Of a stretch of DNA of 53,309 nt, positions 1-53,309 are shown one piece after another; position 1 is the first letter of the stretch; the number at the start of each line of letters is the position of its first letter. The notes below the pieces were generated by a model. It was not told where the DNA came from and did no database searches. It saw nothing but the letters and a program-made list of their open reading frames with translations. Origin of the DNA: a virus (taxonomy: Duplodnaviria > Caudoviricetes); IMG/VR virus record IMGVR_UViG_3300032331_003728, positions 1 to 53,309 of that record, one strand, 5' to 3'. Made by a program: the position numbers and the translations under genes.

Positions 1-852
1 AACAGCTCGCGCAATACCCTCTTCAAGGCTGATCTTTGGCGTGTAAAAACTCAGCATCTTAGATGGGTTGCAAGCTCTGTACTGCACTCCTTCGGGGGCA
101 CCAATTATGCGTTCATACTCGGGCAAGTAACCGCATTCTTTTGCGACTAGGTCGGCTAGTTCGTTGAATGATGTTGCTCTGCCAAGACCGAGGTTAACCG
201 GCCCTTGTATATCCTGCTTTACTGCTTCCAATGTTGCCGCCACAACATCTTCCATGTGTATAAAGTCTCTGACCTGATTTCCGGTTCCCCATATTTTAAA
301 TGGGTTGTCTTTTTCGACGCCACGTTTTATAAACGAAGGGAATGGATAGTCGAGCGACTGGTCTTCTCCGTATCCAGAAAATGGTCTAAACACGTGAACT
401 CTAAGACCTTCTTTTTCAGCATAACCAGCCAGCATTTCGCCAGTAAGTTTTGCCCATCCGTAGGTGTAGTCGGGAGATTTTATATCGTCAAGATCAATGT
501 CTGATTCAACTAGATGATGTTGCGAACCATAACCCTGAAGACTTATTGGATATGCAGCAGACGATGAATAGTAAACAATTCTTCCAGGTCTAGTCCTCAA
601 TGCCCATTGAAACAGTTCTGAGTCAATCGCTAAATCAACAGCCACAGAAAGCGGCTCGCCCTCGATGGTCGCTCTGCCTCCAACTATTGCCGCTAGGTGA
701 ATAACCAAGTCGAAATAAGTATCGTCTTTTGCAAAGAAAACACGAGCGTCAAGGTTGTTTTTTATGTCAACACCGACTATTTCGTTGCCATCTAGTGCCT
801 TGTGAAAATATCCACCGACAAATCCCGCATCACCAGTTATCAAGATTCTCAT
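1..852 (-). CDS. NAD-dependent epimerase/dehydratase (extended SDR), 3'-truncated by the window edge
   Basis: Not in the ORF track. Own translation from the ATG at 852: MRILITGDAGFVG (Rossmann GxxGxxG), HLAA, YSSSAAY, YGWAK (YxxxK), RPFSGYG, RDFIHMEDV. ATGA overlap with the upstream gene. Confidence 0.92.
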   Translation of the reverse strand, partial: MRILITGDAGFVGGYFHKALDGNEIVGVDIKNNLDARVFFAKDDTYFDLVIHLAAIVGGRATIEGEPLSVAVDLAIDSELFQWALRTRPGRIVYYSSSAAYPISLQGYGSQHHLVESDIDLDDIKSPDYTYGWAKLTGEMLAGYAEKEGLRVHVFRPFSGYGEDQSLDYPFPSFIKRGVEKDNPFKIWGTGNQVRDFIHMEDVVAATLEAVKQDIQGPVNLGLGRATSFNELADLVAKECGYLPEYERIIGAPEGVQYRACNPSKMLSFYTPKISLEEGIARAV

Positions 853-1409
853 TTACATCCCCACATTCCGTATATGTATGGTTCTCCAAAAACCGTTGTG
901 TCCAACATGATGAATACGTCCGGAGTCCATCCGGCGTTTTTTAAAAGGTTTTCTACGCCTTGCTTATCCCATGCCCAGTAGTGCTCTTCGTTTGTGTCAT
1001 ACCAGGAATCTATAGGGGTTGACAAAACTAGAGTATTTGATTTCTCCCTAATTAACGACAACACCACACCTGGGTCTTCTACGTGCTCGATGCTTTCGGA
1101 ACATATGTAAATATCAACTTTGGGAATCTTTAAGAGGTTTTTTTCTAGTGGCCCAGAGTATTCATATGTTTTAGCAAAATCGCCAAGAATTGTATTTTCG
1201 AGATTAAGTGATTTGGCTATCAATCCATTTCCACAACTCAAGTCTGCTACAGACTTTGCTTGAGCCTGATAAGCCATATCCTTGGTTAAAGATATTGTTG
1301 TGTCAACCCTTATCCCGTGACCGCGCCCATACATTTGATGGTCGTGCGGTGTCGAGTAAATTTCCCTCAATTTTTTAGCAGAGTGAAATTCTCTTAGTTG
1401 TTTGATCAT
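849..1409 (-). CDS. Class I SAM-dependent methyltransferase-like protein
   Basis: VADLSCGNG motif I and DIYICSESIEHVEDP..LVLSTP; coupled to its neighbours by ATGA overlaps. Confidence 0.75.
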   Translation of the reverse strand: MIKQLREFHSAKKLREIYSTPHDHQMYGRGHGIRVDTTISLTKDMAYQAQAKSVADLSCGNGLIAKSLNLENTILGDFAKTYEYSGPLEKNLLKIPKVDIYICSESIEHVEDPGVVLSLIREKSNTLVLSTPIDSWYDTNEEHYWAWDKQGVENLLKNAGWTPDVFIMLDTTVFGEPYIYGMWGCK

Positions 1410-2116
1410 CTATAAACCGTCATATCGTGTCCTCTTGTTTCTATCGCGCCGACTGCTTCCGGGAAGTGTTTTGCTATGCAATCTTCCCTCACGTATGTTG
1501 CCGTATTCATGTAGTGAAGGGCGTCATGGTGGAAGGATGGATCGTCTGACATGTTTTTATCCATATCCCATCTCCATCGTATTCCGGAAAAAATACTTCT
1601 GTCCATGAATATTGCGGCCGCAGAAGCCATCGAATCCATCACTGGGTATGGATACTTTTCGACCATTGGACCGCGTAGTCCATATGTTGTTATGTATGGG
1701 GCACACAATGGATGATTCATTTCTAGCATTTTTGGCAAGACATCATCTGGGGGCATGCAATCTGCAGCCATGAAAAGCATATGCGTGCATGCAGGGTTTG
1801 ACATTGAGAAATCATTGCATAGATTTTGGCCAACAACAATATGTCGAACTCTATTCCTGGTGTTTACTTCAGTTCTCCCGTCATCAAGAGAGTAAGTCCA
1901 ATACGTTCCCCCAATTGATTCAAGGCGCTCAATAAATGGTTTGAGGGGTTCAACACCTCTTGAGTCAATTTGGATTGCTGCAAAATAATGAACATCTGTC
2001 CAGTCTCCAAAATGTTGATAATTCTCTTTTACTTGTTCTGCGTTCTTCATCCACGAACCCCAATGGTCTTCGTTGTCCATGACGAATGCTGCGACTGTTG
2101 TGCATATTGTTATCAT
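1406..2116 (-). CDS. Putative GT-A fold glycosyltransferase
   Basis: HMLFMAADCMPP (degenerate DxD region) and SDDPSF motif; lies within the sugar-modification operon. Confidence 0.5.
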   Translation of the reverse strand: MITICTTVAAFVMDNEDHWGSWMKNAEQVKENYQHFGDWTDVHYFAAIQIDSRGVEPLKPFIERLESIGGTYWTYSLDDGRTEVNTRNRVRHIVVGQNLCNDFSMSNPACTHMLFMAADCMPPDDVLPKMLEMNHPLCAPYITTYGLRGPMVEKYPYPVMDSMASAAAIFMDRSIFSGIRWRWDMDKNMSDDPSFHHDALHYMNTATYVREDCIAKHFPEAVGAIETRGHDMTVYR

Positions 2117-2125
2117 TGGTTTCTC

Positions 2126-3229
2126 CTATACGTTTTCCAGAATATAATTCATTGTGTTGTTCCAGTCCTTGCCTCTTTCCTCCATTGAGAAATTATGCAA
2201 CAGGCCAGAATTGTGAATAATTTCATCCTTCCTTATCCCGGGAAGACGAAGTTCATCTAGGTGGTATATCCAATCCTCTTGTGTCTTTGCAATCCTGCCA
2301 ATCCCAAGGTCTGCTAACTCTTGATACTCTGGCGAATAAGAGGCAATAAAAGGTATTCCGGATGCAGCATATTCAAGGCCTTTAATATAAGATTTGGCAT
2401 GGTTAAACGGAACGTTGTTCAAGGGGACAATACCTATGTCAATCTTGCTAAATAGATATGGATAGTCATATATTGGGACAAGTGGAAATGTCTTTACGGC
2501 GCGTTCATTTATTTTTAGCTGACTGGCGGCGGTAGGGGCTCCATTTTGAGTGTGTCCCGAGTGAATAAAGTTTGCTTTTCTCGAATTTAACCAACCCCCC
2601 ATAAAGGGGGCAAGGATCTCAAGGTCGCCAGATCTCCATGGTGTTGCGCCAACCCATCCAACGTTAGTTCTCTGGCTCAACTGCCTTGGTATGCGTTTTT
2701 TCCATCTAGTGTTTTTTGAATCAATATCAATTCCATTTTTTACTAGAAATACATTTTTTCTTTTTTGAGAATAAAAATCAAATAAAAAGTTTGTTGAAGT
2801 AATCACGGCATCAGCCTGCATGATTATCTGTGCGTAAATATCCCGATTGTTTTCAGGGTGTTTTTTGGGGTCTGTTGACTCATAAGCCTTATTGCTTGGA
2901 TGCAAACCTTCAAACCAATCATCTACATCGACAACAATTTTCTGACCCAGCGCCTGCGCTATTGGCATTGCTTCAAGCGCATCTTTGCTCATTATGAGTT
3001 TAAAAAATATAATGTCCCATCCGTGTATTGCCTGCTTGTCGCCGGTGAGCATGCCAAAACCTTTGTCATGGCTAAATCCAGGCAATCCCATAGAGGTTAC
3101 CCATCCGTGTTTTTGCAACTCCCGAGCTGGTAAGGCGCACCTATACCATGCGCACCCATTTGGCTGCAAAGGGTCGGTCCCCCACGCCCAGTCAGTTGTT
3201 AAGTATCCGATGGTCGATTTTTTTTTCAA
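2126..3229 (-). CDS. GT-B glycosyltransferase (group 1/GT4-like, phage type)
   Basis: KIVVDVDDW, ADAVITST, VGWVG and DIGIVPL..FN.AKSYIKGLEYAASGIPFIAS motifs; GGGGAG RBS before the TTG start. Confidence 0.85.
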   Translation of the reverse strand: MKKKSTIGYLTTDWAWGTDPLQPNGCAWYRCALPARELQKHGWVTSMGLPGFSHDKGFGMLTGDKQAIHGWDIIFFKLIMSKDALEAMPIAQALGQKIVVDVDDWFEGLHPSNKAYESTDPKKHPENNRDIYAQIIMQADAVITSTNFLFDFYSQKRKNVFLVKNGIDIDSKNTRWKKRIPRQLSQRTNVGWVGATPWRSGDLEILAPFMGGWLNSRKANFIHSGHTQNGAPTAASQLKINERAVKTFPLVPIYDYPYLFSKIDIGIVPLNNVPFNHAKSYIKGLEYAASGIPFIASYSPEYQELADLGIGRIAKTQEDWIYHLDELRLPGIRKDEIIHNSGLLHNFSMEERGKDWNNTMNYILENV

Positions 3230-3362
3230 GTTAATTCTCCCCGAAGGAATATAGCAGTTCCATAAATGTAAATAGATTCACCGATTTGTTGCAACCAATT
3301 ACTTCTCTCAATTGAGGCTTTTCTAATCTACAATCAATGCAGGGTTTATTTGGGAGATTTTA

Positions 3363-3755
3363 ATGATTGCTGGAGTTTACAACATTACTTGCCAACAAGG
3401 CTCAACTTTTGACACGCTTGCAACTTTGCGTTTTCCCGACCCAGACAGCATTCCTACTGACCCAACATACTTAAACTGGGACCTAACTGGCTACACGGCA
3501 AGAATGCAAGTTAGAAAGTACATTGAGTCGGCAACCCCAGTCATAACCCTGACAACAGAAAACGGGCGATTGATACTTGGTGGAGAATCTGGAACAATAC
3601 AATTCCTTATTAGAGCAGAAGACACACGTGATATGTCGACCACAAATAATCCGTTTACTTCCGGTTTCTATGACCTTGAAATAATCTCACAAACAAACGA
3701 AGTAGACAGAATACTTCAAGGAACCTTCACCCTTACCCCGGAAGTAACAAGATGA
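3363..3755 (+). CDS. Phage virion/tail-associated structural protein
   Basis: QGSTF...DLTGYTARMQVR...YDLEI...ILQG.F.L.PEVTR pattern typical of small phage tail/baseplate proteins; GGGAG RBS. Confidence 0.65.
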   Translation: MIAGVYNITCQQGSTFDTLATLRFPDPDSIPTDPTYLNWDLTGYTARMQVRKYIESATPVITLTTENGRLILGGESGTIQFLIRAEDTRDMSTTNNPFTSGFYDLEIISQTNEVDRILQGTFTLTPEVTR

Positions 3756-4189
3756 CTTCAAATATAGTTCAGGTAGTCACGTCGAATGACGTTCCAAACC
3801 AGATAGTTATTACCACCTCAAGGGCTCCAGGTGTTCAACAATTTATTTATCAGGTTCAAGTTTTTACCGTGCCTGGAGTTCTAAGCACTGGAACCGGCAG
3901 GGCTCGTTTCTACATACCTGGCCCCATAACGTTGAGCAACGTAAGAGCTTCTGTTTCTACAGCGCCATCTGGGGGAGACATTATTGTTGATGTCAATCTA
4001 AATGGCACAACCGTATTTACCAACCAAAGCAATCGACCAAAGATATTTGCAGGTCAAGTAACTTGTTCAACAGCAACTCCTGCGATTAAAGAGTTAACAA
4101 CTGGAAGTTACTTATCTGTTGACATTGATCAAATTGGTTCAATATTTGCCGGGTCAGATTTGACAGTACAGATAGAACTAACGCCGTAA
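3752..4189 (+). CDS. Hypothetical beta-rich virion protein
   Basis: ATGA-coupled; TAPSGGDIIVDVN.NGT...SVDIDQIGS..AGSDLTV resembles fibre C-terminal domains. Confidence 0.55.
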   Translation: MTSNIVQVVTSNDVPNQIVITTSRAPGVQQFIYQVQVFTVPGVLSTGTGRARFYIPGPITLSNVRASVSTAPSGGDIIVDVNLNGTTVFTNQSNRPKIFAGQVTCSTATPAIKELTTGSYLSVDIDQIGSIFAGSDLTVQIELTP

Positions 4190-4258
4190 AAACCCTACTT
4201 ATGTTATTCTTAAAGGCGAGCCGGTAAATGCCGGAGCCTCGTAGAAAGCGTCAATGAC

Positions 4259-4636
4259 ATGACAATATCAAACTCACTTGAAAACCTATGGCTTGACACT
4301 TTGGACGGTGCCGGCGATACTTATTCAGCTTCAGCAACATACCTTCAATTGCACACCGGCAACCCTGGTGAAGATTGCACAGCTAGCGTTGCTTCAGAAT
4401 CAACTCGCCAAGCTGTAACTTTTGATCCAGCTGCTGCTGGTTCGAAGGCTTCCAACGCTTCTGTCGTCTGGACAGACGTTGCAGCAACAGAGGTTTACAC
4501 ACATTGGTCAATGTGGGATAGCGAAACCGACATGGGTAGCAACGTTGCACTCTGGTACGGCCAACTTTCTTCAAACGCTTCGGTTACCGCAGGTGACACT
4601 TTCGAGATTACCTCGCTCACACTGACCCTCGACTGA
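4259..4636 (+). CDS. Small phage tail/structural protein
   Basis: YLQLHTGNPG...F..AA.GS...W...G.L...V.AGDTF.I..L.LTLD pattern seen in actinophage minor tail proteins. Confidence 0.6.
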   Translation: MTISNSLENLWLDTLDGAGDTYSASATYLQLHTGNPGEDCTASVASESTRQAVTFDPAAAGSKASNASVVWTDVAATEVYTHWSMWDSETDMGSNVALWYGQLSSNASVTAGDTFEITSLTLTLD

Positions 4637-4640
4637 TTTA

Positions 4641-4655
4641 AGGGGGGAAACCCCT
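4641..4655 (+). promoter_or_regulatory. GGGG-GAAA-CCCC hairpin overlapping the RBS of the 1685-aa gene
   Basis: aggggggaaacccct ends 2 nt before the ATG at 4657; GNRA tetraloop; no U-tract follows. Confidence 0.4.
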
Positions 4656-4656
4656 C

Positions 4657-7600
4657 ATGTCGAATCCTCATGTATTTGGGTTCTCTGAACCGTTCAGAGA
4701 CTCTAGTCCGTTCTACCTTGGGTACAGTGTTGTATCCAAGGTGGCGACTAGTGAAGCCACTGGTTCCTCTTCCGCTAACGCGCTTCATGTTTCGTTGCGC
4801 TCCGCTTCAGCAAGTGGAACATCATCTTCAAGTTCAGAAAGCACACGATTTATACTTCGTGCTGCATCAACTTCTGGTCAGGGCAACTCATTCAACTCTA
4901 CCCTGCACAACAATGTGCGTACGGGCCAAGGGAACGGATCTGCAACAGCTGGCGATTATGCTGGCGCTCTTCATACGGCTCCAAGATCTGCAACTGGAAA
5001 TGCAAGTGGATCGGAATCTTCATCACAATCAAGAACCTTGTACCACACCGCAACAGGAAGTGCTACTGGTAGCTCGTTTGTAACGGTTCTACGTACATCA
5101 CCAAGAACTGCCTCTGCAGATGGAACGTCTATCGAATCTGCGTACAGATTAATTATTTCTCCACGAAGTGTTACTGGATCAGGAAATGGTGAAGAGTCTG
5201 CGTTTGGGCTCCATACCTCAGTAAGAACCGCAACTGCTTCTGGTTCTGGCAATGATAACTCTTCTTACCTACATACAATTTTCAAAACTGCATCTGGTAG
5301 TGGACTTGGGTCTTCATCCAACTCAACCGTACATAACAATAAACGTTTTGCTCAAGGATCTGGATCCTCTACTACTGGCGATCAAGCTCTTGGACTACAC
5401 ACATCGCCAAGAACCACCACTGTTGAAAGTTCTTCAAGTCAAGCCGCAACCGGTTTGCATGTATCTCCAAGAAGTGCAAGTACAAGCGGATCTGGACAAG
5501 AAACGACATTTGTATTACATACTTCACCTCGAACCGCAAACGCTTTTGCAAGCGGATCTCAAACAGCAATTGGACTACATACTTCGCCTCGTGGCTCCAT
5601 TGGTTTTGGTAATGGATCCACCGGCGGAGATGCAACTGGACTGCATATTTCCCCTAGATCCGCATTTGTCTCTGCAAATGGAAACGAATCTTCCATCTCG
5701 CTTCATACCTCGCCAAGAACTGGATTGTCGAGCGGAAGTGGTTCTGAGTCATCAACGAAACTTCATACGTTGCCAAGGATTGCAGTTGGATCTGGTTCTG
5801 GGGAGCAAACAGCAATTGGACTACATACTTCGCCTCGTGGGTCTATTGGCTACGGCAATGGATCAACCGGTGGTGATGCTGTCGGATTGCATACCTCCCC
5901 AAGATCCGCATCTGCGTCTGGGGATAGTTCGGAATCATCGTTTGAATTGCACATTTCTCCGAGGACAGCAACTGCTTCTGGAACCGGAAATGAATCTTCT
6001 GCTTCAACACATATTTCGCCGAGAACCTCCAACGATACAGCAAATGGTGATGGATCAGCTACAGGACTTCATGTATCTCCAAGAACAATCAGTGAAAATG
6101 CAGCAGGTTCCGAAATATCATTTGGCTTGCATACGTCACCAAGAACGGCAAGTAGTACTGGAGCTGGAAACTCAAGCAACGTAACACTTCATAACAATGT
6201 TAGATCGGCAACCGGATCTGGCGGGGCGACAACTAGTGGTTCAGCTTTTGGTTTGCATATTTCCCCACGAAGCGCAAATGCACTAGGACAATCTTCTGAG
6301 TCTTCAACAGAACTTCACACTTCTCCAAGGACCGCAAGTGCTTCTGCGCAGTCGTCGGAGAGTTCTGTTCAACTTCACACTTCACCAAGAGGTGCGTCAG
6401 CAACAGGAAATGGATCAACTGGAGGAAATGCAACAGGGCTTCATACGTTACCAAGAAGCGCCAGCGCATCATCCAATGGCGGATCCTCTGCTACCGGTCT
6501 ACATCTATCACCACGAGGTGCAACAGCAAACGGAAACGGATCTACCGGTGGAGATGCAACTGGTCTGCATATTCTGCCAAGACAAGCAAACACGGCTGGA
6601 ACTGGATCATCAGATACCAATGAACTTAGAACGGTATTTGTTTCTGCTAACGCTTCAGCAAATGGATCTGGCTCTGCAAGCGGATTGCACACTGCACCAA
6701 GAAGCGCGTCATCTTATGGTTCATCTAGCGATTCGACATTTGGGCTTCACGTATCTCCAAGAACTTCAAGTGATTCCGCAAATGGATCGTCTAGTTCGTC
6801 AACGTTGCGAACTGTACCAAGAAATGGGACAGATCCTGCGGATGGAGATTCTTCATCTAATGGTTTGATAACTAGATTTAGAAACGCATCAGCTTCTGGA
6901 ACATCTTCACAAATAGCAACGTTCCATTATGGAAAACTACGAACAGGAATAGCTTCTGGCGGTGCAACCGTCGGAGATACAGCAATAGGCGTTCGCACCT
7001 CATACAGAACAGCAAGTGCCATCGGTGAATCATCTCAGTACCTATATGAAACCCTTACGGCAAAAAGAACTACAACTTCAACAGGGCAGGGTTCTCAAGA
7101 TTCAACAGAACTACATATTTCTCCAAGAAACGCAAATGTATTGGGGCAGTCTGGTCAAAGCTCAACACAGATCCATACTTCCCCAAGAAATGCTTTGGCC
7201 GCTGGTGATGGGTCTAGTAATTCACTTGAATTACACACAGCCCCACGACAGGCTTCTGCTTCCGGATCTGGTAGTGAATTGGCAACGGGTCTTCATACAT
7301 CACCAAGAGGCGCCATCGCTTACGGTAACGGTTCCACAGGAGGAAATGCAACAGGATTGCACACGGCTCCAAGAAGCGCGTCGGTGGTTGCAAACGGTAC
7401 AAACGTCAATAATGAATTGCACACAGCACCGCGATCTGCATCAGCAAATGGAAATGGAACAGATTCCGCGATTGGAAGACATACGTCCCCAAGAGGAGCA
7501 ATTGCAAACGGGAATGGTTCAACGTCAGCAAATGCAAATGGGCTGCATACCGCCCCTAGGGCTGCATCATCAATAGGAAATTCTACTCAATCTGCTCAGG

Positions 7601-9714
7601 TTGGTTTTGTAAAAACCGCATCATCATTTGGAATTTCCACATCATTTGCTCAGGTTGGATTCATACGAACAGCGATCGGAAATGGAACCTCAACTTCGTT
7701 TGCTCAGGTTGGCATTGCTGAAACCGCAAATGCAAGTGGTGGTGCCACAACTGGTGACTTTGCTCAAGTCGGATTTATTAAAATTGCTAGTTCCAGTGGC
7801 GCAGCAAGCGAGTTTGCGCAAGTTGGTTTTGTTAAGACTGCTTCAGCAAATGGTTCATCAAACGAATCTGATGTAAATCTACATACTGCTCCTCGTTCTG
7901 CTTCTGCTACTGGAGAAGGTACTCAGTCAGCAATAGGAAGACATACCTCTCCGAGAGGTGCAGTTGCTAATGGAAATGGATCAACAAGCGGTAATGCTAT
8001 CGGTTTACATATTTCCCCACGTACCGCAAACGCTTCTGGTTTAGGAAGTGAAACGTCTTCAGAACTAAGAACAATTGACAAGAACGCCTTGGCCTCGGGA
8101 ACTGCTAATTCAACCACAATTGGCTTACACACATCCCCTAGAACTGCATCAGCTTCTGGAACAAGCTCACAGTTGGCCCAAGTTGGTTTTGCTAAAACAG
8201 CTTCTGCCGTGGGTGGATCTACCGCAAGCGACTTTGCTCAAGTTGGCTTCCCAAGAACAGCAGCCGCATTCGGAACAAGTGCTGAGTACGCACAAGTTGG
8301 ATTTGCTAAGACAGCAACTGCCACTGGTGGAGCAACTGCTAGTGATTTTGCACAAGTTGGATTCAGAAAAACAGCTTCAGCAATAGGGACAAGCTCGGAC
8401 TATGCACAAGTTGGATTTGCTAAAACGGCATCCGCAACTGGTGGTGCCACTGCAAGCGATTTCGCACAAGTTGGCTTCGCAAGAACGGCATCAACAACCG
8501 GCACAAGCAGTCAGTATGCACAGGTTGGATTTGCTAAGACCGCGACAGCAGCAGGTGGGGCAAGCGCAGGAGATTTTGCGCAAGTTGGATTTAGAAAAAC
8601 TGCATCTTCTACAGCAACAAGCTCCGAATTTGCACAGGTTGGTTTTTCTGAAACTGCCACCGCAAGCGGCGGAGCCACAACCGGAGATTTTGCGCAAGTT
8701 GGTTTTGCAAGAACGGCAATATCAAACGGATTGGGCAGTGATTTTGCTCAGGTGGGTTTTGCCAGAACCTCCACATCCACTGGAGAGGGAAGTCAATCAG
8801 CCTTCAATCTTCATACCTCACCAAGAAGCGCATCAGCTTCTGGTACTGCAACACAGTCAGCGACTGGTAGACATACTTCACCTAGAGGGGCAATTGCTAA
8901 TGGCAACGGTTCTACTGGCGGTGACGCTATTGGTCTGCATACATCGCCAAGAGTTGCCTCCACAAGCGCCAATGGCGATAGTGACTCAACTTCACTACAT
9001 ACATCTCCAAGGACCGCAACGGCTTCTGGAACAAGTTTGGAAACCGCAATTGGATTGCATACATCGCCAAGAGGTGCAATTGCTTATGGAAATGGGTCAA
9101 CTAGCGGCAACGCCGTTGGACTGCACACCTCGCCAAGAACGGCAAGCGCTTCTGGTTTGGGTACGGAATCAATCATCGTGCTTCGAACAGTCAAGACAGA
9201 CGCAAGTGCATCTGGAACATCTGATTCAACAGCCACAAGAATCTACACGCCACTAAGAACGGCAGACGCTACAGGAATCAGCGGAGAATATGCGCAAGTT
9301 GGATTTGCGCGCACGGTCACCGCTGCAGGTGGCGCAACCGCTGGTGATTTTGCACAAGTTGGATTTGCCAGAACCTCTGAATCTGTCGCAACAAGCAGTG
9401 AATTTGCACAAGTTGGTTTTGCTCAAGTAATTACTGGATTCGGTGGAGCAACCACTAGCGATTCAGCAATAGGCCTTTACACATCTTCAAGAAGTGCAAC
9501 CGAAACTGCAACAACTACGGAATTTGCACAGGTTGGATTTAGGGACGATGCCGTTACAGCATCTGGTGGTGCAACGACAAACGATTTTGCTCAGGTTGGA
9601 TTCCCAAGAACAGCCGAAGCATTTGGAACTAGTAGTGGATCGGCAACTTGGTCCAATGAGTCAATAGTTGGACTAAACGCTGGTTATTGGGGAATTCAGG
9701 CAGTAATCGAATGA
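4657..9714 (+). CDS. 1685-aa Ser/Thr/Gly/Ala-rich tandem-repeat protein, probable virion fibre/decoration
   Basis: Dozens of 20/22-aa LH(T/I/V)SPRxAxxxG repeats and about 21 18/20-aa (F/Y)AQVGF repeats; located among structural genes. Confidence 0.75.
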   Translation: MSNPHVFGFSEPFRDSSPFYLGYSVVSKVATSEATGSSSANALHVSLRSASASGTSSSSSESTRFILRAASTSGQGNSFNSTLHNNVRTGQGNGSATAGDYAGALHTAPRSATGNASGSESSSQSRTLYHTATGSATGSSFVTVLRTSPRTASADGTSIESAYRLIISPRSVTGSGNGEESAFGLHTSVRTATASGSGNDNSSYLHTIFKTASGSGLGSSSNSTVHNNKRFAQGSGSSTTGDQALGLHTSPRTTTVESSSSQAATGLHVSPRSASTSGSGQETTFVLHTSPRTANAFASGSQTAIGLHTSPRGSIGFGNGSTGGDATGLHISPRSAFVSANGNESSISLHTSPRTGLSSGSGSESSTKLHTLPRIAVGSGSGEQTAIGLHTSPRGSIGYGNGSTGGDAVGLHTSPRSASASGDSSESSFELHISPRTATASGTGNESSASTHISPRTSNDTANGDGSATGLHVSPRTISENAAGSEISFGLHTSPRTASSTGAGNSSNVTLHNNVRSATGSGGATTSGSAFGLHISPRSANALGQSSESSTELHTSPRTASASAQSSESSVQLHTSPRGASATGNGSTGGNATGLHTLPRSASASSNGGSSATGLHLSPRGATANGNGSTGGDATGLHILPRQANTAGTGSSDTNELRTVFVSANASANGSGSASGLHTAPRSASSYGSSSDSTFGLHVSPRTSSDSANGSSSSSTLRTVPRNGTDPADGDSSSNGLITRFRNASASGTSSQIATFHYGKLRTGIASGGATVGDTAIGVRTSYRTASAIGESSQYLYETLTAKRTTTSTGQGSQDSTELHISPRNANVLGQSGQSSTQIHTSPRNALAAGDGSSNSLELHTAPRQASASGSGSELATGLHTSPRGAIAYGNGSTGGNATGLHTAPRSASVVANGTNVNNELHTAPRSASANGNGTDSAIGRHTSPRGAIANGNGSTSANANGLHTAPRAASSIGNSTQSAQVGFVKTASSFGISTSFAQVGFIRTAIGNGTSTSFAQVGIAETANASGGATTGDFAQVGFIKIASSSGAASEFAQVGFVKTASANGSSNESDVNLHTAPRSASATGEGTQSAIGRHTSPRGAVANGNGSTSGNAIGLHISPRTANASGLGSETSSELRTIDKNALASGTANSTTIGLHTSPRTASASGTSSQLAQVGFAKTASAVGGSTASDFAQVGFPRTAAAFGTSAEYAQVGFAKTATATGGATASDFAQVGFRKTASAIGTSSDYAQVGFAKTASATGGATASDFAQVGFARTASTTGTSSQYAQVGFAKTATAAGGASAGDFAQVGFRKTASSTATSSEFAQVGFSETATASGGATTGDFAQVGFARTAISNGLGSDFAQVGFARTSTSTGEGSQSAFNLHTSPRSASASGTATQSATGRHTSPRGAIANGNGSTGGDAIGLHTSPRVASTSANGDSDSTSLHTSPRTATASGTSLETAIGLHTSPRGAIAYGNGSTSGNAVGLHTSPRTASASGLGTESIIVLRTVKTDASASGTSDSTATRIYTPLRTADATGISGEYAQVGFARTVTAAGGATAGDFAQVGFARTSESVATSSEFAQVGFAQVITGFGGATTSDSAIGLYTSSRSATETATTTEFAQVGFRDDAVTASGGATTNDFAQVGFPRTAEAFGTSSGSATWSNESIVGLNAGYWGIQAVIE

Positions 9715-9736
9715 ATGAAGTAAACTAGGAGTAATC

Positions 9737-12289
9737 ATGGCCGCATTTATTAGAAAACAATACGCTGGATCAGCTGTCCCAACAACGACATCAACGTTGT
9801 TGACGGTAGGCGGCACCTCCGTTGACATCCTTGCGACCACTGGCTGGCCGTCTTTACCTGGCGTCCCCTTCTATGTAGTTATTGGAACTGGAAGCGCGTA
9901 TGAGGAAAAATGTCTTGCCACAATTAGTGGGAATACACTTACTCTCACAAGAGCACAGGACGACACTACTGCCTACGAACACGCGATTGGCTCGCAGGTT
10001 TACCCGGTATTTACGGCTAATGACGCCGACGAAGCGAACGAACTTGTAACCAAACTCACAACCAAGGGCGACCTGCTCGTCACCGATGGCAACGGTTTGT
10101 TCAGACTTGACATAGGCGAGAACGGTTATTTCCTTAAAGCAAATAATTCTGCTTCATTTGGTGTTGAATGGGGTTCAATCCCAACTATCAATAGTCTTGA
10201 CGACGTTGGCGACGTAACGATAACAACCATCGAAGATGGTGACTTCTTAAAGTACAGTACTTCAGCATCTGCCTGGATTAATGAAACAGTCCACTTTCTT
10301 ACGGTCTCAGACACCGCTCCAAGCGACGAAGTAAAAGAAGGTGACCTCTGGTACAACTCAAGTGAACTTGAACTTTACACTTATTACTCAAGCAACTGGG
10401 TGCAAGTAACTCTTACACCAGAATTTCTGACAGTAGAAGAGCTTGACAATGTTTACATTGACAACGCAAATGCCGGCGATGTTTTAACTTTTGACGGCCT
10501 TGACTGGTATAACGATAACGTGGTCAGCCTTTTGGGACCAGATATATCTGTGGACACCGTAACAGCTTCAGTGTTCACTGGAAACTTGACTGGAAACTCC
10601 GACACGGCAACTGCTTTAGAAACACCACGAACAATATCCCTCTCTGGTGATGTGTCTGGCTCGGTTTCTTTTGACGGCACTCAAGATGTTTCCATATCGG
10701 CAACAGTCCAAATAAACTCCATAACCCTTGGGACGGATACAACTGGCAATTATATGTCTGGTATATCTGTGCAAAACGGACTCACTGTTTCGCATACTCC
10801 AGGAGAAGGTTCTTCAGCAACAGTTGGGATAGACAACGCTCTACTTAGTAATTTCCTGCTTGACGGTGCAAGCGGCAACTCGTATGGCCTTATAGGAACT
10901 TCGGCATATCTTGATGTAAAAAACACCAACGGTTACAACAAAGAAATTGAATTAGATATTGCCGCTGTCAAGACGCAACTCAATACAGATGGCTATTTAA
11001 CCGAGTCGAGCACAAGCACTCTTACAAATAAGACACTTACATCTCCGAAAATCAATGAGAACGTTGCGGTTACTGCGACTGCTACGGAATTGAATTATGT
11101 GGATGGTGTAACCTCTGCAATCCAGACACAATTAAACGACAAGGCGCCACTCGCTAGCCCAACATTCACCGGAACAGTTTCCGGAATAACCAAGACAATG
11201 GTGGGGTTGGGCAATGTTGACAATACTGCCGACAGTGCGAAACCAGTTTCTACGGCGCAACAAACGGCTCTTGACTTAAAAGCAAACTTGGCTTCTCCAG
11301 CCTTGACTGGGACACCAACGGCTCCAACAGCAGCAGCATCAACGAATACAACCCAAGTTGCCACTACGGCATTTGTTCGTGCAGAAGTCGCAGCACTCGT
11401 TGGTACCGCTGGAGCAACGCTAGATACTCTTGGTGAACTTGCTACCGCACTTGGAAATGATGCAAACCTTTCCACGACACTTACGACCAGCATTGGTCTA
11501 AAAGCACCACTTGCTTCACCAACATTCACGGGTACGGTAACACTTCCTGACAACACAGTTGCGCTTGGGGTAAAAACTACCGGTGATTATGTTTCATCCT
11601 TGGTTCAAGGAACAGGAGTAACGATAACCAACAACACGGGAGAAAGCTCAACTCCAACTATTGCGATTGGTCAATCAGTAGACACCAGTTCCTCTGTTCA
11701 GTTTGCAGCAGTTACGGCACCAGTGATTGGCAACGCATCAACAGCTACAACGCTACAAACCGCTCGTACGATAACCCTTGGCGGTGACCTTAGTGGTTCG
11801 GTGTCTTTTAATGGTTCTTCTAACGTAACACTTACGGCCACTGTTGCAGCAGACTCGGTAGCACTCGGTACAGACACAACTGGAAACTATATGGCCAATG
11901 TTTCTGCAAGTACTGGAATATCAATCTCCCACACTCAGGGTGAAGGTTCGACTGCGACAATTTCAACAACTGGCGTTCAGACGCTCGGTGCAAAAGCCGG
12001 CAACTACACGCTTGCTGCTGGTGATGCTGCAGAAACAATTATTATCATGGACTCAAGCTCCGCAAATGACCTGACCGTTCCACCGGCTTCGAGCGTTGCA
12101 TTTACAACGGGGACAAGTATCACTGTTATTCAACGTGGAACTGGCAAAACAAGAATACTTGCAGGCGCTGGAGTCACACTTCTTGCAACACCGGGTGTTT
12201 ACTTGAGAGCCAGATATTCATCTTGCACAATAGTCAAAACAGAAAATGCAAACGAGTGGTTTGTTATAGGTGACTTGGCGGCATCGTGA
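9737..12289 (+). CDS. Tail fibre protein
   Basis: AGGAG RBS; fibre motifs LTTKGDLL, LDDVGDV, EGDLWYNS, LTNKTLTSP, KAPLASPTFTG, SPALTGTPTAPT, DTLGELATAL; C-terminal YTL...LTVPP..SVAF..G...GDL domain. Confidence 0.85.
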   Translation: MAAFIRKQYAGSAVPTTTSTLLTVGGTSVDILATTGWPSLPGVPFYVVIGTGSAYEEKCLATISGNTLTLTRAQDDTTAYEHAIGSQVYPVFTANDADEANELVTKLTTKGDLLVTDGNGLFRLDIGENGYFLKANNSASFGVEWGSIPTINSLDDVGDVTITTIEDGDFLKYSTSASAWINETVHFLTVSDTAPSDEVKEGDLWYNSSELELYTYYSSNWVQVTLTPEFLTVEELDNVYIDNANAGDVLTFDGLDWYNDNVVSLLGPDISVDTVTASVFTGNLTGNSDTATALETPRTISLSGDVSGSVSFDGTQDVSISATVQINSITLGTDTTGNYMSGISVQNGLTVSHTPGEGSSATVGIDNALLSNFLLDGASGNSYGLIGTSAYLDVKNTNGYNKEIELDIAAVKTQLNTDGYLTESSTSTLTNKTLTSPKINENVAVTATATELNYVDGVTSAIQTQLNDKAPLASPTFTGTVSGITKTMVGLGNVDNTADSAKPVSTAQQTALDLKANLASPALTGTPTAPTAAASTNTTQVATTAFVRAEVAALVGTAGATLDTLGELATALGNDANLSTTLTTSIGLKAPLASPTFTGTVTLPDNTVALGVKTTGDYVSSLVQGTGVTITNNTGESSTPTIAIGQSVDTSSSVQFAAVTAPVIGNASTATTLQTARTITLGGDLSGSVSFNGSSNVTLTATVAADSVALGTDTTGNYMANVSASTGISISHTQGEGSTATISTTGVQTLGAKAGNYTLAAGDAAETIIIMDSSSANDLTVPPASSVAFTTGTSITVIQRGTGKTRILAGAGVTLLATPGVYLRARYSSCTIVKTENANEWFVIGDLAAS

Positions 12290-13248
12290 TTCCGGGCAAT
12301 CAGGCAAGTGGTGGAAAGTTTATTGACCCGCCAGATTCAATATCTGTAGTACCAAACGCTCTGGGCGGTGCCAGCGACATAGTCATCAATCACACTGGTT
12401 ACAAAGGAAAATCTGGGTCGGTTAAATTCAGGGTCACTTCAAACACTGGGGTCAGTTCTATTTCGGAAACTACAAGTGGCTCATCAAGGTCTATATCTTT
12501 GACCGGTTTAACTAATGGGGTGAGTTACACGTTTTCAGCAGTCACAATTGAGTCTCAGTCTTCTGTTGAATCTTTATCTGCCGCAACATCTGCGTCTTCG
12601 TTGGTGGCTGGAGTTCCAACCGCACCAGACCAACCAACAGTCTCGGCTGGAAACGGACAGGTTGGAGTTTCGTGGAATACACCAGCAAACAACGGTGCTG
12701 CTATTACGAGTTATATTGTTTACTGGTCAACATCGTCTGCTGCTATTCAAAGTTGGTCAAACTCTGTAAACACTGGTTCGACATCCACGTCTTATACCGT
12801 TACTGGATTGAGCAATGGAACTGCGTATTATTTTACGGTTATAGCAGTAAACGCTACTGGTCAGAGTGCAAGGTCTGCTGTTTCTAGCGGAGCAACGCCT
12901 GTTGTTCCAGGTCCACCACCACCCCCACCATGCTCTTGTGATGGTGTAGCCAGAAGACAATACGGTCAGTATTCATATTTGGACCCAGCCGGTTATGGTT
13001 GGACTTGCGACGGAACAGTTAGCTACGAATACTACGTATATGGAACTTGTGGTGGAGGAGCTTGCCCTGGTGAGGGCGGTTATAACGGAGCATACAGAAA
13101 TGGTGTTTGCGGTTATGTAACCCCACCTGCTCCAACTCCGACTCCGACTCCGACTCCGACTCCGACTCCGACCCCGACACCGACACCGACACCGACACCT
13201 GCGCCGTGTACCCCAGTTTGCATCAAGGGAGAATGTGCATGTATTTGA
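12286..13248 (+). CDS. FN3-domain protein with Cys-rich and (PT)n C-terminal tail
   Basis: Two FN3-like domains (LTGLTNGVSYTF; P.AP..PTVSAGNGQV.VSW..PANNG...YTVTGLSNGTAYYFTV.AVN); tail with 10 Cys and 11 PT repeats; GTGA overlap with the fibre gene. Confidence 0.85.
   Translation: MIPGNQASGGKFIDPPDSISVVPNALGGASDIVINHTGYKGKSGSVKFRVTSNTGVSSISETTSGSSRSISLTGLTNGVSYTFSAVTIESQSSVESLSAATSASSLVAGVPTAPDQPTVSAGNGQVGVSWNTPANNGAAITSYIVYWSTSSAAIQSWSNSVNTGSTSTSYTVTGLSNGTAYYFTVIAVNATGQSARSAVSSGATPVVPGPPPPPPCSCDGVARRQYGQYSYLDPAGYGWTCDGTVSYEYYVYGTCGGGACPGEGGYNGAYRNGVCGYVTPPAPTPTPTPTPTPTPTPTPTPTPTPAPCTPVCIKGECACI
13132..13200 (+). repeat. Hexanucleotide tandem repeat (CCGACT/CCGACA)n encoding (PT)11
   Basis: Directly visible in the sequence. 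Confidence 0.9.
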
Positions 13249-13260
13249 TAAGGTTTAATC

Positions 13261-13725
13261 ATGAGTGATAATAACTGGCAAGACATATCACCTAATGCGG
13301 AGTTTGACCACTTTGCAGACTGGCTTACCATGGAAAACCTTGTTGGAGAATATGGGGAACCAGGATTCAGCAAGATGGTAAGGGAATTTATTTGGCCATC
13401 AATAAACCCTGGTTATGCGATGCCATTTACTTTTAATATGCTCAGAAATGATGATGGACTACTAATTGGATTAGTGGTTAACTACATGATGAATGGAGTT
13501 AGAAAACCATGGGTGGTCATGACGCATCCTGACCATCAACGACAAGGAGTGATGACCAGACTTGGCAACTTTATAGTTGCAGATTATGAACAAGAATATC
13601 AACGTCAATTTTCATTTAGTGATAGCTGGTCGGACGCAGAGACAACCGAATCAGCGGCAAATTTTGCTAACAAGTTTGCAAAAAAAGTAATTGAAAGCAG
13701 AACTCAAGACAATAATACAGTTTAA
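13261..13725 (+). CDS. GNAT-family acetyltransferase-like protein
   Basis: VMTHPDHQRQGVMTRL acetyl-CoA binding motif A. Confidence 0.7.
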   Translation: MSDNNWQDISPNAEFDHFADWLTMENLVGEYGEPGFSKMVREFIWPSINPGYAMPFTFNMLRNDDGLLIGLVVNYMMNGVRKPWVVMTHPDHQRQGVMTRLGNFIVADYEQEYQRQFSFSDSWSDAETTESAANFANKFAKKVIESRTQDNNTV

Positions 13726-13743
13726 GCATTAAGGGTTGTTGCA

Positions 13744-14331
13744 ATGAAATACATCAATGTTAACGGTGTCTGTATTTACAGAAATGCAATCATTAATCCA
13801 CACGAGATAATAGAAGCTTCTGAGTTGTTGAACATTTCAACCGATAGCAAGGGCAATTGGAGCCAATCTACAGTGATTGATACTGAGGGGAAGGTCTTTG
13901 TTTCTGACGTTAGAACAAATCAGCTAATGTTTACCCCAACGCCAACCCAGAATGGTGACGAATCATCCGCTCAGGTAATGTTAGCAAACAAAATCAACGA
14001 GTATGTTCTCCCATGTGTCCAGAACTTTGCTGCAAAATTTGGGCTGTCAATCAAATTTCAATCCACCCATGGATATCAAATTCTTAAATATTCAATTGGC
14101 GAGCATTACGTATCCCACCTAGACGACGGGGAAAAAACTAGGCGTTACGCATCCGCTGTTGTATATCTCAACGATGACTATGAGGGCGGAGAGTTGTATT
14201 TTCAAGATTTGAATTTTACTTATCAGCCCGTTGCTGGAGATGTTGTAATTTTTCCTTCTGGAGCACCGTTTAGGCATGAGGCAAAACCGGTAATAAGCGG
14301 TATCAAGTACTCCATTGCTAATTGGTGGTAA
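13744..14331 (+). CDS. 2OG-Fe(II) oxygenase (prolyl 4-hydroxylase-like)
   Basis: HLD...YLNDDYEGGELYF...P.AGDVVIFPS...HEAKPVISGIKYS. Confidence 0.92.
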   Translation: MKYINVNGVCIYRNAIINPHEIIEASELLNISTDSKGNWSQSTVIDTEGKVFVSDVRTNQLMFTPTPTQNGDESSAQVMLANKINEYVLPCVQNFAAKFGLSIKFQSTHGYQILKYSIGEHYVSHLDDGEKTRRYASAVVYLNDDYEGGELYFQDLNFTYQPVAGDVVIFPSGAPFRHEAKPVISGIKYSIANWW

Positions 14332-14394
14332 AAAGCCACTGGAAAACAACAGACTAGGGTCAATGAAAGACTGTCTTGTGAGATAATTGGCCTC

Positions 14395-14577
14395 ATGCCA
14401 ATCGTTTTCCCTTCATCTCCGTCAATAAATGACGAGTTTTCTATTGCTGGAAAATCCTGGAGCTGGAACGGGTTCCGTTGGCAAAGATTTAAATCTGCGA
14501 TAATTGACGGTGGGTTTGCCAACATTGAGATAAATGTTGCAAATGACGAACTGATTGCTGACGGAGGCGATGCTTAA
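14395..14577 (+). CDS. Small fibre-associated protein
   Basis: FPSSPSINDEF...W.WNG.RW and IDGG motifs typical of phage fibre modules; GATAAT 7 nt upstream. Confidence 0.65.
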   Translation: MPIVFPSSPSINDEFSIAGKSWSWNGFRWQRFKSAIIDGGFANIEINVANDELIADGGDA

Positions 14578-17500
14578 TGGCTTATAAAAAAATACTTTTC
14601 CGTCGCGACACTTTGGCAAATTGGGCAAGCGCAAACCCGGTTTTGGCCGCTGGCGAAATTGGCCTTGAGTCTGATACGAACAAGATAAAACTTGGAAACG
14701 GTTCATCTCATTGGAATTCATTGTTGTATTTTTATGGAAGCCTTGAAACCACCGGAATTGATGCGCTTAATGACGTAGTCATAACCAGCGTCCAAAGCGG
14801 CGACGTTCTTCGCTGGAACGGAACAGCCTGGATAAATGACCCTATAAATCTTGGTGATGACACCGTAGGAAGTTTTGTTCAAAACCTTGTTGCAGGAACT
14901 GGTGTTACGCTAACAAATAATTCTGGTGAAAAAGCTACGCCGACAGTAGCAATCGGTCAGGCCGTTGCGACTTCATCATCCGTGCAATTTGCTGCAGTTA
15001 CTGCACCAGTAATAGGAAACGCAAGCACGGCAAGTGCTTTGCAAACTGCGCGCACAATCCAAGTTAGCGGTGACGTTTCTGGTTCTGCATCTTTCGACGG
15101 TTCGCAAAACATAAATATCACGTCAACCATTCAGCCAAACTCCGTAGCTCTAGGAACAGATACAACCGGTGACTATGTGACCTCACTTGTCGCAGGTACT
15201 GGCGTTAGCCTTAGCAACAACTCTGGGGAATCGGCATCTCCCACAATCGCAATTGGACAAGAAGTAGCAACATCTTCATCTGTCACGTTTGCTCACGTTC
15301 TCGGAAACGTAACAGGAAATTTAACCGGAAACGCTTCGACTGCTGCGTCCCTGCAGACATCAAGAACAATATCCCTAACTGGCGATGTTGCTGGCTCTGT
15401 TGCGTTTAACGGTTCTGGCGATGTGTCCATAACCACCGCAGTTCAGCCAAACTCTGTAGCACTAGGTACCGATACAACCGGAAACTATATGACAGAAGTA
15501 ACCGGTGGTACCGGTATAACAATAAGTCACACCCCAGGTGAAGGTTCAAACGCAACAATATCCATTGGTCAAGCTGTTTCGACCGCAGACACTCCAACTT
15601 TTGCTGGAGCGTATCTTGATGCAATCAAAATCGGCGTTACAGACGCGAACACGATTGACACAGCATCCGGGAATTTAACACTTAACTCAGTTGGCGGAAC
15701 TACAACCGTTGATGACAACTTGATTGTTACTGGAACATTGACTGTATCTGGTTCTGTTTCTTACGTAAACACAACCAATCTGGAAATTGGCGACAACATC
15801 ATCACCCTCAATAACGATGAAACTGGAACTCCATCCCAGAATGCCGGTATTGAAATTGAGCGTGGAACATCAGCAAATGTACTCCTCCAATACAACGAAA
15901 CAAGCGATGTATGGGAACTTACCAACGATGGTTCCGTGTACTCACCAGTCGAGACAACGGCAACAGTAGTAACAAAATTAAGGCAACAGCTGTGGCACAA
16001 CGACGTATACGCCGCAACAGTAGGGCCACTTGCAAACTCCCCTACCTACACGGCTGGAAGTGCTGATAAAAACGGCGGAACTGGCGTTGGTGCAAAACTT
16101 GCAGCAACAACAAACGGCGTTCTTTCCATCGACGGGGCACCAGCATCACTGAATTATCGAGTATTGGTTAAAGACCAAGCTAATAACATCCATAACGGAA
16201 TTTACAAAGTCACAGCGGCCGGAACTTCAACTTCAACATGGGAGTTAACAAGGGCAGCCGACTTTGATAACTCAACATTTGGCCAAGTCACTTATGGCAA
16301 ATCAGTAAGAGTCGCAACTGGCGACGTTAACCAATTACAAACTTTTGCTCTTACATCTTTCGGCAGTGTTTACCTAAACGAGCTAGAAGAGATGGTCCAC
16401 GTAGTTGGCACCGAGCCAATTGTTTGGTCACAGGTAAGCGGCAAGGCCGTACTTGTGCCGGGTAATGGTTTGGAGATAACAGAAAACGTACTTGCACTTC
16501 CTTCAATAAGCCAATCAAATAGCGCGTCAACAGCTGGCGGGTATAATTTTATAGAGAGTGTGAACGTTGACTCATATGGTCGCTTGCTTGGCGTTACAAC
16601 TAATAACGTTCTTATTGACTTGGGAACAAGAACTCAAGGTGATTATGTTCAGAGCGTTTCGGCTTCCGCCAATACTGGTATAACAATTTCCGGAACTGGC
16701 GAGGGAGCCACAGTATCTGTTGGTTCAAACGCAACATCAAATAATACAAACAGCACCATTGTTATGCGCGATTCAAGCGGTAACTTTAGCGCCGGCAATA
16801 TCACCGCAGAACTTACGGGCAATGCTTCAACGGCAAACACTCTTTACACTGCTCGCTCAATCGGCCTGACCGGTGACTTGAGTGGTTCCGTTTCCTTCAA
16901 TGGTTCCCAGGACGTTGTAATAAATGCGACACTTGAAGCAAACTCCATAGCTCTAGGAACTGACACAACAGGAAATTACGTGTCCTCGCTTGTTGAGGGC
17001 ACTGGCGTAACAATTACCAACAATTCTGGAGAATCTGCATCTCCGACTATTGCAATCGGACAAGTAGTTGGAACAAGTTCATCCGTAACGTTTGCACAAG
17101 TATCCGCACCGGTAATTGGCAATGTAACAGGAAATCTCACAGGAAATGTGACGGGAAACGTTGCAGGAAACGTAACCGGAAACGTAACTGGAACAGTTTT
17201 TGGAAACGTAACTGGTAGTTCTGGAACCGTAACATCAATTGCAACTCACGCCTTAGGTGAACTTTCAAACGTAAGCGCTTCATCACCAGCTTCTGGCGAG
17301 TTCTTGAAATGGAATGGCTCGGCCTGGGTTTCAGATGCAATCGACTTATCAACAGACACAAACGGAAACTTTGTATCTTCAATTAATGCCGGAACTGGTG
17401 TTTCGCTAACAAACGGAACAGCCGCTGAAGCTGGCAATCCGACTATCAATATTGGCCAAGCAATTGGCACAAGCGACTCTCCATCATTTGCAAACATGAG

Positions 17501-18707
17501 CGTTGGTGCTGCACAAGTAAACGCACAAGGTATTACATACAGCGGTGGAACTGGGCTTGCCACGGTTAAGGCAGTTGGTCATGGTCTCGCTGTCGGCGCA
17601 AGAATAACCGTATCGGGAGCAACGCAGACTGGATACAACGGAACTTACTCAATTCTTTCCGTTCCTCTTTCATCAACTTTTACATATCAACCAACTGTTG
17701 GCCCATCGGCAAATATTGCCTCCGGCCCATTCCTTGTATATGTTGCCGGTGCAATAACCTTCGAAGGTTCTACCGATGACTCATACGAAACAACAATTGT
17801 TGCGATTGACCCAACAGCGGATAGAATTATTTCTCTGCCAAACGCTACGACCCAATTGGTTGGAACAGACACAACAGATACCCTTACGAACAAGACTCTC
17901 ACGAGTCCGACCATTACAGGCGTATCGCCAGTAATCACACTTGCTGGAGACTTAAGCGGTTCTGCTACTTTCACTAATCTTGGAAACGCAACTCTTACTG
18001 CAACGATTGCAGCAGATTCGGTTGCACTTGGAACAGATACAACTGGTAATTACGTTGCCAACCTCACCGAGGGAACCGGCGTAACAATCACTGCAAACTC
18101 TGGCGAAGGTGCAACTCCAACAATCTCAATTGGCCAAAACGTTGCTACTTCTTCGTCGGTCAGCTTTAACACTATAACCGTAGGTAACCTAGTAGTTACT
18201 GGAAGTCAAACTTCAACGAGTCAAGCAAATCTCAACGTTGCCGACAGCATTATTACCCTCAACTCAAACGTAACCGGGTCTCCAACTTTGAACGCAGGAG
18301 TTGTTGTCGAAAGAGGAACTTCCGCAAATGTTGACATCAGGTGGAATGAGACTCTGGACCGTTGGGAAGCAACCTCCGACGGCTCGACCTACTCGCAAAT
18401 AACTTCTGGCGCAAGAATGACGATTAGTGATACGCCTCCGGCTAGCCCTACCAGCGGCGATTTCTGGTTTGAGTCTGATTCGGCAATCACATTTGTTTAC
18501 TACGACTCTTACTGGATTGAAATCGGTTCATCTGGAATTGGTGCGGTAACCACGGCTACCGCTCCATCAAACCCTGCAAATGGTCAGTTTTGGTTCAAGA
18601 ACACAACGAACGAAATGTACGTTTACTACAACAGTAGCTGGGTGCTGGTAAACAGCTCAACTAACACTAGCGATGTTGAAATTGCGTCTATCATGGGAGC
18701 GTATTAA
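14577..18707 (+). CDS. Long tail fibre protein with Mtd_N/hyaluronidase-like N-terminus
   Basis: RRDT.ANW.S.NPVLAAGEIG.E.DT.K.K.GNG N-terminus; repeated ARTI.L.GD..GS.SF.GS and VALGTDTTGNY modules; NAGIEIERGTS; RVLVKDQ...NGIY.V. Confidence 0.87.
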   Translation: MAYKKILFRRDTLANWASANPVLAAGEIGLESDTNKIKLGNGSSHWNSLLYFYGSLETTGIDALNDVVITSVQSGDVLRWNGTAWINDPINLGDDTVGSFVQNLVAGTGVTLTNNSGEKATPTVAIGQAVATSSSVQFAAVTAPVIGNASTASALQTARTIQVSGDVSGSASFDGSQNINITSTIQPNSVALGTDTTGDYVTSLVAGTGVSLSNNSGESASPTIAIGQEVATSSSVTFAHVLGNVTGNLTGNASTAASLQTSRTISLTGDVAGSVAFNGSGDVSITTAVQPNSVALGTDTTGNYMTEVTGGTGITISHTPGEGSNATISIGQAVSTADTPTFAGAYLDAIKIGVTDANTIDTASGNLTLNSVGGTTTVDDNLIVTGTLTVSGSVSYVNTTNLEIGDNIITLNNDETGTPSQNAGIEIERGTSANVLLQYNETSDVWELTNDGSVYSPVETTATVVTKLRQQLWHNDVYAATVGPLANSPTYTAGSADKNGGTGVGAKLAATTNGVLSIDGAPASLNYRVLVKDQANNIHNGIYKVTAAGTSTSTWELTRAADFDNSTFGQVTYGKSVRVATGDVNQLQTFALTSFGSVYLNELEEMVHVVGTEPIVWSQVSGKAVLVPGNGLEITENVLALPSISQSNSASTAGGYNFIESVNVDSYGRLLGVTTNNVLIDLGTRTQGDYVQSVSASANTGITISGTGEGATVSVGSNATSNNTNSTIVMRDSSGNFSAGNITAELTGNASTANTLYTARSIGLTGDLSGSVSFNGSQDVVINATLEANSIALGTDTTGNYVSSLVEGTGVTITNNSGESASPTIAIGQVVGTSSSVTFAQVSAPVIGNVTGNLTGNVTGNVAGNVTGNVTGTVFGNVTGSSGTVTSIATHALGELSNVSASSPASGEFLKWNGSAWVSDAIDLSTDTNGNFVSSINAGTGVSLTNGTAAEAGNPTINIGQAIGTSDSPSFANMSVGAAQVNAQGITYSGGTGLATVKAVGHGLAVGARITVSGATQTGYNGTYSILSVPLSSTFTYQPTVGPSANIASGPFLVYVAGAITFEGSTDDSYETTIVAIDPTADRIISLPNATTQLVGTDTTDTLTNKTLTSPTITGVSPVITLAGDLSGSATFTNLGNATLTATIAADSVALGTDTTGNYVANLTEGTGVTITANSGEGATPTISIGQNVATSSSVSFNTITVGNLVVTGSQTSTSQANLNVADSIITLNSNVTGSPTLNAGVVVERGTSANVDIRWNETLDRWEATSDGSTYSQITSGARMTISDTPPASPTSGDFWFESDSAITFVYYDSYWIEIGSSGIGAVTTATAPSNPANGQFWFKNTTNEMYVYYNSSWVLVNSSTNTSDVEIASIMGAY

Positions 18708-18723
18708 ATGACTGGAGTAAGTA

Positions 18724-19029
18724 ATGGCTAATTCAGCTAAAACACTATTTAGAGGTGCGGCAACCACAACTACAAGCACAACTCTTTACACTGTGCCGTC
18801 CGCGACAACAGCAATTGTGACAAACATTGTTGTCACCAATACTGCAGCAACAGACGGAACATTTACTTTGTCCCTGGATGATGTAGCTTTTGCATCCGCC
18901 GTAACGGTTCCTGCTAAGGGTATTTTTACTCTTGACATCAAACAAGTATTAACTACAACCAAAACAATAAAGGGTGGCGCTAATGCCACCTCTGTTAACT
19001 TCCACATCAGTGGAATGGAGATTGCATAA
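18724..19029 (+). CDS. Small virion structural protein
   Basis: GGAG RBS; TTLYTVPS.TTAIVTNIVV.N...FHISG.EI pattern. Confidence 0.65.
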   Translation: MANSAKTLFRGAATTTTSTTLYTVPSATTAIVTNIVVTNTAATDGTFTLSLDDVAFASAVTVPAKGIFTLDIKQVLTTTKTIKGGANATSVNFHISGMEIA

Positions 19030-21785
19030 TGGCCGCCAATCAAGTACCTGCAGGTTTAACACCAATAACACCTGAAGAGGTGCTGTTTGACCCTGTCCAA
19101 AAATTAAGGGTATCAAGCCCTCAGGCTTTAATTGACACCGACTTTGAATACGGTACCCAGATTTCAAAGTGGGAAAATTTAATCACTGTTGGAAACCGTC
19201 CATTTGTTTACGACACAGCTTCTCCTATTACCGGAATAACAGCAATCACGATGAGCACGTCATCAAGAACTGTCACGGTATCACTTCCAAGCACGACGGG
19301 TATTGCTGTCGGTACGCCAATATCGGTAAGAGATACTTATCTTGCTATTGCAAACGGAAACTACCTTGTTGAATCAGTTACGTCGAACGTTTCATTTACT
19401 TATACTGCTAAAGCCGTAAATACCGGTTCCGTGACCGCAATTCTTGACGCAAACAAGACGGTTATTTTCACAGGTGCAATTTTTACTGGTGCCGCAATTG
19501 GTGCGGCTCCAACAGTTTCGTACTCAGGCAACGCCGTAACCGTAACGACGACAATCCCTCACGGTTTGTCATTGGGTAATGAGGTTGCTATCACTGGTAT
19601 TACCACAACAGGGGCAAACCCTCCAAACGGCTCAAACTTTGTTGCAAGAATTATAAGCGCAACGCAATTTGTTGTTTATGTTCCAGCTACACCAACAGGA
19701 ACCTTAACCGCCACTTCGGCTGTTGTTTATGTTGTTCCTTCTGGACAGTTCTTGCACCGACCTTTTGACGGCGGTGTGATTTTTACAAACAACGGAACAT
19801 CAAACTATGAAGCCGCGATACGTCAGACTCGTCGTTACTTCCGTTATCAGTCAGGAAAAGGAATCCAGATGTCCTCTGGAACACTCCTAAAGCCAGACCT
19901 TCAACTCGACTCGTTGACATACGCTTCTGGAACAGGTTTGGTTACTGTCCAAACAAAAGAAAAACACAACCTGTATCCAGGTTCAACCATTGTTGTTTTC
20001 GGTGCAACAGAATCCGGATATAACGGAACCTTCACTGTTTACACAATTACTGGATACAATACTTTTACATACACTCCTGACACAACTCCGTCAGCAGCAA
20101 CAGCATCTGGACCTTATTACATTACTGTTTCCGGTTGGTATGGAAACGTAAACAGAATTGGTCTTTTTGACGAACAAAACGGAGTTTTCTTTGAGTTTGA
20201 CGGTCAAACCCTTTATGCCGTTAAGCGTTCATCTACATTCCAGATTTCTGGAAAAGTTTCAGTCACTGCAGGCTCTTGCACAGTAGCTCAATCAAACGCT
20301 GCTTTCCCAACAAGATTCTCAAAACAGTTATCAGTTGGCGACAAAATCGTTTTGCGTGGTGCTTCATACAGAATTACAGATATTGCAAGCGATACGTCAA
20401 TGACCGTGAGCCCTGCTTATCGTGGCACAACAACTGACTATGTTATATGCTCAAGAACTGTTGACACAAAATACGCTCAATCAGAGTGGAACTTAGACAA
20501 GTTTGATGGAACTGGTTCTTCTGGTTACAACGTAGACCTGTCCAAGATGCAAATGTTTTATATTGACTACTCTTGGTATGGGGCTGGTTTCATCCGTTGG
20601 GGTATGCGTGCGACAAACGGAAAAGTAACTTATTGCCATAAGATTGTCAATAACAACGTTAACTCCGAAGCGTACATGCGCTCTGGGAACCTTCCTGCGC
20701 GATACGAATCTGTATCCCAACCTCCTTTCACGTACATGGCTGCATCGCTTTCAAACGTTGCAACATCAATGACGGTTTCTAGCACTGCAGGATTCCCAAA
20801 CACCGGAACCCTTGCGCTATTCAACCAAACAACTGGTTGGGAATACGTCAACTACACAGGTAAGACAGCAACAACATTCACTGGATTGACAAGACAGCAA
20901 ACTGGTAACGCTTCGCTGGCTTTGACTATTACAGCAGGCTCTAATGATGGAACAGTTGTTTCAGCCTCAGGTCTACAGGTTGGTCAAAGAGTAAACGGAA
21001 CAGATGTTCCAGACGGAACATTTATCCAGCAAATCAGCGGAACAAATATCAAATTGAGTTCTGCTGTAACCGGCACAAACCCAACGGTGAACGTAACCCC
21101 AATGGGAACAAACGCCGCTCTTTCATGGACATACTCAGCAACAAACCCAATCGGGGTTGAGCTGGCATACCCAACATACGCTCCATCAATTTCTCACTGG
21201 GGTACTTCAGCGATAATGGACGGAAGATACGACGACGATAAGTCGCTCGTGTTTACTTACGGCTCTGCTTCGGCTGTTACAGTTGCCGCTGGAGCAACAA
21301 ACTGTCTGCTCGCAATCAGAGTTGCCCCATCTGCGGACAACGGAACGTCGGCTGCTTTCGGCGCAAGGGAACTAGTAAACAGAATGCAGTTGGTACTGCG
21401 AGCATTGGATGTTACTACCACTACAGCAGCGGCAAACTTGCTTATTACAGCTGTACTTAATGGTGTCCCATCCGCTTCTGCAACATGGGCAAAACCATAC
21501 ACGGTGACCTCGTCTCTTGCTCAAGTAGCAGACTACGGCGGTACCGTAACAACAATTGCTGGTGGTGAAATTACTGGCGGTTTCTTTGTTGGTACTGGTG
21601 CAAACTCAATCGACCTTGCAGCTGTTCGAGACCTTGGCAACTCGGTTCTTGGTGGTGGTAGCACGGTTACTACGACTGGTATATATCCAGACGGTCCAGA
21701 CGTCGTCCATATTTTGGTGCGCAACCTTGGTGCCACATCGGCAACAGTGTTCGCCCGTCTCTCATGGACTGAAGCACAGGCCTAG
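19029..21785 (+). CDS. 918-aa virion structural protein (beta-rich)
   Basis: KLRVSSPQALIDTDFEYG.Q..KWE, RQTRRYFRYQSGKG and MFYIDYSWYGAG.IRWG motifs; repeated HGL..G..V.I.G modules. Confidence 0.7.
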   Translation: MAANQVPAGLTPITPEEVLFDPVQKLRVSSPQALIDTDFEYGTQISKWENLITVGNRPFVYDTASPITGITAITMSTSSRTVTVSLPSTTGIAVGTPISVRDTYLAIANGNYLVESVTSNVSFTYTAKAVNTGSVTAILDANKTVIFTGAIFTGAAIGAAPTVSYSGNAVTVTTTIPHGLSLGNEVAITGITTTGANPPNGSNFVARIISATQFVVYVPATPTGTLTATSAVVYVVPSGQFLHRPFDGGVIFTNNGTSNYEAAIRQTRRYFRYQSGKGIQMSSGTLLKPDLQLDSLTYASGTGLVTVQTKEKHNLYPGSTIVVFGATESGYNGTFTVYTITGYNTFTYTPDTTPSAATASGPYYITVSGWYGNVNRIGLFDEQNGVFFEFDGQTLYAVKRSSTFQISGKVSVTAGSCTVAQSNAAFPTRFSKQLSVGDKIVLRGASYRITDIASDTSMTVSPAYRGTTTDYVICSRTVDTKYAQSEWNLDKFDGTGSSGYNVDLSKMQMFYIDYSWYGAGFIRWGMRATNGKVTYCHKIVNNNVNSEAYMRSGNLPARYESVSQPPFTYMAASLSNVATSMTVSSTAGFPNTGTLALFNQTTGWEYVNYTGKTATTFTGLTRQQTGNASLALTITAGSNDGTVVSASGLQVGQRVNGTDVPDGTFIQQISGTNIKLSSAVTGTNPTVNVTPMGTNAALSWTYSATNPIGVELAYPTYAPSISHWGTSAIMDGRYDDDKSLVFTYGSASAVTVAAGATNCLLAIRVAPSADNGTSAAFGARELVNRMQLVLRALDVTTTTAAANLLITAVLNGVPSASATWAKPYTVTSSLAQVADYGGTVTTIAGGEITGGFFVGTGANSIDLAAVRDLGNSVLGGGSTVTTTGIYPDGPDVVHILVRNLGATSATVFARLSWTEAQA

Positions 21786-21787
21786 AT

Positions 21788-22567
21788 ATGGCAACTATCG
21801 ACTTCCCGAACGGAGCGCAATCCGGGGACCAGCACACAAGCAATGGTAAGACCTGGACGTATAACGGCTCTGGCTGGGTGTTGGTAACAATACCAACGGC
21901 AATGTTCACAGCATCGTCTATTAATGGTTCAACGCTAGTTGCTGGAACTGTTCCTCTATCAAAAATAACTTCTGGAACCGAAGCGCAAACCATTGTGTAT
22001 AGCTCGGGTGGAGTTCCAACGGCGGTATCTGTGACCGGAGACGTGCTTATCGGCGGCACAGGTGTTACGGCAATAGCATCTGGCGTGATAGTCAATGCAG
22101 ATATCAACGCTTCCGCCGCAATTACTAATACCAAGATTGCTGGGACAGCAGTAACTCTTGCGGATTCTGGAACGGTTACCTCAGCAATGATTGCTGACTC
22201 AACAATTGTTGACGGAGACATAAGTGCTTCCGCCAATATCTCCCAAGGCAAAATCGCAGATATCTTGACAAATGCTCAGGCTGCAAGCTACACACTGGTA
22301 CTTGCCGACAAAAATAAGATTGTTGAAATGAGCGTGGCATCAGCAAACGACTTAACAATTCCTCCAAACTCGTCGGTGGCTTTCCCAATCGGCAGCCAAA
22401 TACAGGTCCTTCAGACAGGAGCAGGTAAGACGAGAATTCTGGCAGGCGCTGGTGTCACCGTGAACGCAACTCCAGGTATTTATCTGCGCGCTCAGTGGTC
22501 GGGTGTTACGCTTCTAAAAAGAGCAACAGATACATGGGTGGCAACGGGAGACCTTTCAGCTACATAA
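21788..22567 (+). CDS. Short fibre protein
   Basis: IDFP..W.YNG..W N-terminus; IVNADI/IVDGDIS repeats; C-terminal domain paralogous to that of 9737..12289 (NDLT.PP.SSVAF..G...GKTRILAGAGVT..ATPG.YLRA..S...W...GDL). Confidence 0.8.
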   Translation: MATIDFPNGAQSGDQHTSNGKTWTYNGSGWVLVTIPTAMFTASSINGSTLVAGTVPLSKITSGTEAQTIVYSSGGVPTAVSVTGDVLIGGTGVTAIASGVIVNADINASAAITNTKIAGTAVTLADSGTVTSAMIADSTIVDGDISASANISQGKIADILTNAQAASYTLVLADKNKIVEMSVASANDLTIPPNSSVAFPIGSQIQVLQTGAGKTRILAGAGVTVNATPGIYLRAQWSGVTLLKRATDTWVATGDLSAT

Positions 22568-22570
22568 CTT

Positions 22571-23377
22571 ATGGCCGTTTCAAGCAACAAACAAGTCGAT
22601 TCTGGCGGAAAAGAACCGTCTGCGCCAACGATTGGTACCCCACTGCTTGCAACAGGAACATCAGCAAGCGTTGTTTTTACTGCATCTACTTATATAGGTA
22701 AGGGGACGGTAACCTATAGGGCGACCTCGGACTCCGGCCAAACAGCCACTGGAAATTCCAGCCCAATCGTAGTAAGTGGAATGACAGCAGGAACAACAAG
22801 AACGTTCACTGTTGTAGCAATTTCTTCAACTGGGGTTGAATCGCCTTCATCCGCAGTGAGCCCTTCGCTTGTCATGGGTGTTGGTCCATCTGCACCGACA
22901 ATTGGTTCTGCGACTGGCGGTAATGCCTCGGCAACCGTTGCATACACCGCAGGAGCCACAGGAACCGCTGCTTCTGCAACGTACACTGCCACTTCATCAC
23001 CTGGCGGGTTAACGGGCACTGGAGCGTCTCCTATCACTGTCTCCGGCCTTACTAATGGCACTGCCTATACATTCACCGTGACCGCATCGACCGCTTTTGG
23101 CACTGCGACCTCCGCAGCATCAAACTCAGTGACTCCAGTAGCGCCTCCGTATTTCCCACCGTTTTTTCCACCGTTTTTCCCTCCGTATTTCCCACCGTTC
23201 TTCCCGCCGTTTTTCCCGCCTTACTTCCCTCCATTTTTCCCGCCATTTTTCCCACCGTATTTCCCACCCTTCTTCCCGCCATTTTTTCCACCTTATTTCC
23301 CGCCGTTCTTCCCACCATTTTTCCCGCCATTTTTTCCTCCGTTCTTTCCTCCATACTTCCCTCCGAGGTTTAAGTAG
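22571..23377 (+). CDS. FN3-domain protein with C-terminal (PP[F/Y]F)19 polymer
   Basis: Two FN3-like domains (PSAPTIG...SPITVSGLTNGTAYTFTVTA...SNSVTP) followed by a Pro/aromatic repeat. Confidence 0.88.
   Translation: MAVSSNKQVDSGGKEPSAPTIGTPLLATGTSASVVFTASTYIGKGTVTYRATSDSGQTATGNSSPIVVSGMTAGTTRTFTVVAISSTGVESPSSAVSPSLVMGVGPSAPTIGSATGGNASATVAYTAGATGTAASATYTATSSPGGLTGTGASPITVSGLTNGTAYTFTVTASTAFGTATSAASNSVTPVAPPYFPPFFPPFFPPYFPPFFPPFFPPYFPPFFPPFFPPYFPPFFPPFFPPYFPPFFPPFFPPFFPPFFPPYFPPRFK
23144..23371 (+). repeat. 12-bp imperfect tandem repeat, 19 units, encoding PPYF/PPFF (last unit PPRF)
   Basis: 228 nt read directly; synonymous codons vary between units. Confidence 0.95.
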
Positions 23378-23380
23378 AAA

Positions 23381-23959
23381 ATGAAATCAATTTACGACAT
23401 CGACCTCAAGTCATGGGATGGCGAACGAGATATTCTCAAGGACTGTGAAGGCAAGGTAACGCTAATCATTAATACGACTGGACACTGTGGAAACGCACCC
23501 CAGTTTGGAATCATCGAGGGTCTTTACCAAAAGTACAAAGACCTTGGATTTAACGTTGTTGCTGTTCCTACAAATGATTTTTGCGGCGGTGGAGTTACAT
23601 ACGGAGAGTACGCAGACGGTGTAAGAGATGCAAAGCACGCAAGGGATTATGGTGTTGACGAATGGAACGCTTCGTTTGATTTCTCCGAATTAATTGTTTC
23701 ATGGCACGAAAAGCAAGAAGAAAAGAAAAACACGCCACATGAGTTGTATCAAAACCTTATGACAAATGAGGAAAAAAGACTTAAGCAAGATATGACTGGG
23801 AACTTTGAAAAGTTTCTAATTAACAAAAAAGGCGAAAGAGTAGCAAGACTTACCAACGGTGTACTTCTTGAGTATGCGTACAATGACGGTTATTGCGAGT
23901 CTCCAGAAGTTGAGCTTGAAAAACTATCTAAAATGATTGAAGACGAGTTAGCAAAATGA
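23381..23959 (+). CDS. Glutathione peroxidase-fold protein (Cys type)
   Basis: SIYDI...GKVTLIIN...CG..PQ...LY.KY...GF.VVAVPTNDF...NFEKFLI.K.G. Confidence 0.85.
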   Translation: MKSIYDIDLKSWDGERDILKDCEGKVTLIINTTGHCGNAPQFGIIEGLYQKYKDLGFNVVAVPTNDFCGGGVTYGEYADGVRDAKHARDYGVDEWNASFDFSELIVSWHEKQEEKKNTPHELYQNLMTNEEKRLKQDMTGNFEKFLINKKGERVARLTNGVLLEYAYNDGYCESPEVELEKLSKMIEDELAK

Positions 23960-24849
23960 CAACCATTGATACATATCTAAAAGGTGACTACAGAAAGGCC
24001 TACGAGGTCACTCACCCAGTTTCTCTTTATGACATTCCTATTGCTTCTGCGGATGGAAAAGTTAAAGACATATTTGCTGGCAGGAAAGGTAAGGTAACTC
24101 TTATATTCAATTGCGCTGCTGGTTGCGGAAATATCCCACAACACGGAGTTATTGAGCAACTGAACCAGCGCTATGCAAACGAAAAAGACTTTGACATCAT
24201 TGCAGTAGTTGTCGATGATTTTCAGTGCCATGGATACAAAGAATTCCAAGATGGAATTGCCTCGTACTGCCAAACAATTGGTCTTGACATGTCGGTCGGC
24301 GAATTTGCTAAAAAGTATGCTGAAGAAAACTTTGGCACCACTTTTGAGTTCTCAGAACTCACAAACGCTAGATTTGACAAAGTCACATATGAATCAGACT
24401 TTGCGCCAAATACGGCCATAAATCAAACCCAGAATTCTCTTTGGTACTACCTAACCGAGGGCTACAAGGCAACAGTAAACAAACTAGGAATACCATATAC
24501 GGGAGAAGTGGTTCCTTGGTCAAAAGGACAAGAAGAACATCTTGGTGGGGATCCCATAGCGGCATTCCCAAAAAAGGGTAATTTTACAAAATTTTTGATT
24601 GATAGAACCGGAACCAAAACAAACCGATAGTCCAACGGCTTCCTGCTTGGTGAGAGAGACGTAAATGGGGAAATCTATCCATGGTTGGAAGAAAAACTTC
24701 TTGAAGATGGTCAAAAAGACTGGAACCCATTTTTGGGCGTGAAAGAAGATGGTCAGCCTTGGGTGAATCCACAGGTCAAAGAAAAGGGTGTTGACCTGTC
24801 GCTTGACCTAATCAGCAGAGACATTGACGAATTCCTGAGTCAGGCATAA
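23956..24849 (+). pseudogene. Glutathione peroxidase-fold protein interrupted by an in-frame TAG at 24628-24630 (nonsense mutation, sequencing error or readthrough)
   Basis: GKVTLIFN.AAGCG.IPQ and GNFTKFLIDRTG; the frame continues for 72 codons after the TAG (SNGFLL...LDLISRDIDEFLSQA), matching the paralog's C-terminus. Confidence 0.7.
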
Positions 24850-24875
24850 ACATCAAAATAAGATAGTCTTATTTC

Positions 24876-25493
24876 ATGGATTCGCCTTGGAAGATAAAAC
24901 CGGGATTTTTTGGAACTGGTCCAGAAAATATCCATATCATCAAGAACTTCATTGATGAAAAAGATGTAGCGACTATCGCTTCATTTGTACGGACCATTGA
25001 CGAGTGGTCAAATGGCTCAGATGAGGACATCTTTGACGAAAATGGGGTTTGCACCTACAGTGCCGCGTATTGGAATAACAGGCAATGCACCGCAGATATT
25101 TTGCAAAGAATCAATAAGGAGGTATACGACCTTATTGATTTCTATCTCGACAAGATGGCTGTGACCGCGGGTGAGATTTTTAATTGCAAACTACAGAAAC
25201 GACCACCATGCATAGTTAGATGGTTTGGTGGGATTGAACAACGTCCGCACGCCGACAAACAAATGAACGATGGCTCACCAAACCCGTTTCCCACATATGA
25301 CATCAACTCCCTTTTCTATTGGAACGATGACTTTGAGGGCGGAGAGCTTTACTATCCCGAACATGACATCGTTGTGAATCCAGAACCAGGACTTGCTGTA
25401 ATACATCCTGGGGATATTAATTACCTACACGGAGTCAGAATGATTAAGAGCGGCGAGCGCTACACGTCACCAGCGTTCTTTACGGTTGAATAA
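24876..25493 (+). CDS. 2OG-Fe(II) oxygenase
   Basis: HAD...YWNDDFEGGELYY...HGV...GERYT. Confidence 0.92.
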   Translation: MDSPWKIKPGFFGTGPENIHIIKNFIDEKDVATIASFVRTIDEWSNGSDEDIFDENGVCTYSAAYWNNRQCTADILQRINKEVYDLIDFYLDKMAVTAGEIFNCKLQKRPPCIVRWFGGIEQRPHADKQMNDGSPNPFPTYDINSLFYWNDDFEGGELYYPEHDIVVNPEPGLAVIHPGDINYLHGVRMIKSGERYTSPAFFTVE

Positions 25494-25494
25494 T

Positions 25495-26157
25495 ATGGGA
25501 CACGAACCGCTTCTTGCCAATACGCCAAGGATAGGTTTGTTCGTTGAATACCTACCACAGGATGAATGGGGGGTAGTAAAAGCATATTGCGAGAACAACG
25601 AAGAAAAATTTGAATTCGTTGGTCACAATCCAGAGATTGGTTGGAAGAAAAAGACTCATTCAGTTAACCCGAGCATAACGTTTCAAACTTCATTCCTTCC
25701 AACCAAAGATGAAATTGATTCTGGCGGCTACATGACAAACGGAGACAACTACAAAATTTCCATGCATGAGCCGGAAGATGCACAGGTTAACAAAATTCTG
25801 TCGTGGATGTTGATAAATGTTAGAGACACAATAAAGGAAACTTACGGAAATAAGACCTATTTTGAAAGTGGTCCCTGGCTGTCAATGGCTAAAAAAGGCG
25901 ACAACATGGGACTGCACTGTGACGGAGTATTTTTGGACAAGGTTGGCGCAGTCACCGACTTTTCTTGCGTTTATTATGTCAACGACGACTACGAGGGCGG
26001 TGAACTATACATGCCAATCCTTGGACTATCGATAAAACCAAAAGCTAATTCTCTGCTGATTTGGTCTCACACTTGGCACGAAGATATGGCCCATGGCGTG
26101 AAACCGATTGTTTCCGGTACTCGTTATATGTCGCAAGGCTTCTTCACAACTGTATAG
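25495..26157 (+). CDS. 2OG-Fe(II) oxygenase
   Basis: HCD...YVNDDYEGGELY...HGVKP..SGTRY; ATG at 25495 preferred to the TTG at 25486. Confidence 0.9.
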   Translation: MGHEPLLANTPRIGLFVEYLPQDEWGVVKAYCENNEEKFEFVGHNPEIGWKKKTHSVNPSITFQTSFLPTKDEIDSGGYMTNGDNYKISMHEPEDAQVNKILSWMLINVRDTIKETYGNKTYFESGPWLSMAKKGDNMGLHCDGVFLDKVGAVTDFSCVYYVNDDYEGGELYMPILGLSIKPKANSLLIWSHTWHEDMAHGVKPIVSGTRYMSQGFFTTV

Positions 26158-26160
26158 AAT
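26155..26160 (+). promoter_or_regulatory. -10 element TAGAAT of a probable leaderless transcript
   Basis: 6 nt upstream of the ATG at 26167; no SD sequence. Confidence 0.5.
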
Positions 26161-26166
26161 GGGTTT

Positions 26167-26832
26167 ATGAGAACCGAAATACTGAGCGACCCCCGCCTTG
26201 GCGTCATTGTTTACAAGGATGCACTGACAAAAGAACTTGACATAATCAACCGCCTGGAGTCGACTATTGGAAACAGCACGACAATGCCGTTTATGTGGTG
26301 CGAGGCCCTTGTCGGGTATTCGGAAAAAATGCCAGAATACCGAGATTGCGTGGACTGCAAGATTGGCACGACACACATAGACCACCTTCACCACTACCCA
26401 CAGTTTGCTGAACTGAAGAACATTTACAACGATACTGCCACTGCAATTCGTAAGTGCATGGACGACTATCAGAGTCGGTATAACATAAACATGCAATACA
26501 TGGAGGCTATTAACTTCATTCGGTATAAGGCAAATCAGCACTTCCAAGTACACACAGACCATGGATTTTCCTACACATGCACTGTCTCATCTGTTGTCTA
26601 TTTTAACGACGACTATGAAGGTGGTGAGCTTTGGTTCCCATACCTTGATTTAACCATAAAGCCAGAAGCCGGAGACATCGTGATGTTCCCGTCAACTTTC
26701 ATTTATGCTCATGCCGCAAAACCTGTAATAAGCGGAGTTAAATACTCTGGCGTAACAATGTTTGACTACAACGACAGAAATCATGACATCAAGGGTAGTT
26801 ACGACGGAGTCAGGGCTCCACTAAATCAATAG
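26167..26832 (+). CDS. 2OG-Fe(II) oxygenase
   Basis: HTD...YFNDDYEGGELWF...HAAKPVISGVKYS. Confidence 0.92.
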   Translation: MRTEILSDPRLGVIVYKDALTKELDIINRLESTIGNSTTMPFMWCEALVGYSEKMPEYRDCVDCKIGTTHIDHLHHYPQFAELKNIYNDTATAIRKCMDDYQSRYNINMQYMEAINFIRYKANQHFQVHTDHGFSYTCTVSSVVYFNDDYEGGELWFPYLDLTIKPEAGDIVMFPSTFIYAHAAKPVISGVKYSGVTMFDYNDRNHDIKGSYDGVRAPLNQ

Positions 26833-27374
26833 TGGCAGTTATCGGAATCTACTCGCCGGGAGCAATGGGCTCGACACTTGCTTACTCCTGCTCTCTAATT
26901 GGGCACAAAACAATATGGGCATCAGAAGGTCGTTCTGAAAAAACCATAATTCGTGCAAAAAAATTTGGGATAGAGGATGTTGTTTCACTCAAAAACCTTT
27001 TAGAAAAAAGTGATTTTATATTCTCGATTGCCAGCAACTTTGACGCATTTGAATTTGCTAGAGTTGTTGGATTAAGTGGTTTTAAAGGTATTTACGTTGA
27101 TTTTAATACCATGTATACGGATACCGACGGAAGTGAGCTTGAAAACATACTTGCCCAAAACAACATAAAGTATACCGAAGGGGCACTGCGCGGTTGGCCG
27201 ATTACCGAGCCATCAAGCGAGGATATTGGCGAGAAAACAATGTACCTCTCTGGCCCATATGCAGATTCAGTTAAGGAGTTGTTCGGTGGATTTTGGAGAA
27301 TAAGAACCATGCCAAAATCTGCAAAATTATTAAATCGAGTTCTTGCAGAGGAGATGGCAATTCTTTATGGTTAA
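26832..27374 (+). CDS. NAD(P)-binding domain protein (6-phosphogluconate/3-hydroxyisobutyrate dehydrogenase N-terminal-like)
   Basis: IGIYSPGAMGS Rossmann motif, SEGRS, SDFIFS, YVDFN; short, apparently lacking most of the C-terminal domain. Confidence 0.7.
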   Translation: MAVIGIYSPGAMGSTLAYSCSLIGHKTIWASEGRSEKTIIRAKKFGIEDVVSLKNLLEKSDFIFSIASNFDAFEFARVVGLSGFKGIYVDFNTMYTDTDGSELENILAQNNIKYTEGALRGWPITEPSSEDIGEKTMYLSGPYADSVKELFGGFWRIRTMPKSAKLLNRVLAEEMAILYG

Positions 27375-28071
27375 GGTGAATCTCAAACGAACATACGATA
27401 ACCCACCAGAAATTCGACAGTCCAGAATCACCCGTGACTGGATGGACGAAACCTACAAAAAACATGCATACCAATGTTTGCCGATGACCTTTGCAAATGT
27501 CTATGGATGGGAGTTGGTCCTTCCACAAACCGTTGTTGCCCAATGGGATGGCGGCAACACTGTTCCAACCATTCTTGAGGGTGAATCATATGGCGGAAGG
27601 CAATTGGCCTACGGCGGAATTGTTGGCATGGTTTCATTTTCTACTGGTTGGATTTTTGGAACCGATCCTGGATATGAGACATTTATTGGTGGATCACCAA
27701 ATTATGTCAGAGAAGACGCACAGGCTCTATCGGCAATTATCCCCAGTAGCTGGTGGCCAGATGAGTTTCAGATGAACTGGAAGATAAACAAAGTTGGCGA
27801 ACCTGTTGTTTTTGAGGCTGGTATGCCTTTCATGTTCTTTTCCATCTTTGAAAGCACGGTTTTGGAGAATGTAGATTTTACTGTTGAGAATCTTTGGGAT
27901 GATAAAGAGCTCATGAATAGCAGGCAAAAGTACGGTGATTTAAAAATGAAAAACAACCAAGAGCAGCCCTGGACCTGGACAAAGGGTATAAAAACAGGTC
28001 TTGATGCTGATGGTAATAAGATTGGTCCAACATTCACTGGAATGCCAAAACTTCAAATTCCAGAGCAATAA
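27367..28071 (+). CDS. DUF6065-like protein
   Basis: RDWMDET..KHAYQCLPM..AN.YGWE...GSPN...W.P..F.MNWK...V.FE.G.PF pattern (family recalled from memory); start refined to the ATG at 27367. Confidence 0.7.
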   Translation: MVKVNLKRTYDNPPEIRQSRITRDWMDETYKKHAYQCLPMTFANVYGWELVLPQTVVAQWDGGNTVPTILEGESYGGRQLAYGGIVGMVSFSTGWIFGTDPGYETFIGGSPNYVREDAQALSAIIPSSWWPDEFQMNWKINKVGEPVVFEAGMPFMFFSIFESTVLENVDFTVENLWDDKELMNSRQKYGDLKMKNNQEQPWTWTKGIKTGLDADGNKIGPTFTGMPKLQIPEQ

Positions 28072-28073
28072 CA

Positions 28074-28691
28074 ATGTCGATGCTCGATTACAGAGATTTA
28101 CTAACGAGAAACGTACATGTCGTTAATGACTTTGCAACCGATGATGAGCTGTCAAAAATCCTTGATAAATGCAATGAGTTTTCAGACTGGGACAACACTT
28201 GGCAAGAACATGTTGACGGACAGAGGTTCACTGAAAGACCAGACTGCCAGGAACGCATAGACGTCTCCTCTAGGGCGTTGGCGCTCGTATCTGCCACGGT
28301 TGGCAGGAGGTTGTGCTTTCTGTATGAACCGTATTTAAGAAAGTACCTACCTGGCTCGTATCTTAAAATGCATGCAGATGCAGAGGGGTACTACGGGGGC
28401 AATCCAGAGCCACTCAAAAACTACGACCCAAACAATCAGATGTCTGAAGTTCTCAATGAATACTCATCAATCCTGTACCTCAACGACGACTACCAGGGCG
28501 GAGAGTTATATTTCGAAGAGCTCGACCTGCTAATTAAGCCAAAAGTTAATCAGCTAGTATTCTTCCCAAGCGGCTCTGAGTTTAGACATGAGGTGAAGCC
28601 TGTTCTAAGTGGGGACAGGTACACCCTTGCCTCCTTTTATACGACTGATAAGCTTGTTGGCCTGCACGAGAGAATACGAGAACTTATATGA
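28074..28691 (+). CDS. 2OG-Fe(II) oxygenase
   Basis: HAD...YLNDDYQGGELYF...HEVKPV.SGDRYT. Confidence 0.92.
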   Translation: MSMLDYRDLLTRNVHVVNDFATDDELSKILDKCNEFSDWDNTWQEHVDGQRFTERPDCQERIDVSSRALALVSATVGRRLCFLYEPYLRKYLPGSYLKMHADAEGYYGGNPEPLKNYDPNNQMSEVLNEYSSILYLNDDYQGGELYFEELDLLIKPKVNQLVFFPSGSEFRHEVKPVLSGDRYTLASFYTTDKLVGLHERIRELI

Positions 28692-28903
28692 AACTTGGAA
28701 AATATGACTCTTTAATGGCAAAGAATCGCGCTGCACGGTTCTTGACTGCGTCAATCGGGGAGATGAGTCAGTTGATGGCAAGCGAGAACATGGCTCCTGT
28801 CTATTCTGGGGAAAATCCACACGAAGAAGGAACCATAGAGTACAACGCTTTTATGCTCATATCAAATGAGTACTCCGCACTGGAGGCACTGAAAGATGGA
28901 TGA
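28688..28903 (+). CDS. Hypothetical protein
   Basis: ATGA-coupled within the operon. Confidence 0.55.
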   Translation: MKLGKYDSLMAKNRAARFLTASIGEMSQLMASENMAPVYSGENPHEEGTIEYNAFMLISNEYSALEALKDG

Positions 28904-29087
28904 GTCTCAGGATTTCAAAATGAGCACCAGAAAAGGTGAAGCGATAACAGATACTGAAGAGTGGGATAACGAGATTATTGAGTGGGACCCAAGCACTGGT
29001 GTTTACTATGTTGCTGGGAAGCCGGTGTCAATGTGTCAAGGTGTAGCAATGTTCGATGTTAAAGAGGAAAAAGATGAGCAAGTATGA
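28896..29087 (+). CDS. Hypothetical acidic protein
   Basis: Overlap-coupled; GGAGG upstream. Confidence 0.55.
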   Translation: MDESQDFKMSTRKGEAITDTEEWDNEIIEWDPSTGVYYVAGKPVSMCQGVAMFDVKEEKDEQV

Positions 29088-29355
29088 CCCAATTGCTGAT
29101 TTAGAGTATCGCTCTGAACAGCTTGCAGCGTACCTATTCATACTCGGATTTGACGAATCACGATTTGATGAGGTCACAATAGACGACTGCATCAACGCAA
29201 TTCGAGACAGATACCGCTATGACCATGACACCGAAATTAATTCAGCTGTTAAAGACTACATAAAAAGACAAAACATCACACTGACAAGGAATGTCCGCCG
29301 TGCTTGGTTTGATGTCCAGGTGGCATTGCATGAGGTTCAAAATGGAACAAAATAA
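29074..29355 (+). CDS. Hypothetical protein
   Basis: GAGG RBS before the ATG at 29074; overlap-coupled. Confidence 0.55.
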   Translation: MSKYDPIADLEYRSEQLAAYLFILGFDESRFDEVTIDDCINAIRDRYRYDHDTEINSAVKDYIKRQNITLTRNVRRAWFDVQVALHEVQNGTK

Positions 29356-30076
29356 GAGGTACGAACCGGAAGTATCTTTTGACTTCAGCTCGCTTCAGTT
29401 TGACTGGGAGCAATACGCAGACCAGTGCAACCGCGAAGATGGTGGACATTCTGTCGCTATAGCTGAATATCTTTTTAACGAGGTGGGCATTGATAGAAGG
29501 AATATTGCCACTGGCGGAGCAAGCGACTACGAGTTTGTGGTTCACTACCCAAGACCGAACCTATCAAGTGCGTATGGTCAAGCTCAGTGGATGTCAATCC
29601 TTTTGATTCTCGGCATCATGGACATCTCTAAAAAGAAGAATGTATTGGCAGTTTCTGGCGGTCTAGATAGATTCAGATTGAAGGTGTTCAAGTCGCTCCA
29701 CGGCGCAAACATCACATTTCTGAATAACAAAAAACTTAGTTTGTACGAGAAATTCCAGGACCCTATTGACCACTATGACGTTGTCACTATGCAGGATTTT
29801 GAGAAACATGTAAACAGCAAATACGACATGATGCTTGCTTGGTCCCAGGACATGGAGAACCCACTAATTCCCATTAGCGCCTTTGTCGACAGGCTTGAAG
29901 ATAATGGTGTTTTAATAATCCAGAACACCTCTGACAGCATGTTTCTCTACAACAACCATACAAAAGCGACTCCAATCTGGGGCTACCACGAAGCGCTAAA
30001 AAAGATGGGTGGTTGCAGCGTCTACCACATACCTGTATTTTATGGAATAACTCTTGTTGTTAAGAGTCCACAATGA
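29342..30076 (+). CDS. Hypothetical protein, possible degenerate SAM-methyltransferase fold
   Basis: NVLAVSGG, KYDMMLAW and RLEDNGVLII resemble MTase motifs I/IV/VI; start refined to 29342 (GAGG RBS). Confidence 0.5.
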   Translation: MEQNKRYEPEVSFDFSSLQFDWEQYADQCNREDGGHSVAIAEYLFNEVGIDRRNIATGGASDYEFVVHYPRPNLSSAYGQAQWMSILLILGIMDISKKKNVLAVSGGLDRFRLKVFKSLHGANITFLNNKKLSLYEKFQDPIDHYDVVTMQDFEKHVNSKYDMMLAWSQDMENPLIPISAFVDRLEDNGVLIIQNTSDSMFLYNNHTKATPIWGYHEALKKMGGCSVYHIPVFYGITLVVKSPQ

Positions 30077-30747
30077 TTGTAAAAGATAACGCCATTGGCG
30101 ATTCTTTGTACAAAGAGGTACTGGCTGATGAACTGTTCTTTCCAGAGTCAATGGGTTCTGACGAAAGATTAGCTACAGAATTAAATTCATACCACTATGA
30201 GAAGTCAAGCTGTTTTGCCCCATATATGTTTTGGGATGGATGGTGGGCCTCTCCGGCCAATACGTTAAGAAAGAAGGTCGTCCAGTCAATTTGGGAAGAA
30301 AACCTGCCCTGCGATACAAGCGAAATACTTGGAATTGAGTACTGGACGAGAACTTATCTCCCTGGTCAGTATCTTGATGTCCATGTCGATGAAGATACCT
30401 TTCTTTACCAGGAATCAAAGACATTCAGTGGTCCATTGACTGGCTCAATATTCTATGGTGTCGACAACCAGGATGGTGGTTTTGTTGAAATATACAACAA
30501 AGCAATTTTAAAAGATGGAGAAAAACTAGCCATTGAAGCTGAAAATATTAACGCTCTATTAGTCCCAGTTGAAGAGCGCGAAAGAATTGCCTACAAAGGG
30601 AATCGTGCAATCATCTTTGATACCGGGCATGTTATTCACGGAACCACTCCTGCAAAAAGCGGAATCAGACAGGTCATGGTCACAAATTTGTGGCATCGCA
30701 ATAACCCTCCAACAGCTCTAAAGTTGGGAGAATTTTTTTATGAGTGA
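30073..30747 (+). CDS. 2OG-Fe(II) oxygenase-like protein
   Basis: EYWTR...HVDED...GG.VEI...NRAIIFD...HGT...RQV...NLW. Confidence 0.8.
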   Translation: MIVKDNAIGDSLYKEVLADELFFPESMGSDERLATELNSYHYEKSSCFAPYMFWDGWWASPANTLRKKVVQSIWEENLPCDTSEILGIEYWTRTYLPGQYLDVHVDEDTFLYQESKTFSGPLTGSIFYGVDNQDGGFVEIYNKAILKDGEKLAIEAENINALLVPVEERERIAYKGNRAIIFDTGHVIHGTTPAKSGIRQVMVTNLWHRNNPPTALKLGEFFYE

Positions 30748-31642
30748 TGTTAAAAAGGTAAACATTTTATCAATTGATGTATTTAAAACAAAAATTCATG
30801 GCATCAACAATCAGCGACTACTAAAGGAGATTTTTGAGTCAACCAATGATATCGATGATTCATTTACTAAAAATAAATATCACACGTATTACGAAGACAA
30901 AAGATATCCGTTTGGTTCAGCTGAGTCGGAAAAACTAATCAACAAGTTGACAGAAGAAGTTTCTGGTGTTCTAAACAAAGAAATGGTGCTTAGTAGTATT
31001 TGGACACTTACGCTTGGTTACGGGCAGTCCGTGTCTGCTCACTCTCATAAGTCAAACATCCAACTTCGCACAGAAGAGTACTTTTCAATTGCTTATTACC
31101 CAAGTGCTCCCAAAGGGAGCGCAGACTTGATATTTACGGTTAATGCGGGAAACACTATTGAAAAGTCTGTTGAACTAACACCGGAAACTGGTGACTTAAT
31201 TATTTTTAATTCCTATTTAATGCATATGACAAATAGACATAACAACAAAGAAGAGCTTCGAGTTGTTGTAAGCGCAAATTTTTCTCCTAAATATCCCGAC
31301 TTAACTCCAACTCAAGATTGGAGCGCGTACGCAAGAAACCCAGAAGATAGTGAAATTATTTACGACAAACGTTATTCATTGACAATACAAACTCCTTTTG
31401 GTAAAGAAGATGCAACACTCGGTATAAAAGGTAATATTGCAGAAATATTCAATCCAACTGGAAAATATTTCATAGAGGAATTTACTGAAACAGAAAATTC
31501 ATTTAATGCTGAGTTTCTTGTTGATGTACCTATGGTTGCAAAAGTCGGTATTTATTTGTCTTTTGATAAGGACAGGGCCATTGAAGGTTATGTTGTCATT
31601 GGTGAATTTGCCAAATGCCCTGTGAGCGGGGTGGTGCTATGA
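30740..31642 (+). CDS. 2OG-Fe(II) oxygenase-like protein (HxH type) with a C-terminal beta domain
   Basis: W...HSH...FSIAYY...P.TGDLIIFNSYLMH...RVVVSAN, plus ~100 extra C-terminal residues. Confidence 0.75.
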   Translation: MSDVKKVNILSIDVFKTKIHGINNQRLLKEIFESTNDIDDSFTKNKYHTYYEDKRYPFGSAESEKLINKLTEEVSGVLNKEMVLSSIWTLTLGYGQSVSAHSHKSNIQLRTEEYFSIAYYPSAPKGSADLIFTVNAGNTIEKSVELTPETGDLIIFNSYLMHMTNRHNNKEELRVVVSANFSPKYPDLTPTQDWSAYARNPEDSEIIYDKRYSLTIQTPFGKEDATLGIKGNIAEIFNPTGKYFIEEFTETENSFNAEFLVDVPMVAKVGIYLSFDKDRAIEGYVVIGEFAKCPVSGVVL

Positions 31643-32250
31643 GTGAATCTATTTATAACATTCCAATAAATTCAATTGATGGAGATAAAGATATCCTCTC
31701 AGGTCTTAGTGGAACGGTCACATTGTTCTTCCCTTTTGCATCAAAGGCTGGGTACGAGCCAAAATGCAGCCGTGTTTGGTCTTACGCTAGGACATCTAGA
31801 AATCTATGGGAAATGCAGAAGTTGCACGAAATGTTTGAAAACTTTTCTGTCATTGGTGTGCCAACAAATCAGTTTTGGAACATGGAGCCTCTTGAAAATG
31901 AACAGATATCAAAATTCATGAAAGAAACATACCCATTTGTCAAGTTCCCAATTACTGAAAAAGTCGTAATAAACGGAGATGACGAGCATGCAATCTGTTC
32001 GCACATGAAGGGCTACACTAAACGACTTGTTGATGACACAAAAGCCGGAAACAGTTTTGCTGCTTCACAAGGCCAAAATCTTGCTGGTGGAGCTGTTCAC
32101 AAAATACCCGCATATTACGAAAAATTTGTAGTCAGCAAAGAAGGACGGCAGGTGTATAGGTTTGGGTTTGCCACCAAACCGTTGGCGGACAGGGTTGAAA
32201 CCACGGACATGGATATGACAGTTGTTCAGGCAGTACAATCATTACTATGA
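31639..32250 (+). CDS. Glutathione peroxidase-fold protein with degenerate active site
   Basis: SIYNI...ASKAG (canonical ASxCG), GVPTNQF..MEP, FPITEKV..NG...H.I, YEKF.V.KEG; start at the ATG at 31639. Confidence 0.8.
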   Translation: MSESIYNIPINSIDGDKDILSGLSGTVTLFFPFASKAGYEPKCSRVWSYARTSRNLWEMQKLHEMFENFSVIGVPTNQFWNMEPLENEQISKFMKETYPFVKFPITEKVVINGDDEHAICSHMKGYTKRLVDDTKAGNSFAASQGQNLAGGAVHKIPAYYEKFVVSKEGRQVYRFGFATKPLADRVETTDMDMTVVQAVQSLL

Positions 32251-33107
32251 GCAACTTCAACTTCAAGCCGGAGCACCTAGGTGGTGGAACGGTGATTTTT
32301 AGGAATGCAATCAATGTGCCACAAAAGGAGACATTCGATTATCTGGACGAGATGAGAGAAGAAGCATTTAATAACTCCTACACAATCGTCAATGATGAAA
32401 ACGGCAATCCACTGCATGCGGTAAATAGGGGTGGGTTTATCTACGACCTTGAGGACATGGACAGGGCTCCAATCCGAATAGGGAATTTAGACATTCCATT
32501 TTTTCAAGAATGCGAAAAAGCAATATACGAAGCACTTCTGCATTATGTAGAAATGTTCCCAGCTGTTCTACAGTGCCTTTGGTGGAAGAGCCCTGGTCAT
32601 GTTTTACGGTACGCAAAGGGCGGAGGGCTTGGATTTCACGCTGACAACGATGTGAACTACCGCTACGGGAGAGAGCCAAAAGAGCAGCATGCAACTCGTA
32701 ATGTCCTATCTGCCCTTGTCTACTTCAACGACTGCACCGATGACGAATCGGTTGAGTATTCCTTCTCTGGTGGGCATATGACAATCCCATATTTTGACAT
32801 AGATATTGCGCCATCAACTGGTGCAATTATCCTGATGCCCGCAAACTACATAGGCGCTCATCAAATCCATGAAGTGACTAGGGGTGTTAGGTATTCATAC
32901 TTAACCTGGTTTGCTCAGGGCTCCGAAGACCCAGAGCGTGGGTGCTCTCCAGCTCATCCAGAAGAAACAATGTTTCAAAACAATGGACAATGGTGGCTTC
33001 CATCAATTCTTAAGGATTACGAAAACTATATAATCAAAAAGTATGGCTCTTTATCAAATGCTCCACAAGAAAAAGTAGATTACCTAAGCAGAGCAAACGA
33101 CCACTAA
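32247..33107 (+). CDS. 2OG-Fe(II) oxygenase
   Basis: HAD...YFND...GG...HQI.EV..GVRYS. Confidence 0.88.
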   Translation: MSNFNFKPEHLGGGTVIFRNAINVPQKETFDYLDEMREEAFNNSYTIVNDENGNPLHAVNRGGFIYDLEDMDRAPIRIGNLDIPFFQECEKAIYEALLHYVEMFPAVLQCLWWKSPGHVLRYAKGGGLGFHADNDVNYRYGREPKEQHATRNVLSALVYFNDCTDDESVEYSFSGGHMTIPYFDIDIAPSTGAIILMPANYIGAHQIHEVTRGVRYSYLTWFAQGSEDPERGCSPAHPEETMFQNNGQWWLPSILKDYENYIIKKYGSLSNAPQEKVDYLSRANDH

Positions 33108-33427
33108 ATCTTTTTTGTAAACATCTTTTCGGTTACAAATAGATGTTTTGCGAGAGTACTTGACGAATGAATTATCCCAAGTGGATTTGGGACATTAAAC
33201 TCGTTAAGAAGGTCTGCCATCTTTCCGTTCGCAATGTCTTCCCAAAATGCAATCATTGCTTCTGCCCCAGTACGACCAACTGTGTAGTACCTGTTCTCAA
33301 TCTGGCCTGGGAGTATGTTGTCTGCCCAATTGTTGTAGCCGTCTTTTTCGACCATATTGGGTAATTTTGCAAACTCCTGAACCATAATCTCGGTCCATCG
33401 GTTGAATGCCTCGTTCTTTTCGCTCAT
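33104..33427 (-). CDS. Hypothetical protein
   Basis: Start refined to MSEK at 33427, with TATGAT 6 nt upstream. Confidence 0.65.
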   Translation of the reverse strand: MSEKNEAFNRWTEIMVQEFAKLPNMVEKDGYNNWADNILPGQIENRYYTVGRTGAEAMIAFWEDIANGKMADLLNEFNVPNPLGIIHSSSTLAKHLFVTEKMFTKKI

Positions 33428-33445
33428 TGGGCTATCATACACTGT
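33428..33445. promoter_or_regulatory. Overlapping divergent -10 elements (TATCAT on +, TATGAT on -)
   Basis: TATCATA at 33433-33439 lies 7 nt before the + ATG at 33446 and 6 nt before the - ATG at 33427. Confidence 0.55.
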
Positions 33446-34318
33446 ATGAATCGAGAATCTAAGTTCAACGACGTAGAGCCAAAACATCTTGGTGGTGGAG
33501 TGGTTGTTTTCAGCGGAGCTGTTTCCTTTGACAACGAATGGGCAATCTCGTTCTCTGAAAAACAGGTTTCAAAAGAACGCGCCCAGATGTACGAAGAAGC
33601 CGTCGACCCAGAGACGGGTGGACCTGCGTTTATAAACAAGAGTGGATATTACTTTGATGCAGATGGCATGAATCAGATGCCTCGCCGTGGCTCCCAGATA
33701 CACATGGATGCTGATAAGGATGTAAGAGAATTCTTGGAGTTTATCGAAAAATCAAAAGACTCATATCTCCTTAAGTATTTCTATCTTTTCCCTTTGGCTT
33801 ACAAGAACGTTTGGTGGAAGGTGAAGGGTCATTTAGTTTCGTATTCTGTTAAAAATGGTGGAAAATTCCTAGGGCCACACTCAGACACGAGTGCTGACTA
33901 CGCCTATGGGTTCCCTCACCCGCACGACCAATTGGCTACAAGAAACACAATCTCATGCATTGTCTATCTTAATGATGACTTTGAGGGCGGGCACCATTAC
34001 TTCAATTATCTTGATATTGACTACAAGCCTTCTGCTGGTGACATCTTGATGTTTCCGTCAAATTACATGGCGGCTCACGAAGTAAAGGAAACAACCGGCG
34101 GGAGCAGGTACACATATCTGGGTTGGTATTCTCACGGCACGCCAAACGAAGCTGTAAACGAGCATATAGTTGACCCTGTTGAGAACCCGGAACTCGCGAG
34201 GACGGCAACAAACGTTTATATGCCAACGCTTCGTTCGGACTTTGCTGAATATCTGAACAAAGTGGACCCAGGAAGAACTTCATTTGGTCATAGCCTTGTT
34301 GAAAGTATGCACTCATGA
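33446..34318 (+). CDS. 2OG-Fe(II) oxygenase
   Basis: HSD...YLNDDFEGG...HEVKE..GGSRYT. Confidence 0.9.
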   Translation: MNRESKFNDVEPKHLGGGVVVFSGAVSFDNEWAISFSEKQVSKERAQMYEEAVDPETGGPAFINKSGYYFDADGMNQMPRRGSQIHMDADKDVREFLEFIEKSKDSYLLKYFYLFPLAYKNVWWKVKGHLVSYSVKNGGKFLGPHSDTSADYAYGFPHPHDQLATRNTISCIVYLNDDFEGGHHYFNYLDIDYKPSAGDILMFPSNYMAAHEVKETTGGSRYTYLGWYSHGTPNEAVNEHIVDPVENPELARTATNVYMPTLRSDFAEYLNKVDPGRTSFGHSLVESMHS

Positions 34319-35049
34319 TTGTCAAGCATCTCGGCAATGGAATTATGTTGTTTGATGACGTAGTTGACACATCTGATTTTGAAGCATACCTAGAAAGAAT
34401 TTATGCTGAAAATCTAGATGCAACGCACGGCGTCAATGTTGAGTCATTAACCAATGATGGTGGTTACGCGGTTGAGCGCGGATATGTATCAGAAATGCCA
34501 ACTAGGTTTAATGAACTTTCCCACGGCTCTGAATTTACAAAAAAAATAACCGGTTTGATTAATGATGGCATTTATAGGTGCCTAGTTGAATACTGTCGTT
34601 CTTTCCCGATAGCAATTGGATGTATCAAGTGGAGAACAGCTGGTCAGATTGCTTCATATTCAGTTGGTCAGACAATCGGACCACATAGCGATTGTGCTTT
34701 ACCATACGATAAGGAAGGGAATGTTGTGAACACCTTCCCGCTCCACAACACTCTTACTGGTTCAATGGCCCTCAATGAGGAATACGAGGGCGGAAATATA
34801 AGATTCAGGCCTTGGGGCATAACAGTACGCCCAAAAATTGGTTCAGTATTAATTTACCCTTCGTCATTTATGGGTTGCCATGAAGTTGAACCGGTTATGT
34901 CGGGGGTAAGAAATTCTTATCTGCAGTGGTTTTGTCAAGGGGATGCAAAGATGGAGATTTGGGAAGAAAACAAGCTAAATAGTCTTGCAGTAGATGTTCA
35001 GCACTCCGGGCAGGGTTATGTCCACGTTGGTATCGTAGAAAACACCTAG
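34315..35049 (+). CDS. 2OG-Fe(II) oxygenase
   Basis: HSD...LNEEYEGG...HEVEPV.SGVRNS. Confidence 0.88.
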   Translation: MIVKHLGNGIMLFDDVVDTSDFEAYLERIYAENLDATHGVNVESLTNDGGYAVERGYVSEMPTRFNELSHGSEFTKKITGLINDGIYRCLVEYCRSFPIAIGCIKWRTAGQIASYSVGQTIGPHSDCALPYDKEGNVVNTFPLHNTLTGSMALNEEYEGGNIRFRPWGITVRPKIGSVLIYPSSFMGCHEVEPVMSGVRNSYLQWFCQGDAKMEIWEENKLNSLAVDVQHSGQGYVHVGIVENT

Positions 35050-36116
35050 TACAAGCTGCTGTGCTCCTTGCCGCGTTGCTCGTTATCGTATACAACCCGG
35101 GAATGTGAGTAAGCCTTCTTTAGGCCGTTTTCGCCCTCAAGCGTTCTGTTTTGATAAACCGGATTTGCTTTGAACATTCCGTTTGCGTCTTTTGCTGAAT
35201 CACCATTCCCCATGAATTCAGTTTTTAGGCAGTAGTACCTGTAGTCATCGTATAGATTGTCGATGAAGTGTGGCCTGCACCAGCCATCGTTGTCTTCAGG
35301 TTCAGAAATGTTTATTCCCACCTCGTCATGGCTGCTTCCCTGACTAAAGAATTCGAGGTACCCGTATCGGACACCTTTCTTAACAGGCTCAACACCGTGA
35401 GTGGCCATAAAGTTTGCTGGGAAAATGACCACATCACCAGTCTTTGGAACATTCTTTATTCCTAGGTATGGGAATATAAGCTCTCCTCCGGTGTAGTTTT
35501 CTCCATCCAGCTCTGATTCGTCCTCTACGCAGTCATTGAGATAAAGCATTACTGCTAGAACTTGACGCATTTGTATTTGTCCGCGTGGTACAAAACGTTC
35601 TCCACCTGTTGCTCTGTAGTTTGAATCGTTGTCATTATGTATACCCAGGAATGCACCTTCGTCGTAGCGCATGACGTGACCCTTGGTTCTCCACCAAATT
35701 GTTCCTAGCACCATTGGGAATATGTCGATGTATCTAAGGAGGCACTTATAGATGGAATCTTCCCAGTATCTAAAGACTTCTATCATTTCTGGATCAGTTC
35801 CTGAGTTGACAACTTCTAGCAGCCTGACCGGAACCATCTTCACCTGCTCGGGGGAAAACTTGTTTCCATCTTCGTTTATTGCATAGTCATTGCCCTCTTC
35901 ATCTTTGGCCCATGTCCAACGTTGTTCATGCGCAGATTTTGAGTTCTTGTCTATGTATGGGAGAAGCATGCCTTTATCAACGTCTATTGCTGATGGGAAG
36001 CGAATTACCCCTCCGCCTAAATCCTCAAACTTCATATTAAAGATTTCGGATATTGTTTCGTCATTCCTGACGTCTGGGGTGGTCCCATAGAACCTGCTGT
36101 CAGTGTTCTTATCCAT
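35046..36116 (-). CDS. 2OG-Fe(II) oxygenase
   Basis: HND...YLND...YTGGEL.F...HGVEPV..GVRYG. Confidence 0.9.
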   Translation of the reverse strand: MDKNTDSRFYGTTPDVRNDETISEIFNMKFEDLGGGVIRFPSAIDVDKGMLLPYIDKNSKSAHEQRWTWAKDEEGNDYAINEDGNKFSPEQVKMVPVRLLEVVNSGTDPEMIEVFRYWEDSIYKCLLRYIDIFPMVLGTIWWRTKGHVMRYDEGAFLGIHNDNDSNYRATGGERFVPRGQIQMRQVLAVMLYLNDCVEDESELDGENYTGGELIFPYLGIKNVPKTGDVVIFPANFMATHGVEPVKKGVRYGYLEFFSQGSSHDEVGINISEPEDNDGWCRPHFIDNLYDDYRYYCLKTEFMGNGDSAKDANGMFKANPVYQNRTLEGENGLKKAYSHSRVVYDNEQRGKEHSSLY

Positions 36117-36118
36117 GA

Positions 36119-36703
36119 CTACTCTCTCCAGAATTGAATCAAACTATATCTAGCACCAGCTGTAACTTCCGTGACTCCATGGTAGTTCAGGTCGGCGTTA
36201 AATATCAATGCCTGTCCTGCCATGAGCTTAACATCAATATCAATGTTTGGTTCATCCATTGTTCCGGTTAGGTAGAACTGTGTATGCCCACCCTCATATT
36301 CACCATTTAGGCACAGAATAGAAGAGTGAAGAATATTCCCTATACCGTAATCTCCATTGATTGCACCCCCGTCAGTATGTGCTTCATGAGATTGACCTTG
36401 TACTTGACTTTTAATCGTACAACTCTCATTTGGAAATACGGGAATTTTAAGTCCTATTCCTGTGTTTATAAAGTATTGATAAGTTAATCGTTTGTAAATT
36501 GCTTGTAAAATTGTTGCAAGTCTAATTCCACCAACATTTGCCGAATCGCTTATGGAGTATGTTGTAAACTGATTTTTTACAGCATCCCCATTTGGTTTTT
36601 TTGTTTCGAGTAGCATAACTGTTTTCATTATTCTCGCTGCAAGACGCTTGCTAATTAGGTCAACAATATAAATTTCTTCGCCTAACTTTTCAAGGGTTTT
36701 CAT
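36119..36703 (-). CDS. 2OG-Fe(II) oxygenase
   Basis: HTD...LNGEYEGG...HGVTEVTAGARYS; start refined to MKTLEK at 36703, which removes the overlap with the divergent gene. Confidence 0.85.
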   Translation of the reverse strand: MKTLEKLGEEIYIVDLISKRLAARIMKTVMLLETKKPNGDAVKNQFTTYSISDSANVGGIRLATILQAIYKRLTYQYFINTGIGLKIPVFPNESCTIKSQVQGQSHEAHTDGGAINGDYGIGNILHSSILCLNGEYEGGHTQFYLTGTMDEPNIDIDVKLMAGQALIFNADLNYHGVTEVTAGARYSLIQFWRE

Positions 36704-36817
36704 AATTTTTGTGTGTCTTCCTGCGTGCTTGTAGATAATACAATAACCTGTTAGTTGTAGCTTGGGTCGTATTTGGTCAATTGATATTAAAATTAATAAG
36801 AAAAGAGACATGTAAAG

Positions 36818-37699
36818 ATGGATTTTGAATACGAAGAAATTTATGACTTTATATTTGTCTATAAAAATTTGCTTCCTAATCACGAAGAAATATATCGTTC
36901 TCTCAGGGAAAGCAAAGAAAGAAACTCTGATAAAAACTTTTATAGACAATGGACGCCCTGGTATACATTCGGCTTAATGGCATTAGTTCAGGATGATAAT
37001 GGAGAACCAGAGATTTCAAACTTTGAAAGACAGTGTTACCGCGAAACAACACATGCCATCCATGCGGCAATGCGGCACTACCAGGGAGTGAACGGAATAT
37101 CAGACCCAAACACTGGTAACGAGCTACCACTTCTCACAATGCCTGGTCCATGTACGTACAAAGAACATTCATCTGACGGCAATAGTGATGACCCAAAAGC
37201 CATGAGCTACCACGTTGATTTCATTCCGGAAACAGTGAATTTCCCAGGAGAAAAGTTCATGATTACATCATGCACCTACCCAAATGATGACTACGAGGGC
37301 GGCGAAATAGAGTTTTGGGCTGACGGTAAGGCAATAATGTACAAGCCAAAAGCTGGCGAAATACTCGTTTTCCCTTCCGGTAACCCATTATTCCCCGGAG
37401 ACGGTCGACCATACTTTCACTCGGTATGCGCAACAGGCAGTGGTGAAAAATATCTATTTAGAGCATTTGGCAAATACGAGGACCCAGTCACACCAGAGTG
37501 GAAATCTGGTGTTGAAAAACACGGTGAAGAACAATGGAAAGAAATGGTTTGCGGAAATGATAAAAATGCAAAAGATGTTTATTCAAAAGCCGGACCTGCA
37601 TTGATGATGTTTGATAAAGGCGTTCCTTCTATTTCACAAGAGCTATTCAAGGCATATAACAGCAATATGGCCGGCGAATACAAAGTCAGGGGTGCGTGA
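36818..37699 (+). CDS. 2OG-Fe(II) oxygenase
   Basis: HVD...YPNDDYEGGEIEF...YFHSV...GEKYL. Confidence 0.9.
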   Translation: MDFEYEEIYDFIFVYKNLLPNHEEIYRSLRESKERNSDKNFYRQWTPWYTFGLMALVQDDNGEPEISNFERQCYRETTHAIHAAMRHYQGVNGISDPNTGNELPLLTMPGPCTYKEHSSDGNSDDPKAMSYHVDFIPETVNFPGEKFMITSCTYPNDDYEGGEIEFWADGKAIMYKPKAGEILVFPSGNPLFPGDGRPYFHSVCATGSGEKYLFRAFGKYEDPVTPEWKSGVEKHGEEQWKEMVCGNDKNAKDVYSKAGPALMMFDKGVPSISQELFKAYNSNMAGEYKVRGA

Positions 37700-38277
37700 T
37701 GAGCAAATATTCAGGAGTAAGCCATCAGGAAAGATTTGCTTTAGAAATGAACGGGTACAAAACAGATGGATTTTACGTTGAACTTGGTGCATTCCACTCA
37801 AAAGAAGGTAGCAACACATATCATCTTGAAAAAGATTTTGGTTGGTCTGGTGTTTCGTTTGAAATAGTTGAAGAAAGAAAACAAGAGTTCATCAAAAACC
37901 GAAAGAACCCATGTTTCGGCGATGCACTGCAGTTTGACTATTTGTCTTATTTCAATGATAATTTTTTTCCAAAGCAAATTGATTACTTGCAGGTTGATAT
38001 TGATGCTGGCTATGACCACCACATAAAACCGCTTACACCATTCACAACGCTTCATGGATTAATCACCCTGCCGTTGACTCAATACAGGTTCAATGTGATT
38101 GTTTTTGAGCATGATGTGAACATGTATTGGAGAATGAAATCAACCAGAGATGCCCAGAGGGAGATTCTTGACAGCCTTGGATATACATTGATTTGGCAAG
38201 AGGGTCACGAGGACTGGTGGATTGACTGCGGCGCAATTGACCACCAGCTTGCTCGAAAATACTTTCACGAAAACTGA
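37696..38277 (+). CDS. FkbM-like methyltransferase
   Basis: Q.RF...GFYVELGA...GSNTY.LE..FGW.GV.FE...IDYLQVDID...F..I.FEH. Confidence 0.8.
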   Translation: MMSKYSGVSHQERFALEMNGYKTDGFYVELGAFHSKEGSNTYHLEKDFGWSGVSFEIVEERKQEFIKNRKNPCFGDALQFDYLSYFNDNFFPKQIDYLQVDIDAGYDHHIKPLTPFTTLHGLITLPLTQYRFNVIVFEHDVNMYWRMKSTRDAQREILDSLGYTLIWQEGHEDWWIDCGAIDHQLARKYFHEN

Positions 38278-38281
38278 TTAG

Positions 38282-38914
38282 ATGTTTGACACATTAATAA
38301 GGACCGATTTCGTCAATAAAGAAACATTACTAAAACTGAAAAAGTACTGCGATGTGTCAGAGTTTTACGTAAACGAGTCATACGGTGGTCTGCCTATTGA
38401 CTCTTTTCGTGAATCAGATGGGATAACGGACAAACACATTAAAGAACTCGGTCTCCCAGCGGTCCCAAGCGAGGTTTTGCGCTCCCACCGTCAATCGGAC
38501 ATGAGCGAGGAAATAAGAACAATTGCAGATGAAATTAACAAATTGTGCGATGAGTTGATTCTTGAAAAGTATGGCAAGAATATGGCATTCATGCAAGGTG
38601 GAGATTTTGTCAGATATGGAGTTGGACAGTCACTTCCATACCACCAAGACTGGACATTGTCTGAGTGGGTAATAAAACATAATCTTCCAGTTGTACACCT
38701 TTCTTCAGTGCTCTATTTCAACGATAACTACAGCGGCGGAGAATTGCTTTTCTCATCAAAAAAACTTAATAACTATAGTCATGACGTTATGTCCATCAAA
38801 CCGACAGCAGGGACAATCGTGTTCTTTGATGCACTTCAATGGCATGCCTCATCACCGGTTCAAAGTGGATTCAAGTACGCAAGCACAAACTTCTACACCT
38901 TGCAAAACGTGTAG
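38282..38914 (+). CDS. 2OG-Fe(II) oxygenase
   Basis: HQD...YFNDNYSGGELLF...WHASSPV.SG.KY. Confidence 0.9.
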   Translation: MFDTLIRTDFVNKETLLKLKKYCDVSEFYVNESYGGLPIDSFRESDGITDKHIKELGLPAVPSEVLRSHRQSDMSEEIRTIADEINKLCDELILEKYGKNMAFMQGGDFVRYGVGQSLPYHQDWTLSEWVIKHNLPVVHLSSVLYFNDNYSGGELLFSSKKLNNYSHDVMSIKPTAGTIVFFDALQWHASSPVQSGFKYASTNFYTLQNV

Positions 38915-38935
38915 GGCTGTTACCATTGTTAGACC

Positions 38936-40045
38936 ATGACAGTCACCAGAGAAACATACAAAGAGTTCATTGACAGGGTGAGCTATGGCGATCTTAATTC
39001 AATAATCAGCGCACCAGATACGGATTTTGAAGCAGTTGACCACATAGTCAAGAACGATAGTGATGTGATATTCACCTGGGACTACACATTGGTTAGACCT
39101 CAGCTCCGCAAGCTTTATGAAAAAGCCAAGAACAATCAATGGAATGGTGAAACTGCACTTGACTGGTCAATAGGAGTAGACGTAGAGCGTTCAGTGATGG
39201 AGGACTATGCCAACTTTGGATCAACTCGTGAAATGTCTGTGTACGAGGGAAGCCCAATAGAACACTGGGGCGATAAGGAGTGGCTTGAGTTTGGCGTCAA
39301 CAGTCGTCGTTGGCTGATCTCGCAGTTTATACACGGAGAACAAGCTGCGCTTATGTGCTCGGCAAAACTAACCCAGACATGTCCTTGGTACGACGGAAAA
39401 CTTTATGCCTCTACGCAAGTAATAGATGAAGCTAGGCACGTAGAAGTATTTGCTAAATACGGCAACGAAAAACTTGGTGGAACATTGCCTTTCAACTGGC
39501 ACATTCAGAGCCTTGTCGACGACACCATTGCGGACAATCGCTGGGACATGACCTATCTTGGAATGCAGATAATGGTCGAAGGCTTGGGTCTTGCGTCCAT
39601 GGCCTACATGCGCGAGTTAACAAGCGAACCGCTACTGAAACAACTACTCAGAAACGTAATGACAGACGAAGCGCGTCACATATCTTTCGGGATTATCTCG
39701 CTTAAGGAAATCTATGCGGAAATGAGCGACTCGGAAATTATGGAGCGTCAGCAATTTGCCTATGAGGCCAGTATAAAGCTTGGAGAACGCATGCTCCAAC
39801 AAGAGGTTTACGAAAAGATGGGCGTTAAGACAAAAGACATTGCTCCGTACCTGATGAAAGATCCAGCACAAGCATGGATTAGAAAGATGCTGTCCGCAAA
39901 AATAGTCCCAAACCTAAGCAAGCTTGGTTTACTGGATAGGAATAATGGATGGATGAGACGCAAGTTTGAAGAAATGGGAACAATAGAGTTTGAAACACTT
40001 GGTGAATCAGATGAGGAATTTGCAGAGTTCATACACAGTTACTAA
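38936..40045 (+). CDS. Ferritin-like diiron protein (AurF/para-aminobenzoate N-oxygenase-like superfamily)
   Basis: LYEKAK..QW, SQF.HGEQ.A, DEARHVEVF, EGL.LA and DEARHISFG (two ExxH diiron motifs). Confidence 0.85.
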   Translation: MTVTRETYKEFIDRVSYGDLNSIISAPDTDFEAVDHIVKNDSDVIFTWDYTLVRPQLRKLYEKAKNNQWNGETALDWSIGVDVERSVMEDYANFGSTREMSVYEGSPIEHWGDKEWLEFGVNSRRWLISQFIHGEQAALMCSAKLTQTCPWYDGKLYASTQVIDEARHVEVFAKYGNEKLGGTLPFNWHIQSLVDDTIADNRWDMTYLGMQIMVEGLGLASMAYMRELTSEPLLKQLLRNVMTDEARHISFGIISLKEIYAEMSDSEIMERQQFAYEASIKLGERMLQQEVYEKMGVKTKDIAPYLMKDPAQAWIRKMLSAKIVPNLSKLGLLDRNNGWMRRKFEEMGTIEFETLGESDEEFAEFIHSY

Positions 40046-40048
40046 ACA

Positions 40049-40717
40049 ATGATGAAAACTCCAGATGACTACTCAATAAACATGGCCTATTCGTATGCCA
40101 ATAGCAAGGATCTGTCTACTTATTACAACGACTCAGCAAGGGATTACGATGAGTTTGTTGATTCTGTCGGGTACGTACTTCCCCGATTAGTTGCTGAAAA
40201 GGCAGTTCAATATCTAAAGCATTCAGACAGCATTATTGATATTGGTTGCGGAACCGGGATATTGGGCGTTGAGTTGAATCTACTTATGGATGGTCTAATG
40301 ATTCACGGCATAGATCTTTCTTGGGAAATGATTGTCGTAGCATACGAGAAGAAAAAATTAAATGGAAGTATGTACTATGAAAAACTTTACCAAGCAGATA
40401 TAAATGATAAATCAAGTATGCCGGAAAATAAATACGATTTCATGGTTAGCTCGGGGACATTTACAACTGGACACCTAGACGGTAAACATTTGTTAAAGAT
40501 ATTTAGTGTGATGAAAGAAAATTCTTTTGCCGTTTTTAGTGTAAAGAGCGATCACTTTAAAGAATCAAATTTTATAAATGACTTAGAAGACTTGAAAAAT
40601 AATCAATTGATTAAAATTTTGGAAATATCAGAGGTTGATTCGTATGAAAATGATCAATACTCAGCTATGTCTAAGATTGTAGTTTTACAGATACAATCTT
40701 ACAAAGACAAGTTATGA
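40049..40717 (+). CDS. Class I SAM-dependent methyltransferase
   Basis: YYND.A..YD...GY..P, IIDIGCGTG, GIDLS.EM, YD...SSGTFT.GH. Confidence 0.88.
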   Translation: MMKTPDDYSINMAYSYANSKDLSTYYNDSARDYDEFVDSVGYVLPRLVAEKAVQYLKHSDSIIDIGCGTGILGVELNLLMDGLMIHGIDLSWEMIVVAYEKKKLNGSMYYEKLYQADINDKSSMPENKYDFMVSSGTFTTGHLDGKHLLKIFSVMKENSFAVFSVKSDHFKESNFINDLEDLKNNQLIKILEISEVDSYENDQYSAMSKIVVLQIQSYKDKL

Positions 40718-40718
40718 T

Positions 40719-40997
40719 TTACCATTTGCCAAGAGGACATGTTGCTGTTTCTAGTTTTACCTTTAACTTCATAAAACAACCGCATTCTTTACACTGATGT
40801 GTGAGTTTAAGCAAACTTGGGCATACTTCACATATTTCCAATCTTGCATTTGAAGATTCATCATCTATATAGTTTGCCTTGTTGAGCATGTCCGTAGGTC
40901 TTACTGGAGCGCCGTTTAAAAGTTCTGTTGCTCTTTTTTTCTTATACTCTTCCCATGGGGTCACGGTATTATTTCCTTTGGTTTTCCTATTGTTCAA
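40719..40997 (-). CDS. Small Cys-rich putative metal-binding protein (DUF6171-like)
   Basis: R..IC..CP...QC..CGCFM..K..L....CP.GKW. Confidence 0.7.
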   Translation of the reverse strand: MNNRKTKGNNTVTPWEEYKKKRATELLNGAPVRPTDMLNKANYIDDESSNARLEICEVCPSLLKLTHQCKECGCFMKLKVKLETATCPLGKW

Positions 40998-41436
40998 ATG
41001 TGTTTTTTACAAACTTATTAACCCAATTGGCTGAAGCCAAAGTCAACTGAAGGTCTTTAACTTGATTCACGTAGTCATATCCCGAACCAAAATCTTTAAG
41101 TGATTCATTTATAACCATTGTTGCAATTCCTTGCCTTTGGTAATCTGGGTGAACATCAAGGATGAAAGGTTTTGGTTGTCCATCCTGTATGTAGTAAATG
41201 TATACACAATTAAGCGCGCCATCTTCGCCCCTGTAGACATACTCGGTTGAGTCAACTGGTTCATCATGACCAAAAAATCGTGCATAACGAATCTGTCCGT
41301 TTGTTTTGGTAATGCCTGGAGGGCCAAACTCCCCGAATTTTTTCTCGTGATTGCTCCATGCTCTAAAAAAGTTTTCCTCTAATGGCACAAAGTCAGATAC
41401 CAAATCAGTCCAAGTATTGATGTTTGCATCAGTCAT
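40987..41436 (-). CDS. GNAT-family acetyltransferase-like protein
   Basis: LDVHPDYQRQGIAT motif A; paralog of 13261..13725. Confidence 0.75.
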   Translation of the reverse strand: MTDANINTWTDLVSDFVPLEENFFRAWSNHEKKFGEFGPPGITKTNGQIRYARFFGHDEPVDSTEYVYRGEDGALNCVYIYYIQDGQPKPFILDVHPDYQRQGIATMVINESLKDFGSGYDYVNQVKDLQLTLASANWVNKFVKNTFEQ

Positions 41437-41495
41437 TTATAAAATTTATCCTTTTGATTTTGTTCGCTCTGTATATCTTATACACATGATAATCA

Positions 41496-42389
41496 TTAAT
41501 AACAGAAAGCACCATCTCCGCACGGCCCACTAGTTGTGTATTTGAAGTCATATCCACAGGATTGGGCCCCACAGCAAAGGCAGGAACAAGGCGTGACACA
41601 TGCGGAGTAGCCACACCAGCCATCGACATATGCTCTATCTCTTGCATACTCACCACAGGCTCCGTCTGCGTACCAACCTACTAGTACCTGTCCGTCGCAT
41701 GATAGGCGGATGAAAGTATCAAATGGGTCACATGCCGGAGGAGGAGGGTTAGGAGGAGTTTCATTCGTGGTCTCTTCTAGGTAGATTGAGTCAGAGTTTG
41801 CCCAACCAGTCTTGGAAAGATAGACGTATGTAAAGCGGTTTACGTTCTCACCAAGGCCAGTCCAACCGTGGCAACTTCCACTCTGGTCATTTGGTACAAC
41901 ATTGTAGTTGTAGTAGTTGTAGACATATCCATCATCTTGACTTTGTGATGCATAGTTGTCATAACAAAGAGGAATCGTGGAAGTTGTTTCCGCAATGTCG
42001 GAGACAACTGGTGTCGCTATTTTCCCAAACAACGGAGTTACAGAATTTGAGTTTGTTGAGTAGGCGCCAGTTAGAACCATATTCTTCGCGGCAACCCTAA
42101 ATACATATGCCGTTCCGTTAGTTAGGCCAGTTACAGTAACTGATGTTCCAGTAGAAACTCCATCAGAGAATGTGGTCCAGTTTGAACCGCTGTCGCTCGA
42201 ATACTGGATTACGTAATCGTTAAGCGGAGGACTACCTAAAGATACTGGTGCTGTCCAAGAAACCGATGCTGTTGTATTTCCATATGTGCTTGGGAGGCTC
42301 GCCGTAACAGAAGTAGGTGCACCTGGCTTTGATGCATTGGCAAGAACAACACCACCCTGTCTCGCTGAAACTGAAGCCAAATATGGCAT
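41496..42389 (-). CDS. FN3-domain protein with Cys-rich C-terminal tail
   Basis: PGAPTSV...VSWTAP...DY.IQYS...VTGLTNGTAYVFRVAA.N; a PPNPPPP linker then a 12-Cys tail. Confidence 0.85.
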   Translation of the reverse strand: MPYLASVSARQGGVVLANASKPGAPTSVTASLPSTYGNTTASVSWTAPVSLGSPPLNDYVIQYSSDSGSNWTTFSDGVSTGTSVTVTGLTNGTAYVFRVAAKNMVLTGAYSTNSNSVTPLFGKIATPVVSDIAETTSTIPLCYDNYASQSQDDGYVYNYYNYNVVPNDQSGSCHGWTGLGENVNRFTYVYLSKTGWANSDSIYLEETTNETPPNPPPPACDPFDTFIRLSCDGQVLVGWYADGACGEYARDRAYVDGWCGYSACVTPCSCLCCGAQSCGYDFKYTTSGPCGDGAFCY

Positions 42390-42390
42390 G

Positions 42391-43668
42391 TTAGTAACCT
42401 AGGTTTGAACTGCCAAACACCGTCCATGCAGAGCTTCGGCGTACAAATGTAAATGAAAAAATATCGATTTTTCCAGCCGAAGAAGTTGGGACTGGTGCTG
42501 CTCCGTTCGACCATTTGATTGTTTGAGCGGAACCGGCAACCTGGACAGCATTCGGTATATATCCAGTTGCACCCTGCGTTACAAAAATAACGACCGTAAT
42601 TGCTTTTCCATTGTCTGTTGGTGCGTTAGTTAGGTTTACCGTGAAGTTGCTTGAAGGTGCAGTTCCGACATAGAAGATGTCTCCAGTTGAGTAATCCGCT
42701 GTAACTACGCTTGCCGAAACAGACGAGTCAATTACTGCTTCACGAATTGAAGTACCATCAAACCTGCCTGATACAGAAGCGCTGGTAAGCGTAGCTGTTC
42801 CAGCAGCAAAGTTACCAGAACCATCACGGACAACAATTGCATTGTTTACAAGAGCACTATCTGCAGTTGTTGCTGAGTTTAAAACTTTCCCAGAGGATGA
42901 AATGGTTGCAAGTTTTGTGTCAACTATTCCAGCTGAAGCACTAATGTCAGCATTAACTATTGATGTACCAAGACTTAGTTTGCTATAAGCAATTGCTGCT
43001 GAAGCACTTACGTCTTCGTTTACAATAGTGCCGTTAACTATGTTTGCTGATGCCACAGTTATGGATGTTGGCAGAGATCCGGTTGCCAATTTTGAAAGCG
43101 CAATAGAAGCCGAGGAGCTTATGTCGGCATCGGCTATTGTCAAATCCGTTATGTTCGTAGAAGACACCGTTATGCCAGAAGGCAAGGCACCTGTGGCTAG
43201 TTTTGAAAGTGCAATAGATGCAGAAGAACTGATGTCGTCATTAACAATAGTTCCATCAACTATGTTTGCCGAAGCAATGGTAATGGCAGTCGGCAGTGCC
43301 CCAGTGGCCAACTTTGATAGGGCAATCGAAGCGCTTGAACTTATATCTTCATTGAGTATTGTTCCATTGGCAATTTTTGCAGTTGTTACCGAACTGTCAG
43401 CAAGTTCTGTCGTGCCGACTTCACCAGCCTCAATCTGGGAGCCAATTTCTTCCCATGCACTTCCTGTATAGATATAAACCTTGTTGGTCGAATCAAGATA
43501 GCAAAGTCTTCCTTCTGCCAACTCTGGCTGCCCTGCTGATCCAAAGGCAGAGTCCCTTGCACCTATTGTCGCAAAGCGCGCGACCACCTGGTCCATTAGG
43601 TATGTGTTTACCTGGTTAGCCGTGAGAATTGATCCAGCTTCAAAAAGTCTTGTGCCTGCGCCGGCCAT
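42391..43668 (-). CDS. Tail fibre-like protein
   Basis: AGGAG RBS; F.AG.ILTA.QVN.YLMDQ.V..F...ARD N-terminus; DISSSASIALSKLATG.LP repeats; C-terminal QGATGY...W..G.AP...DIFSF domain. Confidence 0.8.
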   Translation of the reverse strand: MAGAGTRLFEAGSILTANQVNTYLMDQVVARFATIGARDSAFGSAGQPELAEGRLCYLDSTNKVYIYTGSAWEEIGSQIEAGEVGTTELADSSVTTAKIANGTILNEDISSSASIALSKLATGALPTAITIASANIVDGTIVNDDISSSASIALSKLATGALPSGITVSSTNITDLTIADADISSSASIALSKLATGSLPTSITVASANIVNGTIVNEDVSASAAIAYSKLSLGTSIVNADISASAGIVDTKLATISSSGKVLNSATTADSALVNNAIVVRDGSGNFAAGTATLTSASVSGRFDGTSIREAVIDSSVSASVVTADYSTGDIFYVGTAPSSNFTVNLTNAPTDNGKAITVVIFVTQGATGYIPNAVQVAGSAQTIKWSNGAAPVPTSSAGKIDIFSFTFVRRSSAWTVFGSSNLGY

Positions 43669-43818
43669 GCGCTCTCCTTATAAAAAATGAGTTTGATAAA
43701 TCTTACCCCATTAACAACTTTGGCACAGTAAGCCAAGTTTATTAAAGCCTATTTTATGAGTATTTAAAAATAAGAACTTGCAAATGCTAGAATTGGAGGT
43801 CCTTTTCGAGGAGGCAAC

Positions 43819-46800
43819 ATGTTCGGACGGCGTCGTCGCTTCAATAAGCCTGCAGCAATAATGGCTATTCCATCGGTATTTTTCTTGCTTTTCTCAATAT
43901 TTGGTTTTTCGACTTCAGTGTCCGCCACGACAATACCTGGGGCGGGGTTTGAGGATAATACCTTTACTGGATGGTCAAGAGGTTCGCAGACAGGGAATCT
44001 TGGTGCATCCATTAACGGGAACGGAACCGGCGTAACCATCTTTAATGGTTCTAGGCTTTTTAGCCACGGTTCACATGGTTCAATGGGTAACCCAACCGTC
44101 AATGGTCAACCCAATCCCTACTACGCTCCAGCCGTTGCCGCAGGAACATGGAATTTTTCACCAAAAGGCGGAACATACGCCGTAGCCATACAACCCAAAA
44201 GTCAGCAAACTTTTATCCAAGCAACTGCTGCATTAGGTCTTTCTGGAACTCAAACATCTGCAATTACAACAATGCTTTCTGGTCAAGCGAGCGCTTCTGG
44301 TTATGGAAGTGGAACCCCAACTGATGCCGCGTGGATTACTCGTGAAGTTCAATTAACCGCTGGAGTTACTTACACAATGTCATGGAACTACATGGCAACC
44401 GACTACATACCCTACAATGACGGCTCAATTACTTCTTTGGTTCCAGTCACGGTTACTGGAACTCCAGTAATAACAGTTAATAACTTTGTCCAGTCTTATG
44501 CGCTTCTCGGTTTTACCAACCCTGGGACTGGTGACTATTCAACGAACTCCTATGGTTCAACTGGTTGGCAGACATCGACTTACGAGGTATCTATAACAGG
44601 AACCTACAAGATGGGTTTTGTTGCATTCAACCTTGATGACACAGCCTTGTCTCCAGTTCTTATGGTCGACGATGAAATAGGAACGACACTCTCATGCAAC
44701 CAAGCCGGTGGCTCGTGCGTGACATTTGGTGGGGTTGAGCCAAATAATGAAACTGCTCCTACTGTTGCCCCTACGACTACGGCTGAGACAACTACAACGA
44801 CTTCAACTAGCACTACGACTACAACTCTCCCACCTGCCCCTACATCACTTGTTGTTACAAGCCTTGATGACACGACATCAAGCGGAACGCTTCGTTGGGC
44901 AATAACCCAAGCAAATGCTACTGCTGGCGGTATTTATGATTTAATTACTTTTGATGTAAACGGAACCATAACACTGACAAGTGCACTTCCTGCTATTTCA
45001 CAAAGCGTGACAATCACTGGAAATGGTAGAACAAATACCATTATTGATGGAAACAATCTTTACCGACCATTCTATGTTCAGTCAGGTAAAACATTAACCG
45101 TCTCAAATGCGACTCTCAAACAAGGTCAACTTACCAATGGTGGTTTAATTTACAACTCACAAGGAACGGAAATAGCAACAGATATTCGTTTTACAGCCAT
45201 GAATGGTGGCAGCGCTGTTTGGAATAACAATGGTGGTTCTACAGCAACCTATACAAACTGCACCTTTGACTATCTAAGCAATGGCATTGCTGGAGACTAC
45301 GGTTCTACTCCACAACTCGCTACTGGTGTAACTACCTGGGCAAACGAAGCAGACTCGGTGTTTGGAAATAAAACATATGTAAACAACTGCATTTTTGACC
45401 ACAACGGAGCTGGCATATATAACTATCGTTTTACAAAAGTTGTTGATTCAACATTCACAAACAATAGTTATGCCGCAAACATTACTGGTTTGAACCGCAC
45501 ACAAATCCTGAATTCAACATTTGACCATAACTCAATAGCCATCTATCACAATGCCTGGATTCCAACATCGTTCAATATGGGTACAGATAACCGATTGATT
45601 GATGGAAACACATTTACCAATAACAGCATGGCTATCTATCTAGATGATGGTTATAACAACAACCAAAAAACACCTCGCTGGGCAACTGTAACCAATAACT
45701 CGTTTGATGAAAATGGAGTATGGATTACCTACTACCTATACAACGGAACATCAAACGTAAGCGGTAATGTTGGATTTAATGAAGTAACAAGCCTTTTTGT
45801 GCATTCCACAAACGTAAGTGTTGCAACTACAACGACGACTACGACAAGTACTACAAGTACTACAACTACGACTTCCACCGTTCCCGTTGCTCCCCCAGTC
45901 GAAGAAGTGCCAACGGGGACATCGTTACCAGAAACACCAGTAACACCCATAACGGTGACGCCGTTACCAGAAACACCAGGGCCAATTGAAGTAGATACCA
46001 CAATTCCACCAGAAGTGACAGTAACAATCCCAGACTCATTACCCGAGCCTACCGTCCCAGAAGACATACCAATTGATATTCCCGGAATCCCAGATGCCGG
46101 TGAGCCAATATCCACAGGAGACCTTGCAGATGTTTTGGATACGGTATTCACCCCAGATGCTTCACCAGAGGAAATTGGGGCAGCACTTGATGGTCTTCTT
46201 GATGCCAATTTAACTGGCAAGCAGTTTGACGCAGTCGTGGACGCGGCTCTTGGTTCGCTTGACGAGCCAGGCGCTGACATTGGAACGGTGATTGATTCAT
46301 TCTTGGGTGCAGACCTGAGCGATAAAGAATTCACCAAGGTGCTTGATGCAGTGTTCTCCGAAGATGTCTCTAGTGAAGTTTTCACCGAAGCACTAACAAC
46401 GATGCTTGGTGCCGACCTTAGCGATAAAGAGTTTGACAAAGTTCTTGATGCCGCATTCTCCGAAACGACATCTCCTGAGGCAATGGTTTCTGCACTCAGT
46501 TCAATCTTTGATGGTCCAGCAAGTGGTGTGGATATTTCGAAAGTAATGGGTGCAGTGTTTGACGAAGACATTTCTGCCGCCGATACCATGACGGTACTTG
46601 GCGACTTACTTGAAACAAACCTAAGCGCGTCAGAAACAGAAGCAATCTTTGACAGCGTTTTTGACGGTGACCTTTCCGATGCGGAAACCATTGACCTCAT
46701 TGTTGATGTATTGAAAGACGGTCTAACCGCTGAGAATTTAGGCGCTGCCCTTGGTGCAGTGTTTGACGAAGAAGTAAGCACTGAGGTTTTGATTGAAACT

Positions 46801-47589
46801 TTTACCGCTGTATTAGATGGCGAACTGAATGCCGAATCAGTCAGAGTCATCGTGGATGTCCTTGAATCAGACACGATTACGGGTGAGCAAGTTGCACAAG
46901 TTGTGACATTGGTAATTGAACAAGAGGGCGGAATCGAGTCGGGCCAAGCAACCGAACTTGCTACTAGCGCCAAGGTTCTTGAAAGCATTGACGGCGAACA
47001 AGCATCCGCAGTGTTTAACGCAATCATTGTTGCTGAGGTTTCAGAAGAGGCTGGTGCTGCAATTTCCGAAGCACTCACCGAGGCACCAACCGATGTTAAG
47101 GAATCATTTGAAGAAGAAATCAACGTATTCGCCGGCGTGTTCGATACGTATACCGCATTAGGTTCTTCTATAGATGTTGGTACAAGAAGAAGCGTAATTG
47201 CGGTAAACTTGGTGACCAGTACTGTGGCTCTAGCCGCTGCTGCTGGTGGAATACCAACCCCAGGCTCTAGTCCATCTGCACCAAGACAAGATGTTGCGGT
47301 TCGCAAGGAAGAAGAGCAAGAGGAAGGCGGAGCAATCGAGGGCGAAGGTCCTGAGTGGATTAAGCGGATATCTATTTACAAATATGAAAATGGAGTAAAA
47401 GTTATGGACTGGAAGAATTTCACAAGAAAATTTGTTTACGGAATTATGGCATCTGGATTTACTCTAGCCGGCGCGACAGTTATGTACTTTACCCTTTCTG
47501 GAGTAACTCAGAAAATTGCTCTATGGGGTACGGTTCTTGCCTTCACTGGTTCAATGTACTTGCATATGAAAGAGCCAGATAGCGAATAA
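43819..47589 (+). CDS. Large exported/membrane-anchored protein with parallel beta-helix and acidic repeats
   Basis: GGAGG RBS; basic-plus-hydrophobic signal (RRRRF...VSA); VVTSLDD...GTLR.AI..AN motif; NxxF repeats; Thr-rich linkers; acidic helical repeats; C-terminal TM segments. Confidence 0.75.
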   Translation: MFGRRRRFNKPAAIMAIPSVFFLLFSIFGFSTSVSATTIPGAGFEDNTFTGWSRGSQTGNLGASINGNGTGVTIFNGSRLFSHGSHGSMGNPTVNGQPNPYYAPAVAAGTWNFSPKGGTYAVAIQPKSQQTFIQATAALGLSGTQTSAITTMLSGQASASGYGSGTPTDAAWITREVQLTAGVTYTMSWNYMATDYIPYNDGSITSLVPVTVTGTPVITVNNFVQSYALLGFTNPGTGDYSTNSYGSTGWQTSTYEVSITGTYKMGFVAFNLDDTALSPVLMVDDEIGTTLSCNQAGGSCVTFGGVEPNNETAPTVAPTTTAETTTTTSTSTTTTTLPPAPTSLVVTSLDDTTSSGTLRWAITQANATAGGIYDLITFDVNGTITLTSALPAISQSVTITGNGRTNTIIDGNNLYRPFYVQSGKTLTVSNATLKQGQLTNGGLIYNSQGTEIATDIRFTAMNGGSAVWNNNGGSTATYTNCTFDYLSNGIAGDYGSTPQLATGVTTWANEADSVFGNKTYVNNCIFDHNGAGIYNYRFTKVVDSTFTNNSYAANITGLNRTQILNSTFDHNSIAIYHNAWIPTSFNMGTDNRLIDGNTFTNNSMAIYLDDGYNNNQKTPRWATVTNNSFDENGVWITYYLYNGTSNVSGNVGFNEVTSLFVHSTNVSVATTTTTTTSTTSTTTTTSTVPVAPPVEEVPTGTSLPETPVTPITVTPLPETPGPIEVDTTIPPEVTVTIPDSLPEPTVPEDIPIDIPGIPDAGEPISTGDLADVLDTVFTPDASPEEIGAALDGLLDANLTGKQFDAVVDAALGSLDEPGADIGTVIDSFLGADLSDKEFTKVLDAVFSEDVSSEVFTEALTTMLGADLSDKEFDKVLDAAFSETTSPEAMVSALSSIFDGPASGVDISKVMGAVFDEDISAADTMTVLGDLLETNLSASETEAIFDSVFDGDLSDAETIDLIVDVLKDGLTAENLGAALGAVFDEEVSTEVLIETFTAVLDGELNAESVRVIVDVLESDTITGEQVAQVVTLVIEQEGGIESGQATELATSAKVLESIDGEQASAVFNAIIVAEVSEEAGAAISEALTEAPTDVKESFEEEINVFAGVFDTYTALGSSIDVGTRRSVIAVNLVTSTVALAAAAGGIPTPGSSPSAPRQDVAVRKEEEQEEGGAIEGEGPEWIKRISIYKYENGVKVMDWKNFTRKFVYGIMASGFTLAGATVMYFTLSGVTQKIALWGTVLAFTGSMYLHMKEPDSE

Positions 47590-48435
47590 TTACTTCATTA
47601 TCCATTTGCTTTTTTTGTTATATACATCAACAGCGATATCCGACATGTGCGGATTCCCGTGTTGGTCAAAGCTTATTGCATTTTGATATCTGTCTTTTTT
47701 GATAGCAATTTTCTTCCATTCCTCAACACCAAATTCTCTTTCTCCTTCAAACCATTCATCGGTTCCTTCAAATGGGTATTTTAGATAATTACGGACAAGG
47801 TATTTTTTTCCCCGTGAAATAACTTTCACACCGTGAAAATATGGCTCATTCCCAGGGTATATGGGCGACCCAGATGGGAAAACCAAGATGTCCCCAGCTG
47901 AGGGTTTGTATGTAATTTTCTCTCCCTTGACATAAAACTCTATTTCTCCGCCAACATAGTCATCATTGAGATAGGTAGTGCATGTAACGAGAAACTTTTC
48001 TCCTGGCCAGTACCATTCTCCAATACCAAAATCGGTGTGATATTGCATTGTCAATCCATTGCTTGTTGATATGTTTTCGTCATATCTAGCCAGGCTCGGT
48101 GTGGTGATAAAAGAATTGTTTGGCAGGGCTATTTTGTGAACGGTTACATAGTTGGCTATTGCCAAGTTTGTTGCATGAGCTAGGCGTTTGGAAAGATTGA
48201 ATTCATCATTAAACTTCTCATTTACAAAATCTGTATTCTTTACAGACATTGATTGATGTTCGGCGTAAGTCCCAAAGTCGTACCATTTTCTCCATGGCCC
48301 ATATAGGTATTTGCCTTCATTTTCCTTTTCGATTCTGCATATTGAATCGTATAAATATGAGGAATCTGGAAGTAGATTTTTATAAACAAAAATATTCTTG
48401 TGTATTTCTTGACTATGAAGGTCTATAGAAGACAT
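47590..48435 (-). CDS. 2OG-Fe(II) oxygenase (paralog of 36818..37699)
   Basis: HTD...YLNDDYVGGEIEF...YFHGV...GKKYL; TACTAT 7 nt upstream. Confidence 0.9.
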   Translation of the reverse strand: MSSIDLHSQEIHKNIFVYKNLLPDSSYLYDSICRIEKENEGKYLYGPWRKWYDFGTYAEHQSMSVKNTDFVNEKFNDEFNLSKRLAHATNLAIANYVTVHKIALPNNSFITTPSLARYDENISTSNGLTMQYHTDFGIGEWYWPGEKFLVTCTTYLNDDYVGGEIEFYVKGEKITYKPSAGDILVFPSGSPIYPGNEPYFHGVKVISRGKKYLVRNYLKYPFEGTDEWFEGEREFGVEEWKKIAIKKDRYQNAISFDQHGNPHMSDIAVDVYNKKSKWIMK

Positions 48436-48540
48436 GGTTGGAATAGTACTTTATTTAGTAGCTTACTATCATCCAACTTTTGTTGTAAAATAATACAACG
48501 CCAACTTGGCGATTTGACAATTTTTACGAAATGAGTTGAC

Positions 48541-49089
48541 ATGAGCAAAGTTGCGTGGGACTACATCGTCCCTGTAGTCCTTCCAAAAGACCTAAAAGGC
48601 ATTGAGCCAGGAAAACTTCCAGCCAACCTTCTAAAGGCTGTAGAAGGCGGTGGAAAGCTACACCACATTGCAGCTGATGCATGGGCAGCAATGGATGCAG
48701 CAGCAAAAGCTGCAGGTATTGAATTAAAACCCACGAGTTCCGCAGACCTATACCGCGATTATGAAACTCAAAAAAAAGGTTTTCTAACTCGCTACCAGCT
48801 TGAAGATACCGGCACCGGAAAAACCAAGACATTTGAAGGTAAGACTTGGTATCTGAAAAAGGGTATGGCCACTTTAGCAACACCGGGTAAGTCGCAGCAT
48901 AATCTCGGTTTGGCCGTTGATATTGCTAATGCTGGAGAAGCAAAGCGTCTTAACTGGCTCATCGCAAATGTCAAGCAGTTTGGTTTCTCATGGGAAGTTG
49001 TCCCAGAAGAACCATGGCATGTTCGTTATGTTTGCGGAGACGCAATCCCGGAAGCCGTAAAGGCCTATATTGCATCCAAGCCTGCATAA
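48541..49089 (+). CDS. M15-family Zn peptidase (VanY-like), probable endolysin
   Basis: YR.Y..Q, A.PG.SQHNLGLAVD (SxHxxGxAxD) and EPWH.RY. Confidence 0.88.
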   Translation: MSKVAWDYIVPVVLPKDLKGIEPGKLPANLLKAVEGGGKLHHIAADAWAAMDAAAKAAGIELKPTSSADLYRDYETQKKGFLTRYQLEDTGTGKTKTFEGKTWYLKKGMATLATPGKSQHNLGLAVDIANAGEAKRLNWLIANVKQFGFSWEVVPEEPWHVRYVCGDAIPEAVKAYIASKPA

Positions 49090-49091
49090 TC

Positions 49092-49340
49092 GTGGTTGAG
49101 ATAATCGTTTCTGTAGTGGGTGTGATTGGCCTTGTTGCAGTTGCTCTCATCGAAAAAGACCGCCGTCTATCAAAGACAATGTGGGAAGAAAACAAAGCAG
49201 ACCACAATCATGTTGTGGAAAAAATAGAACTTATTGGAAAAAGTTTAGGTCGTTCAATAGACAGAACTTCTAAGTCACTTGAGCGCGTTGAGGGGAAACT
49301 CGACACGCACATTCGCGATCACGCTGTTGGCGACCTTTAG
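49092..49340 (+). CDS. Small single-TM coiled-coil protein, holin-like by position
   Basis: GTG 2 nt after the endolysin stop; hydrophobic N-terminus, then ...KLDTHIRDH. Confidence 0.6.
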   Translation: MVEIIVSVVGVIGLVAVALIEKDRRLSKTMWEENKADHNHVVEKIELIGKSLGRSIDRTSKSLERVEGKLDTHIRDHAVGDL

Positions 49341-49461
49341 TGCTGTTTGTTTTTGCATCCATTGTTGTCTTTATGGCAAATAAAGAAATGGTATTCTGTT
49401 TTGTACGAACCAGCTCCACCCAGAGCCGGACACCTAATTTCAAATCTATCTAGGAGTTCTT

Positions 49462-49626
49462 GTGGGCAAGAAGAAGAGTGGCGCAAAAGGATCTGGTTCT
49501 CAGCAAAGAGTGAGAATTCACCCAATCACTAAACAGGAAGAAATTATTCCTGGAACAAAAGCTGGGAAGCGTAGAACTCGACTACCATTTGGACATGAGC
49601 TCAGAACGCACGACCGACCAAAATGA
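49462..49626 (+). CDS. 54-aa basic protein (not in the ORF track)
   Basis: AGGAG RBS + GTG; MGKKKSGAKGSGSQQRVRIHPITKQEEIIPGTKAGKRRTRLPFGHELRTHDRPK. Confidence 0.6.
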   Translation: MGKKKSGAKGSGSQQRVRIHPITKQEEIIPGTKAGKRRTRLPFGHELRTHDRPK

Positions 49627-49951
49627 AATGTTTTGGCACAACGACGGTCACGTCCTTGAGCTACAGATAAACAAATCCGAACTTCAGGTTGTTTCGGTAT
49701 CTTGTCCGCACGAGGGCAAGGAGCACGGAGAGTGCTACGACCAGTACGAAGACTGCATAGTCAAGTTCTTTGTTACTAGGTACGGTTTGGAATGCAATGC
49801 CGGCTCTTGCCCTGCAACTCCGAAGATGACAATCTGTTGGACATTGATAGGAGACAACAGGAACCCAGAGGACTCTCAGCTCTGGTTCATGCCACTAAAC
49901 GATGATGTCTTCGCTGCATGGCTAAATAGTGCTATGGGTAATAACAAGTAA
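49595..49951 (+). CDS. Hypothetical Cys-containing protein
   Basis: Clean ORF; start uncertain (49595 or 49628). Confidence 0.6.
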   Translation: MSSERTTDQNEMFWHNDGHVLELQINKSELQVVSVSCPHEGKEHGECYDQYEDCIVKFFVTRYGLECNAGSCPATPKMTICWTLIGDNRNPEDSQLWFMPLNDDVFAAWLNSAMGNNK

Positions 49952-49954
49952 TTA

Positions 49955-50386
49955 TCACCAAGGCTCATCTGTTTTCTTAAAATCACCTTTGAGTGTTTCC
50001 ATGACGCCTATGAAGTGGCGTATATCAGGGTTGTTTTTTAGCGATTCTTTGTTGACGACGTAGATATTTTTGCGATTTGATTTTGTCTTTGTAATAACCC
50101 CATTTTTAACAAGTGATTTAATTGTTCTATCAATCATTGTTTCACTCAAATCAAGGTAGATCGATATCGCTCGTTGAGTCATGGTGGGGTCTTCGAGTAT
50201 CGAAACAAGAACTCTGCCGGCCGTAGACAAAAGACTGATCTGATCTTCGTCGTGATATCTAAGAAGCTTCTGCTTGTCGAGAGTTGCAAATATGGTATTA
50301 AGAATGTCGTCAGATGTACCTACCCCAAGAGCATCTTCAAGAGCTTTCTTTAACTCCACAGATTTGTTCTTGTTGTCGGCTTTCAT
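49955..50386 (-). CDS. Winged helix-turn-helix (MarR-like) DNA-binding protein
   Basis: RVL..I..DP.MTQR.IS..L.LSE..I...I..LV..G.I.K...R.NIY.V; TATTAT 7 nt upstream of the refined start. Confidence 0.8.
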   Translation of the reverse strand: MKADNKNKSVELKKALEDALGVGTSDDILNTIFATLDKQKLLRYHDEDQISLLSTAGRVLVSILEDPTMTQRAISIYLDLSETMIDRTIKSLVKNGVITKTKSNRKNIYVVNKESLKNNPDIRHFIGVMETLKGDFKKTDEPW

Positions 50387-50496
50387 TCCCAGAATAATAG
50401 TCGAAATTACACGCTTGTGATACACACATGGTGTACTCTTTTGTTAGGCGCTGTTACCTATCGATAGGCATCAGCTTGATCACGAAGGGGAAATTG

Positions 50497-50799
50497 GTGA
50501 ATCTTAAGGAGAGCCTACGAGACCTTGCAAAAGGGACTGAGTACAGAAAGTACTGCAAATTTGGCGGTATCTATATGGGACTTGATAGTGAGACACAAGA
50601 GCTTTTGAGCTCTGCACTAAAAGGTTCCGCGTCGACCATGGCGATAACCAGAGCGCTTAATGCTGACGGGATAGATGTTAGGCGTGAACACATAGGTGAA
50701 AAGCGCGCATGCTTCACAGGAGAAAACCCAAATTGTTGCTTAAACAATTGTGACACCACAGACAATACTCAAACAATAACGATTAGCGAGGACAAGTAA
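50497..50799 (+). CDS. Hypothetical protein
   Basis: AAGGGG RBS before the GTG at 50497; abuts the phosphoesterase gene. Confidence 0.55.
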   Translation: MNLKESLRDLAKGTEYRKYCKFGGIYMGLDSETQELLSSALKGSASTMAITRALNADGIDVRREHIGEKRACFTGENPNCCLNNCDTTDNTQTITISEDK

Positions 50800-50800
50800 A

Positions 50801-51985
50801 ATGGCTGCAAAAAGTGACAAAACAAAGGCTAATTCGTTAAAGAATTTGGTTAATGAATCAGAAGGAAGTAAGCACTCAGAGAAGATGCTGGGTGACATTG
50901 CCGAAATGATCAAGTCTAAAGGAATTGATCTTTCTTCAATTGGACGAATCAAAAACGTATCCATGTATCAAACGATTACAAAGAACGAAGAAGGCGAAGC
51001 AGAGATACACAACCTTCAAGCAATCCAGTTCTCACCTTCATGGGAGACAGGACCAGAATGGCCTGTAGTTAAGCAAGGGCCTCCAATACAACTACAAAAG
51101 CCAACAGCAAAACCTAAGTCAAAGACTAAGTTCAAAACAGCAGTAATCGTGCCTGATATACAGTTCGGTTTCTTCCGGAATAAGTCCGGTGCACTTGAAG
51201 CCACGCACGACGAAAAGGCTATTGCGCTTGCACTGCAAATGATGGAAGACGCCAACCCTGATCTAGTTGTATGCGTGGGAGATAACCTTGACCTTCCAGA
51301 GATGGGTAAGTACGTCACGTACCCTTCATATGCCCAGACCACTCAAGCCTCAATTGACCGTGCTACCAAGTTCTGTGCTGAAATGCGTCAAGCCGCACCT
51401 CACGCAAAGATCGTATGGCTTGCTGGCAACCACGAAGAGCGCATGCCTAAGTACTTAGTGCAGAATGCTGGAGCCGCCTATGGTCTCCGTAGGGGTCACG
51501 AGCCAGAGTCTTGGCCTGTGCTTAGCGTTCCATTCCTTTGTCGGATGGACGATTATGGGGTTGAGTACCGTCCTGGATACCCAGCAGCCGACCTTTGGAT
51601 CAATGAGAAGCTCCGTGTTATACACGGCGACCGAGTCAAGTCTAATGGATCTACAGCTCACGTCTATTTGAACCAAGAGAAGACTTCAGTGCTATACGGA
51701 CACATCCACCGTATTGAAGTCGCCTTCAAAACCCGTGAGGACTATGACGGTCCACGAACAATCATGGCTGCAAGCCCTGGATGCCTTGCCCGCATTGATG
51801 GGGCGATACCGTCAACCAGAGGAGGGGTAGACCTCGACGGACGCCCGTTGACTCGCCATGAGAACTGGCAACAGGGTCTCGGCTTCGTGACCTACGAGGA
51901 ATCAGGCAATCACGCGTTTGCATACGAGAACGTGACGATATACGATGGTTGGGCAATGTGGCGAGGAAAAGAATACCAAGCCTAG
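50801..51985 (+). CDS. Calcineurin-like metallophosphoesterase (phage type)
   Basis: PDIQ, GDNLD, GNHE, HGD and GHIH motifs. Confidence 0.88.
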   Translation: MAAKSDKTKANSLKNLVNESEGSKHSEKMLGDIAEMIKSKGIDLSSIGRIKNVSMYQTITKNEEGEAEIHNLQAIQFSPSWETGPEWPVVKQGPPIQLQKPTAKPKSKTKFKTAVIVPDIQFGFFRNKSGALEATHDEKAIALALQMMEDANPDLVVCVGDNLDLPEMGKYVTYPSYAQTTQASIDRATKFCAEMRQAAPHAKIVWLAGNHEERMPKYLVQNAGAAYGLRRGHEPESWPVLSVPFLCRMDDYGVEYRPGYPAADLWINEKLRVIHGDRVKSNGSTAHVYLNQEKTSVLYGHIHRIEVAFKTREDYDGPRTIMAASPGCLARIDGAIPSTRGGVDLDGRPLTRHENWQQGLGFVTYEESGNHAFAYENVTIYDGWAMWRGKEYQA

Positions 51986-51998
51986 GAAGGGGCGCGCA

Positions 51999-52109
51999 AT
52001 GAATTGGTTTGACATTCTCAGAATCATCCTTATCGTTCCTGTAACGATCAGCATTATTGGACTTCTCTGTATCCTTGTGGCAGACATAAGGCACGAGAGA
52101 CGCAAGTAG
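51999..52109 (+). CDS. 36-aa single-TM protein (not in the ORF track)
   Basis: GAAGGGG RBS; MNWFDILRIILIVPVTISIIGLLCILVADIRHERRK; the stop overlaps the next GTG. Confidence 0.5.
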   Translation: MNWFDILRIILIVPVTISIIGLLCILVADIRHERRK

Positions 52110-52312
52110 TGGACCAAGACCCAGAGTTCTTTTCTATGAGGAACGAACTCCCGGAGTGGTTCGAAAACATGTTTGATAGGCTGGTTCTGCGTGGGTTCGT
52201 TGAACCAATCTCCATAAGCCAAGACGGCGAATGGTTGTATGGGATCTCCGAAGAAGGCAAGAAATTCCTATATACCTATATGCTTGACCCACAAGCATTT
52301 GAAGAAGACTGA
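52109..52312 (+). CDS. Small protein with GEWLYG motif
   Basis: L...GFVE...I..DGEWLYG..E.GK. Confidence 0.6.
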   Translation: MDQDPEFFSMRNELPEWFENMFDRLVLRGFVEPISISQDGEWLYGISEEGKKFLYTYMLDPQAFEED

Positions 52313-52323
52313 AAGGCAATGAC

Positions 52324-52491
52324 ATGGACGAAGAGTACGTACAAGAGCTCAATCAAGTTCAGATAGATTTACAAGAGCTGATGAACGTCGGCTTAGTAGA
52401 GATAGTCGGAATCAACGAGGAGGGTGAATGGCTGTATGGCCTAACAGAAAACGGGAGAATGACAATGGAGCAGGACTCCGGTGCCGTTTAA
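52324..52491 (+). CDS. 55-aa paralog of 52109..52312 (not in the ORF track)
   Basis: Own translation: ...LMNVGLVEIVGINEEGEWLYGLTENGR... Confidence 0.6.
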   Translation: MDEEYVQELNQVQIDLQELMNVGLVEIVGINEEGEWLYGLTENGRMTMEQDSGAV

Positions 52492-52684
52492 AGATCCTGA
52501 AGCAGCAAAGGCGTACCGTAGGGACCAAAGTGCCCGAAGGAACGGACCAAGTCGCCGTGAATATGAACGAGAACGAAAGCGTCGAAAACGACTAGAAGCG
52601 TACCAAGCACTACCCGAGCCAGAGAGAACCCAAGCACTCTCTAGGCTTAGGGGTAGGTATGAGATATCTTTAAATAGGTATTAA
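52481..52684 (+). CDS. Small basic hypothetical protein
   Basis: MPFKDPE..KAY.R start common in phage proteins; AGGA upstream. Confidence 0.5.
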   Translation: MPFKDPEAAKAYRRDQSARRNGPSRREYERERKRRKRLEAYQALPEPERTQALSRLRGRYEISLNRY

Positions 52685-52736
52685 TTAAACTTTTTATTTG
52701 ACACTTTAGGATTCTTTTTGTAGTTAACTATCCTAC

Positions 52737-53309
52737 GTGACAACAATCGTAGGTTTACAAGGTGACGGCTTCGCTGTAGTTTGTGTCGACTCACGCATAT
52801 CCGAGATCGGAAGATTCGGAACACTCCGTGAAGGATCGACAAAGGTTGCTGTAAACGGCAAGTACCTTTTAGGAGCAGCAGGAGACGTAAGAGCAATCAA
52901 TATATTGCATTACGCATTTAATCCGCCGGCTCCACCACCTAATCTCAAAGGGCGCAAGCTAGATGAGTTCATTACGCAGAAGTTCATCCCTGCGCTAAGA
53001 GAGTGCTTTGAAGCCCAAGGCTATGCAAGTCCAGACTCTAACGAAGAAAAGCGCCATATAGCTGAACATGATTCAACGATCCTAGTTGTCATAAATGGCG
53101 TTATCTACATAATAGACGGTGACTACGCCTGGAGTGCAGAAGCAAACGGACACTACGCCATAGGTAGTGGATCAGACTATGCACTAGGAGCGGTAACAGC
53201 CATACTCCCATACGCCAAGTTTGATATAGCTTCAGCACGGAAAGCTGGAATGAAAGCTTTATCTATAGCAGCCAAGTTCGATCCTGATACCGGTGCACCT
53301 TTCCACTGG
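52737..53309 (+). CDS. HslV/proteasome beta-subunit-like Ntn threonine protease, 3'-truncated
   Basis: Not in the ORF track. Own translation: MTTIVGLQG.GFAVV..DSR...K...G.AGD...YAIGSGSDYALG...A..FD..TG.P. Confidence 0.85.
   Translation, partial: MTTIVGLQGDGFAVVCVDSRISEIGRFGTLREGSTKVAVNGKYLLGAAGDVRAINILHYAFNPPAPPPNLKGRKLDEFITQKFIPALRECFEAQGYASPDSNEEKRHIAEHDSTILVVINGVIYIIDGDYAWSAEANGHYAIGSGSDYALGAVTAILPYAKFDIASARKAGMKALSIAAKFDPDTGAPFHW

What the first reader, a model, noticed from the sequence alone, without database searches (positions are those of the whole stretch)
22571..23377. Selected (PPYF-PPFF-PPFF)n polymer at the head of a 17-kb oxygenase island
Seen: 19 tetrapeptide units with a higher-order 12-aa period (Tyr in every third unit for the first five periods), ending PPRFK. 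Pro/Phe/Tyr codons are synonymously scrambled, so this is not recent slippage and is conserved at protein level. The enzyme island starts 3 nt after the stop. Established analogies: plant extensins and mussel foot proteins are Pro/Tyr repeats that become hydroxylated, glycosylated or cross-linked, and PPFF occurs in the cyclic peptides antamanide and cyclolinopeptide A. Inference: this is the substrate for Pro and Phe/Tyr hydroxylation by the downstream oxygenases.
Basis: partly seen in the sequence, partly recalled or inferred. Interest (0 to 1): 0.85.

Follow-up and report, generated by a model that had tools for sequence, protein, structure and literature searches.

The report
Phage proline-phenylalanine tail beside hydroxylase genes
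An uncultured phage ends a small tail-fibre-region protein in 19 strictly conserved Pro-Pro-Tyr/Phe-Phe units, and this undescribed tail travels with collagen-type proline-hydroxylase-like genes, so it is their likeliest but still untested substrate.

Summary
ORF 22571-23377 encodes two FN3 domains and then 18 PP[Y/F]F units, PPRF and Lys. Tyr is in units 1, 4, 7, 10, 13 and 18.

Selection on the tail is strong. Two orthologues differ from it by 29 and 40 synonymous codons and by no residue.

The 17.3-kb island is real. It starts 3 nt after the stop and holds 13 2OG-Fe(II) oxygenase ORFs, 12 PF13640 and one PF13759. It also holds three GSHPx-like genes, DUF6065, an AurF-like gene and a methyltransferase.

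- 31 of 31 related viral loci with such a tail have a 2OG oxygenase within the next seven genes.
- 124 of 140 more divergent loci do too, and none has one upstream.
- 120 of 122 loci with enough flank share two oxygenase types plus DUF6065.

A 174-kb and a 113-kb phage share almost nothing except this cassette.

The closest solved relatives of the oxygenases are prolyl and lysyl hydroxylases. The substrate reading is plausible, but no chemistry is shown. Phe/Tyr hydroxylation has no support, and the family is one lineage.

This scan found the same module earlier on other DNA. The searched literature does not describe it.

The parts
21788..22567 (+). 259-aa fibre-tip-like protein directly upstream. 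A domain of this kind precedes the tail gene in most related loci.
   Evidence: It matches PHROG phrog_8780 'minor tail protein' at E 3.5e-23. tblastn finds Gordonia phage minor tail proteins. A best match to it is present in 89 of 122 loci.
22571..23377 (+). The focal gene: two FN3 domains, then (PPxF)19, then Lys.
   Evidence: Pfam fn3 scores 29.4 bits against a cut-off of 25. AlphaFold2 gives two beta-sandwiches with pLDDT above 90.
23144..23371 (+). The Pro-Pro-Tyr/Phe-Phe tail: 18 PP[Y/F]F units plus PPRF. It is the candidate hydroxylase substrate.
   Evidence: There are 0 non-synonymous against 29 and 40 synonymous codon differences to two orthologues. AlphaFold2 pLDDT is 46-61 with no regular secondary structure.
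23381..24630 (+). Two glutathione-peroxidase-like genes (23381-23959 and 23956-24630). They are an addition specific to this lineage.
   Evidence: Pfam GSHPx E 3.1e-11, and 3e-5 which is below the cut-off. Best matches to them occur in only 8 and 5 of 122 loci.
24876..25493 (+). 2OG-Fe(II) oxygenase of the W24876 type, a core cassette member.
   Evidence: Pfam PF13640 E 2e-4, below the cut-off. My HMM scores it at 188 bits. The type is present in 120 of 122 loci. Nearest solved proteins are prolyl 3-hydroxylase 1, B. anthracis P4H and LH3, all weakly.
25486..26157 (+). 2OG-Fe(II) oxygenase paralogue.
   Evidence: Pfam PF13640 E 9.9e-10.
26167..26832 (+). 2OG-Fe(II) oxygenase of the W26167 type. 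It is a core cassette member and the best candidate prolyl hydroxylase.
   Evidence: PF13640 scores 46.9 bits against a cut-off of 27. The best solved relative is Bacillus anthracis P4H 3itq/5hv0 at E 8e-7. H129, D131, H182 and K192 are invariant in 22 sequences. The type is present in 120 of 122 loci at median 48% identity.
27343..28071 (+). DUF6065 protein, a core cassette member with a predicted dUTPase-like barrel and a nearly invariant Cys.
   Evidence: Pfam DUF6065 E 4.3e-44. AlphaFold2 pLDDT is 78.9. Foldseek top hits are dUTPases, E about 1e-4, target TM-score 0.53-0.79. C45 is nearly invariant. Present in 120 of 122 loci. No match in 50,697 cultured-phage records.
28074..38914 (.). 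The rest of the oxygenase array. Ten 2OG oxygenase ORFs lie at 28074, 30073, 30740 (PF13759), 32247, 33446, 34315, 35046(-), 36119(-), 36818 and 38282. A third GSHPx-like gene lies at 31615-32250.
   Evidence: Pfam.
38936..40717 (+). An AurF-like di-iron protein (38936-40045, below the Pfam cut-off) and a SAM methyltransferase (40049-40717). This is the end of the island and is specific to this lineage.
   Evidence: An AurF-type best match occurs in 1 of 122 loci.
12286..13248 (+). A paralogue with two FN3 domains, a run of six Pro, a Cys-rich domain and about 13 Thr-Pro units.
   Evidence: It is 44% identical to the focal FN3 part. Its sequence is shown.
13744..14331 (+). A 2OG oxygenase inside the fibre module, two genes after the paralogue at 12286-13248.
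   Evidence: PF13640 E 5.8e-16.
41496..42389 (-). A second paralogue on the far side of the island: FN3, a Pro-rich stretch and a Cys-rich domain. It follows a fibre-like gene (42391-43668, -).
   Evidence: Pfam fn3 E 7.4e-11. Its sequence is shown. PHROG tail-fibre hits for the 42391-43668 gene.

Best explanation
**What it is.** The gene encodes a small accessory protein of the tail-fibre module. Two FN3 domains carry a 76-residue Pro-Pro-aromatic-Phe tail. The protein belongs to a mobile cassette: a fibre-tip gene, then the FN3-tail protein, then an array of prolyl-hydroxylase-like 2OG-Fe(II) oxygenases plus a dUTPase-fold DUF6065 protein.

**How it most likely works.** After translation, one or more cassette oxygenases hydroxylate prolines of the tail. 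The conserved W26167 and W24876 types are the first candidates. Hydroxylation would stiffen and solubilise an otherwise very hydrophobic, extended polyproline-like stalk on a virion surface or fibre protein.

**Shown.**
- The protein, and its selection.
- The cassette and its conservation.
- The enzyme family, and intact catalytic residues in the W26167 type.

**Inferred.**
- Virion association.
- The extended conformation of the tail.
- Hydroxylation itself.
- Which residues and which enzymes are involved.
For: **Selection.** The tail is identical in two orthologues despite 29 and 40 synonymous codon changes.

**Operon layout.** The gene sits 3 nt after the fibre-tip-like gene and 3 nt before the island.

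**Neighbourhood.**
- 31 of 31 tail-bearing viral loci have a 2OG oxygenase in the next 7 genes. Only 1 of 48 FN3-only loci does, and that one has a degenerate tail.
- 124 of 140 loci found with more divergent queries do too, and 0 of 140 have one upstream.
- The first oxygenase is at gene +1, +2 or +3 in 120 of the 140.
- After de-replication at 90% identity, 79 of 81 evaluable clusters keep the linkage.

**Core cassette.** The W26167 type, the W24876 type and DUF6065 are each present in 120 of 122 loci with at least 7 kb downstream.

**Reciprocal search.** Loci found with the W24876 oxygenase carry a tail frame in 37 of 66 cases. Two apparent misses have the tail just beyond the fetched stretch.

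**Different backbones.** A 174-kb relative of the window has hits for 50 of 60 window genes at median 83% identity. A 113-kb phage shares only 22 of its 150 ORFs with it, and 15 of those 22 lie in the cassette region.

**Enzyme family.**
- PF13640 matches.
- The nearest solved structures are P4H, P3H1 and LH3.
- The His-x-Asp...His triad and a Lys are invariant in the W26167 family.

**Joint absence from cultured phages.** The tail protein has no tblastn match. DUF6065 has none. W26167 reaches at most 34% identity among the listed rows.

**More of the same in the window.** Two further FN3 plus Pro-rich paralogues lie within a few genes of oxygenases.

**Precedent.** Chlorovirus PBCV-1 encodes a prolyl 4-hydroxylase that acts on Pro-containing peptides (passages of PMC7019647).
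Against: - No chemistry of any kind is shown.
- Fifteen oxygenase-like ORFs in the window are far more than a monotonous polymer seems to need.
- Phage Syn9 has ten tandem dioxygenases right after its fibre genes. It has no such tail and almost no orthologues of this array. Arrays beside fibre genes therefore do not need a tail of this kind.
- In a second clade the tail gene lies between fibre genes, 2-11 kb from the array.
- Some loci hold a second tail gene inside the fibre module, away from the array. One has no oxygenase among its listed downstream genes before the locus ends. The tail may therefore travel with the fibres rather than with the enzymes.
- All non-repeat parts fall into 4 single-linkage clusters at 50% identity, two of them singletons. 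The linkage may be one inherited state.
- For PBCV-1 itself, hydroxyproline was not detected in virion proteins (passage of PMC7019647).
- A Pro-Pro-aromatic-Phe context is not, to my knowledge, a known substrate motif of prolyl hydroxylases. This is recalled, not tested.
Confidence: 0.5

Rival explanations
1. The tail is only a structural element of a fibre accessory protein: a rigid or sticky Pro/Phe stalk, spacer or anchor. The oxygenase array acts on something else, such as other fibre proteins, host envelope components or small molecules. On this reading the adjacency reflects a shared host-range module and not an enzyme-substrate pair.
For: - The tail gene always lies in or at the end of the fibre genes.
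- In the second clade it sits between fibre genes, 2-11 kb from the array.
- Second tail genes occur away from the array.
- Syn9 keeps an array beside its fibre genes without any tail.
- The shared cassette also includes the fibre-tip domain.
- The domains around the tail vary, as expected of a linker. The N-terminal part has one to four FN3 domains or a PASTA-like domain. The C-terminus ends in Lys, a Cys-rich domain or a Hint domain.
Against: - The tail is more constrained than the FN3 domains, down to the order of Tyr and Phe. That is unusual for a mere spacer.
- The same two oxygenase types and DUF6065 accompany it in 120 of 122 loci and across unrelated backbones.
- The oxygenases are of the peptidyl-prolyl/lysyl hydroxylase kind. 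The tail is by far the most Pro-rich product of the seven structural-module ORFs examined: 18% Pro and 19 PP motifs, against 0-5 PP motifs in the others.
Confidence: 0.3
2. The island makes or tailors a secondary metabolite, or a cleaved peptide product. This is the proposal of Iyer et al. 2010 for cyanophage dioxygenase arrays, or a RiPP-like scheme in which the tail is the core peptide.
For: - Passages of PMC2938197 describe ten tandem dioxygenases, halogenases and a dUTPase-fold Cys protein in Syn9 and propose a role in metabolite synthesis.
- This island also has a dUTPase-fold protein with a nearly invariant Cys.
- It also has a methyltransferase and an AurF-like gene.
Against: - Pfam finds no protease, cyclase, halogenase, NRPS or transporter in the island.
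- The supposed precursor has 190 residues of folded FN3 domains and no spacers or cleavage motifs between units.
- The methyltransferase and the AurF-like gene are absent from nearly all related cassettes.
- The Syn9 array is not orthologous to this one.
Confidence: 0.07
3. The oxygenases repair or modify nucleic acids, which is the older proposal for P4H-domain genes of Syn9. On this reading the tail is unrelated to them.
For: A passage of PMC2984593 reports this proposal for Syn9 genes that lie next to uvsX and uvsY. One paralogue (36119-36949) has a weak Tet_JBP hit below the cut-off.
Against: - The array here lies between fibre genes and not beside replication or repair genes.
- The nearest solved relatives are protein hydroxylases.
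- This reading does not explain the near-universal linkage to the tail.
Confidence: 0.05
4. The repeat is a recent slippage product or an assembly artefact with no function.
For: It is a low-complexity tandem repeat, and the number of units varies among relatives, from 8 to 21 PPxF motifs in the loci.
Against: - Codons are scrambled and the longest exact internal repeat is 20 nt.
- There are 0 non-synonymous against 29-40 synonymous differences between orthologues.
- The frame is intact in well over 150 independent contigs.
Confidence: 0.01

Closest known systems
Chlorovirus PBCV-1 prolyl 4-hydroxylase and Pro-containing peptide substrates (Eriksson et al. 1999, J Biol Chem 274:22131). I saw only the passages and the reference entry in the review PMC7019647, not the paper itself.
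   Same: [quoted passage not shown]
   Different: - PBCV-1 is a virus of a eukaryote with one enzyme. Here a phage of bacteria has 13 oxygenase ORFs in one island.
- In PBCV-1 the substrates were inferred from scattered viral ORFs. Here one conserved candidate substrate gene heads the enzyme array.
- The review states that hydroxyproline was not detected in PBCV-1 virion proteins.
Tandem dioxygenase array of Synechococcus phage Syn9, gp41-gp54 (Iyer, Abhiman, de Souza and Aravind 2010, PMC2938197; passages read).
   Same: Both are tandem arrays of many 2OG dioxygenases in a large aquatic phage, directly downstream of fibre genes. Both include a dUTPase-fold protein with a conserved Cys.
   Different: - Syn9 has no Pro-Phe tail.
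- Its array includes tryptophan halogenases, PF13759 and DUF6445 members, and only one PF13640 member above the cut-off.
- blastp finds only gp50 (29%) and gp53 (26%) related to the window's enzymes.
- Homology of gp43 to DUF6065 is not established: hhalign probability 2.8%, E 0.016.
- The authors proposed metabolite synthesis and not protein modification.
Bacterial collagen-like or tail-collar proteins encoded with beta-hydroxylases and sulfotransferases (prediction in PMC2938197; passages read).
   Same: A repetitive structural protein is encoded next to 2OG hydroxylases and is proposed as their substrate.
   Different: - Those substrates are Gly-rich collagen-type triplets or T4 short-tail-fibre collar domains. 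This tail has no Gly.
- Pfam found no sulfotransferase here.
Plant extensins and proline-rich proteins, and mussel foot proteins (recalled from general knowledge; no call).
   Same: They are Pro- and Tyr-rich tandem repeats of extracellular structural proteins that are hydroxylated by P4H-type enzymes.
   Different: - The tail has no Ser-Pro runs, no Lys-rich decapeptides and no Tyr-x-Tyr motif.
- It is half Phe, which those proteins are not.
- There is no sequence homology.
Immunoglobulin-like and FN3 decoration domains on phage structural proteins, such as T4 Hoc (recalled; no call).
   Same: They are small beta-sandwich domains displayed on virions, often on accessory proteins encoded beside structural genes.
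   Different: Hoc binds the capsid through a globular C-terminal domain. Here the only non-FN3 part is the Pro-Phe tail, and virion association is not shown.

Membership tests
P4H-type 2OG-Fe(II) oxygenases (Pfam PF13640), asked of neighbour 26167-26832 | Match to the family profile above its curated cut-off | tested here: met
   46.9 bits against a cut-off of 27. Eleven more island ORFs reach E <= 2e-4, eight of them above the cut-off.
P4H-type 2OG-Fe(II) oxygenases (Pfam PF13640), asked of neighbour 26167-26832 | His-x-Asp...His iron triad and a basic residue for 2OG | tested here: met
   H129, D131, H182 and K192 are invariant in 22 sequences down to 38% identity. A crude motif scan finds His-x-Asp/Glu...His...Arg/Lys in 14 of the window's 15 oxygenase-like ORFs.
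P4H-type 2OG-Fe(II) oxygenases (Pfam PF13640), asked of neighbour 26167-26832 | Closest solved relatives are peptidyl-prolyl hydroxylases | tested here: met
   B. anthracis P4H 3itq/5hv0/5iax at E 8e-7. Two other paralogues hit P3H1, P4H and LH3 weakly.
P4H-type 2OG-Fe(II) oxygenases (Pfam PF13640), asked of neighbour 26167-26832 | Hydroxylation of peptidyl proline | not testable with these tools
   This needs an enzyme assay or mass spectrometry.
FN3-domain phage accessory or decoration protein, asked of the focal protein | FN3 beta-sandwich domains | tested here: met
   Pfam fn3 scores 29.4 bits against a cut-off of 25. AlphaFold2 gives two all-beta domains with pLDDT above 90.
FN3-domain phage accessory or decoration protein, asked of the focal protein | Presence in the virion | not testable with these tools
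   Only the gene's position at the end of the fibre genes speaks for it.
Collagen-like proteins | Gly at every third residue | tested here: not met
   The 76-residue tail has no Gly.
Extensins and hydroxyproline-rich glycoproteins | Ser-Pro(3-5) motifs and Tyr-x-Tyr cross-link motifs (features recalled) | tested here: not met
   The tail contains only PPYF, PPFF and PPRF units.
RiPP precursor with tailoring cluster | A short leader-core peptide with a cleavage site, and a protease or cyclase in the cluster | tested here: not met
   There are 190 residues of folded FN3 domains before the repeat and no spacers between units. Pfam found no protease or cyclase in the island.
Syn9-type tandem dioxygenase array (Iyer et al. 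2010) | A tandem array of many 2OG dioxygenases with a dUTPase-fold Cys protein | tested here: met
   The island has 13 oxygenase ORFs. DUF6065 has a predicted dUTPase-like fold and a nearly invariant Cys.
Syn9-type tandem dioxygenase array (Iyer et al. 2010) | Tryptophan halogenases and a JmjC/MINA member; orthology of the members | tested here: not met
   No halogenase or JmjC hit in the island. Only 2 of 17 Syn9 proteins hit window proteins, at 26-29% identity.

The most novel reading that the evidence does not exclude
Phages of bacteria build an oxygen-dependent, post-translationally hydroxylated Pro-Phe filament on their host-recognition apparatus, and it may also be glycosylated or cross-linked. 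It would be a functional counterpart of collagen or extensin, made from a polymer without glycine. The cassette (fibre tip, FN3-tail protein, P4H-like array, DUF6065) would move as a unit between unrelated phage backbones. That would give the first defined substrate, and the first role, for the large 2OG-oxygenase arrays of aquatic phages, unexplained at least since their description in 2010 (PMC2938197).
Probability: 0.35. Interest if true: 0.85.

Novelty: new variant of a known kind. Interest (0 to 1): 0.7.

Why it matters
**An open question becomes testable.** Large arrays of 2OG-Fe(II) oxygenases in aquatic phages have had no known substrate. Published proposals are DNA repair (passage of PMC2984593) and metabolite synthesis (passages of PMC2938197). 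This cassette offers a concrete candidate: one small protein and two or three conserved enzymes that can be co-expressed and analysed by mass spectrometry.

**If the tail is hydroxylated:**
- It would be the first structural protein of a bacterial virus known to me to need this modification (recalled, not searched).
- It would be a new Pro-aromatic polymer, of interest for materials work.
- It would suggest that oxygen and iron supply can limit the assembly or host recognition of these phages.

**If it is not,** the tail is still an undescribed and extremely constrained sequence module. It is present in well over 150 phage contigs fetched here.

Tried and rejected
**Complex prediction.** I submitted the W26167 oxygenase alignment, Fe and tail residues 183-268. 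The verdict was 'no answer': score 0.00 against a mark of 0.32, and the controls were not run. This counts neither for nor against binding.

**ESM Atlas.** A search with the tail gave no usable hit.

**Polyproline-II idea for the super-period.** My early idea was that the 12-aa period follows polyproline-II geometry, since 12 is the common multiple of 3 and 4. I dropped it. Other lineages have 5-unit (20-aa) periods, or pure PPFF or PPYF runs. The period more likely records the unit of DNA amplification.

**'T4-like cyanophage'.** I dropped this label.
- One structural gene is 69-75% identical at DNA level to Synechococcus phages.
- Five complete or nearly complete relatives have no psbA.
- A search for Pfam Gp23 found nothing, but its control was silent, so that result is uninformative.

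**Cultured phages.**
- tblastn with the focal protein and with P0031 found nothing. BLAST's low-complexity filter masks the tail, so only the FN3 part was really tested.
- Direct pattern scans of Syn9, S-PM2 and Sf-CH11 found no array. The single hit, in Sf-CH11, has 2 mismatches.

**Syn9 gp43 against DUF6065.** hhalign gave probability 2.8% and E 0.016, which is inconclusive.

**Cellular genomes.** The pattern scan gave 14 stretches.
- Six are true family genes on phage-like contigs of four metagenome-assembled genomes from unrelated taxa, so no host can be inferred.
- Eight are short frames without FN3 or PASTA-like domains and without oxygenases. I do not count them as members.

**Literature.**
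- Searches for PPFF, PPYF, PPFFPPFF, PPHF and Pro-Pro-Phe-Phe listed nothing on phage proteins. They listed only unrelated acronyms and cyclic Pro-Pro-Phe-Phe peptides.
- One search listed phage genome papers that name 2OG oxygenases without a substrate.
- Supplements of PMC2938197 were not seen and may list more phage arrays.
Full report
**1. The observation**

- Residues 1-191 hold two FN3 domains. Pfam fn3 scores 29.4 bits against a cut-off of 25. AlphaFold2 gives two beta-sandwiches with pLDDT above 90.
- Residues 192-267 are 18 PP[Y/F]F units and one PPRF, followed by Lys and a stop.
- Tyr is in units 1, 4, 7, 10 and 13, and again in unit 18.
- Tandem Repeats Finder reports a 36-nt period (6.2 copies, 82% matches, no indels, score 255) and a 12-nt period.

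The codons are scrambled.
- Differences between units fall 18 : 90 : 390 on codon positions 1 : 2 : 3.
- All position-1 and position-2 differences lie in the variable third residue of the unit.
- The longest exact internal DNA repeat is 20 nt.

Two orthologous tails have the same residues in the same order but differ by 29 and 40 synonymous codons of 77. The FN3 part against the first orthologue shows 48 synonymous and 11 non-synonymous differences of 190. The tail is therefore a real protein feature under stronger constraint than the folded domains. AlphaFold2 leaves it extended and uncertain, with pLDDT 46-61 and no regular secondary structure.

**2. The surroundings in the window**

The gene is the last of a + strand run of fibre and structural genes, 4657-22567 (PHROGs).
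- It starts 3 nt after a 259-aa fibre-tip-like gene.
- It ends 3 nt before the island.

The island, 23381-40717, is 17.3 kb. It holds:
- thirteen 2OG-Fe(II) oxygenase ORFs, twelve PF13640 and one PF13759;
- three GSHPx-like genes;
- DUF6065;
- an AurF-like gene, below the Pfam cut-off;
- a methyltransferase.

Two more oxygenases lie outside the island: 13744-14331 and 47590-48435.

The window also holds two paralogues with FN3 domains, a Pro-rich stretch and a Cys-rich domain.
- One is at 12286-13248, two genes before the oxygenase at 13744.
- The other is at 41496-42389 on the minus strand, on the far side of the island.

**3.

*Loci found with the focal protein.* The search gave 80 viral loci. 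One, L081, dropped out of my gene set, which left 79.
- All 31 loci with a tail ORF have a 2OG oxygenase among the next seven genes. The oxygenases were detected with an HMM built from 13 of the window's PF13640-type oxygenase ORFs.
- Only 1 of the 48 FN3-only loci has one, and its protein has a degenerate tail.
- That control is not matched, because the FN3-only loci are unrelated phages.

*Loci found with more divergent family members (P0012, P0043).* These gave 145 loci.
- 140 have a Pro/aromatic-rich frame.
- 124 of the 140 have an oxygenase within seven genes downstream. None has one upstream.
- Of the 16 misses, 8 have no downstream gene at all, 3 have one to three, and 5 are loci with two tail genes where I scored the longer one, which has no oxygenase among its next seven genes.

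*The core of the cassette.* Among 122 loci with at least 7 kb downstream, 120 hold a W26167-type oxygenase, 120 a W24876-type oxygenase and 120 a DUF6065 protein. The two exceptions end at the second tail gene. The GSHPx-like, AurF-like and methyltransferase genes are rare additions.

*After de-replication at 90% identity of the non-repeat part,* 79 of 81 evaluable clusters keep the linkage. At 50% single linkage only four clusters remain, so the family is one lineage.

**4. Reciprocal and whole-genome tests**

- The W24876 oxygenase found 66 new loci. 37 of them have a tail frame.
- The misses have short flanks or only distant oxygenases.
- Two apparent misses carry the tail just outside the fetched stretch. 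One of these is a complete 210-kb genome.
- Two complete 116-kb genomes with only distant oxygenases have no tail.

A complete 174-kb relative of the window has hits for 50 of 60 window genes at median 83% identity. A complete 113-kb phage shares only 22 of its 150 ORFs with it.
- 15 of the 22 lie in the 10-32 kb region that holds the fibre-tip domain, the tail protein, the oxygenases and DUF6065.
- The other seven are a ribonucleotide reductase and six others, most of them small.

The cassette is therefore shared by backbones that are otherwise unrelated.

In 50,697 cultured-phage records:
- the tail protein has no match;
- DUF6065 has none;
- W26167 reaches at most 34% identity among the listed rows.

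**5. What the enzymes are**

- W26167 matches PF13640 above the cut-off.
- Its best solved relative is Bacillus anthracis prolyl 4-hydroxylase, at E 8e-7.
- H129, D131, H182 and K192 are invariant across 22 sequences.
- Two other paralogues weakly hit prolyl 3-hydroxylase 1 and P4H. One of them also hits lysyl hydroxylase LH3.
- DUF6065 is predicted (pLDDT 78.9) to have a dUTPase-like barrel. Foldseek E is about 1e-4 and the target TM-score is 0.53-0.79. It has a nearly invariant Cys.
- That fits the 'dUTPase-fold protein with a conserved cysteine' which Iyer et al. noted in the Syn9 array (passages of PMC2938197). Direct homology to Syn9 gp43 is not established.

**6. Against the substrate reading**

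- Syn9 has its dioxygenase array directly after its fibre genes and no tail.
- Its array is built from other families.
- In a second clade the tail gene lies between fibre genes, 2-11 kb from the array.
- Fifteen oxygenase-like ORFs seem too many for one monotonous polymer.
- Hydroxyproline was not found in virions of PBCV-1, the one virus with a characterised P4H (passage of PMC7019647).
- No chemistry is shown here.

**7. Verdict**

Best reading, at about 0.5: the tail is a substrate of cassette-encoded prolyl-hydroxylase-like enzymes, on a fibre-associated protein.

Main rival, at about 0.3: the tail is a structural stalk or anchor that merely travels with the fibre module, and the enzymes act elsewhere.

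Other points:
- Phe/Tyr hydroxylation is unsupported.
- The host is unknown. There is no psbA in five complete or nearly complete relatives. The four metagenome-assembled genomes that hold family members belong to unrelated taxa.
- Searches of the held literature found no description of such tails.
- This scan had already noted the same module on other DNA, with the same reading. Three of those leads were re-tested here: the Iyer et al. paper, the dUTPase fold, and the sharing between unrelated backbones.

Noticed in passing
Related loci L109, L115, L117, L121, L124, L125, L126, L130, L133, L136, L139 and L153. An example is L127:12586-13050, minus strand.: In a second clade the tail sits on a small PASTA-like protein whose gene needs a +1 frameshift. 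12 of 13 distinct loci have an ATG-started ORF of about 42-52 codons that ends just inside the tail frame, and the tail frame is +1 relative to it. 12 of the 13 tail frames have no ATG or GTG of their own. The junction always holds a CGG codon after AAA, GTA or GTG. The two frames match adjoining parts of the single-frame homologue P0098: residues 8-37 at E 4e-11 and residues 37-77 at E 1.5e-9. This is a candidate programmed +1 frameshift at a rare Arg codon.
   Followed up: partly
L273:9992-11269, and proteins P0056, P0069, P0074, P0076, P0104 and P0106: Some family members carry a Hint-type domain after the tail. The evidence is a Pfam Hint_2 hit at E 6.6e-4, below the cut-off, in L273 and a precomputed PF07591 on P0106. 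This hints at self-cleavage at the end of the tail. Many others end in small Cys-rich domains.
   Followed up: partly
window 1-3229, minus strand: A nucleotide-sugar epimerase-like gene (1-852, cut by the window edge) and a glycosyltransferase-like gene (2126-3229) lie 19 kb upstream of the tail gene. They could glycosylate virion proteins. No link to the tail was tested.
   Followed up: no
window 23381-24630 and 31615-32250: Three glutathione-peroxidase-like genes lie inside the oxygenase island. Best matches to them occur in only 5-8 of 122 related cassettes. Their role is unknown. It might be peroxide control or keeping the iron reduced.
   Followed up: no
window 19029-21785: This 918-aa structural gene is the only part of the 7-kb query (19000-26000) with DNA-level similarity (69-75%) to cultured Synechococcus and Prochlorococcus phages. 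Even so, five complete or nearly complete relatives lack psbA. It may be a structural gene exchanged between phage groups.
   Followed up: partly
window 21788-22567: The closest matches of the fibre-tip-like protein among cultured phages are minor tail proteins of Gordonia phages: 223 of 245 matching records, 32-50% identity among the listed rows. They are not cyanophage proteins.
   Followed up: no
window 4657-9714: A 1685-aa protein contains eight stretches matching PHROG phrog_23524, of unknown function. It is a large repetitive structural protein at the head of the fibre module.
   Followed up: no
L325 (Dehalococcoidia MAG chromosome), L328 (Ca. Poriferisodalaceae MAG chromosome), L323, L326, L331, L333, L334 and L335: Short DNA tandem repeats that would code for PPFF or PPYF runs occur in metagenome-assembled bacterial genomes. 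They have no FN3 domain and no oxygenases, and some lie within or opposite larger ORFs. They are probably unrelated simple repeats.
   Followed up: partly
protein P0010: One database homologue leaves the Pro-Phe frame after two units and continues in a Ser/His/Arg-rich frame. This is probably a frameshift error or a natural frameshift variant.
   Followed up: no
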